Shown here piece by piece: positions 1 through 64,000 of a stretch of DNA of 64,000 nt. The notes below the pieces were generated by a model. That model worked only from the letters and a program-made list of their open reading frames with translations. It was not told where the DNA came from and did no database searches. The stretch's first letter is position 1, and every line of letters begins with the position of its first letter. The stretch comes from Pseudomonadota bacterium. GTDB lineage: Bacteria > Pseudomonadota > Alphaproteobacteria > Micavibrionales > CSBR16-224. A program made the translations under genes and the position numbers. The stretch lies in contig CP053449.1 of NCBI GenBank assembly GCA_013285465.1, forward strand, positions 1,445,540 to 1,509,539, read 5' to 3'.

Positions 1-785
1 TTTTCTTGCATGTACGAGTTCAGAAACCTAACAAGGCTCCCGTGATATCGTAAATATTCGTCAGAAAATGCAAAAAACCGTAATATCAACTCCTGCTTAG
101 ATAAGCGATACTTCTCTTTAGGCTTCATTTTATTAAGCTTACGCCAAGGAGGGTATTCGTCAAGATGCTTAAGTAAGTTGTTAAATGAGCCACTATAAAT
201 GCAATTGCGAATTTCTTGGTTGTTTAATTTCATTCCACCGGAGTTAAGACGATGAAAAATTGTAAATAAATATTCCATATGTGATTTTTTGCTATAATCA
301 CACCTTAGAACAGTGACTGGGATAGTTAAGTTTTCAACAAGACTGTAATATCCCTTTCCCGCATCTGTGCCCTCTTTTATATCCGCGACTGATTTTCCGG
401 CTATTTCTGGGATAATATCGCTCAAACTTGATAAAACCCAATCCTTCCCCTCTAAAAACCTAATAATAGCGGATATTCTTTGTAAACCATCAATAACAAG
501 CCATTTTTTTGACTTGTAATCCAAACTAAAACACATGCTCGGGATAGGCAGTTGCTTAATCAAAGAATCTATAAAGCGAGTTTGCGCAGCATCCTGCCAG
601 ACTACATCTCGTTGAAATTCTGGCTTAATATCTAAAACTCCTTGCTTATGCATTCTAAAAAGATCTGCACATGATCGTAATTCATTATAGGAAATAATAT
701 CACTAGGCGGCGTCTCGTTGCTGTCGTCTTCAAACGATTGAAGTTCTTCTAGTTTTTCTAAAGGTAATTCATGTTGTTGAGGCAT
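1..785 (-). CDS. DUF262 (ParB/Srx-like) domain protein, N-terminal 261 codons only; gene continues past the window start
   Basis: Absent from the ORF track because it runs off the window. Hand translation of the minus strand from ATG 785..783 stays open to base 1: MPQQHELPLEKLEEL...KPEFQRDVVWQDAAQTRFIDSLIKQLPIPSMCF...KKWLVIDGLQRISAIIRFL...FHRLNSGGMKLNNQEIRN. The FQRxxVW, DGxQR and NxGGxxL blocks are the DUF262 signature. Very AT-rich relative to adjacent tldD. Confidence 0.75.
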   Translation of the reverse strand, partial: MPQQHELPLEKLEELQSFEDDSNETPPSDIISYNELRSCADLFRMHKQGVLDIKPEFQRDVVWQDAAQTRFIDSLIKQLPIPSMCFSLDYKSKKWLVIDGLQRISAIIRFLEGKDWVLSSLSDIIPEIAGKSVADIKEGTDAGKGYYSLVENLTIPVTVLRCDYSKKSHMEYLFTIFHRLNSGGMKLNNQEIRNCIYSGSFNNLLKHLDEYPPWRKLNKMKPKEKYRLSKQELILRFFAFSDEYLRYHGSLVRFLNSYMQE

Positions 786-811
786 AGGTTTAATACTCTC
801 TGCTTTTCATT

Positions 812-2293
812 TTACGCCGCCGTACCGCCGACCGTCATACCGTCAATACGCATGGTCGGCTGGCCGACACCGACGGGAACACCCTGACCGTCTTTGCCGC
901 AAGTGCCGATTCCCGCATCCAGCTTCATGTCATTGCCGATCATGCTGACGCGTTTTAAGGCTTCGGGGCCGCTGCCGATCAGCGTTGCGCCTTTCACAGG
1001 AGCGGTAATCTTGCCGTCTTCAATCAGATAGGCTTCCGAGGCTTCAAAAACGAATTTCCCCGAGGTAATATCCACCTGCCCGCCGCCGAAATTCACAGCA
1101 TAAAGGCCGTTTTTGACTGATTTCAGAATATCTTCCGGCTCATCCTGCCCGTCCAGCATATAGGTATTGGTCATACGCGGCATCGGCGCATATTCGTAAC
1201 TTTCACGGCGACCGTTTCCTGTCGGCTCACGCCCCATCAATTTCGCGTTCAAACGGTCTTGCATATAGCCGACCAGAATACCGTCTTCAATCAGCACATT
1301 TCGCTGTGTCGGCGTGCCTTCATCATCAATGGTCAGAGAACCGCGACGATCCGGCAAAGTGCCGTCATCCACCACCGTCACACCTTTTGCCGCGACGCGT
1401 TCACCCAGAAGCCCCGCAAAAGCAGATGTGCCCTTGCGGTTAAAATCACCTTCCAGCCCGTGACCGACGGCTTCATGCAGCAAGACGCCCGGCCAACCCG
1501 GACCGAGAACAACCGTCATTTCCCCCGCAGGCGCCGCCACGGCATCCAGTTTCACCGTTGCCTGACGCAGGGCTTCATCCGCCACTTGTTTCCAGGCATC
1601 ATCTTTCAGAAACAGCGTATAATCCTGCCGTCCGCCGCGGCCATCATGACCGCTTTCCATTTTTCCGTCCGCTTCCAGCACAACACTGACATCCAGCCGC
1701 ACCAACGGGCGGATATCGGCGCGCGCATCGCCGCCGGCGCACAGTATCTGCACAGCCTTCCATGATCCCGTCATACTGACGGAGACCTGACGGATACGGT
1801 TATCTTTGCTGCGGATATAGCTGTCAATATCTTGCAACAATTTGATCTTATCGGCAAAGGCCACACCTGCCACAGGGTCATTGGCGCTGTAGAGTTTTTT
1901 CTTCGGCGCGGGCGGTTTTTCCTGCATGGCCATCGCGACCATATTACCGCTTTGCGCCTGTTTCATGGTTTGCGCCAGTTCCGCCGCCTCTTTCAGGGAA
2001 TGTTCCTTCATATCCGAGGAATGACCATAGGAAAAACGGTCTTCCAGCACACCGCGCAGACCAAAGCCGCGTTCGGTATCAAAACTGGCTTCTTTCAACT
2101 GCCCGTCATCCCAGACCAGCGCCTCGGACAGCGCATATTCCAGATACAGCTCACCGTCATCACAGGAAGACAGTGCCTCATCAACGATTTTAATGGTTTT
2201 CCCCTGCTCCAGCCCGCTTTGTGCGCCGAAAAACAAATGGTCGGTGACGGCAACGGGATCGGATGTGTCTGTCGCAACAGCTGAGTTCTGCAT
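812..2293 (-). CDS. tldD: metalloprotease TldD
   Basis: 493-aa ORF with ATG start. TldD/PmbA-family sequence with the [12 protein letters not shown] metal-binding motif and the C-terminal GTCGKDGQ block. Confidence 0.92.
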
Positions 2294-2371
2294 GGCATTT
2301 CTCCTTTGCCAAAAAGAGTAACATTCTTTATTGTTTCAGAACAACTCTCAAATCAAAACGGACAGGAATTC

Positions 2372-3979
2372 ATGAGCGTTATCGAAAGCCGGATCAACAC
2401 CTCCTCCCCCGAATTTCAGGAAAATGCGGCGGCAATGCAGGAGACCGTCGCGGATATGAAAGTCAAGCTGGGCGATATTCTGGTCGGCGGCCATGAACAT
2501 GCGCGGGAAAAACACACATCCCGTGGCAAATTACTGCCGCGTGACCGCGTCAATACGCTGCTGGATGCAGGTTCTCCCTTTCTGGAGCTGTCGCAATTCG
2601 CCGCCCATGACGTCTATGACGACCACGTTCCTGCCGCCGGTATCATCACAGGCATCGGGCGCATTTCGGGACAGGACTGCATGGTGGTTGCCAATGACGC
2701 CACTGTTAAAGGCGGCACTTACTATCCGTTGACGGTCAAAAAACATCTGCGCGCACAGGAAGTCGCGGCGCAAAACAATCTGCCCTGCATCTATCTGGTC
2801 GATAGCGGCGGCGCATTCCTGCCGAAACAGGATGAAGTCTTCCCCGATAAGGAACATTTCGGGCGCATCTTTTATAATCAGGCCAATATGTCGGCGGCGG
2901 GTATTCCGCAAATTGCCGTCGTTATGGGCTCCTGTACTGCGGGCGGCGCCTATGTGCCCGCCATGGCCGATGAATCAATCATCGTGCGGGATCAGGGCAC
3001 GATTTTTCTCGGCGGGCCACCGCTGGTGAAAGCCGCGACAGGCGAAATCGTCTCTGCCGAAGATCTTGGCGGCGCGGATGTTCATTGCCGCAAATCGGGC
3101 GTCACCGACCATTATGCGGAAGATGACGATCATGCGCTGGCGCTGGCGCGCCAGATTGTCGGCACGCTGAACCGCGTCAAACGTCCCGATCTGGATATCC
3201 GCACACCGGAAGAGCCCGCCTATGACCCGTCGGAGATTTACGGCATCATCCCGAAAACCAGCCGCAAACCCTATGATGTGCGCGAAGTCATCGCCCGTAC
3301 CGTTGATGGCAGCCGCTTTGACGAGTTCAAAAAACTCTATGGCGAAACGCTGGTTTGCGGCTTCGCACATATTCACGGCATGCCTGTCGGTATTCTGGCC
3401 AATAACGGCATTCTGTTTTCCGAATCCGCGCTGAAAGGCGCGCATTTCGTTGAAATGTGCAGCAAACGCCGTATTCCGCTGGTGTTCTTGCAAAATATCA
3501 CCGGCTTTATGGTCGGACAGAAATACGAAGCCGGCGGCATTGCCAAAGACGGTGCCAAGCTGGTCCATGCTGTTTCCTGTGCACAAGTGCCGAAATTCAC
3601 AATGCTGATCGGCGGCAGTTTCGGCGCCGGCAATTACGGCATGTGTGGTCGTGCCTACAACCCCCGCCTGCTGTTCAGCTGGCCGAATTCCCGCATTTCC
3701 GTGATGGGGGCCGAACAGGCCGCGACGGTGCTGGCAACCGTCAAGCGCGACGGCATCGAAGGAAAAGGCGGCAAATGGTCGAAAAAAGAAGAGGAGAGCT
3801 TCAAACAGCCGATCCTTGAGCAATATGAAACGCAGGGCCACCCCTATTACGCCAGTGCGCGGCTGTGGGATGACGGCATTATCGATCCTGCGGATACGCG
3901 CACGGTGCTTGGCCTCGGCCTTTCCGCCGCGCTGAACGCGCCCGTTGAAGAAACCAATTTCGGTATTTTCCGCATGTAG
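2372..3979 (+). CDS. mccB: acyl-CoA carboxylase carboxyltransferase (beta) subunit, methylcrotonyl-CoA carboxylase LiuB/MccB-like
   Basis: ORF 2306..3979 trimmed to ATG 2372 (AGGAA upstream; [22 protein letters not shown]). Diagnostic blocks: [66 protein letters not shown], and the C-terminal FGIFRM typical of LiuB/MccB-type carboxyltransferases. Confidence 0.85.
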
Positions 3980-3994
3980 AAAGGCGCATATGGC

Positions 3995-4735
3995 ATGACC
4001 TCCGCCTTTCTTTACATTCTGCTACCCAGCATTCTGGTGACCTCCTTTATTTCGGGGATTTTCGGCATGGCGGGCGGCATGATTATGATGGGGATTATCG
4101 CCTGGTTTCTGCCCGTCAATACAGCCATGGTGCTGCACGGCTTTGTGCAGATGACCTCAAACGGCTGGCGCGCCATTTTGCACCGCAAACACATCCAGTG
4201 GCCCATCATAAAATATTATCTGCCCGGTCTGCTTTGTGCGCTGGCGGCTTTTATGCTGCTGCAACTGGTCGTCAATAAGGCGGTGTTGTTTATCTTCCTC
4301 GGCGCGATGCCCTTTCTGCAATATCTGCTGCCGAAAAATGCGGCGATGAATATCGAGAAACCCAAACACGCTTTTCTTGCCGGTCTCGTTTTCTCGACAT
4401 TGCAGCTGCTTTGCGGCGTCAGCGGCCCGATTGTCGATCTGTTCTTTGTCAAATCCAAACTGAACCGCCACCAGATCATTGCCACCAAAGCCGTAACGCA
4501 GGGCTTTGGCCATATCATGAAAATTTTCTATTTCGGCGCGGTCGTCGCCTTAAATGAAGAGCTGCCCGCCGCCCTTTACATCACAGCTTTCCTTGCCGCC
4601 ATGATCGGCACCACCCTCTCCGGCTTTGTCCTGCACCGCATGACGGATCAGCAGTTCCGGCAATATTCACACGGGCTGATTATCGTCATTGCCCTTGTCT
4701 ATCTGGGGCGCGGGTTGTCCGAATATCTCGGCTGA
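3995..4735 (+). CDS. TauE/SafE (TSUP, DUF81) family anion exporter membrane protein
   Basis: 246-aa polytopic hydrophobic ORF with Gly-rich helices (FGMAGGMIMMGII) typical of the TSUP family. Confidence 0.75.
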   Translation: MTSAFLYILLPSILVTSFISGIFGMAGGMIMMGIIAWFLPVNTAMVLHGFVQMTSNGWRAILHRKHIQWPIIKYYLPGLLCALAAFMLLQLVVNKAVLFIFLGAMPFLQYLLPKNAAMNIEKPKHAFLAGLVFSTLQLLCGVSGPIVDLFFVKSKLNRHQIIATKAVTQGFGHIMKIFYFGAVVALNEELPAALYITAFLAAMIGTTLSGFVLHRMTDQQFRQYSHGLIIVIALVYLGRGLSEYLG

Positions 4736-4741
4736 ATATAT

Positions 4742-4770
4742 TTGACATAATAATAAAGAGGTGGTATTAT
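4742..4770 (+). promoter_or_regulatory. sigma70-type promoter candidate for 4808..5368
   Basis: TTGACA (4742..4747), a 17-nt spacer, then TATTAT (4765..4770). It sits in the AT-rich spacer after the TauE stop. The 14-mer TTGACATAATAATA is identical to 21708..21721. Confidence 0.45.
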
Positions 4771-4807
4771 TATCGCTTTCAATGACCTTTTGCAGAGTGC
4801 ATTTTAA

Positions 4808-5368
4808 ATGGCTGACGACAAGATACTGACGCAAAAATTTCAGGACACGCTGAAAAACCTCCGCAGCAATACGGAGACCTGTGCCGTGCTTGAGAAACTC
4901 AGCGCAGCCCTTAGTGACGTCCAGCAGGCGTTGGCACAGGAAGGTGTCGCCTTTGGCTTTTGCTTTTCACATTACGATACCATCTCTCCCACACTTTCCT
5001 CCGGTCTAAAGCAGAAATCCGATAAAATTCTGGAACGCTCTGTCACAAGGCAATGCGCCGTCACCTACCATATTGACGGGCAGGATTATTCTTTGGCGCT
5101 GGCACGTTTCAATGATACCCATTACCGCACGCATTGGGAATTTATCGGTAGCCACAGCTTTGAAGACCGTTCCAAAGAAAGAGATGACAACTATGATGCC
5201 GTCGTATCCCCAATAGAAAATTTTCGTTTTGATTCTGAGAACGAAAGCGATCCTTTGACCGATCTGAAGAGCTATCTTGTTGAACAGGCCGCAAAACAGA
5301 AATTCCTGCAAGCCTATGATGCAAAAAGCCAGCCGCGCCGTATCAAAAGAACCGCGCGTCCATCGTAA
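4808..5368 (+). CDS. hypothetical protein with basic C-terminus (distant paralog of 7755..8210)
   Basis: 186-aa ORF with ATG start and its own promoter-like element. No recognisable domain. Ends ...SQPRRIKRTARPS. Confidence 0.6.
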   Translation: MADDKILTQKFQDTLKNLRSNTETCAVLEKLSAALSDVQQALAQEGVAFGFCFSHYDTISPTLSSGLKQKSDKILERSVTRQCAVTYHIDGQDYSLALARFNDTHYRTHWEFIGSHSFEDRSKERDDNYDAVVSPIENFRFDSENESDPLTDLKSYLVEQAAKQKFLQAYDAKSQPRRIKRTARPS

Positions 5369-5383
5369 GAACTTCCCTGAAAT

Positions 5384-6436
5384 CTAGTTTAGGAAACGGC
5401 CGCTTTTATCGCTGCCGACTTTCCCTTCAAATAACTCGACCTGTTCTTCAACAGCGCCGGAATCCTCAAAGGTCGCGATGTGAAAAGCCGCATCTCCCGC
5501 ATTGACCAGCGGCAGCGTTGCCAGACCGACGACAATCCCCGTCTTGCGGGCACGGATTTCGAAAACATCCCCGCCGAACGGGTCGGAGATAAGCCCCAGC
5601 AGCTGGTTCTTTTTGACTCTTGCCCCCAAATGCGTTTCCGCTTGCAGAATGCCGCTATGGGGGGCCCGCACCCAGTGCCGCGACCGCGCCACGAATACCG
5701 TCTTTTTCTTTTCATCCTCTTTCTCAGCCGGCGTTTTCTTACGCGTACGCGGCAACATGCCGATCTGCCGCATCACCGACAAAACACCCTGCAAGCCGCA
5801 GCGTATGACCTGTTCATTGAATTTCAGCGCTTCGCCGCCCTCAAACAATACCAGCGGAATGCCGCGCTCATCCGCTGCTTCACGCAAAGAACCATCAACG
5901 AAATTGGCATTAATCAACACCGGCACTTTGAAAGCATGCGCCATCTCCAGCACCGCCGGATCATCGAGATTGGCGCGGATATGCGGCAGATTGGCGCGGC
6001 TGAATCCCGCCGTATGCAGATCAATCCCATGTGTGCATTTTTCAAGAATCTCGGTGGTGAAAATATGCGCCAATTGTGCCGCCAATGATCCGTCACCGCT
6101 GCCGGGGAAATAGCGATTCAAATCACGGCCATCGGGCAAATAGCGGGACTTGGTGTTAAAGCCGAACACATTGACAATCGGCACGGCAATCAGCGTTCCT
6201 TTAATCTTGCCAAGCGCCTTATGCCCCAGCAACCGCCGTATAATATCGACACCGTTGATTTCATTTCCGTGAATGGCGGCGCAGACAAACAGGCGCGGCC
6301 CGTCTTTCTTGCCGCGGACAACTTCAATCGGCACATTCATTTCAGTGAAGTCATACAGCCGCGCGACATGCAGATTAACCCGCATCCGCTGCCCCGGTGC
6401 GATTGTTTCTCCTGCAATGATCAGATTCTCGCCCAT
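5384..6436 (-). CDS. succinylglutamate desuccinylase/aspartoacylase (AstE/AspA, M14-like) family protein
   Basis: 350-aa ORF with the HGNEINGV zinc-binding motif. Sits immediately downstream of rimK, a common pairing. Confidence 0.82.
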   Translation of the reverse strand: MGENLIIAGETIAPGQRMRVNLHVARLYDFTEMNVPIEVVRGKKDGPRLFVCAAIHGNEINGVDIIRRLLGHKALGKIKGTLIAVPIVNVFGFNTKSRYLPDGRDLNRYFPGSGDGSLAAQLAHIFTTEILEKCTHGIDLHTAGFSRANLPHIRANLDDPAVLEMAHAFKVPVLINANFVDGSLREAADERGIPLVLFEGGEALKFNEQVIRCGLQGVLSVMRQIGMLPRTRKKTPAEKEDEKKKTVFVARSRHWVRAPHSGILQAETHLGARVKKNQLLGLISDPFGGDVFEIRARKTGIVVGLATLPLVNAGDAAFHIATFEDSGAVEEQVELFEGKVGSDKSGRFLN

Positions 6437-6448
6437 TGATATCTGCCG

Positions 6449-7351
6449 TCAGCCTTTGTTCAAGCGTGATTTCTTCTTGGAGGCCGCCATGATTTCAAGA
6501 TGTTCAATCATCAGCGACGCAACATCTTTTCCTGTCGTTGTCTCAATGCCCTGCAATCCGGGAGAGCTATTCACTTCCAGAATCAGCGGCCCGCGGTCAG
6601 AGCGCACAATATCAACCCCTGCGACCTGCAGCCCCATCGCTTTGGTCGCGGCAACCGCCAATTTGCGCTCCGCCGGTGTGATCTTGACCTTTTCAGCGCT
6701 GCCGCCGCTGTGCAGGTTGGAACGGAAATCTCCCTCTGCAGCCTTGCGCATCATCGTTGCCACAACCTTCTCGCCGACGACAAAACAGCGAATATCCGCC
6801 CCGCCTGCCTCTTTGATAAATTCCTGCACCAGAAAATGCGCATCCAGACCGCGAAAGGCCTCAATCACGCTTTCCGCCGCTTTCTTGGTTTCCGCCAGAA
6901 TAACGCCTTTCCCCTGCGTGCTGTTCAACAGCTTGACAATCAGCGGCGCACCGCCGACAAGACTGATCAAATCACCGGTATTATGGGTGGAATGCGCAAA
7001 ACTGGTCGAGGGCATTCCCAGCCCCTTCCGCGCCAGCACCTGATGGGCACGCAACTTGTCACGGGCGCGAACAATTGCCAGCGATCCGTTCAGGCTGTGA
7101 ACACCGTCCATCTCGAACTGGCGCACCACAGCCGTGCCGTAAAAAGTGACGGAATTGCCGATACGCGGAATAACCGCATCAAATTCCAGTATCTCGTCAC
7201 GGAAATGCACATCCGGCTGGTTCGGATTGATATTCATGAAACAGCTAAGCACATCAATCACGCGTACCTTGTGGCCGCGCGCACGGGCGACGTCAAGCAG
7301 ACGTTTGGTGGAATAGATGGACGCATCGCGCGACAGGATACCGATCTTCAT
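6449..7351 (-). CDS. rimK: RimK-family ATP-grasp alpha-L-glutamate ligase
   Basis: 300-aa ORF: [34 protein letters not shown]..., with ATP-grasp blocks ([33 protein letters not shown]...ILEVNSSPG). Confidence 0.92.
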
Positions 7352-7418
7352 TGCCGATCCTTTATTATTCTTATTGTTGCAGCTATGTCTTCGTCACGCG
7401 GGGATGCGGCACGGATGA

Positions 7419-7571
7419 TCAATAACCTTTATTATCGGCGGCAGAGCCGGAAATCGCCTCGCCCGCAGCCTTAAAGTCTTCGCCAACGCCCTGCATCGTA
7501 TTGCAGCCGCTGATGGATAAAACGGACACTAAAAACAGTGCCGCCGTAAAAATTCTGATCGTCTTTGCCAT
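7419..7571 (-). CDS. entericidin A/B-family small lipoprotein (50 aa)
   Basis: Below the ORF-track size cutoff. GGAGGA SD lies 5 nt upstream of ATG 7571. Translation is MAKTIRIFTAALFLVSVLSISGCNTMQGVGEDFKAAGEAISGSAADNKGY, with lipobox ISGC followed by CNTxxGxGxDxxxxGE, the entericidin pattern. Confidence 0.65.
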   Translation of the reverse strand: MAKTIRIFTAALFLVSVLSISGCNTMQGVGEDFKAAGEAISGSAADNKGY

Positions 7572-7669
7572 TGATTCCTCCGTCAATCTTGTAAAAAATC
7601 CGTCTTCATCCTACACAAAGCGCTGCAAAAGAAAAACAGCTTTCTTTTGTATGGGGAACGGCTTTTTAT

Positions 7670-7699
7670 TTGACATATCAATATATTTTCTGCTATTGT
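7670..7699 (+). promoter_or_regulatory. sigma70-type promoter candidate for 7755..8210
   Basis: TTGACA (7670..7675), an 18-nt spacer, then TATTGT (7694..7699) in an AT-rich spacer. Confidence 0.35.
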
Positions 7700-7754
7700 A
7701 ATTATAACAAAAGTTATAACAACACCATTTAACCTTGGGGAGTACCAATCAGCC

Positions 7755-8210
7755 ATGCATGACAAAAAGTCTCTGTCGCAAATTTTTGAGACCCATATTC
7801 AAGCGCAGGAAAGCAGCGCATCGCAGAAAGCCTTGAAAATGTTTTTTGCCGCCATGGATAATGTGCGCACGGTTCTGTCCGGGCAAGATATCCCCTTAAC
7901 GGTTGATTTGCATCCCGTTGGTACGGAAAAAAATAACGTGATGCATGATCTGGGCGGCGTTTACGGCAAACCGCTTTATCAGGGCACGGCCAAAATCGGT
8001 GAAACGCTGAGCTTTCCGGTCACATTGTTCGGCGGGTTTACAGGCGAATACGGGGTAAAACTCGGCACGGTCAGCGCGAAAAACTTTACCAATGACGATA
8101 CGATCGGCACTGTTCAGGAACATCTTGTACAGCATGCCGCACGCTATGTCGCTTTGCGGCAGGGTAATCAGACCCAAAAACGGCATCTTGACCGCCGCCA
8201 TGGCCGGTAA
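7755..8210 (+). CDS. hypothetical protein with basic C-terminus (distant paralog of 4808..5368)
   Basis: 151-aa ORF with ATG start. Its N- and C-terminal segments align without gaps to the 4808 product. Ends ...QKRHLDRRHGR. Confidence 0.6.
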   Translation: MHDKKSLSQIFETHIQAQESSASQKALKMFFAAMDNVRTVLSGQDIPLTVDLHPVGTEKNNVMHDLGGVYGKPLYQGTAKIGETLSFPVTLFGGFTGEYGVKLGTVSAKNFTNDDTIGTVQEHLVQHAARYVALRQGNQTQKRHLDRRHGR

Positions 8211-8215
8211 TTGAC

Positions 8216-8923
8216 TTAAGCCGCGTCTTCCAGGGATGTTTTATCGTAAGGAATGATTTTCCCGTCTTTCAGGGTCAGGATACGGTCGGTTTTCTGCGCC
8301 AGCTCCATATTATGGGTGACGATCAGCGCCGCCAGCTGCAATTCCGACACCATGCGCTTCAGCAAGGCAAAGACTTCTCCCGCCGTTTTCGGGTCCAGAT
8401 TCCCAGTCGGCTCATCCGCCAGCAGCAGCACCGGATTATTGGCCAGCGCCCGCGCAATCGCAACACGCTGCTGTTCCCCGCCCGACATTTCCGACGGATA
8501 ATGCCCGCCGCGTTCGGCGATTTTGACCATTTTCAAAAGATCATCGGCATTCTGCCGCGCATCCGCTTTCGGTACACCGGCAATCAGCTGCGGCAATATC
8601 AAATTTTCCTGCGCGGTGAAATCCGACAGCAGATAATGGAATTGATAAATAAAGCCGATTTTTTCACGGCGCAGGCGTGTGCGGGTTTCATCATCCGCAT
8701 GTTGCACAGCCATACCGTCCATATAAATCTCGCCGGATGTCGGACGGTCAAGAATGCCGGCAATCTGTAACAGGGTCGATTTCCCCGCACCGCTGGGTGC
8801 AACCAGCGCAACGCTTTCTCCCGCTTTAATCTCCAGATCGGCACCGGCCAGAATCTCCAGCGTACGACCGCCCTGCACAAAGCTTTTGGTAATATTTTTC
8901 AAAGACAGAATGGCTTTACTCAT
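8216..8923 (-). CDS. lolD: lipoprotein-releasing ABC transporter ATP-binding protein LolD
   Basis: ORF trimmed to ATG 8923 (MSKAILSLKNITKSF), overlapping the lolC stop by 8 nt. Walker A GAGKST, ABC signature SGGEQQRVAIARA, Walker B LLLADEPTG. Confidence 0.92.
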   Translation of the reverse strand: MSKAILSLKNITKSFVQGGRTLEILAGADLEIKAGESVALVAPSGAGKSTLLQIAGILDRPTSGEIYMDGMAVQHADDETRTRLRREKIGFIYQFHYLLSDFTAQENLILPQLIAGVPKADARQNADDLLKMVKIAERGGHYPSEMSGGEQQRVAIARALANNPVLLLADEPTGNLDPKTAGEVFALLKRMVSELQLAALIVTHNMELAQKTDRILTLKDGKIIPYDKTSLEDAA

Positions 8924-10178
8924 GGCGCAGCGCCTCCACAGGGTCAAGCCGTGCGGCTTTCCATGCCGGATAAATCGTCGCCGCCAGCGACAAAACCAGT
9001 GCCATCAGCACAATCGCGACAATTTCCCCCCGCTCTATTTTCGAGGGCAATTGCGACAGGAAATAGATTTCATCGGCAAACAGCTCGGTGCCCGTGAAAC
9101 CCTCCAGCCATTTGCGGATCGATTCAATATTTGCGGCAATCAAAATCCCCAGCGTTGCGCCCAGAACCGTTCCCAGCACGCCGACTGCCGCGCCGGTATA
9201 AAAAAAGACCCGGATAATCATGCCGCGCGTTGCACCCATTGTGCGCAAAATCGCAATATCACGCCCCTTTTCCTTTACCAGCATGATCAGACTGGAAATA
9301 ATATTAAAGGCCGCGACCAGAATAATCAGCGTCAAAATCAGGAACATCACATTGCGTTCGACCTTCAGCGCTGTATAGAAGCTGGCATTATTATCGCGCC
9401 AGTCGCTTATCCTTGCGTCCAGCGGTTGCGCAACACGTTCTGCCGCCGCACGGATCGTATCTATATCCGTTGCATCGGTTGTCATCACTTCCAGCCCGGA
9501 AACGCTGTCGCCGCGGCGGTAGAATTTCTGCGCGATTTCAAGCGGCATAAAGACAAAATTGGCGTTATATTCATACATGCCGACATCAAAAATCGTACCA
9601 ATCGTGAATTTCCGCGCCGTCGGAATGGTCCCGAACGGGCTGGCACGCCCTTGCGGTGCGACAAGACGGATATCACTACCAATGCCGAGTGCAAAACGGT
9701 CCGCCATAACTTTCCCGATGGCAATTTTATCCTCACCGAAAGGCAAGGTATCATCCTGTACCAGAATACCGTCCGACAGGATCGGCTTGCGGGCAAAATC
9801 AGCCGGCAGAATACCGCGCACAACCACACCGCTGGCCGCACTGTTGCCTTGACCGACACTCATCAATGCCTGCCCCTCAATCACCGGCATCACACTGGTA
9901 ATACCTTCAACACCCGTTTCCAGCGCTTTCTGCAAGGCATCATAATCCGATAACCCGCGATACTGCGCATCATGCACCATCATATGGCCGTTCAGCCCCA
10001 GAATACGGGTCACCAGATCCTCGCGAAAGCCGTTCATCACCGACATCACGACAATCAGCGCGGCAACGCCGATCATAATACCCAGCAACGAGAAAACCGC
10101 TGTCACCGAGATCATACGCTCGCGGCGGCGGGCGCTGAAATAGCGCATGGCGACCATTTTTTCAAAAGCCTGCGGCAT
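8916..10178 (-). CDS. lolC: lipoprotein-releasing system permease, LolC/LolE family
   Basis: FtsX/MacB-type permease upstream of lolD. The start is probably ATG 10178 (MPQAFEKMVAMRYFSARRRE). The track's longer ORF uses TTG at 10208. Confidence 0.88.
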   Translation of the reverse strand: MPQAFEKMVAMRYFSARRRERMISVTAVFSLLGIMIGVAALIVVMSVMNGFREDLVTRILGLNGHMMVHDAQYRGLSDYDALQKALETGVEGITSVMPVIEGQALMSVGQGNSAASGVVVRGILPADFARKPILSDGILVQDDTLPFGEDKIAIGKVMADRFALGIGSDIRLVAPQGRASPFGTIPTARKFTIGTIFDVGMYEYNANFVFMPLEIAQKFYRRGDSVSGLEVMTTDATDIDTIRAAAERVAQPLDARISDWRDNNASFYTALKVERNVMFLILTLIILVAAFNIISSLIMLVKEKGRDIAILRTMGATRGMIIRVFFYTGAAVGVLGTVLGATLGILIAANIESIRKWLEGFTGTELFADEIYFLSQLPSKIERGEIVAIVLMALVLSLAATIYPAWKAARLDPVEALRHE

Positions 10179-10264
10179 CGTGGAAAACTGCTCCAAAAAC
10201 GGGTTCAATTAAGTGCCCCACATTGGCGCAGGCATGGCTTTTTGTCAAGGAGATGCGGGGGAGA

Positions 10265-10714
10265 TTATCCGCGCCCGCGTTTCAGATATTGGCGCAAGGT
10301 TTGATGGCGGTTATCGGCGGTTTGCCGTGCTTCCTCCAGTTTGGGGACATCCGCGGCGCGCACCAGCTCGGCGGGATATTCACGCATAAACATACGAATC
10401 CAGTCGCCCTGTTCTTCAAAGCCCTTCTGAATTCCCGCCCCGTTCAGCGTTGTATGGTCAAACGCGATTTCGCCCTGCCACAGAACCTCTTTTCTGGACG
10501 CATCGTTGAAAACCGTCAGCATATCGCCCTTTTCCAGCGCAATCAGCCCGTCCATACTGCGCTGCCCGTCCGGCCGCTCATATGTTGTATCATAAACAGC
10601 CCAGATGGAATGTGTCATGCCCTGCTCGCAAAAAGCCTCCAGCAGCCCCTCCACAACGGGAACGCCGTATTTTTTCAACGATGTCGGTTTTTTTGATGCT
10701 GTCATAGTCTGCAT
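10265..10714 (-). CDS. hypothetical protein carrying the RHxxLRxYLxRG C-terminal tail (no ANK repeats)
   Basis: 149-aa ORF with ATG start and no recognisable domain. Ends ...ADNRHQTLRQYLKRGRG, the same tail seen on four ANK proteins. Confidence 0.65.
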   Translation of the reverse strand: MQTMTASKKPTSLKKYGVPVVEGLLEAFCEQGMTHSIWAVYDTTYERPDGQRSMDGLIALEKGDMLTVFNDASRKEVLWQGEIAFDHTTLNGAGIQKGFEEQGDWIRMFMREYPAELVRAADVPKLEEARQTADNRHQTLRQYLKRGRG

Positions 10715-10738
10715 CTTACCGCAAACATATATATTATG

Positions 10739-12226
10739 TCAATAAGCTTTACCGACGATAACTTTTTTGCCGTCATCTGCGAAGGGCAGACAGCGCGGCG
10801 TGACGGAAAATTCCTGCATCAGTTTTTCAAACGCCTCTTCCTGCAGGAAGGCGGCATCAAAGCGCACCTGACCGATGCTGTCTTTGGCGGCAAAGAACTG
10901 ATGCGCCTCGTCCAGCGTTTTCACGTCATGTACCATGCTTTCCGTGCGTTTCAGTGCCTGCTGATACATGCCGGTCTGCATCTCGTCCAGAATAGTTGTG
11001 ATTTTGTTGCAGAAGGCATCGACGCTTTCCGTGGTTTTGCTGTCACGTCCGATATCGCGGCGGGTATGGGTGATATTGCCCTCTTCCATTTCGCGGCGGC
11101 CGATTTCAACACGCACGGGCACACCCTGTTTGATAGAACCCCATAATTTGTCCGGTGTTTTTTTGTCGCTGGCATCCAGATCAACGCGAATGCTTTGATT
11201 TTTCAAACGGCGCGCCAATGTTTCCGCATAATCCAGAATTTTGGCGCGGTCGGCATCATCATGGATAATCGGAATAATAATGACATGATGCGGCGCGACT
11301 TTCGGCGGCATGCGCATACCGTCATCATCGCCATGGGTCATAATCAATCCGCCGATCATGCGTGAAGACATGCCCCATGAGGTCGTCCATGCAAATTCCT
11401 CCCCGCCTTCGGCTGATTGATAGCGGATATTGGCGGAGCGGGAGAATGTTTGCCCCAGATCATGCGAGGTACCGCTTTGCAGCGCCTTGCCGTCTTGCAG
11501 CACAGCCTCGATCGTATAGGTCGCCGATGCGCCGGGGAAGCGTTCCTCCGGCGTTTTCTCGCCTTCAAAGACGGGAATTGCCATGACATTACGGGAAAAT
11601 TCGGCATAGACTTCCAGCATACGGCGGGCATCGGCATTGGCTTCCTCAGCTGTCGCAAAGGCATTATGCCCTTCCTGCCACAGGAATTCCGCCGTGCGCA
11701 GGAACAGACGCGGACGCATTTCCCAGCGCATCACATTCGCCCATTGGTTCAGTTTCAGCGGCAGGTCGCGATAGGAATTGACCCATTTGGCAATGGTTTC
11801 ACCGATAATGGTTTCCGAGGTCGGGCGGATAATCATCGGCTCCGCCAGTTCGCCGGCGGGGACAAGCCCCTTACCATCGGGCGCGGCTTCCAGACGGTGA
11901 TGGGTCACGACCGCGCATTCCTTGGCAAAACCGTCAATATGCTCCGCCTCTTTCGCGATATAGCTCAGCGGAATCAGCAGCGGGAAATAGGCATTTTTTA
12001 CGCCTTCATTCTTGATGCGGTCATCCAGTTCGCGCTGGAACAGCTCCCACACCGCATAACCATAAGGTTTGATAATCATACAGCCGCGCACCGGCGCATT
12101 TTCAGCCATATCCGCCGCTTTGATGACATTCTGATACCATTCGGGGAAGTTTTCCTCCCGCGTCGGGGTGACGGCAGTTTTAACTTTCTTCTGGCTGCCT
12201 TGCTTTTGCGCCGTTTGTGCTGTCAT
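10739..12226 (-). CDS. proS: proline--tRNA ligase, archaeal/eukaryote-like type
   Basis: 495-aa ORF. N-terminal REENFPEWYQNVIKAADM...VRGCMIIKPYGYAVWE, class II motifs (IRPTSET, FLRTAEFLWQEGH, GTSHDLGQ) and a C-terminal Tyr (..VGKAY) resemble the eukaryotic/archaeal ProRS architecture. Confidence 0.93.
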   Translation of the reverse strand: MTAQTAQKQGSQKKVKTAVTPTREENFPEWYQNVIKAADMAENAPVRGCMIIKPYGYAVWELFQRELDDRIKNEGVKNAYFPLLIPLSYIAKEAEHIDGFAKECAVVTHHRLEAAPDGKGLVPAGELAEPMIIRPTSETIIGETIAKWVNSYRDLPLKLNQWANVMRWEMRPRLFLRTAEFLWQEGHNAFATAEEANADARRMLEVYAEFSRNVMAIPVFEGEKTPEERFPGASATYTIEAVLQDGKALQSGTSHDLGQTFSRSANIRYQSAEGGEEFAWTTSWGMSSRMIGGLIMTHGDDDGMRMPPKVAPHHVIIIPIIHDDADRAKILDYAETLARRLKNQSIRVDLDASDKKTPDKLWGSIKQGVPVRVEIGRREMEEGNITHTRRDIGRDSKTTESVDAFCNKITTILDEMQTGMYQQALKRTESMVHDVKTLDEAHQFFAAKDSIGQVRFDAAFLQEEAFEKLMQEFSVTPRCLPFADDGKKVIVGKAY

Positions 12227-12247
12227 GTCTGTTACCCTTTTCGGTTT

Positions 12248-12727
12248 TTATTTATGTATATCTTTATACGCGCTGCCGGTGCTGTTATCCAGCGTTTTTT
12301 CCCGCTTTTCCGCGCAGAATGCCCGCAGCATTTCCTGCCCTTCGCCGGAAAGCGCCTGCCCGTTCACCAGCACGCGCCCGTCTTCAATGCGCATCGGAAT
12401 GGGTTTGGTTTCCATTTGCACTCCCTGCGGTCTGGCAATACCAAGATAATCGGCCAGATCAATGCTCAGCGCAAATTCCATCGGCACATCCAGCACCGCC
12501 GCAGACGGATCGACATCCGCACCGACAACAGGTCTGCCATGCACATCAACGCCCGGCTGATAGGGCACATCCGCTGCCGGTTCATGGACAATGTAGAAAC
12601 GGCAGAAGGCTTGCAGATCGTTCGGCTCCGTTGCTTTCACCGTCTCCGGTTCTCCCGCCAGAACCTTCAGACACAGCATCATAAACATCACAACAGCCAG
12701 CGGATACAACATGTAATATTTGATCAT
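12248..12727 (-). CDS. hypothetical exported protein
   Basis: 159-aa ORF with an N-terminal hydrophobic signal-like segment (YPLAVVMFMMLCLKVLAG). Its ATGA overlaps the upstream DUF1467 gene. Confidence 0.6.
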   Translation of the reverse strand: MIKYYMLYPLAVVMFMMLCLKVLAGEPETVKATEPNDLQAFCRFYIVHEPAADVPYQPGVDVHGRPVVGADVDPSAAVLDVPMEFALSIDLADYLGIARPQGVQMETKPIPMRIEDGRVLVNGQALSGEGQEMLRAFCAEKREKTLDNSTGSAYKDIHK

Positions 12728-12966
12728 CCGAACATCTCCAAAAAAGACAGGTCGAAAATTTCAATGACCGCATACAGAACGGCCCAAACGACAAAGGCCA
12801 GCCCCGTTGTCAGAATAAATTTGCGTTTCAAATTCGGAACAGCAGGTGCGCCGCGGTCATGCCCGTGTTCCGGCGTATCCGGCGTGTGTGCGCCCAGCGG
12901 CAGAACGGTGAAGAGCATCACCCACCAGATCAGCAAATATGTCGCAATCCCTGTAAACCAATCCAT
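12724..12966 (-). CDS. DUF1467 family small membrane protein
   Basis: 80-aa ORF with two TM segments. The pattern IATYLLIWWVMLFTVLPLG...APAVPNLKRKFILTT matches the alphaproteobacterial DUF1467 family. Confidence 0.78.
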   Translation of the reverse strand: MDWFTGIATYLLIWWVMLFTVLPLGAHTPDTPEHGHDRGAPAVPNLKRKFILTTGLAFVVWAVLYAVIEIFDLSFLEMFG

Positions 12967-12990
12967 CGCCGCGCCGCCTTATCTACTTTA

Positions 12991-13019
12991 TTGACACATT
13001 ATGCAAAATATGCTACAAA
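12991..13019 (+). promoter_or_regulatory. sigma70-type promoter candidate for the ANK pair
   Basis: TTGACA (12991..12996), a 17-nt spacer, then TACAAA (13014..13019). Confidence 0.4.
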
Positions 13020-13054
13020 TTTCGCTTACCATTCTTTACCAAAGAGGCAGCGGA

Positions 13055-13756
13055 ATGTCATCCAGTTTGGGCGAAAAACTCATAAATACTGTGGAGAACG
13101 GCGATTTAGACGGCGTGCGCGACCTTGTGTTGAACCATAACGCCCCCGTCAATTACGCCAATGACGGCTGGACACCGCTGATCAAAGCCGCCAGCCGCGG
13201 ATATATGGAGATGGTCCGCTTTCTTATCGAACATGATGCGGATCCCAATCTGCGATCCGGCGACCAGTGGACGCCCCTTTGGGGCGCAATTTCTTCGGAT
13301 CATGACAATCTGGAGGTCGTGGAATATCTGCTGGACAACGGCGCCAATCCGCTCATCACCACAAAAGGAAAAACACCGGAAGCCTATGCGGCGGAAAAGA
13401 ACAAACGCCTCGTCGTCATGGCTTTGAATGAAAGCCTGCGCTGGCAAAAGCTTGGGCCGCACCGTATCCAGAACCACAGTATCGAACCGCTGTTTGAAGT
13501 CACCCGCATTTTCAATTTTAAATCCATGAATGTGATGACGGTTATACAAGACCGTGACCATAAAACGATGAGCCATAGCGAAATGCATTTCTCCAACCCT
13601 GCCGTTGATCTTGAACTTCTACGGGAAGCCAAGGTAGAACTGCTGGAGCGTGGCGGTACACTTGATGACCGCGCCGTCAATGATGCGCTGATCAATTCAC
13701 GTCATGGCCGCCGTTTGCACAATATCTCCCGCCGCGAGGCCAAAAATGGCCGATAA
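13055..13756 (+). CDS. ankyrin-repeat protein with uncharacterised C-terminal module (pair 1, copy a)
   Basis: ORF 13001..13756 trimmed to ATG 13055 (AGAGG SD; MSSSLGEKL). ANK consensus present (DGWTPLIKAASRGYMEMVRFLIEHDADPN, DQWTPL...). C-terminal module ...VTRIFNFKSMNVMTVIQ.... Tail ..RHGRRLHNISRREAKNGR. Confidence 0.85.
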   Translation: MSSSLGEKLINTVENGDLDGVRDLVLNHNAPVNYANDGWTPLIKAASRGYMEMVRFLIEHDADPNLRSGDQWTPLWGAISSDHDNLEVVEYLLDNGANPLITTKGKTPEAYAAEKNKRLVVMALNESLRWQKLGPHRIQNHSIEPLFEVTRIFNFKSMNVMTVIQDRDHKTMSHSEMHFSNPAVDLELLREAKVELLERGGTLDDRAVNDALINSRHGRRLHNISRREAKNGR

Positions 13757-14429
13757 TGCTTATACCGAAGCCTGTAAAAACGGCAATCTGGAGCTTGTCC
13801 GCCGTTATATTCAGGAGGAAGGATGCAGCCCGGATGATTGCGATTCCAAATACTGGACACCGCTGGTCGCCGCTGCCTATCACGGTCATGATGATCTGGT
13901 GGTGTTTTTAATTCAACAAGGTGCCGATCTGAACACGCGTGATGAGAATGACGGCTGGACACCCTTGATTTCCGCCTCCTATAAAGGGCACAGTAAAATC
14001 GTCGAAACGCTTCTTGAACAGGGCGCGGATCAATATCTGCGTGATAAAAAAGGCCGCAATGCCGCCGATCTTGCTGAAAAAGAAGGCCACAGCCGTATCG
14101 GCTTGTTGTTGAAGGCCGCCCGCAAATGGCGGGTTTTGTCCGATGAAAAAATCCAGCATTTCAGTCTGGACGGTGATTTAAGCGTCACCCGCACCTTCAA
14201 TTTCCGCGCCATGAATGTGATGACGGTTGTCAGCAACACGGCAGACAAACTGCAAAGCCATCAGGAAAATGCTTTTTGCGATCCGTCCGTCGATTACGGT
14301 TTACTGCTGGAGGCCAAAGAGGAATTCCTGAAAACAGGCAAAAAAATCGATGAAAGCACTTTCAGTACGGCACTGAAATACCCGCTAAAAACCCGCCCTT
14401 CCCGTACAATTTCCCGCCGAAAAAACTAA
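13746..14429 (+). CDS. ankyrin-repeat protein with uncharacterised C-terminal module (pair 1, copy b)
   Basis: Start ATG 13746 (MADNAYTEACKNGNLELV) overlaps the upstream stop by 11 nt. ANK repeats present (YWTPLVAAAYHGHDDLVVFLIQQGADLN, DGWTPLISASYKGHSKIVETLLEQGAD). C-terminal ..VTRTFNFRAMNVMTVVS... Tail ..SRTISRRKN. Confidence 0.85.
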   Translation: MADNAYTEACKNGNLELVRRYIQEEGCSPDDCDSKYWTPLVAAAYHGHDDLVVFLIQQGADLNTRDENDGWTPLISASYKGHSKIVETLLEQGADQYLRDKKGRNAADLAEKEGHSRIGLLLKAARKWRVLSDEKIQHFSLDGDLSVTRTFNFRAMNVMTVVSNTADKLQSHQENAFCDPSVDYGLLLEAKEEFLKTGKKIDESTFSTALKYPLKTRPSRTISRRKN

Positions 14430-14437
14430 TTTCAGAC

Positions 14438-14467
14438 AAAAAAAGGGCCGCGGCAATGCCGCAGCCC
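14438..14467 (-). terminator. intrinsic terminator downstream of the serpin gene
   Basis: GC-rich 10-bp stem with one mismatch (GGGCCGCGGC/GCCGCAGCCC, 14445..14467). On the minus strand it is followed by a 7-T run (plus-strand A run 14438..14444). Confidence 0.7.
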
Positions 14468-14493
14468 GGGAATTATAGGTCAGGCCTCTTGTC

Positions 14494-15864
14494 TTAACGT
14501 TTCGGGCCTTTTGCAGCCGCTTTCGGCTTCATATCGTTATTCGGTTTGTTTACCGCACCGGCAAACAGAACCGTACCTGTTTTGATGTCTTGCAATGCGA
14601 AGGCAAAAGAACGGTCAAATTTGATGTCAATCCGTTTCGGCGGCATCTGGATGGATGTCGCGCGGATCACGCCGATTGTCGTCACGGCGGCGGCTTCACT
14701 GCCTTCCTCATCGGTTTTGAACACAACATCATGCGTGACTTTGTTCACGGCCAGCTGTTCATTCTTTTCTTCAATCATGGCTTTCAGATCCGCACGGTCT
14801 TCGTCAAACACCGTGTTGATGCCCATTTCTTTCAGAACGGGGATCAGATCATGTTTTTGCTTGATATCCATATGCGGCAGCTCGACCTGACCGATCACGC
14901 GTTCAAACGCATTCGGGTCGGTCCATGCCGGAACCTGGCCATCGGCCTGATCGGACAGCCAGTCGCGTGCGGCATTGCTGTCATCTTTCGGGCGCATCAG
15001 CACCAGACGCATGGTCGGCTCTTTGCCTTCCTTATAGTCCTGCTCACCATAAGTCATGGCAACGGCTTCGTAATCGCCGCCGTCAAGATAGGTGATGTCG
15101 CCTTTTTCGCTGAAGTTTTGCTGCATCATCGGCGTATCCGAGATTGCACCGTCATCCGTTGTAAAGCCGCGATCTTCGGTCAGTGCCTTGTCGAATTTCT
15201 TCGTCCAGTCACCTTTAAAGTAAAGGGCGGAGGCCAGGATGGCGTAATCATCTTTTGTCAGTTTCTCAACGATATTGTCGATCAAACCATTGGTGTTATC
15301 GGATGCCCATTTGTTGATTTTCGCCGGAACCGTGGGGTCGGAAAAACGCTCGCCGTTGATTTCCGCATCGAAGATGTTTTTCAGATCGGCAGCGTAATTG
15401 CCGTTCAATGTCAGAATGTCATCATTCGTCCAGATACCGTTTGCGGTTTTCAGCGTCACTTGCTCTTTATTCGCATCCAGAATTTCCGTGTTTAGCGCAG
15501 CCAGTTTGTCAATTTCAGCGTCCATCGCAGCGGCATCGGTGCCGAACAGCGTTTGCGCCAGCTCTTCCTTGGTCTGACCATTGGCAGCTTTGGACAGCAT
15601 TGATAAAGCCGTCGTTGCGTTATAGGACGACAAAACGAGATTGTCGGATTTGTCATCCTGATGTTTTGCGGCGGCTTTTGCAAAAACCAGCGCCAACTTG
15701 TTCAGCGTGTTGACTTCCGGCTTATATTGGCGGCCGGCCTCATGTTGCGGTTGTCCTTGTCTTGAATCGCGGGGCATTGCGTATCCTTCCTGAATATTCA
15801 AATGAATTGTCAAAATGCTTATAACGGCGCCAAGCGCCAGAATCATGCGTAATTTTCCGGTCAT
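14494..15864 (-). CDS. secreted serpin-family serine protease inhibitor
   Basis: Serpin hallmarks: NLVLSSYNATTALSMLSKAANGQTKEEL, the hinge/RCL EEGSEAAAVTTIGVIRATS, and C-terminal FDRSFAFALQDIKTGTVLFAGAVNKP. The N-terminus is signal-peptide-like (MTGKLRMILALGAVISILT). Start ATG 15864 is preferred; the track uses GTG 15876. Confidence 0.9.
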   Translation of the reverse strand: MTGKLRMILALGAVISILTIHLNIQEGYAMPRDSRQGQPQHEAGRQYKPEVNTLNKLALVFAKAAAKHQDDKSDNLVLSSYNATTALSMLSKAANGQTKEELAQTLFGTDAAAMDAEIDKLAALNTEILDANKEQVTLKTANGIWTNDDILTLNGNYAADLKNIFDAEINGERFSDPTVPAKINKWASDNTNGLIDNIVEKLTKDDYAILASALYFKGDWTKKFDKALTEDRGFTTDDGAISDTPMMQQNFSEKGDITYLDGGDYEAVAMTYGEQDYKEGKEPTMRLVLMRPKDDSNAARDWLSDQADGQVPAWTDPNAFERVIGQVELPHMDIKQKHDLIPVLKEMGINTVFDEDRADLKAMIEEKNEQLAVNKVTHDVVFKTDEEGSEAAAVTTIGVIRATSIQMPPKRIDIKFDRSFAFALQDIKTGTVLFAGAVNKPNNDMKPKAAAKGPKR

Positions 15865-16003
15865 GGCTTTATTCACCTTTCATGCCGAGCGGTAGCAATA
15901 ACATGTTTACGAAATACAAGTCAATACGCTCTTGCTGATTGAGGTAACTGTGCTATATTTCCTAGTGTTAGAACGCTTTCTAGATAGGTATGGACGGTAA
16001 AAA

Positions 16004-18679
16004 ATGAAAACGACAAACGATATCCGCAAACATTTTCTGGACTATTTCAAAAAGGCCGGGCATGAAATCGTGCCGTCCAGCCCTTTGATTCCGCGCAACG
16101 ACCCGACTCTGATGTTCACATCCGCCGGGATGGTGCAGTTTAAAAACGTCTTTACCGGACAGGACAAACGCCCCTATTCCACCGCATCAACGGCGCAAAA
16201 ATGCCTGCGCGCGGGCGGTAAGCATAATGACCTTGAAAATGTCGGTTATACCTCGCGCCACCATACGTTTTTTGAAATGATGGGCAATTTCTCCTTTGGC
16301 GACTATTTCAAGGAAGGGGCGATCGAACATGCTTGGAACCTTGTCCATAAGGAATTCGGCTTGCCGAAAGACCGTCTAACCGTTACCGTCTATCATACCG
16401 ATGATGAGGCTTTTGACCTCTGGAAGAAAATCGCGGGTTTCTCCGAAGATAAAATCATCCGCATCGCTACCAAGGATAATTTCTGGTCGGCAGGCGATAC
16501 CGGCCCTTGCGGCCCCAGCACCGAGATTTTCTATGATCACGGCGACCATCTTTTTGGCGGTCCGCCCGGCACGCCGGAGGAAGACGGTGACCGTTTCGTT
16601 GAAATCTGGAATCTGGTCTTTATGCAATATGACCAGATTACGCCCTCGCAGCGCGAAGACCTGCCCAACCCGTCGATTGATACCGGCATGGGGCTGGAAC
16701 GCATGGCCGCCGTTATGCAAGGCACGCATGATAATTACCAGATTGATCTGTTCAAAAACCTGATTGCGGCCTCCGTTAATCTGACGGGGCAAGCCGAGGA
16801 CGGCGACCATGCCGTTTCGCACCGCGTTATCGCCGACCATTTGCGCGCCTCCTCTTTTCTGGTGGCGGAAGGCGTTTTGCCCTCCAATGAAGGTCGCGGC
16901 TATGTCCTGCGCCGTATTATGCGCCGCGGTATGCGTCACGCGCATCTGCTGGGGGCGGATGATCCGTTGATGCACCGCCTTGTGCCAACACTGGTCTCCG
17001 AGATGGGCGATACCTATCCCGAATTAAAGGAAGCGCAGGAACTCATTACCGAGACACTGCGCCTTGAAGAACAGCGATTTAAAAACACGCTGGAAAAAGG
17101 CTTGTCCCTGCTGGAGGCCGAAACCGCGAAACTGGGCGAAGGTGAAGCACTGCCCGGTGATGTTGCGTTTAAACTCTATGACACATTCGGATTTCCGCTG
17201 GATTTGACCGAAGATGTACTGCGCCGTGAACAAAACCGCGCCGTTGATAGTGAAGGTTTCGAAACCGCGATGGAAAAACAGCGCGAAGCCGCCCGCAAAT
17301 CATGGAAAGGCTCCGGCGAAGCCGCAACGGAAGAGCTATGGTTTGAAATCCGTGAAGAAAGCGGCGCAACGGAATTCCTCGGCTATGACTGCGAAGAAGC
17401 CGAAGGCCGGATTACCGCTCTGGTCGATGCCAAAACCGGCAAACGCGTTGACAGCGCCAAAACCGGTGACGAGATTTTCGTCATTGTAAATCAAACGCCG
17501 TTTTACGGTGAATCCGGCGGTCAGGTCGGCGATACCGGTGTCATTAAAACCGCAAGCGGTGCGGAAATCGCCGTTAGCGATACGCAGAAAAAACTTGGTG
17601 CAATTTTCGCGCATCTTGGAATCGTCAAAACGGGCACAGTCAAAACAGGCGAAAATGCAACACTGACAATTGACGCGCAGCGCCGCCGCGATATCCGCGC
17701 CAATCACTCGGCCACCCATCTTCTCCATGCCGCATTGCGCCGCCATCTGGGCACGCATGTCGCGCAGAAAGGTTCGCTTGTTGATAATGAAAAGCTGCGT
17801 TTTGACATCAGCCAGCCTGTTGCCTTAACGGATGAGCAGATTGCCGTGATCGAGGCCGAGGTCAATGACCGCATTCGCGCCAATAGCGAAGTCACGACAC
17901 GTCTGCTGCCGATTGACGAGGCACGTGAGGCAGGCGCCATCGCCATGTTCGGTGAAAAATATGATGACGAGGTCCGCGTACTGGCCATGGGCGGCACAGA
18001 CCCCGACCATCCGTCCAAAGCCTATTCGATGGAGCTCTGCGGCGGCACGCATGTGCGGCGCACGGGCGATATCGGGCTTTTGAAAATCACCGCTGAAAGT
18101 GCGGTTTCCGCAGGGGTACGCCGGATCGAGGCTGTGACAGGCCGCGGTGCCTTTGCTTATCTGACGCAGCAAGCTGCAACATTGCAGCAGGTCGCGCAAA
18201 ATCTGAAAGCCTCCCCTGCCGAAATTCCGGCACGTATCGAAACCTTGCTGGCAGAACGTAAAAAGCTGGAGCGTGACGTCTCCGATATGCGTCAAAAACT
18301 CGCCACCATCGGCGACGGCGGCGCAGCAAATAGCGGCGCTTCCGCAACCAAAGATGTGAACGGCATTCCCTTTGCCGCACGCGTCTTGCAGGATGTGCCG
18401 CCGAAAGAGTTGAAACCGATGGCGGATGCCCTGAAAAAGCAACTCGGCACAGGCGTCATCGCGCTGATCGCCGTCAATGAAGGCCGCGCCTCGCTGGTCG
18501 TCGGTGTCACCGATGATTTGACCGGAAAACAGAATGCCGTGGAACTTGTCCGCATCGGCGCGGAAGCCGTCGGCGGCAAAGGCGGCGGTGGCCGCCCCGA
18601 TATGGCGCAAGCCGGCGGTCCGGATGGCGGTAAAGCCGATGACGCCATCCACGCCATAGAAACCGCTCTTGCAAGTTAA
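16004..18679 (+). CDS. alaS: alanine--tRNA ligase
   Basis: 891-aa ORF with a canonical AlaRS N-terminus ([35 protein letters not shown]), the editing-domain HxxxH/CGGTH motif and a C-terminal DHHA1-like region. Confidence 0.97.
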
Positions 18680-18704
18680 GTTACCGCGTTTATCTCCTCA
18701 GAAG

Positions 18705-18732
18705 TTGACATGATAGCCTCTTATGCTATGAT
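18705..18732 (+). promoter_or_regulatory. sigma70-type promoter candidate for 18890..19663
   Basis: TTGACA (18705..18710), a 16-nt spacer, then TATGAT (18727..18732). This would give a leader of about 150 nt. Confidence 0.4.
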
Positions 18733-18889
18733 GCGGCTGTGCTTGTTGGCAAGCCTGCTCGTTCGTGCAAAGATTTCATCGGCCAATATCAATAGATAAT
18801 GTAACCTTATCAAGTTTGTTATCTGATCAAAGTTTACGAACGCTAAAATATTCAGATAATCGGCTTGAGTAACATAAGGATATGTTATC

Positions 18890-19663
18890 ATGACACCTAT
18901 AAACTTTTTCAAACTCCAAGCAAAAAATCTTTTCAAAGATTATAAAACCCAAACACCTTATATTGATGAGGTGAATGGCCGCTCCTACTACAAATACACC
19001 CCCCAATATTTCGATATAGAGCGCATTTCCTTAAAATATGATTGGGATGAAGAAAATTTCAGTCTAATGAAAGCACAGCATCTCTTTGCACTTATGCTCG
19101 GATTTGACAAATGGACACATTTAGTGAAAGCCTCAGATGTAGAATTAGAGCTCACGAAACTATTATGGGACAATCAACATAAAATTTCCTTAGAAGACTG
19201 GCAGATGTATATTGCCAACGTAGAATTCGATAACAGCATTACTCTCAGCACTACGGATGAAATAGAAATCTTGAAACAAGTCTTTATTAATGTGGATGGG
19301 CATCACAACCCTTTTGGAGACTATCGCCTGAAGAAAAACCGACACCGTGTAGCCGAGACACCACAGCAAACACCCACGATCAGCACAGCTCCGCAAATTA
19401 CCTCTCTTCCCTTAGACCAGGCAAATCGTGCAGAATTCATCGAAGCAGCCAACAGAGTTTTTGAAGCCGTCATATGGCGAATGGAACCGAACAACCCGGA
19501 ACAAACACGCAAACTTTGGAACGCAGAAAATTATATTGATAACCTTCTATTGACTGACGATATGCTGCCCATCAGCAAGGACTATGCGCTATCATTGATA
19601 GATGCTTTTTTGGTTCACCATGTCCTTGATCTCGCTGTGCAAGCCGACAAAATGGCGGCATAA
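18890..19663 (+). CDS. hypothetical protein (AT-rich orphan)
   Basis: 257-aa ORF with AAGGA SD 9 nt upstream of the ATG. Composition is more AT-rich than alaS. No domain I can name. Confidence 0.6.
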   Translation: MTPINFFKLQAKNLFKDYKTQTPYIDEVNGRSYYKYTPQYFDIERISLKYDWDEENFSLMKAQHLFALMLGFDKWTHLVKASDVELELTKLLWDNQHKISLEDWQMYIANVEFDNSITLSTTDEIEILKQVFINVDGHHNPFGDYRLKKNRHRVAETPQQTPTISTAPQITSLPLDQANRAEFIEAANRVFEAVIWRMEPNNPEQTRKLWNAENYIDNLLLTDDMLPISKDYALSLIDAFLVHHVLDLAVQADKMAA

Positions 19664-19715
19664 TCTTATGGATAACAAATTACAGAATTAACTCTCTAAA
19701 TTTATAGAACAAGAC

Positions 19716-19755
19716 AAAAAGAAAAGACTGCGGACATATCCGCAGTCTTTTTTTA
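19716..19755. terminator. bidirectional intrinsic terminator
   Basis: Perfect 10-bp stem AAGACTGCGG/CCGCAGTCTT (19724..19733 and 19740..19749) with a 6-nt loop. An A-rich tract lies upstream and a T run downstream. It sits between convergent genes. Confidence 0.8.
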
Positions 19756-19775
19756 TTCTGATCTGTCAGAAGTAA

Positions 19776-20000
19776 TCAGGCTTCGCTGACACCTGCGGCG
19801 TCTTCGTCCTCATCATCTTCTTCCAGTTCAAGCGTACCGCTGGGATCTTGCTCCAGCAGATCGGCGACTTGCTCATAAACATCAGCATTGTCGTTCATCT
19901 GCTCTTTCAGCGGCTCATTCTGTTCGCCGACATTGCGGAAAAAACCTGCGGCATCGCGCAGAAGCTTTACAGCAAGATCGGAATAGGTCGTTGTTGCCAT
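19776..20000 (-). CDS. small highly acidic hypothetical protein (74 aa)
   Basis: ATG-initiated ORF ending in LELEEDDEDEDAAGVSEA. It is followed by the bidirectional terminator. Confidence 0.5.
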   Translation of the reverse strand: MATTTYSDLAVKLLRDAAGFFRNVGEQNEPLKEQMNDNADVYEQVADLLEQDPSGTLELEEDDEDEDAAGVSEA

Positions 20001-20197
20001 TGTCTTTATATCCTTTTATCCGTTGTTTTCGTGTCCGTTGATTACCGTTCCGGAACTCCTTGTCCTTTTCCAAGACTATCACAGGCTTTTTCCTCTGTCA
20101 CCCGCCCCCGCCAAGTTTTTTAAGATTCTCATGGATTATAACCGGATTCTTGACATCGCCAGCATTATGTAATATTGTATTTCCCTGAAACCAATAT

Positions 20198-20944
20198 ATG
20201 GATCAATGTAAAATGCCGACAAATGCCGGAGAAAATCCCGCCCAGTTCTTTTTGGATGCCGTAAAAAACGGCAGTAAAAGCGGCGTTGAGGCCGCATTGC
20301 AACTTGGCGTGCAGATTGATGCCCCGATCGACGGTGACCTGACGGCGCTGCATATTGCCGTACAGCAACGGGACTATGATATGGTTGTCGAATTGCTGGC
20401 GCAGGGCGCAAATCCCAATATTCCGGACAGTCTCGGCGATACGCCCCTGTTTCTGGCGGCAGGTTACGGCGAAGCCAAAATCCTGACAAAACTGATTGAA
20501 AAAAACGGTGATGCCGATGCATTGAACAGTAGCAAGGCGAATGCCCTGATGCGCGCCGCCTATCACGATCATGCCGAATGCTGCGAAATCCTGCTGAAAC
20601 ACATGAAAACACTGAGCATCGACCATCAGGACAATTCCTACAGCACCGCTGTCATGTGGGCGGTCATCAGCGGACGCACAAAAGCACTGGAAGTGCTGTT
20701 GCAGCACGATCCCGATCTGAGCTTGAAAGACGGGCAAAACCGTACGGCTTTCGGGGTTGCCTCATGGTTCGATATGCTGGATGCCAATAATATGATGATT
20801 GACCATCAGAAAAACAGCCTTGCCGTTGCTGCGAAAGCCGCTTTTTCCGCGCAGGAGGCCGCCGAAAAACAAGCCCGCAACGAAACCCAGACCAGCAACC
20901 GCGTTAACCGTCATGCCGCCTTGCGCAGCTATCTGCGGCGCTGA
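20198..20944 (+). CDS. ankyrin-repeat protein with the LRxYL C-terminal tail
   Basis: 248-aa ORF with 4-5 ANK repeats (LTALHIAVQQRDYDMVVELLAQGANPN, GDTPLFLAAGYGEAKILTKLIEKNGD...). Ends ..NRVNRHAALRSYLRR. Confidence 0.85.
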   Translation: MDQCKMPTNAGENPAQFFLDAVKNGSKSGVEAALQLGVQIDAPIDGDLTALHIAVQQRDYDMVVELLAQGANPNIPDSLGDTPLFLAAGYGEAKILTKLIEKNGDADALNSSKANALMRAAYHDHAECCEILLKHMKTLSIDHQDNSYSTAVMWAVISGRTKALEVLLQHDPDLSLKDGQNRTAFGVASWFDMLDANNMMIDHQKNSLAVAAKAAFSAQEAAEKQARNETQTSNRVNRHAALRSYLRR

Positions 20945-21035
20945 TTTTCCCTTTCTCCCCCCTTGCATTTCATATCAGGCGTGGTAAAGTGCCTCGTCAT
21001 TTCGGAAATATATTAATGCAATTAAGGAGCAGCTC

Positions 21036-21695
21036 ATGGGTGATATCAGTTTTGACTTTTCCAAGGAAGACCGTTTCCGCAAAATAACGTACGGAGCCGG
21101 TCTTGTCGGTGCCGTCGCAACAGGTGTCACAGCAGCTGTGCTTGGCGTTGCCGCAACACCGCTGGCCGCAGCAGGCATGATTGTCGCAGGCGGCGTTGCC
21201 ACGGCCGTTGTCCTGCCTGCAGCCGCAACCGCCGCTTTCGGCCTGCTGTACACCGCCGCAAAAACCGTTGCTGCCGTCGGCAGTTGCCTGACACCTTCCG
21301 GCTTTAAGAAACAGCAATTCTATGCCAAAAATCGCAATCAATCCGTGATCGGACGCATTATCGGCAAAGGCCTGAAAGCCGGGAAAGAAGCCGGCGGTAT
21401 GTCTTTGCTGCTGACAGCCGCTCTTGCGGGAAGTTCGGCCAAAGCCCTCTTCTACACGCCTTTCGTAGAACTGAAACAGGCCATCGGCAATCTCACCTCA
21501 GGTAAAGCCGAAGAGAAACCTGCCGCAACAACGCCTGCGACCCCGAAAGCTGCGGCACCGAAAACAAAAACGCAGAAAAATCTGGGTAAAACGGCAACGG
21601 AAAGCTTTAAGCCCGCGCCGAAAACGGCCAATGACGATCAGGCGCCGAAAACTGCTGCCAAACAGACGAAAAAGCGCGGCGGCCCGAAGAAATAA
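21036..21695 (+). CDS. membrane protein with long bilobed hydrophobic region and Lys/Pro/Ala-rich C-terminus
   Basis: 219-aa ORF with AAGGAG SD. Residues ~20-85 are an almost uninterrupted Ala/Gly/Val/Thr hydrophobic stretch, and there is a second hydrophobic segment (MSLLLTAALAGSS). The C-terminal half is a low-complexity basic tail ending KKRGGPKK. Confidence 0.65.
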   Translation: MGDISFDFSKEDRFRKITYGAGLVGAVATGVTAAVLGVAATPLAAAGMIVAGGVATAVVLPAAATAAFGLLYTAAKTVAAVGSCLTPSGFKKQQFYAKNRNQSVIGRIIGKGLKAGKEAGGMSLLLTAALAGSSAKALFYTPFVELKQAIGNLTSGKAEEKPAATTPATPKAAAPKTKTQKNLGKTATESFKPAPKTANDDQAPKTAAKQTKKRGGPKK

Positions 21696-21707
21696 CAGCG
21701 CCAATAA

Positions 21708-21736
21708 TTGACATAATAATACAAATATTCTATACT
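21708..21736 (+). promoter_or_regulatory. sigma70-type promoter candidate for 21768..22400
   Basis: TTGACA (21708..21713), a 17-nt spacer, then TATACT (21731..21736). The 14-mer TTGACATAATAATA is identical to 4742..4755. Confidence 0.45.
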
Positions 21737-21767
21737 CCATTCGCATCGTTGTGAATGGAGTATTTTT

Positions 21768-22400
21768 ATGTCCGAATTGCAAAAAACCGTGAATGAGCAT
21801 TTACGCGAAGCCGCGCAAATCGGCAATATCGCACTTATGCAGGACGCTCTGGATAACGGTGCGGAGATTCACCACGATCATGACAGCGCCCTGCAATGGG
21901 TCTGCTATAACGGTCATCGTGAGGCGGCGGAATTTCTGCTGGATAACGGCGCCGATCCGCACGCCGATGGCGGCAAGCCACTCAAACATGCCGCAGAACA
22001 GGGACGCTATAGCATTGTTCTGTTGCTGCTGGAGCGCGGAGCGGCATTCTCCACACTCAGCACGGCCATGCAGGTCAAATATGCCGGAGCTTTAGAAGAA
22101 AGCAAACTGGCGCAGGTTGAAGAACGGTTGAAAAATCCCTATCAGCTTTTCAACGACCATACCGTACTGAAATTTGAAGGCCGCATCCGCGAGATCGGCG
22201 ATCTGCATAAAATTTTTGATTTCTCCGCCCGTACCGTCACACAGATGGTCGGTAAAACCCCGGCAACACCGCTGCTGTTTTCGCAGTTCCGTGACAACCG
22301 TGACGAAATTATGGACGCCTATGATTGGCTGAAATCCCAAGATAAAAACCCTCCCGCCCCCTTCACCGCTGTACAGCGCAAAGTCAGACACAACCGTTAA
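21768..22400 (+). CDS. ankyrin-repeat protein with uncharacterised C-terminal module (pair 2, copy a)
   Basis: 210-aa ORF with ANK repeats (DSALQWVCYNGHREAAEFLLDNGADPH, KPLKHAAEQGRYSIVLLLLERGA). C-terminal NPYQLFNDHTVLKFEG...LHKIFDFSARTVTQMV...AYDWLKSQ. Tail ..QRKVRHNR. Confidence 0.85.
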   Translation: MSELQKTVNEHLREAAQIGNIALMQDALDNGAEIHHDHDSALQWVCYNGHREAAEFLLDNGADPHADGGKPLKHAAEQGRYSIVLLLLERGAAFSTLSTAMQVKYAGALEESKLAQVEERLKNPYQLFNDHTVLKFEGRIREIGDLHKIFDFSARTVTQMVGKTPATPLLFSQFRDNRDEIMDAYDWLKSQDKNPPAPFTAVQRKVRHNR

Positions 22401-22512
22401 TCCGGTTTTTTATTGCATTCCCTTATAATTTTTTTCATATACTGCCCTCAACAGGACAGTTTAAAAATCTTTAAAAAACAGGACGCTTTCAAACACGAAA
22501 GCGGCAGAAACA

Positions 22513-23136
22513 ATGGATCAACAATCCTTTTGGACTCTGAATCTGGTCAGATATGCCAAAATCGGCGATGTCGAAGGCATTCTCACGGCGCTGGAAAAAG
22601 ACGCGGATATTCATTATCAGGGTGATTCCGCCCTGCAATGGGCCTGTAATAACGGCAATTTTGACGCTGCCAAATGCCTGCTGGAAAACGGTGCCGACCC
22701 GCTTGGTCCCGTGCCGATCAGATGCGCCGCACAAAACGGGCACACCGATATTCTACGGCTGTTGCTGGAATATGGCGCAGACTACACCACCCTGCCCGAA
22801 GAGGAAAAGCTGCGGCATATGGAATTATTGGTCGCCTTTCGAACGGAAAGCAAAGAAAGACGCCTCGCCGACCCCTACCAGATTCTGAATGACAATGTCG
22901 TTGTCAAATTTGAAGGACAGGCGGAAAAACTGGGAGAGCTGTGCAAGATTTTTGACTTTGCCGCCCGCACGGTGACCCAGACTGTCGATAAACACCCTGC
23001 GCATCCTTTGATGTTTGATGATTTCCGCAATAATCGCGGTGAAATTATGGCGGCCTATGACTGGCTGAAAAAGCAGGGGAAGGATGTACCGCATCCCTTT
23101 ATCACCGGCAACACACGCAATATCCGCCGCCGCTGA
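22513..23136 (+). CDS. ankyrin-repeat protein with uncharacterised C-terminal module (pair 2, copy b)
   Basis: 207-aa ORF, roughly half identical by eye to 21768..22400 (DSALQWACNNGNFDAAKCLLENGADP; DPYQILNDNVVVKFEG...LCKIFDFAARTVTQTV...AYDWLKKQ). Tail ..NTRNIRRR. Confidence 0.85.
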   Translation: MDQQSFWTLNLVRYAKIGDVEGILTALEKDADIHYQGDSALQWACNNGNFDAAKCLLENGADPLGPVPIRCAAQNGHTDILRLLLEYGADYTTLPEEEKLRHMELLVAFRTESKERRLADPYQILNDNVVVKFEGQAEKLGELCKIFDFAARTVTQTVDKHPAHPLMFDDFRNNRGEIMAAYDWLKKQGKDVPHPFITGNTRNIRRR

Positions 23137-23529
23137 TTATTCCTCTTCCACCACCTGTTCAAGAACCGGCGGCGCATCCATACCCGTTTCCGGCTTTGGT
23201 ACGGCTTCCAGAAGATAAGTATAATAAATCAGCAGGGCCAGCACGATCAGGCTACGCGTCACCGTATCGGAGACAGGCTTGTCGTAGCGCAGAAAAATGC
23301 GGTGTACGGGCGGGAAGCAAAACAGCAAAGCCGTAATGATCGTGAAATAGCCGGTATAGCCCAGCTCTACCGGCGGATGATTGAAGAAATAATACAGGCA
23401 ATAGGCAAAAATACCCCACATCCATGCTGTGCGGAATTTATAGGCAAAACCTTCCGCAACCGCGCTGCTGCTCTCTGTTCGCGCGCTTTGGGATGGTTTC
23501 TCCGCTTTGTCTGTCTCTTTTTCTGTCAT
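23137..23529 (-). CDS. hypothetical membrane protein
   Basis: ORF 23137..23568 (TTG start) trimmed to ATG 23529 (MTEKETDKAEKP). About three aromatic-rich TM segments and an acidic C-terminus. Confidence 0.55.
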   Translation of the reverse strand: MTEKETDKAEKPSQSARTESSSAVAEGFAYKFRTAWMWGIFAYCLYYFFNHPPVELGYTGYFTIITALLFCFPPVHRIFLRYDKPVSDTVTRSLIVLALLIYYTYLLEAVPKPETGMDAPPVLEQVVEEE

Positions 23530-23630
23530 CACAGGAATTATTTTATGCTGAACGCGAAATTCGCGCAAATTTTTTCAATGACAAAGCCTTTCTTATCAAT
23601 TATATTACCGATGCTTTCATTATAAAGAGT

Positions 23631-23707
23631 CGGGGCGTGGCGCAGTCTGGTAGCGCGCTGCCTTCGGGAGGCAGAGGCCGGAGGTTCGAATCCTCTCGCC
23701 CCGACCA
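23631..23707 (+). tRNA. tRNA-Pro (anticodon CGG)
   Basis: 77-nt cloverleaf read by hand. Acceptor CGGGGCG/CGCCCCG, D stem GCGC/GCGC, anticodon stem CTGCC/GGCAG with loop TTCGGGA, T arm GGAGG-TTCGAAT-CCTCT, discriminator A, encoded CCA. Confidence 0.9.
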
Positions 23708-23731
23708 TTTTTTTCTCAAAGCTGACACACC

Positions 23732-24097
23732 ATGATCAAATCCACCAAATATGTGATTGCCGTCCTCGACCTTGAGGCTTCCGCGGAATATTACCAAAAT
23801 ATTCTGGGCTTTGAGGTGCGGGAGATCGGCGACCCCGGCTGGCGTTTTTTTGTCAAAGACAATTGCTGCATCATGGCGGGTGAATGCCCCGACGCCACCC
23901 CTGCGGGCGCGCTGGGCGACCATTCCTATTTCGCCTATTTTGAGCTGGATGATATTGATGCCTATTTCGAAACCGTCAAATCCGCAGGCGGCGAGATTCT
24001 GAAACCGCTGCGCGATGAAGACTGGGGCATGCGCGAATTTGCCCTGCGCACCATTGACGGTCACCGCATCATGTTCGGGCAGGAACTGGATTTTTAA
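23732..24097 (+). CDS. VOC (glyoxalase/bleomycin-resistance/dioxygenase) family protein
   Basis: 121-aa ORF with the typical paired beta-alpha-beta-beta-beta pattern ([20 protein letters not shown]...; [17 protein letters not shown]). Confidence 0.75.
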
Positions 24098-24135
24098 TCC
24101 TTGCCACCGCCCCGCCCTGTTTCTAAACTTCTCTC

Positions 24136-25008
24136 ATGTCTTACAGCGAAGGATATTTCTACGGGCTGGACAGCGCCGGATTTCATAAACTCGTCTATAG
24201 CGACTGGGGCGCGAAAGACGGGCGGCTGATGATCTGCGTGCACGGGCTGACGGGAAACGGCTTTGATTTCGATTACATTGCCCCTGCCTTGGTCGAAAAA
24301 GGCTACCGCGTTATCGCCATTGATCTGCCGGGGCGCGGACGCAGTGATTTTCTCAAAAACCCGCTGGATTACAATTACGCGCAATATTGCCATGACCTTG
24401 CCGGATTGCTGGCGCATCTGGGTGTGAACAAGCCGGGCAGCGTTGACTGGCTGGGCGTGTCGCTGGGCGGCTTGCTGGGTATGCGCCTTGCCGGTATTCC
24501 CTTTTCGCCGATCGGGCGGCTGATTTTAAATGATGTCGGGCCGGAAGTGCCGCAGCCTGCACTGGATTTCATTTATGATGTAATTTCCAGAAGCTACCGC
24601 TTTGACGATATTGCCGCGCTCCAGCAGCGCATGCGCGAAACCCGCGGCTTGTCATGGGGACCGATTACGGATGAACAATGGCGGCATATGGCGCAGCATA
24701 ATGCACGCCCATTGGAGGGCGGTGGCGTGACCTATGCCTATGATCCGAAAATCGCGGTGATTTTTGAAACCCAGCCGATCGGCGAGCTTGACCTGTGGCC
24801 GTTCTGGGATCATATCAAATGCCCCGTGCTGACGCTGCATGGCGGACAATCCTTTCTCCTGACACAAGAGATCATTGAAAAAATGCGCAAACGCGGCGGC
24901 GGCAAAAAAATGGATGTGATCAGCTTTCCCGATTGCGGTCATGTGCCTTCGCTGATGGCGCCCAATCAAATCACCGCCGTCACGGACTGGCTGGATAAAA
25001 CTCCGTAA
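24136..25008 (+). CDS. alpha/beta-fold hydrolase
   Basis: 290-aa ORF with the HGLTGNGFDFD oxyanion region, nucleophile elbow GVSLGG and a C-terminal CGH motif. Confidence 0.8.
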   Translation: MSYSEGYFYGLDSAGFHKLVYSDWGAKDGRLMICVHGLTGNGFDFDYIAPALVEKGYRVIAIDLPGRGRSDFLKNPLDYNYAQYCHDLAGLLAHLGVNKPGSVDWLGVSLGGLLGMRLAGIPFSPIGRLILNDVGPEVPQPALDFIYDVISRSYRFDDIAALQQRMRETRGLSWGPITDEQWRHMAQHNARPLEGGGVTYAYDPKIAVIFETQPIGELDLWPFWDHIKCPVLTLHGGQSFLLTQEIIEKMRKRGGGKKMDVISFPDCGHVPSLMAPNQITAVTDWLDKTP

Positions 25009-25055
25009 AAAAACAAAGAGCGGCAGTTTCCTGCCGCTCTCTATTTGTCTTTTTG
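25007..25055. terminator. bidirectional intrinsic terminator (hydrolase / rpoC)
   Basis: Perfect 10-bp stem AGAGCGGCAG/CTGCCGCTCT (25017..25040) with a 4-nt loop. An A run lies upstream and a T-rich tract downstream. It sits between convergent genes. Confidence 0.75.
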
Positions 25056-25064
25056 TCAGGCGTG

Positions 25065-33573
<8,509 letters not shown>

Positions 33574-33782
33574 TATTTTTTCCCCTTTGCTGCAACTTGG
33601 CAACACCGTTTATCGTGTTAATCTTTAGATACGACAACACCGCACGCCTTCCTGCTACTATTGCCTGGAAGCTGCGGTTCTTTAATAAAAACTGCGGTTT
33701 AAAACACGCCCCTTGATCTCCCCATCTCTTGTGCTGTGATAACACACGATCTTTTCTGCCCTTAAAACACTTATGCCGTTAT

Positions 33783-33831
33783 ATAAAAAACGGTGAAAGG
33801 GGCAACAGGTCATATTGTCCTGTTGCCACCT
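33783..33831 (-). terminator. candidate rplL-rpoB intergenic attenuator hairpin
   Basis: 9-bp stem GGCAACAGG/CCTGTTGCC (33801..33827) about 40 nt downstream of the rplL stop. On the minus strand a T run follows after a short spacer (plus-strand A run 33785..33790). Partial termination at this junction is well known in E. coli. Confidence 0.4.
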
Positions 33832-33867
33832 TCCAACATTTATTGGTAAGAATAGCTACGCAACGTC

Positions 33868-34239
33868 TTACTTCAGTTCTACGGTTGCGCCTGCTTCTTC
33901 CAGTTTTTTCTTGATTTCTTCAGCTTCCGCTTTGGCAACGCCTTCCTTCACAGGTTTCGGCGCACCGTCAACGAGGTCTTTCGCTTCTTTCAGGCCAAGA
34001 CCTGTAATTGTGCGAACTTCCTTAATGACGTTGATTTTTTGTGCACCGGCAGCAGCCAGAATGATGTCGAATTCATCTTTTTCAGCAGCGGCATCAGCAC
34101 CACCGGCAACGGCAGCAACAGCAACCGGTGCAGCAGCGGCGGAAACGCCCCATTTTTCTTCCAGAAGTTTCGACAGTTCAGCCGCTTCCATTACGGACAG
34201 TGCGGACAGATCGTCAACGATTTTTGCAAGATCAGCCAT
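33868..34239 (-). CDS. rplL: 50S ribosomal protein L7/L12
   Basis: 123-aa ORF: [34 protein letters not shown]...[18 protein letters not shown]. Confidence 0.97.
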
Positions 34240-34343
34240 TTTAAATTACTCCTTTAATCAAGCTCTATTTTTAGTCGGTTAATATTTTTTTCTTCAAACT
34301 TTATTCGTGAGAAACACGCATCATTGCTTTTTTCTCGCGCCTG

Positions 34344-34859
34344 TTACCCTTTTTCAGCATAGGCCGCCGTTACACGCGCCAGCTGACTTGCCGGGGCTTG
34401 CAATACGGTTGCCACACGCGTTGCGGGTGCGACCAGAAGGCCAACCAGCTTGCTGCGCAGTTCATCCAGAGAGGGCAGTTTCGCCAGTGCTTCAACGGCT
34501 TGTGCGTCGAGGATTGTTTCCCCCAGCGCGCCGCCCATGATGACCAGCTTGTCATTCTCTTTGGTGAATTCATACGCAACCTTTGCTGCCGCAACAGGGT
34601 CTTGGGAAACGGCCATGCCGGTCGGGCCTGTAAACAGGTCAGACATAGCAGCGAACCGCGTTCCGTCGAGCGCAATTTTTGCGAGCGTGTTTTTCGTCAC
34701 TTTAAAGCTTGCGCCGTTTTCCCGCATTTTTGTACGAAGTTCGCTGATTTCAGCGACAGTCAAACCGCTGTAGTGTGTAACCACAATCAGTTCGTTCTCT
34801 TCGAACATTTGATGCAGGTCTGCGACCGCTTGTTTTTTTTGTGCACGATTCACGGACAT
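34344..34859 (-). CDS. rplJ: 50S ribosomal protein L10
   Basis: 171-aa ORF upstream of rplL with an L10-type sequence (VVTHYSGLTVAEISELRTKMRENGASFKVTKNTL). Confidence 0.95.
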   Translation of the reverse strand: MSVNRAQKKQAVADLHQMFEENELIVVTHYSGLTVAEISELRTKMRENGASFKVTKNTLAKIALDGTRFAAMSDLFTGPTGMAVSQDPVAAAKVAYEFTKENDKLVIMGGALGETILDAQAVEALAKLPSLDELRSKLVGLLVAPATRVATVLQAPASQLARVTAAYAEKG

Positions 34860-35175
34860 TCTCCGTTCGGTTTATGCCAATGCTTTTTCAAACACCGGCG
34901 GGTTGTACACTGCGAAGATCCGCTTTTCAGGCCAAAACCTTCAAGCTGTTCTTCACGGTTTATTCCCTGCCCGAAAAAGAAACGCCCATCGCCTAAAACC
35001 AAAGCGGTCACAGTGATGAAACTTTTTCTTTTCCTATCTATACAGGTCGGCTTGCCGATTAAGTCCTTAAAATTTTTCGGACACCCGTGGTCTTGGACAG
35101 GTTTTTTTTACCGTCTGTTTTCCCGAAACAAGTCCGAAAAAACGGGCGGCAAAACTGTTTTATCGCCTCTTACTC
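34860..35175 (-). promoter_or_regulatory. long rplJ 5' leader / rplA-rplJ spacer (candidate L10 autoregulatory leader and internal promoter)
   Basis: 316-nt non-coding spacer between rplA and rplJ. L10(L12)4 feedback acting on the rplJ leader is established in other bacteria. I could not fold a specific structure by eye. Confidence 0.3.
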
Positions 35176-35883
35176 TTACGCAGCCTGCTGTGTGGCTGTT
35201 TCGATGTTGATGCGATAGCTCGGTCCCATCGTTGAGCTAAGGGAAATTTTCTTCAAGTAATTTCCTTTTGCTCCCGAGGGCTTGGCTTTTATAATCGCCT
35301 GAACAAATGCTCCGGCATTTTCAATCAATTGCTTTTCAGAGAAGCTGGCTTTACCGATACCGGCATGTACGATACCGGCCTTCTCTGCGCGAAACTCAAC
35401 CGCGCCGCCTTTGGCTGCTTCAACAGCCGCGACGACATCCGGCGTCACCGTTCCCAGTTTCGGGTTCGGCATCAGACCGCGCGGACCCAGCACCTGACCG
35501 AGACGACCGACCAGCGGCATCATATCCGGCGTGGCAATACAACGGTCAAAGTCGATCTCGCCTTTCTGGATTTTCGCTGCCAGGTCTTCATCACCGACGA
35601 TATCGGCACCGGCTTTTTTCGCTTCTTCCGCTTTGTCGCCTTTGGCGAAAACAGCAACACGGACGGTTTTACCCGTACCATTCGGCAGCTGCACCATACC
35701 GCGGACATTCTGGTCCGAGTGGCGCGGATCAACACCGAGATTGATCGCAATATCGATCGTCTCGTCGAATTTGGTCGTTGCGTTTGCTTTCGCTGCTTTT
35801 ACAGCCTCTTCCAGAGAGACTTCCAGCATCGGATCGCGGGTTTCATAAACTTTTTTCAAACGTTTTCCGTAGTGACGTGCCAT
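35176..35883 (-). CDS. rplA: 50S ribosomal protein L1
   Basis: 235-aa ORF: [36 protein letters not shown]. Confidence 0.96.
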
Positions 35884-35897
35884 GTTTCCTGCCCCCC

Positions 35898-36341
35898 TTA
35901 TCTCGCACCGATGACTTCAAGGCCCATGGAACGAGCGGAACCGGCAATAATACGTGCCGCATTCTCTTCGTCATTGGCGTTCAGGTCGGGCATTTTTTCA
36001 CGTGCGATTTCAAGGCACTGATCCCATGTAATCTCTCCCGCAACTTCGCGTCCGGGAGCCGTTCCGCCTTTTTTCAGCTTCAAAGCCTTCATAATATAGT
36101 AAGACGCCGTCGGCTTTTTCGTGATGAAGGTAAAGGAACGATCCGCATAAACCGTAATAATGGTCGGCAGCAACACGCCGGGTTCCATGTTCTGGGTATC
36201 GGCGTTAAAAGCCTTGCAGAAATCCATAATATTTACACCGGCCTGACCAAGCGCGGGGCCGATCGGCGGTGACGGGTTTGCTTTACCGGCAGGAACCTGA
36301 AGCTTCAGGACGCCGGCAATCTTTTTCTTGGGTTTCGCCAT
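35898..36341 (-). CDS. rplK: 50S ribosomal protein L11
   Basis: 147-aa ORF: [34 protein letters not shown]. Confidence 0.96.
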
Positions 36342-36581
36342 TATTCTACTCCTTAAAAGTATTGCGAGTATTTTATCGCCGATGTGGTGCGGTCTCTATC
36401 TGGCCTTTGAAAGAGCAACCTCCCACAGGGCTGTTTTTCTTGTTTTTTTATCCTCCACAAATGGAGAACGCGCCTGATTCTTTCAGCAGGCTTGCGGAAT
36501 TTACGTTATTTTCCAAAAATATGCAACAGTGAAAACGCTTTTTTTCAAGCTTTTCGTGTTTTGCAGGCGGATTTTTATAGA

Positions 36582-36860
36582 TTAAAGAGATTTATAGCCG
36601 CCATTGACCTGAAAAAGCAGCTCTCCGCGTGTCGTTTTGCGCCCCAGAACCTTTTCCGCGCAATCTTCCACTTCCTGCTTCAGCTCCTGCGACAGAGGGC
36701 CTTTTGTACCGACATAAACAGCCGGGTCGCGCCAATCGACATCCGAATTGGTAATGCCGACAATATTCACCCCGTTCTCGTCAAAAGCGCGCGCTGATTT
36801 CATAAATGTGTCGGAGAGCGACTCCATGACTTTTTTTGCTTCATCGCGGGACAACGCCAT
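36582..36860 (-). CDS. hypothetical protein (92 aa) inserted between nusG and rplK
   Basis: ATG 36860 lies 14 nt after the nusG stop, with a GGGAGA SD overlapping the nusG 3' end. No domain recognised. Confidence 0.55.
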   Translation of the reverse strand: MALSRDEAKKVMESLSDTFMKSARAFDENGVNIVGITNSDVDWRDPAVYVGTKGPLSQELKQEVEDCAEKVLGRKTTRGELLFQVNGGYKSL

Positions 36861-36874
36861 CGAACAGGTCTCCC

Positions 36875-37411
36875 TTAGCTCGTTTTTTCAACTTGCGTAT
36901 ATTCCAGCTCGACCGGCGTGGAACGTCCAAAGATCGAAACCAGTACTTTCAGACGGCTACGCTCTTCATCCACTTCCTCAACAACACCGTTGAAAGAGTT
37001 GAACGGACCGTCACAGACACGTACCTGTTCACCGATATCAAAGCTGATGGTCGGACGCGGACGTTCGGCACCTTCCTGAATCTGATGCATGATATGCGCG
37101 GCTTCCTTCTCGCTGATCGGCAAAGGCTTGCTGCCGCCGCCACCCAGAAAGCCTGTGACTTTCGGCGTGTTTTTCACCAGATGCCAGGCATCGTCATTCA
37201 TATCCATTTTAATCAGGATATAGCCGGGGAAGAATTTACGCTCTGCATTGACCTTCTGGCCGCGGTGCACTTCAACGACTTCTTCCATCGGAACAAGCAC
37301 TTCCTCAATCGCCTCGGACAGCCCCTGCTTTTTCGCAGTTTCCTTGATGGCGTCCGCCACTTTTTTCTCAAAGCCCGAATAAACGTGCAGTACATACCAG
37401 TTTTTTGCCAT
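36875..37411 (-). CDS. nusG: transcription termination/antitermination factor NusG
   Basis: 178-aa ORF: WYVLHVYSGFEKKV..., with the KOW motif (GEQVRVCDGPFNSFNGVVEEVD). Confidence 0.96.
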   Translation of the reverse strand: MAKNWYVLHVYSGFEKKVADAIKETAKKQGLSEAIEEVLVPMEEVVEVHRGQKVNAERKFFPGYILIKMDMNDDAWHLVKNTPKVTGFLGGGGSKPLPISEKEAAHIMHQIQEGAERPRPTISFDIGEQVRVCDGPFNSFNGVVEEVDEERSRLKVLVSIFGRSTPVELEYTQVEKTS

Positions 37412-37427
37412 TATCGTCTCTCTAACC

Positions 37428-37634
37428 TTAGCTTCCTATGCCCAGAACAAATTGTATGCCGAGGGAAATGAGCCAATCCCCAAAAAACAGGAACAGCGCG
37501 ACAAAAATAACCATCAGAAATACCACAATCGTGGTAATACGTGTTTCCTTGGCTGTCGGCCAGGTCACCTTCGCACCTTCCAGTTTCACTTCCTGAATAA
37601 ATTGCGCCGGACCACGTCCTGATGATTTCGCCAT
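37428..37634 (-). CDS. secE: preprotein translocase subunit SecE
   Basis: Track ORF 37428..37733 reads through the tRNA-Trp gene, so it is trimmed to ATG 37634 (MAKSSGRGPAQFIQEVKLEGAKVTWPT...). Single C-terminal TM helix, directly upstream of nusG. Confidence 0.88.
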   Translation of the reverse strand: MAKSSGRGPAQFIQEVKLEGAKVTWPTAKETRITTIVVFLMVIFVALFLFFGDWLISLGIQFVLGIGS

Positions 37635-37672
37635 TTTATCTTCCTCGTTGCATTTCCTATGTTTTAAAGAAC

Positions 37673-37748
37673 TGGCAGGAGCGAAGGGACTCGAACCCGC
37701 AACCCCCGGTTTTGGAGACCGGTGCTCTACCAATTGAGCTACGCTCCT
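37673..37748 (-). tRNA. tRNA-Trp (anticodon CCA)
   Basis: 76-nt cloverleaf on the minus strand. Acceptor AGGAGCG/CGCTCCT, D stem GCTC/GAGC, anticodon stem CCGGT/ACCGG with loop CTCCAAA, T loop TTCGAGT (one C-U mismatch in the T stem), encoded CCA. Conserved position upstream of secE-nusG. Confidence 0.88.
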
Positions 37749-37916
37749 TCTGCCGTTCTCTTATTTCTCTTGAACATCCCGCGGCCCGCTGTGCGGGTAT
37801 CTTCGTTGCGATAATGTCAGGGAAATATAAAAACTATGCACGTTGTAACGGATATTCGGAAGAATTGCAAGCGTGTTTTACGCAGGTCATGTGTTTTTGC
37901 ATTGATGTTTTCAGGA

Positions 37917-38687
37917 TCAGGGACCGGGGTTCGGATTAGGCCTCTTCGGGGTTTCCCGCGCCGCATCCTTTAACTGCTTTTTTGCGGTTTTCGCAGCCTC
38001 CTTCGCTGCCTTCTTCTGCTGCTTTTCAGCGCGGCGTTCATCATCAAGGCCGTAGCCGAATTCCGCCTTGGAAACCGCACTGAGCTCAGCCCCCGGTGCC
38101 ATGTCCAGAATTTTTTGGCACATAATATCAACCGCGGCAGGATCACCGGATTTCAGCTCCACTTCGATTTCAGAAATCTTCACACGGCGGTCGCTGTCTT
38201 TTGCATGTGTCACCGCACCTTTATCAAAAGCCAGTTCAACGACCCCGACCTCCTCGCCCGCCACCACGACGGGGACGGAGAAATAACGGCGATGCACATC
38301 TGCCGTGAAAATATGGCGCAATTTTTTGCCTTCCAGACCTTCCAGACGCTTTTTTGCCTCTTTGTCGTCAATCAGTGCGAGATCGGGCTCCTGCAGTTTC
38401 TCGCCAAGGACATCCTTGACCTCGACACGGGACATCACGGCTTCATCATCGCCCGCGACTTGATATTTCAAAGTCTGTTCATAGCCGACACCGTCCTTGT
38501 ACTGGACACGCAGCGCCATTTTCTGCTCCTGCAGGCGGTGTTTTTTTGTATCATAATAAGCACGGGGGCGATGTTTGGTTTTCAGCTTGCCGTCGACAGC
38601 GTCTTTGGACAGTTTATTATAAACCGCTTCCATTTCCGCAGGAGAAACGAGGATTTTCTTTTCAATCTCGTGTTCCGTATCAGACAT
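37917..38687 (-). CDS. CYTH (triphosphate tunnel metalloenzyme) domain protein with Lys/Ala-rich C-terminal tail
   Basis: 256-aa ORF with the N-terminal ExExK motif (HEIEKKILV) and later EIEVELKSG strand motifs typical of CYTH. The last ~45 aa are low-complexity (KQQKKAAKEAAKTAKKQLK...NPNPGP). Confidence 0.75.
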   Translation of the reverse strand: MSDTEHEIEKKILVSPAEMEAVYNKLSKDAVDGKLKTKHRPRAYYDTKKHRLQEQKMALRVQYKDGVGYEQTLKYQVAGDDEAVMSRVEVKDVLGEKLQEPDLALIDDKEAKKRLEGLEGKKLRHIFTADVHRRYFSVPVVVAGEEVGVVELAFDKGAVTHAKDSDRRVKISEIEVELKSGDPAAVDIMCQKILDMAPGAELSAVSKAEFGYGLDDERRAEKQQKKAAKEAAKTAKKQLKDAARETPKRPNPNPGP

Positions 38688-38716
38688 CTTCTCCCCTTTC
38701 GTTCAAATGCGACGAC

Positions 38717-41027
<2,311 letters not shown>

Positions 41028-41062
41028 GTTTTAAACTCTTTCGTTTTTATTCGTTTGTTTTG

Positions 41063-41503
41063 TTATTTTTGCTCTTTACCCGCAAGCTGTAAAATTGCTT
41101 CGATATGGCGGGCCGAGGTCTTTTGCGGTGCATCCATTTCATCGGTGACAAAACCGAATTGCTGCGCCCTTGCCCCGCCTGTCACATTCTGCAGCAACGC
41201 CAGACCGAATGCGCCTGCCGCTTCCTCTTCCACGGCCGCAGCCTGTTTTTTTACCGGCTTGGGCACATCCGGAACAGGAGCCTTTGCTTGCACGGCATGA
41301 TGTTCTTCCGCTTCGTCAAACAACTGGCTTTGCAAAGCATAGCCGGCAATACTACGCAAATGCGGCTCGGCAATGGCGCGCAACAGCAATTCGTCAAAAT
41401 CCATCCAGGCCAGTAACAGGCGCTGTGCCTGCGGCACATTACCTTTTGCTTCTTTCAGAGCATCGCGAACACGGTCGCGCGCATAATCCTGATGGCTGCT
41501 CAT
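41063..41503 (-). CDS. hypothetical protein
   Basis: 146-aa ATG-initiated ORF in the same orientation as its neighbours. No motif recognised. Confidence 0.5.
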   Translation of the reverse strand: MSSHQDYARDRVRDALKEAKGNVPQAQRLLLAWMDFDELLLRAIAEPHLRSIAGYALQSQLFDEAEEHHAVQAKAPVPDVPKPVKKQAAAVEEEAAGAFGLALLQNVTGGARAQQFGFVTDEMDAPQKTSARHIEAILQLAGKEQK

Positions 41504-41560
41504 GAATATCTGTTCCTTTTCCGTCTTGAGGTCGTCTTTATGCGCACAAGAATGGCATAT

Positions 41561-42574
41561 TTATATGGTTTTGTACATATTGCGAATGCACAAGCGGTGG
41601 ATACGGCGCGGATCGGCATCCAGCACCTCGAATTCCAGACCGGCACTGTGAACAATTACCTCGCCGCGTGACGGCACGTGACCGGCCAGCAGATTGACAA
41701 GACCGCCAAGCGTGTCGACTTCTTCACGCTCTTCCTCCGTCATGAATTTGCCGTATTTTTCCTCCAGATCATCCACATCATAGCGCGCATCTACCAGAAT
41801 AGTGCCGTCCTTACGCTCGATCAGCTGCGGCTGAATATGCAGGCTATGTTCATCATCAATTTCCCCGACAATCGCCTCAATCAGGTCATTAATGGTAATC
41901 AATCCGTCAATACCGCCGTATTCATCGACAACCATCGCCGTATGAAGGCGCGACTGGCGCATTTGCAGCAGCAAATCCAGCACCCGCATTGACGGCGAGA
42001 CAACGAGCACATTGCGCAGGTAATGGCGCAAATCAAAGCTTTCATTCTTTTTCGGTTTTTCTTCACCGATGGTGGCGACAAGATCTTTCAAATGCACAAC
42101 ACCGATGACGTTATCCAGCGTATCGTGATAAACCGGCAAACGGCTGTGCGGCTTTTCGCTTAGTACCGTCATCAGATCAGCGCGGGTAATGCGGATATCC
42201 ACCGCAACAATATCGGCGCGCGGCACCATTACATCCACAACGGGCAGATCTCTCAAATCCAGAATATTGGAAATCAAGGCACGCTCATGCGCTTCGACGG
42301 AATGATCATCCGCCCCGATTTCTTCTTCGATCAGCTCTTCAATGGCTGCACGGACAGATGTGTCCGCTTTGAAAAAAGGTATCTTCTTTTTCATGCGCTG
42401 CCACAGCCCTGCATCCTGTCCATTGACATCAAGAGGGGCATTGCCGTTACGCCGCAATAATTGCTGTGCCTGTTCTGCGGTTGCCGCCTCGGGCGGCTTG
42501 CTACTCTCGGGCTCCGTTTCACCGCCGGCGGCGGTTATATTGTCTTCCATTTTTGTCCGTCTCGTATCATACAT
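41561..42574 (-). CDS. corC: CBS-pair + CorC/HlyC domain protein (YbeX/CorC/TlyC family)
   Basis: 337-aa ORF downstream of ybeY with tandem CBS domains and the C-terminal transporter-associated domain. An alternative ATG lies at 42550. Confidence 0.88.
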   Translation of the reverse strand: MYDTRRTKMEDNITAAGGETEPESSKPPEAATAEQAQQLLRRNGNAPLDVNGQDAGLWQRMKKKIPFFKADTSVRAAIEELIEEEIGADDHSVEAHERALISNILDLRDLPVVDVMVPRADIVAVDIRITRADLMTVLSEKPHSRLPVYHDTLDNVIGVVHLKDLVATIGEEKPKKNESFDLRHYLRNVLVVSPSMRVLDLLLQMRQSRLHTAMVVDEYGGIDGLITINDLIEAIVGEIDDEHSLHIQPQLIERKDGTILVDARYDVDDLEEKYGKFMTEEEREEVDTLGGLVNLLAGHVPSRGEVIVHSAGLEFEVLDADPRRIHRLCIRNMYKTI

Positions 42575-42594
42575 ATATGCAAATTCACTCTATA

Positions 42595-43122
42595 TCATAT
42601 TAAATACGGGTTAGCATAGCCTAATTTCATCAGAATGTCACTTTCAAGCTGCTCCATTTTTTCCGCCTCTCCGTCTTCCATATGGTCATATCCCAGTAAA
42701 TGCAAAACACCATGCACCACCAGATGTGCGGTATGCGCCATCAGCGGTTTATCCTGTTCGCCCGCTTCGCGGCACATGGTTTCAAATCCTAAAATCACAT
42801 CCCCCAGCAGTACCGGAACACCCGCCGGAATATCCTCCCCTGCCGCAACCAGCGGAAAAGACAGCACATTTGTCGGATTATCTTTGCCGCGATGGGTGCG
42901 GTTCAGTTCCTGCATGGCGGAATCATCGGTGCAGATAACCGTCACGCTGACATCTGCCGTTTTCTGCAGCACAGGCAGAGCCTCCCTCCCTGCGGCATAA
43001 GCCGCCAGAGCCGCTGACAAAATGACGGATTCAATCCCGGGATCGGCATCTTCCCAGCTATTGGTTTCAAAAATAATTTCGATATGCGGATTGTTCATCT
43101 TTTGCAGCAGAGGCGATTCCAT
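42595..43122 (-). CDS. ybeY: rRNA maturation endoribonuclease YbeY
   Basis: 175-aa ORF with the HLVVHGVLHLLGYDH zinc-binding motif. Confidence 0.95.
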   Translation of the reverse strand: MESPLLQKMNNPHIEIIFETNSWEDADPGIESVILSAALAAYAAGREALPVLQKTADVSVTVICTDDSAMQELNRTHRGKDNPTNVLSFPLVAAGEDIPAGVPVLLGDVILGFETMCREAGEQDKPLMAHTAHLVVHGVLHLLGYDHMEDGEAEKMEQLESDILMKLGYANPYLI

Positions 43123-43148
43123 GGCGGAGGGACGATTCTTAAATCCTG

Positions 43149-44180
43149 TTACGGCTTATCTTTACCATTGGGCTTATTTTGCGCCGCCTGACGTTCTTTG
43201 TCAAAGGCCTCATAAGCCTTGACGATTTTCGCCACCAGCGGATCACGGACCACGTCATCTTCGGTAAACTGGATGAATTTGATATCCTCGACATTGCTCA
43301 GCACATGCATCGCCTCGGTCAGACCGGATGTGGTCTTATAAGGCAGATCCGACTGTGACGGATCGCCCGTGACAATCATGTGACTGTCAGGACCAAGACG
43401 CGTCAGCACCATTTTCATCTGTGCCGTCGTCGTGTTCTGCGCCTCATCCAATACCACGCAGGCCTTTGATAATGTGCGGCCGCGCATAAAGGCCAGCGGC
43501 GCGATTTCAATCGCCTGCTGTGACAAATGATGAACAATCTGTTCCGGCGTCAACATATCATGCAATGCATCGTAAAGCGGACGCAGATAAGGATCGATTT
43601 TTTCTTTCATATCACCGGGAAGGAAACCGAGATTTTCTCCCGCTTCTACAGCTGGACGGCACAGAATAATGCGTTCAATCACACCTTTCTGCAGTTTCAT
43701 CACGGCGAAAGCGATCGCCAGATAGGTTTTTCCCGTTCCCGCCGGGCCCAGACCGAACACCATACGGCTTTTTTCCATCGCCTCCATATAGGCGGCCTGC
43801 CGCGGCGTTCGTGCCGTTAATTGCTGTTTTTCGCGCCCATGCTGTAATTTCACCTGCGGCTCTTGAAAAGCGGCGCGTGCCATCTTTTGCGTTGCCGTAT
43901 CCAGCGTGTTATCGGCAATACGGATGGCCGCGTCAACCTCGTCAAGCCCGACAGGGAGATTATGCGAGACGCGCTCCCATAGAGATTCCAGCACATGCCG
44001 CGCACGTTTCAGCTGCGCATGCTGCCCCGTCAGGACGACTTCATTGCCTTTGGAAAAAATCTGAATACCCAGCTGGTCTTCGATACGGGACAAATGCTCT
44101 CCGCATTCCCCGAACAGCAAAGGAACAAGATGATTATCTTCGAATTGTAAACCGAGCTGCTGAACCGCTTTCTTGCTCAA
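43149..44180 (-). CDS. phoH: PhoH-family ATPase (YbeZ), canonical copy
   Basis: 343-aa ORF with a TTG start at 44180 and a GAGGG SD. Walker [14 protein letters not shown]; conserved [32 protein letters not shown]. Directly upstream of ybeY. Confidence 0.92.
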   Translation of the reverse strand: MSKKAVQQLGLQFEDNHLVPLLFGECGEHLSRIEDQLGIQIFSKGNEVVLTGQHAQLKRARHVLESLWERVSHNLPVGLDEVDAAIRIADNTLDTATQKMARAAFQEPQVKLQHGREKQQLTARTPRQAAYMEAMEKSRMVFGLGPAGTGKTYLAIAFAVMKLQKGVIERIILCRPAVEAGENLGFLPGDMKEKIDPYLRPLYDALHDMLTPEQIVHHLSQQAIEIAPLAFMRGRTLSKACVVLDEAQNTTTAQMKMVLTRLGPDSHMIVTGDPSQSDLPYKTTSGLTEAMHVLSNVEDIKFIQFTEDDVVRDPLVAKIVKAYEAFDKERQAAQNKPNGKDKP

Positions 44181-44306
44181 AGACCCTCACTTTGAAATAT
44201 GCCGTGCCGCGAAACGACACCTTACCTACATATTCTATCCCGAAATTACTAAAAGAGACTTAATTTCAAGCATCTTGAGAAAAACTTCTGATGTGACGGA
44301 TAAAAG

Positions 44307-45026
44307 TTATTTGTGCGGCCCGCGGCCTAAATAATTGCGTAAACGCTGCTGTTTCCGGTTGTTTTCACGTTGCTGTTCGACACGGATATGCGTAATTTGA
44401 TAACTTTCCAGCCACAAATACAGCTGTGTTTCAACGCGTTTGTTTTTTTCTTTTTGCGCAAGTTCCAGCGCCTTTTCAATATGCGGCACCATTTCTTTAT
44501 GCAGATTTCTGTCATCAACTTCTTTTAACAGAACGGTTAAAACATCACGCTTGCCCATTCCGGCGGCGCATTCAATCGCCGTTTTTCCTTCCGCCCCCAT
44601 AGAGGTCAAAGTAATATCCGCCCCCGCATCCAGCAGCAGACGGCAATTTTCAACCTTCCCATACATTGCAGCATGCATCAGCGGCGTATATCCCGTCGCA
44701 TTCTGATGATTGGGGTCGGCTTTGGCCTCCAGCAGGCTTCGGATAATGCCCGGAAAGGCATTCGCCGCACCGAAGATCAGAGCGGTATTACCGAATTTAT
44801 CGGTCAGATCAATCGTTGCGTTATTAGTGACAAAAATTGACACACCGGTATCAAAATCCTGCCCGGCCATAATCATCAGACCGGTCTTGCCTTTATGCGT
44901 GCCTTCACAGCATTTGGCATCGGGGTCCGCACCGCCTTCCAGCGCCGCATAGAGAGCGGAACTGTCGCTGATAATCGCAGCGTTTATCAGTTCCTCATCC
45001 CATGCGTTTTTATAAAATGCGTCCAT
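44307..45026 (-). CDS. ankyrin-repeat protein with LRxYL C-terminal tail, embedded in the miaB-phoH-ybeY operon
   Basis: 239-aa ORF with an AGAGGA SD in the 14-nt gap after the upstream phoH-like stop. ANK repeats present (GNTALIFGAANAFPGIIRSLLEAKADPN, GYTPLMHAAMYGKVENCRLLLDAGAD). Ends ..NRKQQRLRNYLGRGPHK. Confidence 0.85.
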   Translation of the reverse strand: MDAFYKNAWDEELINAAIISDSSALYAALEGGADPDAKCCEGTHKGKTGLMIMAGQDFDTGVSIFVTNNATIDLTDKFGNTALIFGAANAFPGIIRSLLEAKADPNHQNATGYTPLMHAAMYGKVENCRLLLDAGADITLTSMGAEGKTAIECAAGMGKRDVLTVLLKEVDDRNLHKEMVPHIEKALELAQKEKNKRVETQLYLWLESYQITHIRVEQQRENNRKQQRLRNYLGRGPHK

Positions 45027-45040
45027 TTTTCCTCTGCGGA

Positions 45041-46144
45041 TTATCTCCCGGGCTGGTTGCCGGCGTTTTTGCGGACGGACGGTGCCTGCCGGACCGGCTC
45101 GTCATCGGTTTCCAGCGCTTTGACAATTTTTGAAACCACCGGGCTACGAACGATATCTTCCGCCGTAAATTCACGGACAGCGATACCGTCAACACCTTTC
45201 AACTTAGGTACAACCAGTGCAAGTCCGCTATCCTCATGTTTCAAATCCGTCTGTTTCGGATCGCCGGTGACAACCATTTTGCTGCCTTCGCCGATACGGG
45301 TCAGGGCCATTTTCATTTGCTCATAGGTCGTGTTCTGACCTTCATCCAAGATCACGAAAGCGTTTTTAAACGTTCTGCCGCGCATGAATTCAACAGGAGC
45401 AATCTCAATCACGCCGCGCTGCTGCAAAGAATCCAGCATATCGCGTCCGATCAGGTTTTCCAGTTCGTCATAAAGCGGGCGCAGATAAGGTGCAAGTTTC
45501 GCCTTCTCATCTCCCGGCAAAGCGCCAAGATCCTTTCCGTTACCGACAGCCGGACGCGCCAGAAAAATTTTCTCAACCTCTCCGGCTTTCAGGGCTTTAA
45601 CCGCCTCATAAGCCGCAAGGAAGGTTTTCCCCGTACCGGCAGGCCCGACACCGAAACTGACGTCATTCTGCTGAATATCAGTCAGAAAATCAGCCTGATT
45701 GGTGTTTCTGGCTTCAACATCAATCACCAGCTCAACATGGTTTTCGGGATGATTACGTTTATCCTGACGCAATTCTTTTTTCTGTACGCTTTGCTGGCGA
45801 ATTTCACGACCATTGCGAATAATCTGCTGTTTATTTTCCGCAAACTGTTCCCGCACACCGACCTGTTTGGCAATGGCAGCAATGGAATTGTCATTGACGG
45901 CGCTGCCTTTGGCCAGCGCACTTGACAGAGAATAGAAAGCCTCTTTGGCTTTGCTGATTTCTTCCTTGGTCGTGCCCGTCAGTCTGATGCGGTCCATACG
46001 TCCCGGGTTTTCAAGTTTTACATGAAACGCTTTTTCGAAAGCTCTAAGGCAGTCGCGGCTTTCCTGCTCATCTGCGAACAAAAAGCTTGCCAGATTGTCG
46101 TCGGCGTCGTTGCGGATAGTAATCGTGTTTTTACGTTTTGTCAT
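45041..46144 (-). CDS. PhoH-family ATPase, divergent second copy
   Basis: 367-aa ORF whose ATG overlaps the miaB stop (ATGA). Walker [14 protein letters not shown]. Divergent core [32 protein letters not shown]. Lys/Gln-rich linker between the N-domain and the ATPase. Confidence 0.85.
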
Positions 46145-47544
46145 GCTGCCTCTCTTCCCTCATTTTTGTGTTTGGTGTTTTTGCTGGTGGTTTCCGTCGT
46201 TACAACCGCGCCCGACAAGCTGTTTGCCAGAGCGGTTTCAATCATCACATCTGCAATCTGTCCCTGCAGACGATCATGCGCCGTCACATGAACGGATTGC
46301 ATATAAGGGGTTTTACCCAGCAACTGCCCGTCTTTCTGGCCTTTGCGGTCAAACAGTACCGGAAGCGTTTTGCCGACGGTAGAGAGGTTATAGTCCTTTT
46401 GTTGCGCATTCAGCAGCGCCTGCAATTCCTGAAGCCGCACATCTTTGATTTTCTCAGGAACAATACCGCCCATTTTCGCGCCGGGTGTGCCGGGGCGCGG
46501 GCTGTACTTAAAGGAGTAACAGAAGACATAGCCGATATCCTCGACCAGTTTCAGCGTGTCTTTATGATCGGCATCCGTTTCACCGGGGAAACCGACGATA
46601 AAATCGGAGCTCATCGCAATATCGGGGCGTGCCTTGCGCAGTTTCTCGATAATCGCACGGTAATCATCCGCCGTATGTTTGCGGTTCATCAGTTTCAGAA
46701 TATTGTCCGACCCGCTTTGCACGGGCAAATGCAGGAAGGGCATCAGAATATCCACTTCGCCATGTGCGGCGATCAGATCATCTTCCATATCGCGCGGATG
46801 CGAGGTTGTGTAACGCAGGCGGGCAAGCCCGTCGATCTCAGCCATTTCACGGATCAAACGTCCCAATCCCCATGTTTTGCCATCCGGCCCTTCGCCGTGA
46901 TAGGCATTCACATTCTGCCCCAGTAGCATCAACTCCTTTGTGCCAGATTTGACAAGCGCACGCGCCTCGGCAAGCACCTGCGCGGCAGGGCGAGAGAATT
47001 CCGCGCCGCGCGTATAAGGCACGACACAGAAGGTGCAGAACTTATCACAGCCTTCCTGAACGGATAAAAAGGCAGATACGCCCTGCGTGTTGCCCTCTTC
47101 GGGAAGAGAATCAAATTTCGATTCCATCGGAAATTCGGTATTGACGATACGGTTTGCGCCGTAAGCGCCCGTTGCCTTTGCCACCATTTCCGGCAATTCG
47201 TGATAGGTTTGCGGACCGAACACCATATCAACATAAGGGGCGCGATCCATGATGACATCGCCTTCAGCCTGCGCGACACAGCCCGCAACAGCAATCAGCG
47301 TTTCATCGCCTTTTTCGGCGCGTTGTTTTTTGAATTTATTCAGGCGACCCAGTTCGGAAAAGACTTTTTCCGTCGCCTTCTCGCGGATATGGCAGGTATT
47401 CAGAATCACCATATCGGCATTTTCGGGGGAATCCACAGTCTCGTAGCCCAGCGGCAAAAGCACGTCAGACATCTTGACACTGTCATAGACATTCATCTGA
47501 CAGCCCCAGGTCTTGATAAACAGCTTCTTCTGCTTTTCAGCCAT
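46141..47544 (-). CDS. miaB: tRNA (N6-isopentenyl adenosine(37)-C2)-methylthiotransferase MiaB
   Basis: 467-aa ORF with N-terminal [11 protein letters not shown], the radical-SAM [15 protein letters not shown] motif and a C-terminal TRAM region. Confidence 0.95.
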
Positions 47545-47623
47545 TTTGTTGATACCCCGCTTTTTACATGTTGCAATATTACATATTCATTATCAAAAAA
47601 GCAAGTTTTTTATACGAAAAATA

Positions 47624-47652
47624 TTGACATATGGAATAATATTTGTCATATT
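47624..47652 (+). promoter_or_regulatory. sigma70-type promoter candidate for the 47735 ANK pair
   Basis: TTGACA (47624..47629), a 17-nt spacer, then CATATT (47647..47652). A perfect TATAAT also occurs at 47669..47674 without a well-spaced -35. Confidence 0.3.
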
Positions 47653-47734
47653 CCAACATACCAAAGCGTATAATTATGCCTTGCGATTTTGCACGATGCA
47701 TTAATGCCGACAAACAAAGCGGAAAGACACTAAA

Positions 47735-48283
47735 ATGTCAAGCACTCCCCCGACAAGCACCCCATTGGGACAAATGCTGATTGCAGCCGTTGAAGACGGC
47801 GGGAGATTGTGGGAGATCAAAAACCTGATTGATGACGGTGCGCCGCTGAACGAAACAGACACCAAGGGTGATACGGCACTCATCAAAGCCGCTGCCAAAA
47901 ATGATTTTGAGCTGGTCGAGATTTTGTTGAATGCCGGATGCAGTCCGGACACGCCCGACCGCGACGGTAATACCCCGCTGATCCGTACCATTGAGATTAT
48001 CAAAGATGAAAGCAGCGCGCTGAATATTATCTGCGCCTTGATTGACCGCAATGCCGATGTGCTGGCAGTGAATGATCAGGGACATGATGTTATGTATTAC
48101 GCGGATAAATGGAAGGACTTTCATATCGGCATTCATTCTTTTCTGCGCAGCTATTCCAGTAGTATCGCCGCCGACCGCGACACAGCCGATACCGCGTCCG
48201 CCGCCCCCAAGGAACAAAAGCCCGCTTTTGGTGCGCGTCACACGAATTTAAGACAATATATCAAAAGAGGAATGAAAAAATGA
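47735..48283 (+). CDS. ankyrin-repeat protein with LRxYI C-terminal tail
   Basis: 182-aa ORF with ANK repeats (GDTALIKAAAKNDFELVEILLNAGCSPD, GNTPLIRTI...). Ends ..FGARHTNLRQYIKRGMKK. Confidence 0.85.
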   Translation: MSSTPPTSTPLGQMLIAAVEDGGRLWEIKNLIDDGAPLNETDTKGDTALIKAAAKNDFELVEILLNAGCSPDTPDRDGNTPLIRTIEIIKDESSALNIICALIDRNADVLAVNDQGHDVMYYADKWKDFHIGIHSFLRSYSSSIAADRDTADTASAAPKEQKPAFGARHTNLRQYIKRGMKK

Positions 48284-48816
48284 GCACACGCGATCTTGAT
48301 AATGAGTTGCTGGGCGCCATCAAAGATGCCGATTTTGCCAAAATGCAGCAATTACTGGAATGGGGTGCAAATCCCGATGCTGCTGATATGCTGGGTGACA
48401 CCGCGCTGATCTGGGCTGTGCGTGCCCCGATGTTTGCCGATGAGTATGATATGGATGAATTAACCGCTCGCCGTAGTTTCGCTGTCGAAGCTGTCAGACT
48501 GCTGCTGGAAAAAGGCGCAGATATCGACAAACCCAATAACCTGGGGCGCAGCGCCGCTTTTCAGGCCATCATGGACAAAAACATGGCACTGCTGACGGTT
48601 TTTGTCCAGCATGATGCCTCAATGCTGCTGAAAGATACGGCCGGGAATTCCATGGCCCGTTATGCAGAGCTGAGCAATGATGATGCCGTGCTGGAATGCG
48701 TTGAAAAAACCGCAAAGGCACAAATACAGGCTGCAGCATTACGCGCGGAAAAAGTCGAAGCCGTAAAAACGCGCCAGCAAAGCCTGCGCAGCTTTGTCCG
48801 TACACGGAAGATGTAA
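48280..48816 (+). CDS. ankyrin-repeat protein with LRxFV C-terminal tail
   Basis: 178-aa ORF with an ATGA overlap to the upstream ANK gene and an AGAGGA SD. ANK repeats present (GDTALIWAV..., VRLLLEKGADIDKPNNLGRSAAFQAI). Ends ..VKTRQQSLRSFVRTRKM. Confidence 0.85.
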   Translation: MSTRDLDNELLGAIKDADFAKMQQLLEWGANPDAADMLGDTALIWAVRAPMFADEYDMDELTARRSFAVEAVRLLLEKGADIDKPNNLGRSAAFQAIMDKNMALLTVFVQHDASMLLKDTAGNSMARYAELSNDDAVLECVEKTAKAQIQAAALRAEKVEAVKTRQQSLRSFVRTRKM

Positions 48817-48830
48817 TATTTCTTGAAGCA

Positions 48831-50174
48831 CTATTCTGTCGCGAGACACTCGTTTTCGAGCCAGTGAATATCAAAATCACCGTTGCGGAAATCCTCGTGC
48901 TGTAAAATGCGTGCATGCAGCGGCAGATTGGTCTCAATTCCGGCAATCACGCATTCTTTCAAGGCGCGGTGCATCCGCATCAAGCATTCTTCACGACTAG
49001 TACCGCGAATAATCATTTTCGCAATCAGGCTGTCGTAATAGGGCGGCACTTTATAACCTTCATAAACCGCACTGTCGATCCGCACGCCCAGCCCGCCCGG
49101 CGGGTGATATTTGGTAATGCGTCCCGGTGACGGGATAAAGGTTTCAGGATGTTCCGCATTAATCCGGCATTCAAAAGCATGACCGCGGAAGGTAATATCC
49201 TCCTGCTTGAAAGACAGCGGCAATCCTGCCGCAACGCGAATCTGTTCGCGAACCAGATCAATGCCTGTAATAATCTCGGTAATCGGATGTTCCACTTGCA
49301 GACGGGTATTCATTTCAAGGAAATAGAACTGCCCGTCTTCATACAGAAACTCAATCGTGCCGACCCCGCGATAGCCCATACGGCGCACCGTATCTGCCGC
49401 CAGCTCACCGATTGCTTTGCGCTGTGATTCCGTTAGTGCGGGAGACGGCGCTTCTTCGATCACTTTCTGGTGATTGCGCTGAATGGAGCAATCACGCTCG
49501 CCCAGATGGATGGCATTGCCGTGCATATCGCCGATGACCTGAATCTCAATATGACGCGGCGCTTTCAGGAATTTTTCGATATAAACGTCACCATTGCCGA
49601 AGGCGGCTTTCGCCTCGCTGGACGCCATTTTAAAAGCGTTTTCAAATTCTTCCTCCGTCGGGGCGACTTTCATCCCCTTCCCGCCGCCGCCGGCAACCGC
49701 CTTAACCAGTACGGGAAAACCCATTTTCTTGGCAACGGCTTTTGCCTCGGCAATATCACGGATCACGCCGTCAGAGCCGGGAATGACCGGCAGGCCGAGC
49801 TCCGCCACCGTCTTTTTCGCAACGGCTTTATCGCCCATCTGTTCAATATGCTCGGGCGTCGGGCCGATAAAGGTAAAACCGTGCTCTTCCACCATGCGGG
49901 CGAATTCCGCATTCTCGGACAAAAATCCGATGCCGGGATGAATCGCATCCGCATTGGTCAGAGACGCCGCCGTCAGAATCGCCGGAATATTCAGATAGCT
50001 TTCACGGGCAGGCGGTGCTCCGATACAAACGCTTTCATCAGCAAGACGCACCGCCATACTGTCCGCATCCGCCGTCGAATGAACGACAACGGTTTCAATC
50101 CCCATTTCGCAACAGGCACGGTGGATACGCAGGGCGATTTCTCCACGATTGGCGATCAGAACTTTTTTGAACAT
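48831..50174 (-). CDS. accC: acetyl-CoA carboxylase biotin carboxylase subunit
   Basis: MFKKVLIANRGEIALRIHRAC... with ATP-grasp blocks. ATG 50174 matches the usual AccC N-terminus. The track ORF extends to ATG 50228, which cannot be excluded. Confidence 0.93.
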   Translation of the reverse strand: MFKKVLIANRGEIALRIHRACCEMGIETVVVHSTADADSMAVRLADESVCIGAPPARESYLNIPAILTAASLTNADAIHPGIGFLSENAEFARMVEEHGFTFIGPTPEHIEQMGDKAVAKKTVAELGLPVIPGSDGVIRDIAEAKAVAKKMGFPVLVKAVAGGGGKGMKVAPTEEEFENAFKMASSEAKAAFGNGDVYIEKFLKAPRHIEIQVIGDMHGNAIHLGERDCSIQRNHQKVIEEAPSPALTESQRKAIGELAADTVRRMGYRGVGTIEFLYEDGQFYFLEMNTRLQVEHPITEIITGIDLVREQIRVAAGLPLSFKQEDITFRGHAFECRINAEHPETFIPSPGRITKYHPPGGLGVRIDSAVYEGYKVPPYYDSLIAKMIIRGTSREECLMRMHRALKECVIAGIETNLPLHARILQHEDFRNGDFDIHWLENECLATE

Positions 50175-50243
50175 TACAGGATTTACCTTGCAAGAAACGC
50201 TTTTTTCGACATGTTTGGCGACTGCCATAATACACCCGTTCGC

Positions 50244-50693
50244 TTATTCGATCACCATCAGCACTTCGTCGAATTCGACGGGCTGGGCATTTTCGATCAA
50301 CACCTGTACCAGTTTTCCTGATTTCGGCGCTTTCATCGGGTTCATAACTTTCATCGCCTCAATAATCATCAGCGTATCGCCTTCTTTCACCGCGTCACCG
50401 ATCCGCGCAAAAGACGGCGCACCGGGTTCCGGCTGGAGATAAACCGTGCCGACCATCGGCGATTTGATCGCGCCGGGATGATTGTCAAAACCCGCAGGCG
50501 CGGCCTCAACCAGTTGCGGCGCAGCCGTATTCGCCGCAGCAGGCGCGCCCGCAACAACAGACTGCACAGCCTGGCCGCGCGTCACGCGCAGGCTTTTATC
50601 GCCTTCGCAGACCTCAATTTCGGTCAGGCCGGTTTCATCCAGCAGTTCCGCCAGTGAACGGATCGTGTCGCTGTCAATCTTCATCGGTGCCAT
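50244..50693 (-). CDS. accB: acetyl-CoA carboxylase biotin carboxyl carrier protein
   Basis: 149-aa ORF with an Ala/Pro-rich linker and the biotinylation motif IIEAMKVMNPM. Confidence 0.94.
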   Translation of the reverse strand: MAPMKIDSDTIRSLAELLDETGLTEIEVCEGDKSLRVTRGQAVQSVVAGAPAAANTAAPQLVEAAPAGFDNHPGAIKSPMVGTVYLQPEPGAPSFARIGDAVKEGDTLMIIEAMKVMNPMKAPKSGKLVQVLIENAQPVEFDEVLMVIE

Positions 50694-50730
50694 TCAAGCT
50701 GCTCCTTGAAAAAGTTTTTTCTTATAATTT

Positions 50731-51177
50731 TTAAGCTCTCTGTTCTAACAGATTTTTGGCTGCATGCAACGCCAAAACATAACTATTTGATCCAAAACCA
50801 CAAATCACACCCGCCGCCAAAGACGAGATATAAGAATGGTGACGAAAGGATTCGCGTTTGTGAATATTCGACAGGTGAACTTCGATCACCGGAACCGTCA
50901 ACATTGCCAGTGCATCGGCAATCGCAACGGAAGTGTGCGTATAGGCTGCGGCATTGATAATCAGCGCATCACAGCCGCCTTCCAGCAGGTTCTGGATTTT
51001 TGTGACGATCTCTCCCTCACCGTTTGACTGGAAAAAAGAAACGGACAGACCAAGGGATTCGCCCTCATTTTGACAAAGCGCCTCGATATCAGCCAGCGTC
51101 TCATGCCCGTAGATGTCAGGCTCGCGCTTACCGAGCATATTCAGATTGGGGCCGTTGATTACACAAATCTTTTGCAC
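50731..51177 (-). CDS. aroQ: type II 3-dehydroquinate dehydratase
   Basis: 148-aa ORF: [21 protein letters not shown]; [15 protein letters not shown]. Forms the conserved aroQ-accB-accC order. Confidence 0.94.
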
Positions 51178-51273
51178 GTTTTTTCCCTTTTTTGCTGGAA
51201 CAAACTCTGTTTATAGCATAAAACAAGAGAAAGTAAAAACAGGTTAACACACGAACAGAATTAAGTATTTCAA

Positions 51274-52119
51274 ATGAAAAAGCTTCAGCAACTTATTGAA
51301 AACGGTTGGGAAATTCGCAGTCAAATTTCTCAGGAAACCCATGCGGAAATTGACGAAGCCGTCATTGAAGTCCTCGGACGGCTTGACAGCGGTGAGCTGC
51401 GCATCGCCACCCGGAACCCGGATGCCCCGCATGGTTGGCGCGTCCATGAATGGTTAAAAAAAGCAGTGCTGCTGTCTTTTCGCCTGAATGACAATATGCC
51501 GATTGACGGCGGCCCGAACGGCAGCACATGGTATGACAAAGTGCCATCGAAATTCACCGATTGGGATGAGGCGATGTTTGCGGAATCCGGCATCCGTGCC
51601 GTACCGAACTGCACCGTGCGCCATTCCGCCTATATCGCGCCGAATGTCGTGTTGATGCCCAGCTTTGTCAATCTCGGCGCCTATGTTGACAGCGGTACGA
51701 TGGTTGATACATGGGCCACGATCGGCACCTGCGCCCAGATCGGCAAGGACTGCCACATCTCCGGCGGCACGGGAATCGGCGGTGTGCTGGAACCTTTGCA
51801 GGCCGCACCTGTCATTATCGAGGATAATTGCTTTATCGGCGCACGCTCCGAAGTTGCCGAAGGCGTGATTATCGGAACCGGCAGCGTCTTGTCCATGGGC
51901 GTCTTTATCGGCGCCTCCACAAAAATCATCGACCGCAATACGGGTGAGGTTTTCATGGGGCATGTGCCGCCCTATTCCGTTGTGGTGCCGGGATCGCTTC
52001 CGGGAAAACCCTTGCCCAACGGCACACACGGTCCCAGCCTTTACTGCGCCGTGATCGTCAAACGCGTTGATGAAAAAACCCGCTCAAAGACATCGATCAA
52101 TGAACTCCTCCGCGCTTGA
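51274..52119 (+). CDS. dapD: 2,3,4,5-tetrahydropyridine-2,6-dicarboxylate N-succinyltransferase
   Basis: 281-aa ORF with hexapeptide-repeat left-handed beta-helix sequence and a DapD-type N-terminal domain. Confidence 0.92.
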
Positions 52120-53260
52120 TTCCACAGATCCCGTTGCCGTTGCACAGGCTTTAATCCGCTGCCCCAGCGTTACTCCCGCCGAAGGCGGTGCGCTGGATGT
52201 GCTGGAAAATATCCTGACATCGCTGGGCTTTACCTGCACCCGTTTGCCTTTTACCGAAGACGGCACACCGGATGTCGATAATTTGTACGCCGAATGGGGC
52301 AACGGCAAGCCGCATTTCTGCTTTGCCGGACATACCGATGTTGTCCCGCCCGGCGATGCGGAAAGCTGGCAGCACGATCCTTTCGATGCTGTCATTGCCG
52401 ATGACAAGCTTTACGGTCGCGGTGCCTCCGACATGAAGGGCGGCATCGCCGCATTTGTTGCCGCCGCCGCGGAATTCATCGCCGCGCAGGACGGTCAGAC
52501 ATCCGGAAAAATCAGCTTGCTGATCACAGGCGATGAAGAAGGCCCCGCCTTAAACGGCACAAAGAAAATGCTGCAATGGCTTGAATCAAAAAATAAAATT
52601 CCCGACCATTGCCTTGTCGGAGAGCCGACCAACCCGACCACGCTCGGCGAAATGATGAAAGTCGGGCGGCGCGGCAGCATGACAGGACGGCTCAGCGTGC
52701 AAGGTACGCAAGGCCATGTCGCCTATCCGCATCTGGCGGATAATCCCGTGCCGAAGCTTATCAAACTGCTCTCCGCGCTGGATGTATTGATATTGGATGA
52801 AGGCTCGGAATTCTTTCAGCCTTCCAATCTGGAAATCGTCACGATTGATGTCGGCAATCCCGCCGATAACGTCATCCCCGAAAAGGCGACAGCAAAATTC
52901 AACATCCGCTTTAACGATCTGCACAGCGGCGAATCGCTGACAAAATTGCTGCATGATACGTTAACCGCAACAGATATCCCCTATCAGCTGGATATCTCGA
53001 TCAGCGGCGAAAGCTTTCTGACCGGAGAAAACAGCCTGACCGCCATTATCGCCGAAGCTGCGAATGAAACCACAGGAAATACACCGGAGAAAAGCACCAC
53101 AGGCGGCACATCCGATGCGCGCTTCATTGCCAATTACTGTCCTGTCATCGAATTCGGTGCCGTCGGCGAGAGCATGCATAAAATTGATGAACATATCCGC
53201 CTGCAGGATTTGCGCAATCTCAAATCCATCTATCTCAATATTTTGCATAAGTACTTTTAG
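52100..53260 (+). CDS. dapE: succinyl-diaminopimelate desuccinylase
   Basis: M20 peptidase pattern: [21 protein letters not shown], and C-terminal GGTSDARF. The start is probably ATG 52100 ([12 protein letters not shown]), overlapping dapD by 20 nt. Confidence 0.9.
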
Positions 53261-53431
53261 TTTACATACACCAATAAGCATCCCATAAAATTAGACATTT
53301 TGTGTCTTTTTTTCATTAGCGCTGTTGACATGAAAAATAATTATGGTCAAGAATGAATGTCCGGAAATTTACGGCATCCGGAATATTTAACAATATTCAA
53401 ATTGTTTGATAGAGGTAATGGAGCAGTTAAC

Positions 53432-55009
53432 ATGGCAAAACCGGCGCATAATTACAATGATAAGTTACAGGACCGCAAGGTGCTGGTCGAATGGTTCAAA
53501 CAGGGCTGCGCGGCAAAAGAAGATCTTGTCATCGGCGCAGAGCATGAAAAAATCATTTTTTACAAAGATGATTACGCCATTGTTCCCTATGAAGGCAAGG
53601 ACGGCAAGCCCGGCATTAAAGACTTGCTGGAGCATCTGCGCGACCACCATGACTGGACGCCGTTCTATGAGGATGACAACCTGATCCGTCTTGAGAAAAA
53701 CGGGGCCAGCGTGACATTGGAGCCCGGCGGACAGATCGAATTGTCAGGTGCCGCCCTCCATAATTTGCATGAAGTCGCAAATGAGACAAAAAACCATTTC
53801 AGCGAATTGCTGGAAGCTTGCGAAGCCAACGGCATGGACGTGCTGGGTCTGGGCTATCACCCGACAATGACGCTGGATGACGCACCTTTAATGCCGATGT
53901 CCCGCTTCCAGACATTTTACAATTTCTTCAAATCCAACCATTTCGAAACAGCGCGCAAACTGATGGTCGCGACCAGTTCGACACAGGTCAATCTCGGCTA
54001 TAGCAGCGAAGACGACATGGTCAAGAAACTGCGCGTCGGCCTGTCCCTGCAGCCCATCGCTTCCGCGATTTTTGCCAACTCCCCTTTTGAAGACGGCAAA
54101 CTCTCCGACAGCGCCAGCACCCGCAGCCGCATCACTCATAATGCTGCCGACGGGCGCTACGGCTTTATGATGCCGGTCGCCTTCGAAGATGATTTCGGTT
54201 TTGAACGCTATACGGATTTCATATTGAACGAAATGCCGGTCTTTGGTATCTATCACAATGACCATTTCATGTGGATTGAGAAACCCGTCTCCTTCATGGA
54301 TTGTGTCAATGGCCCCATTCCCGGCCTTGAAGAGCAGCATGACATGACTCTCAATGACTGGTTCAACCATATCAACACAATCTGGCCCGAAGTGCGTATG
54401 CGCCAATGGCTGGAGATGCGCGGCTGTGATGTCGGCTCGTCGGAAGATATGATCAATGCCCTGCCCGCTTTCTGGGTCGGTCTGCTCTATGATGACGAAG
54501 CGCTGGACAAGGCCTATGATTTGATTAAGGACTGGACGGCGGAAGATCGTGAATTTCTGCGTACCCGCACACCGGAAGACGGATTGCAAACCCCGTTCAA
54601 AGGCGGCACGGTACAGGATATCGCAAAAAAACTCGTCGAACTGGCCGAGCTGGGCCTGCGTAACCGCAATATCCAGAACGAGGACGGCGTGCATGAAGGT
54701 GTCTATCTGAAACCGCTGCGCGACATTGTCGATACCGGCCTGACACAATCCGATGTCATGAAGAAAAAATACGAAAATGAATGGGACAAGGATATCAGCC
54801 ATGTCTTCAATGAGTTTTCTTTTGGAGCGCATCAGCGCAAACATGCGCGGGAAATGATGGCAGGCGCAGACCGCGCCGCCGCTTCCAAAACCTGCCCGGG
54901 AGCAGACCGCAAGGACTGGAAAAAAGCCGCGGAAAAACGCGCAGATAATGAAAACAAACAAATGCCGCCGCGCAGACCGCCGCAGAGCGGTGCCCGCACG
55001 GGCAAATAA
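53432..55009 (+). CDS. gshA: glutamate--cysteine ligase, plant/alphaproteobacterial type (GCS2), with 61-aa basic C-terminal extension
   Basis: ORF 53357..55009 trimmed to ATG 53432 (GAGGTAATGGAG upstream). Sequence blocks GAEHEKIIF and VTLEPGGQIELSGA. The canonical end ..DISHVFNEFSF is followed by an extra tail. Confidence 0.88.
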   Translation: MAKPAHNYNDKLQDRKVLVEWFKQGCAAKEDLVIGAEHEKIIFYKDDYAIVPYEGKDGKPGIKDLLEHLRDHHDWTPFYEDDNLIRLEKNGASVTLEPGGQIELSGAALHNLHEVANETKNHFSELLEACEANGMDVLGLGYHPTMTLDDAPLMPMSRFQTFYNFFKSNHFETARKLMVATSSTQVNLGYSSEDDMVKKLRVGLSLQPIASAIFANSPFEDGKLSDSASTRSRITHNAADGRYGFMMPVAFEDDFGFERYTDFILNEMPVFGIYHNDHFMWIEKPVSFMDCVNGPIPGLEEQHDMTLNDWFNHINTIWPEVRMRQWLEMRGCDVGSSEDMINALPAFWVGLLYDDEALDKAYDLIKDWTAEDREFLRTRTPEDGLQTPFKGGTVQDIAKKLVELAELGLRNRNIQNEDGVHEGVYLKPLRDIVDTGLTQSDVMKKKYENEWDKDISHVFNEFSFGAHQRKHAREMMAGADRAAASKTCPGADRKDWKKAAEKRADNENKQMPPRRPPQSGARTGK

Positions 55010-55196
55010 AGCCCGCCGGATATCACGGCAAACACGAACATAAAGGGCGGTACCTATCCGGTTCCGCCCTTCTTATATTTCCGTGTTTTTCTTTTTATGC
55101 TGTTTTTTGCCCTAGTGTTTGCTTTTGCTTGAATAAAACAGGAGGCCGCCGTAAGATAATTGCGAGAGACCGTAAAGCACAGGCAGGGCGACGTCC

Positions 55197-56027
55197 ATGA
55201 CAGACAGCAAGTTAAGTGAAGAAAAAATCAGCGAAACAGCTGACGAAGCGGCAACGGATGCCCCGGCGGAAGAAGAGCTTCCCCTCTCTTTTTGCCATGC
55301 CTGCATGACTCCGTTCGAGGATTATTATTACCTCGGTGAAAAATACGGCTTTACGCTTGTCGGTTGCCTGAAATGCGGCAGCGCGGTTGCCGACCCCTAC
55401 CCCACTGCCGAATTCATGGAGAAATTCCATGAAAAATATAATGAAAAACTTGTGCCGCCAAGCAATCCCGAGCGGGAAAACAAGCGCTATGAAAAACGTA
55501 TTCGCACCTTGACCGCCCTGACCAAGGGAACGGATTTTTTGGCTGTCGGATGCGGTTTCGGCTATTCCGTGATTGCCGCCGCTTCGCTTGATCTTGAAGC
55601 CTTCGGCATTGATACGCGCGAACAGCCGATCAAAACGGCAAAGAAAAACCTTAGCAAAGATCATTTCGAACAGACCACGCTTGAAAAATACGCCAAAAAG
55701 GGCAAGCAGGCTGATATTGTCTATATCGAACACGGGCTTGAACAGTCCGTCGACCCGAATGCCTTTATTGAGGCGTTGAAAAAAGTACTGAAACCCGGCG
55801 GTGTGGTTTACCTGGAAACACCGGATGGCAATCATTTTACGATCCCGTCAAATTTTGCACGCTGGAAAGTTGTTACCCCGCCTGCGGTTCTGCATTATTT
55901 TTCCCGCAAAGGTATCGAAGCGCTGCTGGACCGTCACGGGTTGAAAGTCGAAAAATTCTTTTTCAGCCTCCGCCCGCGTATGCGGCTGATTGCCAAAGCC
56001 GCGTCTAAAAAAGCGGATAAAAAATAA
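55197..56027 (+). CDS. class I SAM-dependent methyltransferase with N-terminal Cys4 zinc-ribbon-like motif
   Basis: 276-aa ORF with CHAC...CLKC near the N-terminus, SAM motif I FLAVGCGFGYS and post-I/II motifs. Confidence 0.78.
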   Translation: MTDSKLSEEKISETADEAATDAPAEEELPLSFCHACMTPFEDYYYLGEKYGFTLVGCLKCGSAVADPYPTAEFMEKFHEKYNEKLVPPSNPERENKRYEKRIRTLTALTKGTDFLAVGCGFGYSVIAAASLDLEAFGIDTREQPIKTAKKNLSKDHFEQTTLEKYAKKGKQADIVYIEHGLEQSVDPNAFIEALKKVLKPGGVVYLETPDGNHFTIPSNFARWKVVTPPAVLHYFSRKGIEALLDRHGLKVEKFFFSLRPRMRLIAKAASKKADKK

Positions 56028-56680
56028 TGTCCCTGCCTGATTTTTCGATTGAAGACAGCCTTGCGCGTCACAGCCACGGTCATGATGCCGGTATTTGCGG
56101 CATTGACGAGGTTGGCCGCGGGCCGCTGGCAGGCCCCGTCGTCGCCGCCGCCGTCATCCTGCCCCGTCCGCTTCCTCCCGAACTCTCAGGCCATATCCGT
56201 GACAGCAAGAAACTCAGTGCCGCAAAACGCGCCCGCATTGCCGCTGCCATCCGGGAATTTTCCGTTTTCAGCATCGGCGCGGCCTGTGTGGAGGAAATCG
56301 ACCGCGTCAATATCCTGAACGCGACCATGAATGCCATGACCCGCGCCTTTGAGGGCTTGCAGGAAAAGTCCCCTTGCAGTCATGCGCTGATTGACGGCAA
56401 CCGCGCGCCGAAACTGCCCTGCAAAACCCTGACCGTTATCAAGGGCGATCAGACATCGCTATCCATTGCCGCCGCTTCGATCATTGCAAAAGAATATCGC
56501 GATACGCTGATGCGCCGTCTTGCCGAAGACCACCCTGTTTACGGCTGGGACAGCAATGCCGGATATGGCACAAAAATACATATGGAGGCGTTAAAACAGC
56601 ATGGCGTGACGGTGCATCATCGCCGCTCTTTTGCGCCAATCTCTGAGTCATTACTTCAACAAAAAAATATAACCAGTTGA
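56027..56680 (+). CDS. rnhB: ribonuclease HII
   Basis: 217-aa ORF with catalytic GIDEVGRGPLAGPVVAAAV and DSKKLS motifs. Its start overlaps the upstream stop (TAATG). Confidence 0.94.
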   Translation: MSLPDFSIEDSLARHSHGHDAGICGIDEVGRGPLAGPVVAAAVILPRPLPPELSGHIRDSKKLSAAKRARIAAAIREFSVFSIGAACVEEIDRVNILNATMNAMTRAFEGLQEKSPCSHALIDGNRAPKLPCKTLTVIKGDQTSLSIAAASIIAKEYRDTLMRRLAEDHPVYGWDSNAGYGTKIHMEALKQHGVTVHHRRSFAPISESLLQQKNITS

Positions 56681-56750
56681 AATATAACGAAACTTAGATG
56701 TTGACGGATTCCGTCATTTCCATCATCATTAATAGTGAGGGTGGAGATAA

Positions 56751-57878
<1,128 letters not shown>

Positions 57879-57940
57879 TTGATTTTATTAGGTATTTATT
57901 TTAAGTCTCCAAGTTTTAAAAGTACGTCACTTCGCAACTT

Positions 57941-57976
57941 AAATGCCCCGCCTTAAAAAGCGGGGCATCTTTTTTT
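57941..57976 (+). terminator. intrinsic terminator after ccrM (copy A of a duplicated hairpin)
   Basis: 9-bp stem ATGCCCCGC/GCGGGGCAT (57943..57951 and 57960..57968), an 8-nt loop, then a T7 run. Confidence 0.8.
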
Positions 57977-58181
57977 GATTTACTCTGCGACTGCTAACCG
58001 ATGCATCACTTCAGCAGGCTCAAGGACTTCGAACCCAACCTAGTGCTGCCCCCTTCCTTTAATATCGAAAAGCATGTAAATTATAGCTCTAAAATTGGCC
58101 TTCTAAACTGGAAATGACACATTTTAATCCCTACCAATACAATACCTTTCCCACACGAAGAGGGATAAGAAAAGAGATTAC

Positions 58182-60347
58182 ATGACGACAGAAAACGAGA
58201 AGCCGACTCCCTCTATAGTTTTTCATGCCGACAAGCCTATCCAATCCGTACAAGAAGACCGTTTGGGTTTTTCTCCCATTGCCGACAATCTAGCAACGTC
58301 GATTCTAAAGATGAATGCCGATGGCGGATTTGTTATCGGGATTGAAGGGCCATGGGGGTGTGGGAAATCAAGCATCCTAAATTTGCTTTGTGCAAAAATA
58401 AAAGACGAGCAAAATATATCGATTATCAAGTTCTCCCCGTGGATTATCGGCGATAAAGATAGCATGGTATCTTCTTTAGCGGAAGAACTGTCAGAGGCCA
58501 TAAAAAAAACAGGACAGCAAAACGAAAACCTTGCGAAAAAAATGAAAAAATACGGTAAGGCGGGGATAAAAAAAATCGCGCCATGGGCAGCATTAATTCC
58601 AACATATGGTGAGAATGCAAAGGAATTGTCCGATTTGCTTTCTGGCTCATTAACTGACCTTAAAGATGAACTGACGAGAGCTTTGCAAGCTATTAAGCAA
58701 ACTTTTGTCGTTATCATTGATGATCTTGACCGCCTTGAACCGGAGGAAGCCTTAGAGATCACGCGCTTGATCCGTGCAGTAGGTGACTTCCCAAACGTAA
58801 TATACATCCTCTGCTACGACAAAGAAATTTTATCTAAAAGCTTGGAAACTGCCCTCCATATTAAAGATGGAAACGCTTTCTTACAAAAAATTGTTCAAGC
58901 TAGTTTCTCCGTACCGAAACCAGAAGAATTTGACCTGCGAAACTGGATGAATAAAGAATGTCAGCTGCTTTACGAAGAGGTTACTGGCAAAAGCTTACCC
59001 GATAATCTCTCAAGCCGGTTACAAGAGGTTTGTTATACACATGGCGGAAAAATAGAAACGCCCAGAGAAATTAATTTAATTCTTAACTCATTAAAGCTGG
59101 CTTATCCGCCCATCTCTGAAAAGGTGGATTTCCCAGACCTATGCTGGCTTCATCTCGAAAAAATTAAGAATGATGCCTTTTATAGATGGATAGAAAACTA
59201 TTTAAATGCATTCTCAGTTGTTGTGCGCGGTGAAGGTCATCTGAATGGAGCTGGACAGGCAAAGATGACGCAAGAACTTTTAAAACATTTGCAGATTACA
59301 GATGATATAGAAAAACAATCAGCCATGCATACCATCATAAACCTATCAGAACATATCCCAGGGATAGATTATGTGTGGGGAGACGATAAAACGCTCGTCA
59401 TGACAAAGCCTACAGATGAAGAACTCTCAGCTTTAGAAAGAGGCCATAGACTAGGAAGTCCCTCACATTATCGCCTCTATTTCTCATTCGCCCAGCCTGC
59501 TGGAACGCTAGACGAATCCGAGCTATCTGCTATTATCAACAAAGCTAACAATAAAACACTTCATGCAGACGATTTTAATAAGTTTATTTATGCAAAGCGT
59601 TCTCAAGGAGGAACGATGTATTCCGTTCTTCTTGACAGACTAAATAGAACCCCTGTGGAGGTATTCACATCAGATGGTTGCGTAACACTTCTACAAGTCA
59701 TTGCGGAGAGTATTGACGATGCCAGACGCGAGGAAAAAGACGATGAGGCGCATTTTAAGATAGGAATCGGTGAAATTGGTAATAAGCTGTTTCAGAAGCT
59801 GCTACCTCTAATAGACCAAAAAACAACTTTTTTACAAGATTTTTTCACGAGCGGTGCTTCCGTAGGCTGGCTTGTTTCAAGCGTAATTGGAAACGAAATC
59901 TTTGCACATGGGAAAAGCGGACTCGCCAAGAAAGGGCAGCCCAGTCTTACAACAGAGGAACTAGAAGGTGCTATTCAAATCATCAATGAACGCCTTACTA
60001 GCACCGATCGCGATAAAATAGAATCTGTCCCAGACGCTCTTTCCTTCTTCTATAGATGGCAACAATCTGGGGACGATGGGGCAAAGAACTTAAAAGAGTG
60101 GATGGATGAAATCTCCGTCACAGATGCTGGTTTCCTCGAATTACTGGAAAAATGCAGAGGATATGTCGTGAGCACAAACGGAAATTATCGCCCTCTTAAC
60201 GAACGGGAATTAACACAGCTTTTCGGAAATTCTAAAGAGATTCTGGACAGAGTTCGAAACATCGCCTGCAATTTACAAAATGAGCCAGACTTAATAAAGC
60301 AAGCAGAAGAACTCATAGAGGCACATAAAATGGCACGAGACTTCTAA
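58182..60347 (+). CDS. KAP-family P-loop NTPase (soluble, no TM insert)
   Basis: 721-aa ORF with Walker A GIEGPWGCGKSS, Walker B VVIIDDLDRLEPEEALEI and the following IYILCYD block typical of KAP NTPases. Long helical C-terminal region. More AT-rich than its flanks. Confidence 0.82.
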   Translation: MTTENEKPTPSIVFHADKPIQSVQEDRLGFSPIADNLATSILKMNADGGFVIGIEGPWGCGKSSILNLLCAKIKDEQNISIIKFSPWIIGDKDSMVSSLAEELSEAIKKTGQQNENLAKKMKKYGKAGIKKIAPWAALIPTYGENAKELSDLLSGSLTDLKDELTRALQAIKQTFVVIIDDLDRLEPEEALEITRLIRAVGDFPNVIYILCYDKEILSKSLETALHIKDGNAFLQKIVQASFSVPKPEEFDLRNWMNKECQLLYEEVTGKSLPDNLSSRLQEVCYTHGGKIETPREINLILNSLKLAYPPISEKVDFPDLCWLHLEKIKNDAFYRWIENYLNAFSVVVRGEGHLNGAGQAKMTQELLKHLQITDDIEKQSAMHTIINLSEHIPGIDYVWGDDKTLVMTKPTDEELSALERGHRLGSPSHYRLYFSFAQPAGTLDESELSAIINKANNKTLHADDFNKFIYAKRSQGGTMYSVLLDRLNRTPVEVFTSDGCVTLLQVIAESIDDARREEKDDEAHFKIGIGEIGNKLFQKLLPLIDQKTTFLQDFFTSGASVGWLVSSVIGNEIFAHGKSGLAKKGQPSLTTEELEGAIQIINERLTSTDRDKIESVPDALSFFYRWQQSGDDGAKNLKEWMDEISVTDAGFLELLEKCRGYVVSTNGNYRPLNERELTQLFGNSKEILDRVRNIACNLQNEPDLIKQAEELIEAHKMARDF

Positions 60348-60384
60348 AGCATCCTAATTTTTCTGTATCCCTGATAAATAAAAG

Positions 60385-60419
60385 AAATGCCCCGTCTTCA
60401 CAGGCGGGGCATCTTTTTA
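60385..60419. terminator. bidirectional intrinsic terminator between the KAP gene and pepN (copy B of the duplicated hairpin)
   Basis: Stem ATGCCCCG/CGGGGCAT (60387..60394 and 60405..60412) with an 8-10-nt loop. A T run lies downstream and an A-rich tract upstream. Confidence 0.8.
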
Positions 60420-60439
60420 TTCAAATATTAAAAGGCGTT

Positions 60440-63187
60440 TTAGGCTGCCAGTGTGCCGCCGGAGGGTTTCGGCTCATTGCCTTTTGCCGCAGCGCCGTCA
60501 CGTGTTGCCAGCGCTTTGTCCACCAGTTCGCGGATACCTTTGTCCAGCTTCGGCGTGGCTTTGACGCGGTCGAGCTGCTCCAGCATCAATTTCTGGCGGT
60601 CTTTGTCGTAGCGTTTGAATTCCAAGAGCGGCTTGACCAGCCCCGCACCGACGCGCGGATTGATGGTGTTCAGCTTGATCACCGCATCGGCAAGGAATTT
60701 GTAGCCTTCCCCGTCTTTACGGTGGAAATGGCGCGGATTACCGGCGGCAAAGGCACCGACCAGCGACCGTACCTTATTCGGCACTTTCCAGCTAAAGGCT
60801 TCATGTTCCGTCAGTTTCTTGACGCGTTCCAGACCGTCGCCGCTGTCCATACGGGCCTGTACGCCCAGCCAGCTATCGACGATATTGGTGTTGCTTTTAT
60901 AACGGTCATAGAAATTATCCAGCGCCGCCTGCGTTTCCGGCTTGTCCAGCTCGGACAGCGCCGTCAATGCGCCGAGACGTTCCGTCATATTGGTTGCCTG
61001 ATCATATTGCAGTTTGGCAATTTTCGTTGCCTCATCGGATTTATCCGCCGCCAGATAATCCAGCGTCAGATTGTGCAGAGCGCGGCGTCCGACTTGCGCG
61101 GGCGTAACTTCGTATTTCTCGCCCGGCGGGGAGATTGTCGCGCTGTAAAGCATCGCCATATCGCCCTGATGCGCATCCAGAATCTGCTCTTTCAGCTTAT
61201 CCGCCGCATCCAGCAGCGCATCGGGATTCACGACATCCAGACTTTGCACAAGGATGCTGTAGGACGGCAGTTCCAGCATTTTCGCCACAAAGGCCTTATC
61301 GCCGGATTTCGCATCCGTCGCCAGCACATGACCAACGGCATTCAGCAGTTTGGTCGGCGCTTTCGCCTCATTACCGGCCTCGATATCTTTCGCCATATCC
61401 AGCACGACTTTGGCCATATATTCCTGCGCCGCATCAAAACGGTTATAGCCGTCGCTGTCATGCTTCATGCGGAAGACAAGCTCGTCCTCGCTGGCTTTGG
61501 TCATGACTTTGACCGGTGCGGAGAAACCGCGCAGGATGGAGGGAACAACCGGCCCTTCAACGCCTGTAAATTCAAAGACCTGCTTGTCCTTTTTCAGATG
61601 CAGAACCCGTGTTGTCGACCCTGCTTCCGTATCGCCTTTCAGCGTCAGCGGAATATCCTTGCCGTCCTGACCGATCAGACCGACGGAAATCGGCATATAC
61701 ATTGCCTCTTTCTCCGCCTGCTCAGAGGTCGGCTTGGTTTCCTGCTCCAATGTCAGGCGGTATGTTTTGCTTGCCGCGTCATATTCACCGCTATAGCGCA
61801 GTTCCGGCGTACCCGCTTGCGAATACCATTTGCGGAAATGCGACAGATCAAGGCCGGAGACCTCCTGCATCACATCGACGAAATCGTCACAGGTCACGGC
61901 CTGCCCGTCAAAGCGGTCGAAATATTCGTTCATCGCCTCGCGCCACGTATCCGTGCCCAGCAGCGTGCGCAGCATACCCAGCACATGCGAGCCTTTCTCG
62001 TAAATCGTGCCGGTATAGATATTGTCAAATTCGGCAACATGATCGGGACGGATCGGATGCGCCGTCGGGCCGGCATCTTCGATAAACTGCCGTGCTTTCA
62101 GGTCAGTGGCATCTTCGATATCCTTAATCGCCTGCGAATGCATATCCGCCGTGAACTGGCGGTCACGCAGAACGGTCAGGCCTTCTTTCAGCGTCAGCTC
62201 GAACCAGTCACGCAGCGTAACGCGGTCACCCGACCAGTTGTGGAAATATTCGTGGCCGATCACGGCCTCGATCGCAATCAGACGGTCATCCGTCGCGGTT
62301 TCCTCATCCCCTGCCAGCAGGCTGATATTAAAGATGTTCAGACCCTTGTTTTCCATCGCCCCGGCGTTAAAGCTGGTCGTAGCGACAATGTGGAAAACAT
62401 CCAGATCATATTCGCGGTCATAGGTGTCTTCATCCCATTTCATCGATTTTTTGATCGATTCCATCGCCCAGTCGATTTTATCTTCATAACCTTCCGGCGC
62501 GAAAATACGCAGCTCAACCTCGCGGCCCGAGCGCGTCACGAATTTATCCTCGATATAAGGCAAATCTCCGGCAACCAGTGCGAAAAGATAGGCCGGTTTT
62601 TTATGCGGGTCATCCCAGCTGATTTCATGGCGGCCATTACCCAGATCGGTGGTTTTGGTCGGGTCGCCGTTACCGTTTGACATCAGCAGCGGATATTTTT
62701 CCTTATCCGCCTCGACCGTGACATGGAAGGTGGACAACACATCCGGACGATCCAGATAATAGGTAATGCGGCGGAAGCCCTGCGCCTCACACTGGGTGCA
62801 GAAAATCTCCTCCTGCTCCGGAATATAAAGACCGGAAAGCATCGTGTTTTCTTTCGGATTAATCTCGTTTTCGATTTCCAGCGTGAAAGGCTGCTCCGGC
62901 GGGCGTTTGATAATCAGATGTTTATCCGTGACTTCAAAATCGCCGCGGTCAAGATTCTTGCCGTTAAGCTTGACGGAGACCAGTTTCAAATCCTCGCCGT
63001 TCAGCATCAGCGGACCGCCTTCGGGCGCATCAGGATTGCGGCGTACCGTCAATTTCGACTTCACCCGTGTTTCGGTTTCATGCAGGTCGAAATGCAAATC
63101 CGTTTCGTCGATCAGATATTCCGGCGGACGATAGTCCAGACGATCAAGTGCGTTTGAATCCGGATCAAAAAGAAAGTCGTTCGCCAT
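60440..63187 (-). CDS. pepN: aminopeptidase N (M1 family)
   Basis: 915-aa ORF with the GAMENKGLNIF exopeptidase motif and the HEYFHNWSGDRVT...E zinc motif. Confidence 0.95.
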   Translation of the reverse strand: MANDFLFDPDSNALDRLDYRPPEYLIDETDLHFDLHETETRVKSKLTVRRNPDAPEGGPLMLNGEDLKLVSVKLNGKNLDRGDFEVTDKHLIIKRPPEQPFTLEIENEINPKENTMLSGLYIPEQEEIFCTQCEAQGFRRITYYLDRPDVLSTFHVTVEADKEKYPLLMSNGNGDPTKTTDLGNGRHEISWDDPHKKPAYLFALVAGDLPYIEDKFVTRSGREVELRIFAPEGYEDKIDWAMESIKKSMKWDEDTYDREYDLDVFHIVATTSFNAGAMENKGLNIFNISLLAGDEETATDDRLIAIEAVIGHEYFHNWSGDRVTLRDWFELTLKEGLTVLRDRQFTADMHSQAIKDIEDATDLKARQFIEDAGPTAHPIRPDHVAEFDNIYTGTIYEKGSHVLGMLRTLLGTDTWREAMNEYFDRFDGQAVTCDDFVDVMQEVSGLDLSHFRKWYSQAGTPELRYSGEYDAASKTYRLTLEQETKPTSEQAEKEAMYMPISVGLIGQDGKDIPLTLKGDTEAGSTTRVLHLKKDKQVFEFTGVEGPVVPSILRGFSAPVKVMTKASEDELVFRMKHDSDGYNRFDAAQEYMAKVVLDMAKDIEAGNEAKAPTKLLNAVGHVLATDAKSGDKAFVAKMLELPSYSILVQSLDVVNPDALLDAADKLKEQILDAHQGDMAMLYSATISPPGEKYEVTPAQVGRRALHNLTLDYLAADKSDEATKIAKLQYDQATNMTERLGALTALSELDKPETQAALDNFYDRYKSNTNIVDSWLGVQARMDSGDGLERVKKLTEHEAFSWKVPNKVRSLVGAFAAGNPRHFHRKDGEGYKFLADAVIKLNTINPRVGAGLVKPLLEFKRYDKDRQKLMLEQLDRVKATPKLDKGIRELVDKALATRDGAAAKGNEPKPSGGTLAA

Positions 63188-63252
63188 AAAATTATCCTTT
63201 CGCTAGCGTTATTACTATTGGTCACAACCGAAGAATCGGTACGCGCCCTGCC

Positions 63253-63741
63253 TTAAGGGCCGCCGCTTCCGGCTGTTCTGGCTTTATTGAACCGTCCCAG
63301 ATTACCAACTAATTGTTGCAAAACCGTAAACTCTTTCCCTGCGGTCGGTGTTTGACGGGTGACGGGGTCAATCTCCTGCCCTGCACCGGGATCAAGCTCG
63401 GCAATTTCCGTGACGGTTCCGGCAGTGTCAAAATCGACGCGGATGACGCGGCGGTCAGTAATCTCCGCCTTGAAAATACCCATCACTTCGCTTTTCTGCC
63501 CGATATAATACCAGGTATCCCCGCCGGTAAAGGGCGCCACAGCCGTCGGCGGGCCCCATATCTGGCGCAGTTCATAACGTGTGGTTTCATAAGGACGCAC
63601 CTGATTATAGCGTACATCGGATACCAGATTACCATGCGTATTGCGCGCAGGCGTGCATCCGGCCAGAAAAATCATTCCCAGCAGCAGGCATATCCCCAGC
63701 CGCAAAGATGTTGTCGTTTGAAGACCTAAAGCTGTTTTCAT
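63253..63741 (-). CDS. bamE: outer membrane protein assembly factor BamE (SmpA/OmlA lipoprotein)
   Basis: 162-aa ORF with lipobox LAGC followed by a BamE-like pattern (GNLVSD...QVRPYETTRYELRQIWGPP...DTWYYIG). Confidence 0.85.
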   Translation of the reverse strand: MKTALGLQTTTSLRLGICLLLGMIFLAGCTPARNTHGNLVSDVRYNQVRPYETTRYELRQIWGPPTAVAPFTGGDTWYYIGQKSEVMGIFKAEITDRRVIRVDFDTAGTVTEIAELDPGAGQEIDPVTRQTPTAGKEFTVLQQLVGNLGRFNKARTAGSGGP

Positions 63742-63823
63742 GCCTTTTCGCTTTTTTTTCGTACAAAATTGTTCTACAACACTATCAAATCAAGGCTTAT
63801 TTGGAAAGGAAAACTCAAGCATA

Positions 63824-64000
63824 ATGTTTGCAAAACTCCGCAACAGGAAAAACGCCGCAGACCCGGCCTCAGTACAGCTTCTTTACCATGAGATTGTTGA
63901 GACCGCGCGCCGCCCCGAATTTTACCGCGACTGGCAGGTGCCGGATACGGTGGAAGGACGTTTCGAAATGCTGGTACTGCATATCTTCTTTGTCCTGCGC
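63824..64000 (+). CDS. ubiquinol-cytochrome c chaperone (CBP3-like) family protein, 5' part only
   Basis: Not in the ORF track because it runs off the window. ATG 63824 gives MFAKLRNRKNAADPASVQLLYHEIVETARRPEFYRDWQVPDTVEGRFEMLVLHIFFVLR, which matches the family N-terminus. It is a common bamE neighbour in alphaproteobacteria. Confidence 0.7.
   Translation, partial: MFAKLRNRKNAADPASVQLLYHEIVETARRPEFYRDWQVPDTVEGRFEMLVLHIFFVLR

What the first reader, a model, noticed from the sequence alone, without database searches (positions are those of the whole stretch)
13055..14429. Tandem, overlapping ANK paralogs share an uncharacterised ~90-aa C-terminal module that recurs in a second tandem pair
The two genes overlap by 11 nt (ATGGCCGATAA) and are clear but diverged paralogs. 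After 2-3 ANK repeats both carry the same non-ANK module. Copy a reads RWQKLGPHRIQNHSIEPLFEVTRIFNFKSMNVMTVIQD...HFSNPAVDLELLREAKVELLERGG. Copy b reads KWRVLSDEKIQHFSLDGDLSVTRTFNFRAMNVMTVVSN...AFCDPSVDYGLLLEAKEEFLKTGK. The second pair (21768..23136) has the same skeleton at the same position: PYQLFNDHTVLKFEG..LHKIFDFSARTVTQMV...FSQF...EIMDAYDWLKSQ. The shared pattern is an aromatic-x-x-[LI] start, then about 20 aa later [IT]-F-[ND]-F-x-[AS]-x-x-V-x-[TQ]-x-V, then F ... A-[KY]-x-x-[LF]. I cannot assign it to any named domain. The architecture of ANK, this module and an Arg-rich tail is present four times in 10 kb.
Basis: seen in the sequence. Interest (0 to 1): 0.65.

Follow-up and report, generated by a model that had tools for sequence, protein, structure and literature searches.

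The report
New C-terminal domain on ankyrin proteins
Two overlapping genes, and a second pair 8 kb away, encode ankyrin-repeat proteins that end in a small folded domain found in no domain library, followed by a short basic tail; the family is real, rare and conserved in uncultured Micavibrio-like and other bacteria, but its function is only inferred.

Summary
Genes a (13055..13756) and b (13746..14429) overlap by ATGGCCGATAA. Each has four ANK repeats, a non-ANK module of about 87 aa and a basic tail. Their modules are 39% identical (E 2e-24).

Genes c and d carry a shorter, diverged copy. This is invisible to BLAST. It is supported by profile-profile comparison (90%, E 1.5e-6) and by a family HMM built without c and d (d E 7e-5, c E 0.017).

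A scan of 1.84 billion representatives found 17 relatives, all ANK plus this module. They usually sit in tightly packed arrays of 2 to 5 genes.

AlphaFold gives a confident five-strand meander plus two helices. Pfam, NCBIfam, PADLOC, PHROGs and Foldseek (PDB, BFVD) find nothing. A marginal hit to dynein intermediate chain DNAI1 fails on non-mammalian orthologues.

Orthologues are under purifying selection (dN/dS 0.04 to 0.27). The basic tail is not specific to these four genes. A related tail motif ends four other ANK proteins and one non-ANK protein in the window.

Best reading: non-enzymatic, probably exported ANK adaptor proteins of a Micavibrio-like alphaproteobacterium. The module would be a binding or pairing surface and the tail a shared C-terminal tag. 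Function is inferred, not shown. Moderate interest.

The parts
13055..13756 (+). gene a: 233-aa ANK + module + tail protein (= NCBI QKK05480.1). ANK part is nt 13055..13438.
   Evidence: ORF. Start at 13055 is supported by an AGAGG 7 nt upstream and by gene calls in L003. Pfam finds ANK only. Exact match in NCBI.
13439..13699 (+). module of a (aa 129-215): short strand carrying the conserved W, four longer antiparallel strands, then two helices
   Evidence: AlphaFold2 with a 20-sequence alignment: pLDDT 85.5 overall, 92-96 in the core, pTM 0.70. Coordinates.
13700..13753 (+). basic tail of a (RHGRRLHNISRREAKNGR, pI 12)
   Evidence: Low-confidence, unstructured in the model.
13746..13756 (+). 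11-nt overlap ATGGCCGATAA (start of b inside the end of a)
   Evidence: The same 11-nt overlap follows from the ORF coordinates in L002 and L003. Overlaps of 4 nt occur in L004 and L010, and of 4-8 nt in L016.
13746..14429 (+). gene b: 227-aa ANK + module + tail protein. ANK nt 13746..14123, module 14124..14384, tail 14385..14426.
   Evidence: AlphaFold2 of the full length: pLDDT 89.9, four ANK helix pairs, then strands 128-176 and helices 184-211.
14445..14467 (.). G+C-rich hairpin between b and the convergent serpin gene. The T-run is on the minus strand.
21768..22400 (+). gene c: 210 aa, ANK + short module (nt 22137..22343) + basic tail (= QKK05488.1)
22513..23136 (+). gene d: 207 aa, ANK + short module (nt 22873..23079) + basic tail (= QKK05489.1)
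20198..20944 (+). gene e: ANK-only protein that ends in the tail motif NRHAALRSYLRR
44307..45026 (-). gene f: ANK-only protein that ends in QQRLRNYLGRGPHK
47735..48816 (+). genes g (47735..48283) and h (48280..48816): third tandem ANK pair with a 4-nt overlap. No module. Tails ...NLRQYIKRGMKK and ...SLRSFVRTRKM.
10265..10714 (-). 149-aa non-ANK protein with the same tail (NRHQTLRQYLKRGRG). Conserved in L002.

Best explanation
**Shown.**
- a and b are the two members of an old, translationally coupled gene pair.
- They belong to a small, previously undescribed protein family.
- Each protein has a four-repeat ANK solenoid that runs straight into a compact domain of about 85 aa, then ends in an unstructured basic tail.
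- The domain has a short strand carrying an almost invariant Trp, a four-strand antiparallel meander with an invariant F-N-F at the end of strand 3, and two helices.
- c and d are a diverged, shortened branch of the same family.
- The conserved residues (W, FNF, F, A) are hydrophobic core positions. No polar catalytic set is conserved. The module is therefore a structural or binding domain, not an enzyme.

**Inferred.**
- These are eukaryote-like ANK adaptor proteins that the bacterium exports into or onto another cell, either host or prey. The bacterium is an uncultured Micavibrio-like alphaproteobacterium with a 2.67-Mb genome.
- The ANK groove binds a target protein.
- The module adds a second binding or pairing surface. 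It possibly pairs the co-translated paralogs through an exposed sheet edge.
- The basic tail is a portable C-terminal tag. It ends in R-x-[ILV]-S-[KR]-R in the module proteins and in L-R-x-[YF]-[LIV]-[KR]-R in the other proteins that carry it. The export machinery would recognise it. A type IV secretion system is the most likely candidate, by analogy with the positively charged C-terminal signals of VirB/VirD4 substrates.
For: **Family is real and rare.** An exhaustive HMMER scan of 1.84 billion representatives gave 18 hits. Seventeen are ANK plus this module at the C-terminus.

**Homology of the two pairs.**

**Fold.** Two separate predictions give the same topology with high confidence: the a module alone and full-length b.

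**No known domain or fold.**

**Purifying selection.** The module is at least as constrained as the ANK part. Against L001, dN/dS is 0.04-0.07 for the module and 0.15-0.16 for ANK.

**Arrays with tight coupling.**
- Conserved a+b pair in L001, L002 and L003.
- Pairs in L004, L007, L010 and L013.
- Four in a row in L008.
- Five in a row with 4-8 nt overlaps in L016, next to the same DUF1467 gene as in the window.
- The upstream genes of four loci form one clade in 91 of 100 bootstraps, so the a/b split predates these lineages.

**Pointers to export.**
- None of a-d starts with a hydrophobic signal-peptide-like stretch. The proteins begin directly with the first ANK helix.
- All eight ANK proteins of the window have tails of net charge +4 to +7 in the last 20 aa.
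- A tail motif is found in 6 of 812 ORFs against 0.18 expected. One of the six is a non-ANK protein.
- A secreted-type serpin is a conserved neighbour.
- One family locus lies 7 kb from a MavL-like gene, a Legionella effector family.
- A close relative is labelled Micavibrio sp..
- Seven marine Micavibrionales genomes are reported to carry Dot/Icm-like type IV systems (PMC9418006).
Against: - No secretion-system gene was seen in the 64-kb window or in any of the 16 loci.
- Cultured Micavibrio aeruginosavorus has no type III or IV system, and its genome paper does not mention ANK proteins (PMC3189940).
- Dot/Icm signals, the type reported for marine Micavibrionales, are usually acidic or hydrophobic rather than Arg-rich (own knowledge).
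- The module is never found without ANK. That argues against a generic export signal and leaves its role open.
- The tail motif was defined after seeing the sequences, so its enrichment is overstated.
- The L007 and L008 members have K/P-rich rather than Arg-rich tails.
- Heterodimerisation of a and b is pure inference.
- The lifestyle of the organism is unknown.
Confidence: 0.45

Rival explanations
1. The proteins act inside the producing bacterium. They could be regulators or self-protection (immunity-like) partners of the predator's own toxic enzymes, as the ANK protein Bd3460 is for Bdellovibrio endopeptidases. On this reading the basic tails bind nucleic acid or membrane.
For: - The Micavibrio-like identity makes a bacterial predator or epibiont lifestyle possible.
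- ANK-mediated self-protection is documented in another bacterial predator (PMC4686830, found).
- A protease inhibitor (serpin) is the conserved neighbour.
- No secretion genes were seen nearby.
- The genes sit among housekeeping genes: proS, alaS, DUF1467, glmM, ftsZ, pgk.
Against: - a-d have no signal peptide, unlike periplasmic Bd3460 (sequence reading).
- No toxin or peptidase gene is paired with them in any locus.
- The arrays are ANK next to ANK, not toxin next to immunity.
- The same C-terminal tag on a non-ANK protein points to a shared sorting step.
Confidence: 0.25
2. The module and tail together are nothing but a two-part export signal, like the BID domain plus basic tail of Bartonella Bep proteins or the XVIPCD of Xanthomonas T4SS toxins. 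The module docks on the coupling protein and has no role in the target cell.
For: - The layout is the same: a conserved C-terminal domain of about 90 aa followed by a short positively charged tail.
- The module is under stronger constraint than the ANK part.
- The paralogs form arrays, as bep genes do (own knowledge).
Against: - The module occurs only behind ANK repeats in all 17 representatives and all loci. BID and XVIPCD sit behind many different effector domains.
- Four other ANK proteins and one non-ANK protein of the same genome carry the tail without the module. The tail therefore does not need the module.
- No Pfam match of any kind.
- The predicted fold is beta-rich, whereas BID is helical (own knowledge).
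Confidence: 0.12
3. The module copies or mimics the light-chain-binding stretch of the eukaryotic axonemal dynein intermediate chain DNAI1 (residues ~170-245, FNFSERASQT...WEIYDAY). It would engage LC8/Roadblock-type light chains of a ciliated or flagellated host.
For: - A profile of the family hits human and mouse DNAI1 as the top PDB sequences. E is 4.8e-4 and 2.7e-3 with A4, and 6e-3 with pair-1 types only.
- The core scores 20 bits against at most 9 bits in 1000 shuffles.
- hhalign against a 5-sequence DNAI1 profile gives prob 44-49%, P about 2e-4.
- Pair 2 and the L008 members (FDFSARTVTQ, FNFTSRTCTQ ... EIMDAYDWL) look most like FNFSERASQT ... EIYDAY.
[quoted passage not shown] The review describes that region in general terms as carrying Tctex, three LC8 dimers and Roadblock (PMC10886578). 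The residue-level placement is inference.
Against: - A tail-free, broader profile weakens the hit to E 0.018-0.05.
- The same conserved region of Chlamydomonas IC78 and of two other non-mammalian DNAI1-type chains in the PDB scores only 0.6-2.4 bits, which is shuffle level.
- The c+d profile alone finds no DNAI1.
- The residues conserved across DNAI1 (SER..QT, RDRE, EPPP, WEIYD.Y) do not fall on the residues conserved in the module (W, FNF, F, A).
- The module is predicted as a compact fold with a hydrophobic core. By own knowledge, not checked in the structures here, this part of DNAI1 is thought to run as an extended chain along the light chains.
- The exhaustive protein scan with the pair-1 profile returned no dynein chain.
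Confidence: 0.06
4. Pair 2 is not homologous to pair 1. The shared skeleton would be a chance resemblance of two unrelated beta-rich C-terminal extensions.
For: - BLASTP finds nothing between the pairs.
- Two-sequence profiles give E 0.14.
- c reaches only E 0.017 with the family HMM.
- Pair 2 lacks about 18 residues, including helix 2.
Against: - hhalign gives 90% probability, E 1.5e-6, over 71 columns in the expected register.
- d reaches E 7e-5, and c and d are the only extra hits in the window.
- In the reverse direction, the c+d profile scores 13 of 26 other modules at E<=0.017.
- The position is the same: directly after the last ANK helix and before a basic tail.
- L008-type members are intermediate in sequence.
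Confidence: 0.1

Closest known systems
ANK-repeat effector families with a C-terminal add-on domain in tandem paralog arrays (ANK + PRANC/F-box-like proteins of Orientia, Wolbachia, Rickettsia and poxviruses)
   Same: N-terminal ANK repeats followed by one small C-terminal domain. Many paralogs per genome, often adjacent. No signal peptide. Eukaryote-like repeat in a bacterium.
   Different: PRANC is a helical F-box-like domain that Pfam recognises. No Pfam family matches here at E<=10. The predicted fold is a beta-meander plus two helices. The producers are Micavibrio-like and other uncultured Proteobacteria, not Rickettsiales.
Two-part type IV secretion signals: BID domain plus positively charged tail (Bartonella Bep proteins, relaxases); Arg-rich tails of Agrobacterium VirB/VirD4 substrates
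   Same: A conserved C-terminal domain of about 90-100 aa followed by a short, unstructured, strongly basic tail at the very end of the protein (pI 12). Alphaproteobacterial setting.
   Different: No sequence match. BID is helical (own knowledge). The module is tied to ANK only. The tail occurs without the module on other proteins. No T4SS was seen in the sequence available.
Bd3460, the ANK self-protection protein of Bdellovibrio bacteriovorus (PMC4686830)
   Same: A small ANK protein in a bacterial-predator lineage. Non-enzymatic binder.
   Different: They also carry the extra module and tail.
Legionella/Coxiella Dot/Icm Ank effectors (NCBIfam T4SS_AnkH, AnkG, AnkY and others)
   Same: ANK repeats. 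Weak hits in the ANK part.
   Different: Scores are 16-40 bits against cut-offs of 450-1400, and none covers the module.
N-terminal extension of axonemal dynein intermediate chain DNAI1/IC78
   Same: A short FNF-S-x-R motif, a later F-S, and an amphipathic helix with A-[YK]-x-x-L in the same order. Marginal profile hits.
   Different: Non-mammalian orthologues do not score. Conserved positions do not coincide. Compact fold versus extended chain.

Membership tests
Ankyrin repeat proteins (Pfam Ank_2 PF12796, Ank PF00023) | Two or more 33-residue helix-turn-helix repeats scoring above the Pfam cut-off | tested here: met
   Ank_2 gives 81, 75, 50 and 48 bits for a, b, c and d against a cut-off of 27.3. 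The model of b has four helix pairs. DARPins are the top structural matches over ~120 residues.
ANK-PRANC / F-box-like C-terminal domain proteins | Match to the PRANC (or F-box) profile after the ANK repeats | tested here: not met
   No Pfam family at E<=10 is shared by the 20 modules. None appears after residue ~120 in a-d.
ANK-PRANC / F-box-like C-terminal domain proteins | All-helical C-terminal domain | tested here: not met
   The module is predicted as five strands plus two helices.
BID-domain T4SS substrates | BID domain detectable by profile | tested here: not met
   No Pfam hit of any kind in the module. No PDB sequence or fold match.
BID-domain T4SS substrates | Positively charged extreme C-terminus | tested here: met
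   Net charge is +4 to +7 in the last 20 aa of a-d. Tail pI is 12.
BID-domain T4SS substrates | VirB/VirD4-type T4SS in the same genome; translocation shown | not testable with these tools
   Only 64 kb of the 2.67-Mb genome is available. No T4SS gene is in it.
Dot/Icm Ank effectors (NCBIfam equivalogs) | Score above the curated cut-off | tested here: not met
   Best is 40 bits against a cut-off of 600, in the ANK region only.
Bd3460-type ANK immunity proteins | N-terminal signal peptide and a neighbouring peptidoglycan endopeptidase gene | tested here: not met
   a-d start directly with the first ANK helix. Neighbours are DUF1467, serpin, alaS and other ANK genes.
Dynein intermediate chain DNAI1 N-terminal region | Significant profile match that holds across DNAI1 orthologues | tested here: not met
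   Human 20-23 bits and mouse ~20 bits, but Chlamydomonas and two other non-mammalian orthologues 0.6-2.4 bits. The core-only profile gives E 0.018.
Dynein intermediate chain DNAI1 N-terminal region | Binding of LC8/Tctex/Roadblock light chains | not testable with these tools
   Needs a binding experiment or a complex prediction.
Anti-phage defence proteins (PADLOC) | Match of the module to a defence-system model | tested here: not met
   Only ANK-region hits: PDC-M72A, Ankyrin, MzaA.

The most novel reading that the evidence does not exclude
The module is a bacterial copy or mimic of the light-chain-binding stretch of the eukaryotic axonemal dynein intermediate chain DNAI1. On this reading these planktonic Micavibrio-like bacteria inject ANK proteins that latch onto dynein light chains of a flagellated or ciliated host. 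A less exotic version is that module plus tail is a new class of two-part export signal.
Probability: 0.06. Interest if true: 0.85.

Novelty: new variant of a known kind. Interest (0 to 1): 0.4.

Why it matters
Bacterial ANK proteins are a classic signature of cells that manipulate other cells. What follows the repeats usually decides what they do.

This locus offers three things:
- A compact, confidently predicted domain that no library knows. It is confined to a handful of uncultured lineages: Micavibrio-like alphaproteobacteria from the ocean and soda lakes, and a contig with a MavL-like, Legionella-type effector gene.
- An arrangement in translationally coupled arrays of 2 to 5 genes.
- A short C-terminal tag shared with other small proteins of the same genome.

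If the tag is an export signal, it gives a simple sequence handle to list the exported proteins of a poorly known group of marine bacteria. It would also help settle whether marine Micavibrionales live on bacteria or on eukaryotes.

If not, the result is one more domain of unknown function, cleanly delimited and ready for a Pfam entry.

Tried and rejected
1. **Word-indexed protein search.** Queries with b's module, c's module and the 19-sequence alignment all returned nothing. The exhaustive scan later showed that near-identical proteins exist, so these negatives reflect the index, not absence.
2. **Two-sequence profile comparison of the pairs.** Not significant. It was overturned after relatives were added.
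3. **Fold libraries.**
   - Best PDB match: E 0.027, TM 0.33, to p32.
   - Best BFVD match: E 0.007, TM 0.37.
   - Full-length b matched only DARPins.
4. **DNAI1 lead.** Followed through seven calls (45-49, 52, 53, 70, 71, 76) and judged probably chance or convergent, for the reasons given under rivals.
5. **Metal site at the conserved S-H...H of pair-1 types.** Rejected. b and the wider family lack the second His.
6. **Positive selection between paralogs.** Not supported. a vs b gives dN/dS 0.39 at saturated dS, and orthologues give 0.04-0.27.
7. **Conserved functional neighbours.** None found. The flanks differ between lineages: proS/serpin/alaS, glmM, ftsZ, the homogentisate pathway, dapF-ftsY...pgk, RNase J/nuo.
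8. **Metagenome scan.** A narrower one added only two loci.
9. **Promoter scan.** No sigma-70-like site upstream of a. This is uninformative for an alphaproteobacterium.
Full report
**What is at the coordinates**

The region holds two same-strand ORFs. Gene a is best started at ATG 13055, where AGAGG lies 7 nt upstream and the gene calls in a related scaffold agree. Gene b starts at ATG 13746, with GAGG 6 nt upstream. Pfam sees only ankyrin repeats, confined to the first ~115 residues of each protein. A second pair, c (21768..22400) and d (22513..23136), lies 8 kb downstream. Its genes are separated by 112 nt.

**Is the shared module real?**

- Within the pairs there is no doubt. The post-ANK regions of a and b are 39% identical over 107 residues (E 1.7e-24). 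Those of c and d are 59% identical (E 5.9e-38).
- Between the pairs BLASTP finds nothing, and two-sequence profiles give only E 0.14.
- The question was settled by bringing in relatives. A 19-sequence profile of pair-1-type modules, containing neither c nor d, aligns to the c+d profile with 90% probability and E 1.5e-6 over 71 columns.
- An HMM built without c and d, run on all 812 six-frame ORFs of the window, picks out d (E 7e-5) and c (E 0.017) and nothing else.
- The c/d module is a shortened version of 69 aa. It has a deletion before the last strand and lacks the second helix.
- I put homology of the two pairs at about 0.9.

**How wide is the family?**

The word-indexed protein search returned nothing. 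An exhaustive HMMER scan of 1.84 billion cluster representatives returned 18 proteins. Seventeen of them are ANK repeats followed by this module at the C-terminus. Scans of genome and metagenome collections, and look-ups of encoding contigs, gave 16 loci. They fall into about nine lineages with G+C from 36 to 54%.

Three lineages keep the window's synteny (proS, DUF1467, a, b, serpin, alaS):
- a 483-kb TARA Oceans scaffold, 97-100% identical;
- MAG M3014;
- a soda-lake MAG.

The window's own proteins are in GenBank as 'ankyrin repeat domain-containing protein [Pseudomonadota bacterium]' on a 2.67-Mb contig. The soda-lake relative is labelled Micavibrio sp.. The producer is therefore most likely a Micavibrio-like alphaproteobacterium. 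This rests on a depositor's label and on synteny, not on a phylogeny made here.

**Arrays**

The genes are rarely alone.

| Locus | Arrangement |
|---|---|
| Window | two pairs (a+b, c+d) |
| L004 | pair, 4-nt overlap |
| L010 | pair, 4-nt overlap |
| L013 | pair, 1-nt overlap |
| L007 | pair |
| L008 | four in a row |
| L016 | five in a row, 4-8 nt overlaps, next to the same DUF1467 gene as in the window |

In a neighbour-joining tree the upstream genes of four loci form one clade in 91 of 100 bootstraps. The a/b split is therefore older than these lineages, and the order has been kept. The small overlaps and the Shine-Dalgarno-like sequence inside the upstream gene suggest translational coupling and co-production. 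That inference is mine.

**Selection**

Orthologue comparisons give dN/dS of 0.04 to 0.27. Against MAG M3014 the module (0.04-0.07) is more constrained than the ANK part (0.15-0.16). There is no sign of positive selection. The paralog comparisons are saturated at synonymous sites.

**Structure and known domains**

- AlphaFold2 on the module of a with a 20-sequence alignment gives pLDDT 85.5 (92-96 in the core) and pTM 0.70. The elements are a short strand with the near-invariant Trp, four longer antiparallel strands, a 13-residue helix and a second helix. The tail is of low confidence.
- A separate run on full-length b gives pLDDT 89.9, four ANK helix pairs and the same module topology. The last ANK helix runs into the first strand without a linker.
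- Invariant or nearly invariant positions in the family are W, F-N-F, F and A. These are core-type residues with no conserved polar cluster. I read the module as a scaffold or binding domain, not an enzyme.
- No library recognises it: Pfam on all members at E<=10, NCBIfam, PADLOC, PHROGs, Foldseek against PDB (best E 0.027, TM 0.33), Foldseek against BFVD, and full-length Foldseek, which returns DARPins only.

**The dynein lead**

A profile search of PDB sequences put human and mouse DNAI1 (residues ~171-269) on top, at E 4.8e-4 and 2.7e-3. The aligned stretch, FNFSERASQT...FSAT...WEIYDAY, resembles pair 2 in particular.

Points in its favour:
- The score is not compositional: 20 bits against at most 9 in 1000 shuffles.
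- hhalign against a small DNAI1 profile gives P about 2e-4.

Points against it:
- A broader, tail-free profile drops to E 0.018.
- The c+d profile alone finds nothing.
- The same region of Chlamydomonas IC78 and of two other non-mammalian orthologues is highly conserved within DNAI1. It scores only 0.6-2.4 bits.
- The positions conserved in DNAI1 are polar linear-motif residues. They do not coincide with the hydrophobic core positions conserved in the module.
[quoted passage not shown] That this particular stretch runs as an extended chain along the light chains is my own knowledge, not something checked here.

I treat the resemblance as probably chance or convergence (about 0.06 for a real relationship). 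I record it as the most novel reading not excluded.

**The tail**

The last 14-18 residues of a-d have pI 12. The tail is not a private feature of the module proteins.
- All eight ANK proteins in the window (a-e, f, g, h; Pfam) have net charge +4 to +7 in their last 20 residues.
- Most housekeeping proteins do not, but several non-ANK proteins do: the serpin, a methyltransferase, a GCS2-family ligase and three small hypothetical proteins.
- e, f, g, h and a 149-aa non-ANK protein (10265..10714, conserved in L002) end in R-[HQ]-x-x-L-R-x-[YF]-[LIV]-[KRG]-[RT].
- A loose regular expression for this motif hits 6 of 812 ORFs, all real genes, against 0.18 expected from shuffles. The pattern was written after seeing the data.
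- Most family members from other lineages also end in R-x-[ILV]-x-[KR]-R.

A portable, unstructured, basic C-terminal tag on otherwise different proteins is what a C-terminal sorting signal looks like. Positively charged tails are the known signal of VirB/VirD4 type IV substrates.

**Most likely mechanism**

- Shown: a conserved, constrained, non-enzymatic three-part protein made from coupled genes.
- Inferred: the proteins are exported. ANK binds a target in the recipient cell. The module gives a second contact or pairs the co-made paralogs. The tail is the export tag.
- Support for export is indirect:
  - no signal peptide;
  - eukaryote-like repeats at high density (8 ANK genes in 64 kb);
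  - a conserved secreted-type serpin next door;
  - a MavL-like gene near one family array;
  - a report that seven marine Micavibrionales genomes carry Dot/Icm-like systems (PMC9418006).
- Against:
  - no secretion gene was seen in any sequence at hand;
  - cultured M. aeruginosavorus lacks type III and IV systems (PMC3189940);
  - Dot/Icm signals are not usually Arg-rich (own knowledge);
  - the module never leaves ANK.
- I give the whole package 0.45.
- The main rival, at 0.25, is an intracellular role. That could include self-protection of a predator, as for Bd3460 of Bdellovibrio (PMC4686830).

**Novelty and verdict**

ANK proteins with add-on C-terminal domains in paralog arrays are a known kind. 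This add-on domain and this tail motif are not described in any library searched. I file the finding as a new variant of a known kind.

- Interest is moderate (0.4). It is a clean new domain family with an intriguing shared tag in a poorly known bacterial group, but it has no demonstrated function. Thousands of comparable domains of unknown function exist.

Noticed in passing
window 58182..60347 (+): Full-length homologue of the abortive-infection protein PifA (PADLOC E 1.4e-197, profile positions 5-716 of 720). It sits in the only low-G+C stretch of the window (41% against ~52%), so it is probably a horizontally acquired anti-phage gene.
   Followed up: partly
window 18890..19663 (+): 257-aa ORF with no Pfam, NCBIfam or PADLOC match, lying between alaS and the acidic 74-aa gene. 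It is absent at the same place in the near-identical TARA scaffold L003 and in L002. It looks like a strain-specific insertion.
   Followed up: partly
window 47735..48816 (+) and 44307..45026 (-): Three more ANK-only genes. g and h form a third tandem pair with a 4-nt ATGA overlap. This brings the window to eight ANK genes in 64 kb, interspersed with housekeeping genes such as phoH, miaB and accC.
   Followed up: partly
window 10265..10714 (-); L002 976..1413 (-): 149-aa protein with no recognisable domain that ends in the same tail as the ANK-only proteins (NRHQTLRQYLKRGRG; in L002 NRHGALRKYLKRGRG). This shows the tail is portable between different protein bodies.
   Followed up: partly
window 14494..15876 (-): Serpin (Pfam E 5e-77) with an N-terminal hydrophobic leader. 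It is convergent with b and conserved at this position in L001, L002 and L003. It is an unusual, eukaryote-like protease inhibitor in an alphaproteobacterium.
   Followed up: no
window 19776..20000 (-): 74-aa, extremely acidic protein (the last 20 residues have net charge -10). It is conserved in L003 and lies between alaS and ANK gene e. Small acidic proteins are typical partners or chaperones of basic cargo; this was not tested.
   Followed up: no
window 21036..21695 (+): 219-aa protein between e and c, with a long Ala/Gly/Val-rich hydrophobic N-terminal half and a Lys/Pro/Ala-rich basic C-terminal half (...KQTKKRGGPKK). No family match. Conserved in L003.
   Followed up: no
L008 1..850 and 8001..11514: A contig with four consecutive ANK+module genes also carries a MavL-like gene (a Legionella effector family), plus phenylalanine hydroxylase and homogentisate-pathway genes. 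The family therefore probably extends beyond Alphaproteobacteria to a Legionella-like organism.
   Followed up: partly
window 23631..23704 (+) and 37676..37748 (-): Two tRNA genes are the only Rfam matches at gathering threshold in the window.
   Followed up: no
tools: The word-indexed protein search missed proteins that are identical or nearly identical to the query and are present in the same collection (against 19, 84). Its negatives should not be read as absence.
   Followed up: yes

Follow-up and report, generated by a model that had tools for sequence, protein, structure and literature searches.

In a 64-kb window, the whole stretch of DNA that we analyzed, from the closed 2.67-Mb MAG of an uncultured marine or saline alphaproteobacterium, we show that five proteins end in the same short motif, which is placed next to the stop codon, is held by selection and is carried by unrelated domains. 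The consensus of this basic tail, about 12 residues long, is [NT]-R-[HQ]-x-x-L-R-x-[YF]-[LIVM]-[KR]-[RGT]. Probably the tail is a tag by which the carriers dock on one common cellular machine, and this machine is possibly a protein-export system.

An earlier note on this DNA had claimed the same C-terminal motif for five open reading frames, and their translations agree: all five end in [RK]-[HQ]-x-x-L-R-x-[YF]-[LIV], located by regex 2-6 residues ahead of the stop. Four of the carriers are ANK proteins, and two of these are encoded side by side. The 182-aa protein (47735..48283, + strand; Pfam Ank_2, E=4.6e-11) ends in ARHTNLRQYIKRGMKK and has the motif RHTNLRQYI at 48236..48262 (+), followed by six residues to the stop, while the 178-aa protein (48280..48816, +; Pfam Ank_4, E=2.2e-8) ends in TRQQSLRSFVRTRKM and has RQQSLRSFV at 48772..48798 (+), followed by five; the stop of the former gene overlaps the start of the latter (ATGA). 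The 239-aa carrier (44307..45026, - strand; Pfam Ank_2, E=9.8e-21) ends in RKQQRLRNYLGRGPHK, its motif KQQRLRNYL (44328..44354, -) lying six residues before the stop, and its gene is flanked by two PhoH-like genes. The 248-aa carrier (20198..20944, +; Pfam Ank_2, E=1.8e-38) ends in NRHAALRSYLRR, with two residues between RHAALRSYL (20909..20935, +) and the stop. These four proteins and four other neighbors in the window exceed the Ank_2 or Ank_4 Pfam gathering cut-offs. That the ANK carriers are barely alike was likewise correct, as BLASTP among them finds at most 29-32% identity, in the repeat region only and never including the tails. The fifth carrier, of 149 aa (10265..10714, -), ends in NRHQTLRQYLKRGRG and has RHQTLRQYL at 10283..10309 (-), five residues before the stop; it had been described as free of ANK repeats, and it has zero matches in Pfam or NCBIfam. 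Its gene has proS on one side and lolC on the other, and shares their strand.

Could such a motif recur by chance? A six-frame scan of the window with [RK][HQ]..LR.[YF][LIVM] gave six matches, every one of them at most 8 residues from a stop. Five are the reported genes, and the sixth, in a 27-codon antisense frame at 21525(-), is taken as a chance match. When the residues within each called protein of the window were shuffled 2000 times, the mean number of matches was 0.0185 over full lengths and 0.002 within the final 20 residues, which sets the 5 real matches against about 0.02 expected by chance and bears out the proposed C-terminal enrichment. The leucine-arginine codons vary among the copies (TTA AGA, CTG CGC, TTA CGC and TTG CGC); the tail is therefore conserved at the protein level and is not a DNA repeat, in line with the earlier argument against recent DNA copying. 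The LRx[YF][LIV] core was not found at the C-terminus of any housekeeping protein in the window, as had been stated, and it occurs inside a single one, CorC, as DLRHYLRN, 151 residues from the stop. In each of the five tails the final 12 residues have a net charge of +4 to +5 and include no Asp or Glu.

Comparison of orthologues indicates that the motif is under strong selection at the protein level. In the best-sampled family, that of the ANK carrier at 20198..20944, with 7 species-level clusters, pairwise identity is 0.91 in the tail, 0.47 in the linker and 0.69 in the ANK body, and orthologues as low as 44% identity still end in RH[AT]ALRxYLRR. Between the window and the lineage of related loci L008 and L022, this protein is 45% identical over its whole length, as against 83-88% for AlaS and ProS. 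A homology search with the same protein returned orthologues that all have the tail, generic ANK proteins from elsewhere that lack it, and no paralogues from elsewhere in the genome. NCBI, JGI and Logan assemblies each have independent calls of the tail genes, and the orthologues bear the same tails.

On present sequence data, the motif appears to be restricted to one uncultured alphaproteobacterial clade. A degenerate DNA scan for N-R-H-x-x-L-R-x-Y-L-[KR]-R gave 0 matches in viral contigs and 104 in metagenome contigs, a single one of which is a true C-terminal tag, in a clade orthologue (L052); the others fall in junk frames or, in an unrelated enzyme family, on an internal NRHYRLRNYL. The strict motif is thus no widespread tag. 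A tail-only profile search of a 5.8-billion-protein database returned nothing at E<=10, a 12-residue motif having too few bits at that size, and literature searches on the motif strings found nothing useful. The prevalence of junk and unrelated frames in the metagenome scan, like the short antisense frame among the six matches in the window, speaks for regarding the finding as chance, as a DNA repeat read in frame, for example a terminator or a mobile element, or as a product of mis-called ORFs. We can practically dismiss this view: chance and a DNA repeat are refuted by the codon differences, the shuffling statistics and the orthologue data, and the independent gene calls count against it as well.

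The tail had been proposed to be a portable, strictly C-terminal module, and its presence next to the stop on at least three unrelated N-terminal domains supports this. These are the ANK repeats, the unannotated beta-rich domain of the 149-aa carrier, and a 151-aa orphan family of sister species. The 149-aa domain has 239 remote homologues, most of which end directly after the domain and lack the tail. The 151-aa orphan (7755..8210, +) and the 149-aa family are unrelated by hhalign (probability 0.1). Sister-species orthologues of this orphan end in SH[AT]NLR[KR]F[NH]RRN, of which the window copy is missing five residues, NLR[KR]F. The AF2 model of the ANK protein at 20198..20944 (mean pLDDT 85.7) superposes on DARPins and gankyrin (E about 1e-9) and has the tail inside helix 218-247, and that of the 149-aa carrier consists of a beta core and a C-terminal helix, 120-147. 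In these two unrelated carriers, the motif is thus predicted at the end of a long terminal helix.

Nine of the 57 window genes encode ANK proteins, and Arg-rich tails are found on all 9 as well as on several orphans. The degenerate tails noted before on four further ANK proteins and on two orphans are as described and are conserved in orthologues. The ANK protein (Pfam) at 13001..13756 (+) has the variant basic tail RHGRRLHNISRREAKNGR, with RHGRR[LM][HR]x[IL]SRR in its orthologues, and the one at 13704..14429 (+; Pfam) has TRPSRTISRRKN, with R-x-[ILV]-[SP]-R-R-K in its orthologues, for instance SLRQIPRRK at the end of the protein from L008. Two further Pfam-identified ANK proteins, paralogues of each other, end in QRKVRHNR (21768..22400, +) and TRNIRRR (22513..23136, +), and a 186-aa orphan (4808..5368, +) has a conserved PRRIKR near its C-terminus.

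Does the tail mark accessory proteins, as was suggested? For the ANK proteins and orphans this part of the suggestion stands, and over the last 12 residues the accessory proteins of the window have a net charge of 2.58, against 0.34 for its housekeeping proteins (p=0.0005). The 149-aa carrier fits less well. Its family is found as syntenic proS-X-lolC-lolD in lineages of 33%, 45% and 52% GC, with the tail kept, and the gene is vertically inherited and resembles an accessory effector less than the other carriers do. The ANK genes, too, are dispersed among housekeeping genes in conserved synteny and do not form islands. A serpin gene adjoins ANK genes in the window; ANK proteins and serpins are eukaryote-like and typical of host-interacting bacteria.

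Judged by sequence patterns, the tail is an exact match to no known signal, whether VirB/D4, Dot/Icm, T1SS, Tat, canonical PIP-box or sorting CTERM. Known T4SS signals are usually compositional, have no fixed helical motif and are hard to predict. Alphaproteobacterial T4SS substrates are reportedly recognized through positively charged C-terminal tails (Vergunst et al. 2005). Like the VirB/D4 signals of Agrobacterium VirE2, VirE3 and VirF, Bartonella Beps and Rickettsia RalF and RARP-2, the tails are C-terminal, hydrophilic, net positive, Arg-rich and portable between unrelated effector domains, and their carriers include ANK proteins without Sec signals. They differ in having a fixed consensus with an invariant L-R-x-aromatic-aliphatic core that is predicted to be helical, and a regex for the VirB/D4 spacing R-x7-R-x-R-x-R fits 0 of 11 tails. 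The tails of Rickettsia RalF and RARP-2 bind RvhD4 (PMC11077975). A Dot/Icm signal, with its Glu-rich E-block, its small or hydrophobic residue at -3/-4 and its acidic or polar tail, does not agree with tails that are rich in Arg/Lys and lack Asp/Glu. The C-terminal T1SS signal, as in Rickettsiales substrates, is not cleaved, is poor in K/H/P/M/W/C and often has an acidic and hydrophobic end, and the tails described here, which close in K-, R-, G- or H-rich sequence, do not conform to it. A Tat signal is an N-terminal S/T-R-R-x-F-L-K with a hydrophobic region behind it; the pattern RRx[FY][LIV]K is absent from the tails, which moreover are at the opposite end of the protein. Finally, PEP-CTERM, GlyGly-CTERM, LPXTG and T9SS CTD tags resemble the tail as lineage-restricted C-terminal signatures on many unrelated proteins per genome, but they contain a transmembrane helix or an 80-100-residue domain and are found on Sec-exported proteins, whereas the tail comprises about 12 polar residues. 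The carriers have no hydrophobic stretch in their last 30 residues and no N-terminal signal peptide as read by eye, which sets aside a sorting CTERM tag, in which a signature motif is followed by a transmembrane helix and a basic cluster. Two nearby proteins without the motif, the serpin and a 529-aa ANK-like lipoprotein of related locus L014, have a Sec-type N-terminus.

How could the tail work? We tentatively favor a lineage-specific docking motif for one receptor, preferably an ATPase of the T4SS-coupling type, with the carriers as exported cargo. The tail sits at the free tip of a long C-terminal helix that is hydrophilic and poorly conserved, and it would be tethered in this way to dock on one receptor common to all carriers. 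Within the motif, the L, the Y/F and the L/I/V would together make up a single hydrophobic face, while specificity would come from the invariant Arg and the H/Q. The preferred receptor would be an ATPase like the coupling proteins of T4SS, which recognizes the substrates of a one-step protein translocation system; its exported cargo would be the ANK and orphan proteins, and tails of the looser form R-x-[ILV]-x-R-R may be weaker forms of the same signal. We infer both that the tail binds a receptor and what that receptor is. As an export tag the tail is plausible: the enrichment, position, selection, portability, predicted helix and charge, the lack of a Sec signal and the ANK/serpin context count in favor. 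Counted against export are the absence of T4SS, T1SS or other secretion genes from the 64-kb window and from 10 kb on either side, the missing VirB/D4 spacing, the non-compositional nature of the signal, and the location of the ANK genes in conserved synteny instead of islands.

The vertical and syntenic inheritance of the 149-aa gene across 33-52% GC makes an intrabacterial receptor a serious alternative, and such inheritance suits a conserved function inside the bacterium no less well than that of an effector. The SspB XB motif (C-terminal ALRVVK) and the MuA-type signal (C-terminal RRKKAI) tether proteins to the hexameric ATPase ClpX, whose zinc-binding domain is bound by the XB peptide. 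The tail might similarly serve an AAA+ machine of the bacterium as a tether or degron, acting by XB-like docking on the ClpX N-domain or as a MuA-like basic ClpX signal, with the carriers as ClpXP adaptors or regulated substrates, a reading that we consider unlikely although several observations suit it. The architecture is the same as that of SspB, a domain followed by a variable, hydrophilic and flexible linker and a very short C-terminal peptide of the form L-R-hydrophobic-hydrophobic-K/R; the 149-aa family adjoins housekeeping genes even in deep lineages; and the synteny of the ANK genes points the same way. XB, however, lacks both the aromatic residue and the R-[HQ] whose H/Q stands four residues upstream; its bound form is a beta-strand, while the tail is helical in the AF2 predictions. 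SspB is, moreover, a single adaptor and here there are several ANK carriers, and we know of no ANK-repeat adaptors for ClpXP. A literature search on an alphaproteobacterial XB motif yielded nothing usable. We are very doubtful of the more specific proposal that the carriers are not exported and are modular ANK/orphan adaptors, in which the variable domain would bind a client and the tail would tether it to a hexameric ATPase, e.g. ClpX.

Alternatively, the tail may be a motif that acts in a host after delivery, either by PIP-box-like docking on a sliding clamp, PCNA, or by nuclear or nucleolar targeting. The eukaryote-like ANK carriers would suit such a role, and all five tails fit a relaxed [QH]-x-x-[ILMV]-x-x-[FYW]-[aliphatic], sharing with the PIP-box the polar/aliphatic/aromatic spacing (1, 4, 7, 8), the basic flanks and the extreme C-terminal site. 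PIP-box proteins of archaea and eukaryotes usually have their motif placed like this, at the C-terminus and with basic flanks. The canonical form Q-x-x-[ILM]-x-x-[FY]-[FY], however, is matched by none of the five, which mostly have His at position 1, have an aliphatic and never an aromatic residue at position 8, and have an invariant Arg at position 5, directly after the Leu, that has no PIP-box counterpart. The NLS-like alternative of the earlier note is weak, because just one of the five tails fits the monopartite K[KR]x[KR]. Strict C-terminal placement in every family would be unnecessary for a host-side motif, and searching all PDB sequences with a tail profile gave no meaningful match; altogether we find a host-acting motif rather improbable. 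The bacterial beta-clamp motif (QL[SD]LF or QLxLx[LF]) fits 0 of 11 tails, and APIM was ruled out by regex on the tails. Less probable still is a non-specific electrostatic anchor, in which the tail would be a cationic amphipathic helix on anionic membranes or nucleic acids. Basic C-terminal extensions do occur on many proteins of this genome, the net charge of the tails is +3 to +4 over 11 residues with a hydrophobic moment of 0.36-0.61, and a charge-driven, HeliQuest-type discriminant of 1.5-1.9 is above the threshold of 1.34. The mean hydrophobicity, however, is just 0.01-0.11, against 0.46 for the FtsA membrane helix; helices of the MinD/FtsA type are amphipathic, lie at the C-terminus and have one strongly hydrophobic face. 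The residue-specific invariance of H/Q, L-R and Y/F across families at 45% overall identity also exceeds what charge and amphipathicity need.

The readings differ in what they would imply. If a fixed 12-residue export consensus holds true, a simple pattern search would be enough to list all of the cargo; the tail would be the first consensus-type export tag, and the effector repertoire of the clade could be read by regex. For a docking consensus in general, a single peptide would suffice to identify the receptor, by pull-down or by complex structure prediction. Were the receptor intrabacterial, the result would be a new class of tethered adaptors instead, and if the carriers are indeed adaptors, they would constitute an ankyrin-based system of targeted proteolysis or targeted remodelling in bacteria. 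The motif draws attention to a poorly known alphaproteobacterial clade, rich in ANK proteins and encoding a serpin, that likely interacts with other cells. The clade of the tail-bearing organism occurs in anammox-type reactors, in soda-lake brine and in marine samples.

Five proteins of the window end in the same peptide, [RK][HQ]..LR.[YF][LIVM], here called the tail. Translation of the window returned the reading frames and tails as the earlier note had described them, in four ankyrin-repeat (ANK) proteins at 47735-48283 (+; ...ARHTNLRQYIKRGMKK, then stop), 48280-48816 (+; ...TRQQSLRSFVRTRKM, stop), 44307-45026 (-; ...RKQQRLRNYLGRGPHK, stop) and 20198-20944 (+; ...NRHAALRSYLRR, stop), and in a non-ANK protein of 149 aa at 10265-10714 (-; ...NRHQTLRQYLKRGRG, stop). 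Pfam ANK thresholds are passed by four of the five carriers. A six-frame regex scan of the 64 kb found six matches, five of them in these carrier genes and all six no more than eight residues from a stop, which bears out the claim that the motif is strictly C-terminal. The sixth (RQVSLRLYL followed by R and a stop; 21499-21525, -), in a frame of 27 codons that runs antisense to orphan gene 21036-21695, is probably a chance match. Against the five carrier matches observed, 2000 within-protein residue shuffles of the called proteins gave an expectation of 0.0185 matches at any position and 0.002 within the C-terminal 20-mers; an origin of the motif by chance or artefact is ruled out. The core codons vary among copies (TTA AGA, CTG CGC, TTA CGC, TTG CGC), so the likeness is selected at the protein level, as had been proposed, and a DNA repeat or terminator translated in frame is ruled out. 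Among the ANK carriers, BLASTP identity is at most 29-32%, is limited to the repeat region and never extends into the tails, in agreement with the little similarity reported for them beyond that region. Two of these genes, 47735-48283 and 48280-48816, share an ATGA stop/start overlap at 48280-48283, which suggests that they are co-transcribed and translationally coupled.

These results confirm the original observation, and we extend it here to more families and deeper lineages, with quantitative evidence of selection. The family of ANK protein 20198-20944 comprises seven species-level clusters with identities down to 44%, and all seven end in RH[AT]ALRxYLRR; 9 of the 11 aligned tail positions never vary, and mean pairwise identity is 0.91 over the last 11 residues, 0.47 over the preceding 36-residue linker and 0.69 over the ANK body. 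Between the window and the lineage of two related loci (L008/L022), AlaS and ProS are 83-88% identical and this ANK protein 45%, with 10 of its last 11 residues identical; the protein evolves fast but its tail is frozen. The 149-aa family retains NRHxxLRxYLKRGRG at the C-terminus in five clusters, and remoter orthologues in the same proS-X-lolC-lolD position, from lineages of 45% and 33% GC, end in NKHRALRKYMKRGRAS, NRHQNLRRYLKNHKK (tandem pair in locus L023) and FRKYIKAR.

The tail is portable, as had been suggested, and is found on ANK proteins, on the 149-aa beta-rich family and on an orphan family of sister species. Pfam and NCBIfam gave no match for the 149-aa carrier, and its N-terminal beta-rich domain, without a model in either database or a fold match in the PDB, is a candidate new domain family. 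A profile search of a 1.84-billion representative library found 239 remote homologues of this domain, mostly of 100-130 residues and ending just past it, so that the tail is an add-on in this clade. Besides single copies of the domain there are tandem copies within one protein and, in one homologue (P0066, among P0034-P0181), a fusion with ANK repeats. The third carrier type consists of sister-species orthologues of orphan 7755-8210 (+), which end in SH[AT]NLR[KR]F[NH]RRN and have no relationship with the 149-aa family (hhalign probability 0.1). Precisely the five residues NLR[KR]F, the motif core in the sister species, are missing from the window copy (compare L018 3479-3946 and L020 8099-8566), which may be a natural loss-of-tag allele. 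Variant basic tails, noted previously on the remaining four ANK proteins, are indeed present; together with that of orphan 4808-5368 they follow looser patterns (RHGRR[LM][HR]x[IL]SRR; R-x-[ILV]-[SP]-R-R-K; R[KN][VI]R..R; PRRIKR) and are conserved across orthologues. Taken as a class, ANK and orphan proteins end in more basic sequence than housekeeping proteins, with a net charge over the last 12 residues of 2.58 versus 0.34 (Mann-Whitney p=0.0005). Just outside the window, a large orphan on the left flank (L025 13992-15860, -; 581 aa in the database, 622 aa by longest-ORF call) ends in ...TRQHVIRRRNTNSR, which is Arg-rich with a hydrophobic pair.

By itself the tail is too short for a statistical search of billion-sequence databases. 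A motif-first degenerate DNA scan gave no matches in viral contigs and 104 in metagenome contigs. Only one of the 104, a clade orthologue (L052), is truly a tag at the C-terminus; the remainder are junk frames or an internal NRHYRLRNYL segment in an unrelated family of enzymes. In this widespread family (L027, L049, L056, L100 and others), NRHYRLRNYL[SN]RN lies ~215 residues before the C-terminus, so the pattern is non-diagnostic unless C-terminally anchored. Generic ANK proteins of other organisms, found by homology search, lack the tail, which seems to be restricted to this alphaproteobacterial clade.

In the AlphaFold2 prediction for the 149-aa protein, a beta-rich core leads into a single long helix (120-147) that extends across the motif (block mean pLDDT 87, 71 and 67). 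The prediction for ANK 20198-20944 is a canonical ANK solenoid with two long helices after it, and the motif lies on the second of these (218-247, pLDDT 75-81). The carrier linkers are A/E/Q/K-rich and unconserved. The tail would be a docking peptide carried by a hydrophilic helical spacer, its L, Y/F and L/I/V facing the same side. Its insertion into a membrane is unlikely because its mean hydrophobicity is very low (0.01-0.11).

How does the tail compare with known signals? The VirB/D4 spacing R-x7-R-x-R-x-R, the canonical PIP-box, bacterial clamp motifs, Tat and APIM are excluded by regex, and the tail profile has no match in the PDB. Direct reading of the five tails also excludes the Dot/Icm, T1SS and sorting CTERM classes, since the last 12 residues hold no acidic residue, the tails are rich in K, R and H, and they lack a transmembrane stretch, respectively. 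All five fit a relaxed PIP-box (PCNA-docking) spacing, [QH]xx[ILMV]xx[FYW][aliphatic], with basic flanks, but differ from it in having mostly His at position 1, an aliphatic last position and an invariant Arg after the Leu.

The interpretation with the most support is that the tail is a lineage-specific peptide by which its carriers dock on a single common receptor. C-terminal basic recognition peptides are a kind already known, and this motif, itself seemingly undescribed before, is a variant of that kind. As receptor we rank first, tentatively and with less than even confidence, a translocation ATPase of the T4SS coupling-protein type, because the tails are C-terminal, Arg-rich and portable, because their carriers are signal-less, eukaryote-like and fast-evolving, and because two nearby proteins with Sec-type N-termini, a serpin and a 529-aa ANK-like lipoprotein of one strain, both lack the motif. 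Secretion-system genes are absent from the window and from 10 kb to either side. The earlier reading of the motif as a secretion-system recognition tag is plausible, not proven, and calls for caution on account of one carrier. The 149-aa carrier gene is old, syntenic, vertically inherited and situated beside housekeeping genes, which, with the domain-linker-peptide architecture of the carriers, speaks for an intrabacterial AAA+ tether or degron of the SspB-XB (ClpX-docking) or MuA type; we place this second and consider it unlikely.

A host-side motif comes third and seems rather improbable; a monopartite NLS is fitted by only one of the five tails. Fourth and most doubtful is an electrostatic anchor. 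Short basic, low-complexity C-terminal extensions are present on several housekeeping enzymes across the window (among them RimK 6449-7351, GCS2 53357-55009, a methyltransferase 55197-56027 and CYTH 37917-38687), mostly Lys-rich and not Arg-rich (e.g. …PPRRPPQSGARTGK, …AASKKADKK); they may be a lineage-wide habit and raise the background for charged-tail arguments.

The window proteins (QKK054xx, locus tag HND56_) are encoded on a closed 2.67-Mb contig labelled "Pseudomonadota bacterium" at NCBI, and exact-sequence look-up places the same proteins on draft GCA_016743515.1, in which the two contigs over this region, RBMU01000001.1 and RBMU01000009.1, both break off within rnhB (RNase HII; window ~56.0-56.7 kb), so that only the closed assembly can be the origin of the window. 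Relatives are MAGs labelled "Alphaproteobacteria bacterium", including isolate CSBr16_224, which from its name alone we take to come from soda-lake brine; more copies were found in Logan, JGI, ENA and Tara assemblies. ANK proteins make up 9 of about 57 genes in an otherwise ordinary alphaproteobacterial chromosome (rpoBC, ribosomal proteins, proS, alaS, lolCD, miaB-phoH-ybeY-corC, accBC, dapDE, ccrM). The serpin (Pfam PF00079; 14494-15876, -), with a signal-peptide-like N-terminus, adjoins a tandem ANK pair (13001-14429) and is kept at all related loci with 78-97% identity; serpins are eukaryote-like and uncommon among bacteria. A KAP-family P-loop NTPase (58182-60347, +) has a local GC of 41% versus ~52% elsewhere and probably represents a defence-type gene gained by horizontal transfer. 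Just left of the window, tldD is succeeded by genes for a GmrSD_N and a HEPN (RiboL-PSP) protein (L025 11509-13118). Finally, JGI contig L014 (7913-9502) shows a strain-level replacement: between otherwise identical neighbours, the 257-aa orphan of the window (18890-19663, +) gives way to a lipoprotein-like protein of 529 aa whose ANK matches are weak.

What the first reader, a model, noticed from the sequence alone, without database searches (positions are those of the whole stretch)
57941..60419. AT-rich single-gene KAP NTPase islet bracketed by two near-identical copies of a terminator hairpin
The 721-aa KAP-family P-loop NTPase gene lies between ccrM and convergent pepN. Hand counts of a few 60-nt lines give a GC content in the mid-40s per cent for the gene, against the low to mid 50s for its flanks. 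The segment is bounded by two roughly 35-bp direct repeats that are also terminator hairpins. Copy A (57941..57976) is AAATGCCCCGCCTTAAAAAGCGGGGCATCTTTTTTT. Copy B (60385..60419) is AAATGCCCCGTCTTCACAGGCGGGGCATCTTTTTAT. They match at about 30 of 36 positions, and the differences are mostly in the loop. The simplest reading is an ancestral ccrM-terminator-pepN junction. An insertion of about 2.4 kb would then have duplicated the terminator, or integrated by recombination at it. This KAP protein lacks the TM insert typical of the family and has a ~450-aa helical C-terminal region. KAP and STAND-like NTPases recur in anti-phage defence islands, so a single-gene defence or abortive-infection role is plausible but unproven.
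Basis: partly seen in the sequence, partly recalled or inferred. Interest (0 to 1): 0.6.

Follow-up and report, generated by a model that had tools for sequence, protein, structure and literature searches.

The report
PifA-type phage-defence gene inserted at terminator
A single foreign gene, a full-length relative of the F-plasmid phage-exclusion protein PifA, has been inserted exactly at the shared terminator hairpin between two core genes and left one hairpin copy on each side; it is a clean but fairly ordinary case of a known defence family on a very small, recombinase-less islet.

Summary

**The gene.** The 721-aa KAP NTPase (58182-60347, +) is a PifA-family protein. It matches the PADLOC PifA model over its full length (E 1.4e-197). 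It aligns end to end with F-plasmid PifA (28% identity, E 3e-92). Like PifA, it has no transmembrane segment.

**The islet.** It has 41% GC (GC3 39%), against GC3 53-64% in neighbouring genes. It is the lowest-GC 2.4 kb stretch of the window.

**The repeats.** Two 34-nt direct repeats, 2444 bp apart, bracket the gene. Both are strong terminator hairpins, and no other copy occurs in the window.

**Empty sites.** Four related lineages (pepN 97, 85, 79 and 69% identical) keep the same synteny. Each has ccrM -> one hairpin <- pepN and no gene in between. In the closest relative the single hairpin aligns to both copies: its left arm resembles copy A and its loop resembles copy B, as expected for attL/attR-type products of one reciprocal crossover.

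**Mechanism and generality.** The islet encodes no recombinase. Five of 31 other PifA-like genes in metagenome contigs are also single-gene islets between direct repeats, two of them tRNA gene segments. None of 64 control genes shows this.

**Limits.** The defence function is inferred from homology only, and the integration mechanism is unresolved. Verdict: new member of a known kind, moderate interest.

The parts
56757..57878 (+). Left core flank: CcrM-type N6-adenine DNA methyltransferase with a C-terminal RAMA domain. It is not part of the islet.
   Evidence: Pfam N6_N4_Mtase plus RAMA. NCBIfam CcrM is the best hit at 613 bits, below the equivalog cutoff of 830. The gene is present next to pepN in all empty-site relatives.
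57941..57974 (+). Hairpin copy A. It is the left direct repeat (attL-like) and the intrinsic terminator of ccrM.
   Evidence: -18 kcal/mol, followed by a run of 7 T. Its left flank is orthologous to the left flank of the single hairpin in L086 and L087.
57975..58181 (+). The 5' non-coding part of the inserted DNA. It contains a promoter-like site at 58114-58143 (ATGACA-18-TACAAT) and a purine-rich ribosome-binding region.
   Evidence: One search gives a 10/12 consensus match, which is not evidence of function. There is no credible small ORF and no Rfam match. The segment has no counterpart in the empty sites.
58182..60347 (+). PifA-family KAP P-loop NTPase gene (721 aa). It is the only gene of the islet.
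   Evidence: PADLOC PifA model E 1.4e-197, covering residues 14-716. BLASTP to F-plasmid PifA WP_000698737.1 gives E 3e-92. Pfam KAP_NTPase. Walker A G56-K62 and Walker B D180/D181/D183/R184 lie among the invariant columns of 112 homologues. GC3 is 0.386.
60385..60418 (+). Hairpin copy B. It is the right direct repeat (attR-like) and a bidirectional terminator for the PifA-like gene (+) and pepN (-).
   Evidence: -21.8 kcal/mol on the + strand, -19.2 on the - strand. Its right flank is orthologous to the right flank of the single hairpin in the empty sites.
60440..63187 (-). Right core flank: aminopeptidase N (pepN). It is not part of the islet.
   Evidence: TIGR02414 pepN_proteo scores 1134 bits, above its cutoff. 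It was used to find the relatives.

Best explanation
**What it is.** This is a 2.44-kb single-gene islet of foreign origin. It integrated by a reciprocal recombination at the bidirectional terminator hairpin that ccrM and pepN share. The hairpin therefore now stands on both sides of the insert, as attL/attR-like direct repeats. The host is an alphaproteobacterium whose nearest named relatives are Micavibrio sp. MAGs.

**What is shown.**
- The cargo is a member of the PifA family, the KAP P-loop NTPases without transmembrane helices.
- The gene is foreign and was inserted at this site.
- Hairpin A still terminates ccrM.
- Hairpin B terminates both the new gene and pepN.

**What is inferred about expression.** The gene must be transcribed from its own promoter inside the islet.

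**What is inferred about function, from F-plasmid PifA.** The protein probably acts as a stand-alone abortive-infection-type sensor and effector. Recognition of a phage protein by the large conserved helical C-terminal region would be coupled to the NTPase. The outcome would be a membrane or energy lesion that stops phage multiplication.

**What is inferred about integration.** The islet encodes no recombinase. Integration was therefore catalysed in trans, either by a host or helper-element site-specific recombinase acting on the dyad-symmetric hairpin, or by homologous recombination with a circular copy carrying a near-identical hairpin.
For: **Family membership.**
- PADLOC PifA HMM matches over the full length at 656 bits. 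The next best model (PDC-S20) scores 82.5 bits, and QatA about 70.
- Alignment with F PifA runs end to end, with 28% identity over 727 columns and E 3e-92. The protein compared has the same accession as the gene next to pifC on plasmid F.
- Conservation extends across the whole length in 112 homologues, including the C-terminal motif R423-L-G-S-P-x-H-Y-R-x-Y-F.
- There is no transmembrane segment, as in PifA (PMC13001434).
- The family is large: 1555 clusters at 50% identity with E <= 1e-30.

**Foreign origin.**
- GC3 is 0.386, against 0.53-0.64 in neighbours, and the islet is the lowest-GC 2.4 kb of the window.
- GANTC observed/expected is 0.78 in the islet against 0.40 in the window.
- The closest homologue among 5.8 billion proteins is only 57% identical.

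**Insertion.**
- Four empty-site lineages have one hairpin and unchanged synteny.
- The single hairpin of L085 aligns to both A and B.
- The repeat ends exactly at the A-tract and T-tract of the terminator.

**Crossover signature.**
- Across the 34 nt, A and B differ at positions 11, 15, 17 and 19.
- The L086 hairpin has the A base at position 11 and the B bases at 15, 17 and 19.
- The relative is therefore left(A) plus right(B).

**Generality.**
- Five of 31 other PifA-like genes are bracketed by direct repeats scoring >= 15.
- The cross-locus null reaches a maximum of 14, and 64 control genes reach a maximum of 11.
- Two of the five repeats are a tRNA-His 3' end and a tRNA-Ser 5' half, which are classical integrase targets.

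**PifA function.** T7 exclusion with membrane depolarisation and nucleotide leakage is described in PMC13001434, PMC8594841 and bioRxiv 10.1101/2024.10.26.620412.
Against: - There is no phenotype. Identity to the only characterised member is 28%.
- The natural role of PifA itself is disputed. PMC13552941 and PMC8594841 note a very narrow target range and suggest defence may not be its primary function.
- pifC, which precedes pifA on F, is absent here.
- No recombinase, inverted repeat or conserved end motif was found in this or the other bracketed islets, so the integration mechanism is inferred from topology alone.
- The crossover signature rests on only four variable positions.
- The whole genome could not be searched for further hairpin copies.
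- Loss of the islet from the closest relative by A x B recombination gives the same sequence pattern as gain.
Confidence: 0.72

Rival explanations
1. The gene is ancestral at this site, and the relatives lost it by recombination between the two hairpin copies. On this reading the islet marks deletions in the relatives, not an insertion in this lineage.
For: The L086 hairpin is exactly left(A) plus right(B), which is what an A x B deletion would leave. The loop of copy A (TTAAAAA) resembles the loop of the more distant L087 (TTAAAAAA), so A may carry the older loop.
Against: Loss in all four empty lineages (97, 85, 79 and 69% pepN identity) would need several independent precise deletions. L089 and L254 have unrelated hairpin sequences at the site, with no trace of a second copy. 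The gene's GC3 is 0.386 against host values of 0.53-0.64, and its GANTC content is unadapted, so it is foreign and not long resident. Loss in L085/L086 alone cannot be excluded, but that still implies an earlier insertion.
Confidence: 0.08
2. The two hairpins are similar because they belong to a dispersed REP-like or terminator repeat family, or by convergence of GC-rich terminator stems. On this reading they have nothing to do with the insertion.
For: GCCCCGC/GCGGGGC stems are common in intrinsic terminators in general (own knowledge). The whole genome was not available to count copies.
Against: Only two copies occur in 64 kb, and they lie exactly around the one compositionally foreign gene. 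There is no other copy in 255 loci. The outer flanks of A and B are the two halves of one orthologous intergenic region in the relatives, and the relatives' single hairpin aligns to both.
Confidence: 0.03
3. The repeat is a long target-site duplication made by a transposition-like, staggered-cut insertion. It is not an att-type or homologous crossover product.
For: The direct repeats lie exactly at the borders of the inserted DNA, and no integrase is present.
Against: A 34-35-bp duplication is far longer than known transposase target duplications (own knowledge). There is no transposase and there are no terminal inverted repeats inside the borders. A fresh duplication should give identical copies, but the differences are arranged as a crossover chimera relative to the empty site. 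Other PifA-like islets use tRNA gene ends, which are integrase-type targets.
Confidence: 0.07
4. The protein is not an anti-phage factor in this host. It could be a selfish or regulatory NTPase with another role, or a silent passenger.
For: PifA's own physiological role is questioned, and it restricts only T7 and one relative among the BASEL phages (PMC8594841; PMC13552941). No partner gene or regulator is present. No phage of this Micavibrio-like lineage is known to me.
Against: The ORF is intact with every invariant family residue. The sequence is identical in several independent assemblies. The family lies in variable, low-GC, TA-rich or prophage contexts typical of defence genes. Other KAP NTPases with unknown C-terminal regions were shown to protect against phage in a Walker-B-dependent way (PMC13552941).
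Confidence: 0.2

Closest known systems
PifA of the E. coli F plasmid (Pif system in PADLOC and DefenseFinder)
   Same: Both have about 720-740 aa, with an N-terminal KAP P-loop domain, no transmembrane helices and a conserved helical C-terminal two-thirds. They align end to end with E 3e-92, and the PifA HMM matches over the full length.
   Different: Identity is only 28%. The gene here is chromosomal, in a Micavibrio-like alphaproteobacterium rather than on an enterobacterial plasmid. There is no pifC repressor upstream and no pifB. The trigger and the effect are unknown here.
[quoted passage not shown]
   Same: These are single-protein systems with a KAP domain plus a large uncharacterised C-terminal region. 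Defence depends on Walker B and on the C-terminal region.
   Different: EF_KAP has transmembrane helices, was reported not to act by abortive infection, and was found through linkage to small serine recombinases. None of these applies here.
RdrA of RADAR, and ORC/Cdc6-type and STAND ATPases
   Same: These are the best structural matches of the predicted model: Foldseek E 1e-5 for RdrA, then ORC/Cdc6, NRC2, NOD2 and Avs3.
   Different: TM-scores are only about 0.2-0.3 and identity is 10-13%. No RdrB deaminase is adjacent. The similarity is at the level of the ATPase core plus helical domains, not family membership.
Cis-mobilizable elements (CIMEs), defined as att-flanked islands lacking integration and transfer genes (PMC5704250)
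   Same: The inserted DNA lies between direct repeats of the target site and encodes no recombinase. An empty site exists in relatives.
   Different: CIMEs are described as decayed ICEs or IMEs at integrase targets such as tRNA or gene 3' ends. Here the target is an intergenic terminator hairpin, the element is a single gene, and no decayed mobility genes are visible.
Xer-dependent modules (IMEX, pdif modules); comparison from my own knowledge, not tested
   Same: These are small gene modules bounded by short dyad-symmetric recombination sites and moved by a recombinase encoded elsewhere.
   Different: The hairpin bears no resemblance to dif-type XerC/XerD sites, and nothing links Xer to this locus.

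Membership tests
KAP P-loop NTPase (Pfam PF07693) | Match to the KAP_NTPase domain model above the curated threshold | tested here: met
   183 bits against a cutoff of 20, covering residues 30-308 and profile positions 1-290 of 293.
KAP P-loop NTPase (Pfam PF07693) | Intact Walker A and Walker B motifs | tested here: met
   G56, W58, G59, G61, K62, D181, D183 and R184 are invariant columns of the 112-sequence alignment, D180 is nearly invariant (>= 90%), and all are present in the window protein.
KAP P-loop NTPase (Pfam PF07693) | Transmembrane helices associated with the NTPase domain, typical of many members | tested here: not met
   No 19-residue window exceeds a Kyte-Doolittle mean of 1.6; the maximum is 1.11. 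The same holds for F PifA (1.27), and PifA is stated to lack transmembrane helices (PMC13001434). This excludes the transmembrane subgroups, not the family.
PifA family (PADLOC PDLC02361) | Full-length match to the PifA profile, clearly better than to other KAP defence models | tested here: met
   E 1.4e-197, 656.6 bits, residues 14-716 on profile positions 5-716 of 720. The next best models are PDC-S20 at 82 bits and QatA at 70 bits.
PifA family (PADLOC PDLC02361) | End-to-end homology with the experimentally characterised F-plasmid PifA | tested here: met
   BLASTP E 3e-92, residues 17-692 against 14-718. The subject is WP_000698737.1, the gene downstream of pifC on NC_002483.
PifA family (PADLOC PDLC02361) | pifC-pifA operon context as on F | tested here: not met
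   There is no ORF between hairpin A and the start codon, and the neighbours are ccrM and pepN. This is a feature of the F system, not of the protein family.
PifA family (PADLOC PDLC02361) | Phage exclusion with a membrane permeability lesion triggered by phage proteins | not testable with these tools
   It needs expression and phage challenge.
QatA (Qat system) | Equivalog-level match and QatBCD neighbours | tested here: not met
   NCBIfam QatA scores 50.9 bits against a cutoff of 600, over the N-terminal 100 residues only. No neighbouring system genes are present.
RADAR RdrA | Close structural and sequence similarity, plus an adjacent RdrB adenosine deaminase | tested here: not met
   Foldseek TM is about 0.3 with 11-13% identity. 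There is no PDB hit by sequence and no second gene in the islet.
Integrated genomic islet (site-specific insertion) | Direct repeats at both borders | tested here: met
   34 nt at 88% identity, 2444 bp apart.
Integrated genomic islet (site-specific insertion) | Empty site with a single repeat copy in relatives with conserved flanks | tested here: met
   L085/L086, L087/L088, L089 and L254.
Integrated genomic islet (site-specific insertion) | Deviant composition | tested here: met
   GC 0.414 against 0.518, and GC3 0.386 against 0.53-0.64.
Integrated genomic islet (site-specific insertion) | Element-encoded integrase or transposase | tested here: not met
   The PifA-like ORF is the only gene between the repeats.
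Cis-mobilizable element (CIME) | att sites retained and integration/transfer genes absent | tested here: met
   Same evidence as the rows above. Definition from PMC5704250.
Cis-mobilizable element (CIME) | Derivation from an ICE or IME, and mobilisation by a related element's integrase | not testable with these tools
   No remnant mobility genes are visible. The rest of the genome was not available.
REP-like dispersed repeat | Many copies scattered over the genome | tested here: inconclusive
   Only the two copies occur in the 64-kb window and in all related loci. The remaining roughly 2.6 Mb of the genome could not be searched.

The most novel reading that the evidence does not exclude
PifA-family genes may travel as minimal, recombinase-less, one-gene cassettes. 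Each would consist of a promoter, the gene and a terminator that doubles as an attachment site. They would integrate by reciprocal recombination at dyad-symmetric host sites, namely terminator hairpins and tRNA stem-loops, using a recombinase supplied in trans. The window would then be a caught-in-the-act example, with both the filled and the empty site preserved. The 5 of 31 bracketed homologues would be further examples.
Probability: 0.2. Interest if true: 0.6.

Novelty: new member of a known kind. Interest (0 to 1): 0.38.

Why it matters
- It places a PifA-type defence candidate in a Micavibrio-like lineage. Micavibrio are predatory bacteria whose phages and immunity are essentially unstudied (own knowledge).
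- It shows that the PifA family is large and found in several phyla. There are at least 1555 clusters at 50% identity, and source names include Nitrospinota, Terriglobales, Vicinamibacterales and many alphaproteobacteria.
- It offers an unusually clean natural experiment for how a single defence gene enters a core-gene junction without disturbing it. The split terminator still serves all three genes.
- If the repeat-bracketed pattern in homologues holds up, it would point to a simple in-trans route for spreading single defence genes.

Tried and rejected
- **Neisseria-type uptake sequence.** I suspected one from the look of the hairpin. None of 8 DUS dialects is present, and the 10-mer core occurs twice.
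- **Genome-contig scan with pepN.** It returned only distant relatives (<= 57% identity). The source species is not in that collection. One hit, L081 (Micavibrio sp.), has pepN->rnhB->ccrM in a different order. The empty sites came instead from the protein search plus contig look-ups.
- **More distant relatives.** At 57-60% pepN identity, synteny is lost, so these say nothing about the junction.
- **PDB by sequence.** No hit.
- **Rfam on the islet.** Only chance-level hits with E about 1.
- **Small ORFs upstream of the gene.** Nothing credible.
- **Shared end motifs.** No k-mer of 8-10 nt is shared by 3 or more of the six repeat-bracketed islets.
- **Integrases next to the bracketed homologues.** None was found. 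There is only an IS6-family (DDE_Tnp_IS240) transposase beyond the tRNA in L097.
- **Prophage-borne PifA-like genes.** 0 of 12 have flanking repeats, as do the two nearest homologues L090 and L091.
- **Literature link between RdrA and KAP.** None found.
- **Records not held.** The KAP founding paper (PMC416466) and accession AP001918 were unavailable; NC_002483 was used instead.
- **Integron cassette reading.** Rejected by inspection. The hairpin lacks the GTTRRRY/RYYYAAC cores of attC sites, which is my own knowledge of attC.
Full report
**1. The observation**

- A 34-nt direct repeat, AAATGCCCCG-N10-CGGGGCATCTTTTT, stands at 57941-57974 and 60385-60418. The copies are 88% identical and 2444 bp apart.
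- The stem pattern occurs nowhere else in the 64-kb window, against 0.06 expected from shuffles. A looser pattern also finds only these two.
- Both copies are the top terminator-like sites of the region.
- They fold at -18.0 and -21.8 kcal/mol, and no shuffle does as well. The minus strand of copy B folds at -19.2 kcal/mol before a U-rich tract. Copy B can therefore terminate both the inserted gene and the convergent pepN.
- Between the copies lies one ORF, 58182-60347, of 721 aa, with a Pfam KAP_NTPase domain.
- The flanking genes are a CcrM-type methylase with a RAMA domain and aminopeptidase N.
GC is 0.416 and GC3 is 0.386, against GC3 0.53-0.64 in six neighbouring genes.
- The islet is the minimum of all 2444-bp windows of the 64 kb, about 4.6 sd below the mean.

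**2. What the gene is**

- The PADLOC model for PifA matches residues 14-716 over profile positions 5-716 of 720, with E 1.4e-197 and 656 bits. The next defence models score 82 bits or less.
- A tblastn search of plasmids finds more than 1000 records, mostly Klebsiella and Escherichia plasmids.
- In one of them, and on plasmid F itself, the matched gene is the one immediately downstream of pifC. It has protein accession WP_000698737.1.
- BLASTP against that protein aligns end to end, with 28% identity over 727 columns and E 3e-92.
- KAP stands for "Kidins220/ARMS and PifA", and PifA is noted to lack the family's transmembrane helices (PMC13001434; PMC13552941).
- The window protein likewise has no hydrophobic segment. 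Its maximum Kyte-Doolittle 19-residue mean is 1.11, against 1.27 for F PifA.
- An alignment of 112 full-length homologues (29-57% identical) is conserved over its whole length. The Walker A and B residues are invariant or nearly so. There is also a strongly conserved C-terminal motif around R423-F434, and invariant residues W336, Y340, W563 and R604.
- AlphaFold2 on that alignment gives a confident model, with pLDDT 92.7 and pTM 0.88. It shows a P-loop domain followed by about 400 residues of helical domains.
- No solved structure matches by sequence.
- By fold, the best hits are RdrA of RADAR, ORC/Cdc6 and NLR/Avs-type ATPases, at low TM-scores of 0.2-0.3. The similarity is therefore at the level of the ATPase class only.
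- The family is large, with 1555 clusters at 50% identity at E <= 1e-30.
- Source names span alphaproteobacteria, Nitrospinota and Acidobacteriota.
- Full-length members also occur in about a dozen provirus contigs, usually at much lower GC than their surroundings.

**3. The insertion**

The exact protein occurs in at least four assemblies, always in the same context. Three of them are 100% identical to the window over 7.8-15.8 kb. The record names it a MAG of "Pseudomonadota bacterium".

A search with pepN gave a graded series of relatives at 97, 85, 79 and 69% identity. The 85% one is named Micavibrio sp.. Their contigs show the following.
- L087 and L089 share the window's gene order on both sides (GCS2, methyltransferase, rnhB, ccrM | pepN, bamE, ..., lptD). 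The shorter contigs L085/L086 and L254 show the same junction, with ccrM only partly covered.
- In every case ccrM and pepN are directly convergent, with one hairpin and no gene between them.
- In the closest relative (L085/L086, 90.8% nucleotide identity over 3.6 kb), blastn aligns the right flank up to window 60385 and the left flank up to window 57975.
- The two alignments overlap in L085 by exactly the 35 bases of its single hairpin.
- The multiple alignment shows that the left flank of copy A and the right flank of copy B are the two halves of the relatives' intergenic region. The inner flanks have no counterpart.

At 57-60% pepN identity, synteny is lost, and one Micavibrio sp. has pepN upstream of rnhB-ccrM. 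The junction is therefore specific to a subclade, in which only the window's lineage is filled.

**4. How it got there**

The islet contains no recombinase, no transposase, no terminal inverted repeats and no small ORF or known RNA.

The four positions at which A and B differ (11, 15, 17 and 19 of the 34 nt) are informative.
- The L086 hairpin has the A base at position 11 and the B bases at positions 15, 17 and 19.
- It therefore equals left(A) plus right(B). That is the relation attB = left(attL) + right(attR) expected from one reciprocal crossover at the 5' edge of the loop.
- The loop of copy A (TTAAAAA) resembles that of the more distant L087 (TTAAAAAA), not that of L086. This is hard to explain by duplication of the resident hairpin followed by drift.

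Two readings fit these facts.
- The incoming DNA carried its own near-identical hairpin, which also served as the gene's terminator in a circular form.
- The islet is older than the split from L086, and L086 lost it by A x B recombination.

Both imply recombination at the hairpin, and I cannot decide between them. A stem of 9-10 bp around a 6-8-nt loop has the dyad symmetry of a tyrosine-recombinase core site, as tRNA stem-loops do. This is my own knowledge and an inference, and it was not tested.

**5. Is this a one-off?**

I fetched 80 metagenome loci encoding PifA relatives. For each, I scored the best ungapped direct repeat between the 500 bp upstream and the 300 bp downstream of the ORF.
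- Cross-locus pairs gave a maximum score of 14 over 150 pairs.
- 39 other long genes in the same loci and 25 in the window gave a maximum of 11.
- The window scored 22. Five of 31 other PifA-like genes scored 15 or more. Against 0 of 64 controls this gives a Fisher p of about 0.003, by my own arithmetic.

The five cases are as follows.
- **L093:** 21 nt exact, which is the 3' end of a tRNA-His.
- **L097:** 48 nt, the 5' half of a tRNA-Ser up to the anticodon loop.
- **L100:** 27 nt, the 3' end of a HAD-hydrolase gene. The islet GC is 0.43, against 0.56-0.58 in the flanks.
- **L095:** 18 nt exact.
- **L099:** 78 nt.

The repeat spacing is 2.45-2.81 kb in every case, so each islet holds one gene. 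No integrase lies beside them, and their inner ends share no motif. Provirus-borne copies and the two nearest homologues show no such repeats.

The pattern matches the definition of a cis-mobilizable element, which is att-flanked and lacks its own integration genes (PMC5704250). The recurrence around the same single gene suggests a small cassette moved in trans rather than repeated decay. This remains a lead and is not yet an established finding.

**6. Function**

Shown:
- family membership;
- intact motifs;
- an autonomous transcription unit bounded by terminators, with a promoter-like site at 58114-58143, which is only a consensus match.

Inferred:
- The protein would act like F PifA, which aborts T7 infection. 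PifA is triggered through gp1.2 and the capsid protein gp10, and causes membrane depolarisation and nucleotide leakage (PMC8594841; PMC13001434; bioRxiv 10.1101/2024.10.26.620412).
- Other KAP proteins with uncharacterised C-terminal regions protect against phage in a Walker-B-dependent manner (PMC13552941).

Caveats:
- Identity to F PifA is 28%.
- pifC is absent.
- Two of these papers doubt that defence is PifA's main role.

**7. Verdict**

The gene is a new member of a known defence family that current tools already recognise. The insertion is well documented, with preserved filled and empty sites. The hairpin-as-attachment-site aspect, and its recurrence among homologues, is the only part that goes beyond the ordinary. 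Interest is moderate.

Noticed in passing
L099 4645-7289 (metagenome contig Ga0008835_101813): A PifA-like ORF (4977-7187) starts 66 nt after a full-length Rfam group II intron D1-D4 match (RF02005, 4692-4911, 174 bits). This is roughly where an intron-encoded protein would begin. A 78-nt, 95% direct repeat brackets it. It is unclear whether the gene sits inside a group II intron remnant.
   Followed up: partly
window 18700-20200: This is a second low-GC patch (0.42-0.46). It lies after alaS and before an ankyrin-repeat gene. It holds an ORF at 18890-19663 (+, 257 aa) with no Pfam match, and has no flanking direct repeat.
   Followed up: partly
window, whole; islet 57941-60419: The CcrM target GANTC is strongly avoided in the window (100 observed against 248 expected, ratio 0.40). 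It is much less avoided in the islet (7 against 9.0, ratio 0.78). This is consistent with recent foreign origin, but the difference is weak statistically.
   Followed up: yes
L081 7965-12329 (MAG Micavibrio sp. JALSJP010000001.1): In this more distant relative, pepN, rnhB and ccrM are colinear on one strand. The pepN block has therefore been inverted or moved relative to the window's clade.
   Followed up: partly
L090 136-5462 (Logan SRR28842985 contig): The closest homologue (57% identity) is preceded by an overlapping 102-aa ORF of unknown family. It is followed by two HipA-type toxin genes and an HTH gene, which is a toxin-antitoxin or defence-island type of context.
   Followed up: no
window 48182-50000 and 20198-20944; L001 1-635: Several ankyrin-repeat proteins are encoded in this small genome. 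This is unusual for free-living bacteria and fits a host- or prey-associated lifestyle.
   Followed up: no
window 58182-60344 (protein residues 153-386): The protein matches PHROG phrog_8614 (unknown function, E 7e-44). About 13 full-length relatives lie in IMG/VR provirus contigs, usually at 10-20 points lower GC than their flanks.
   Followed up: partly
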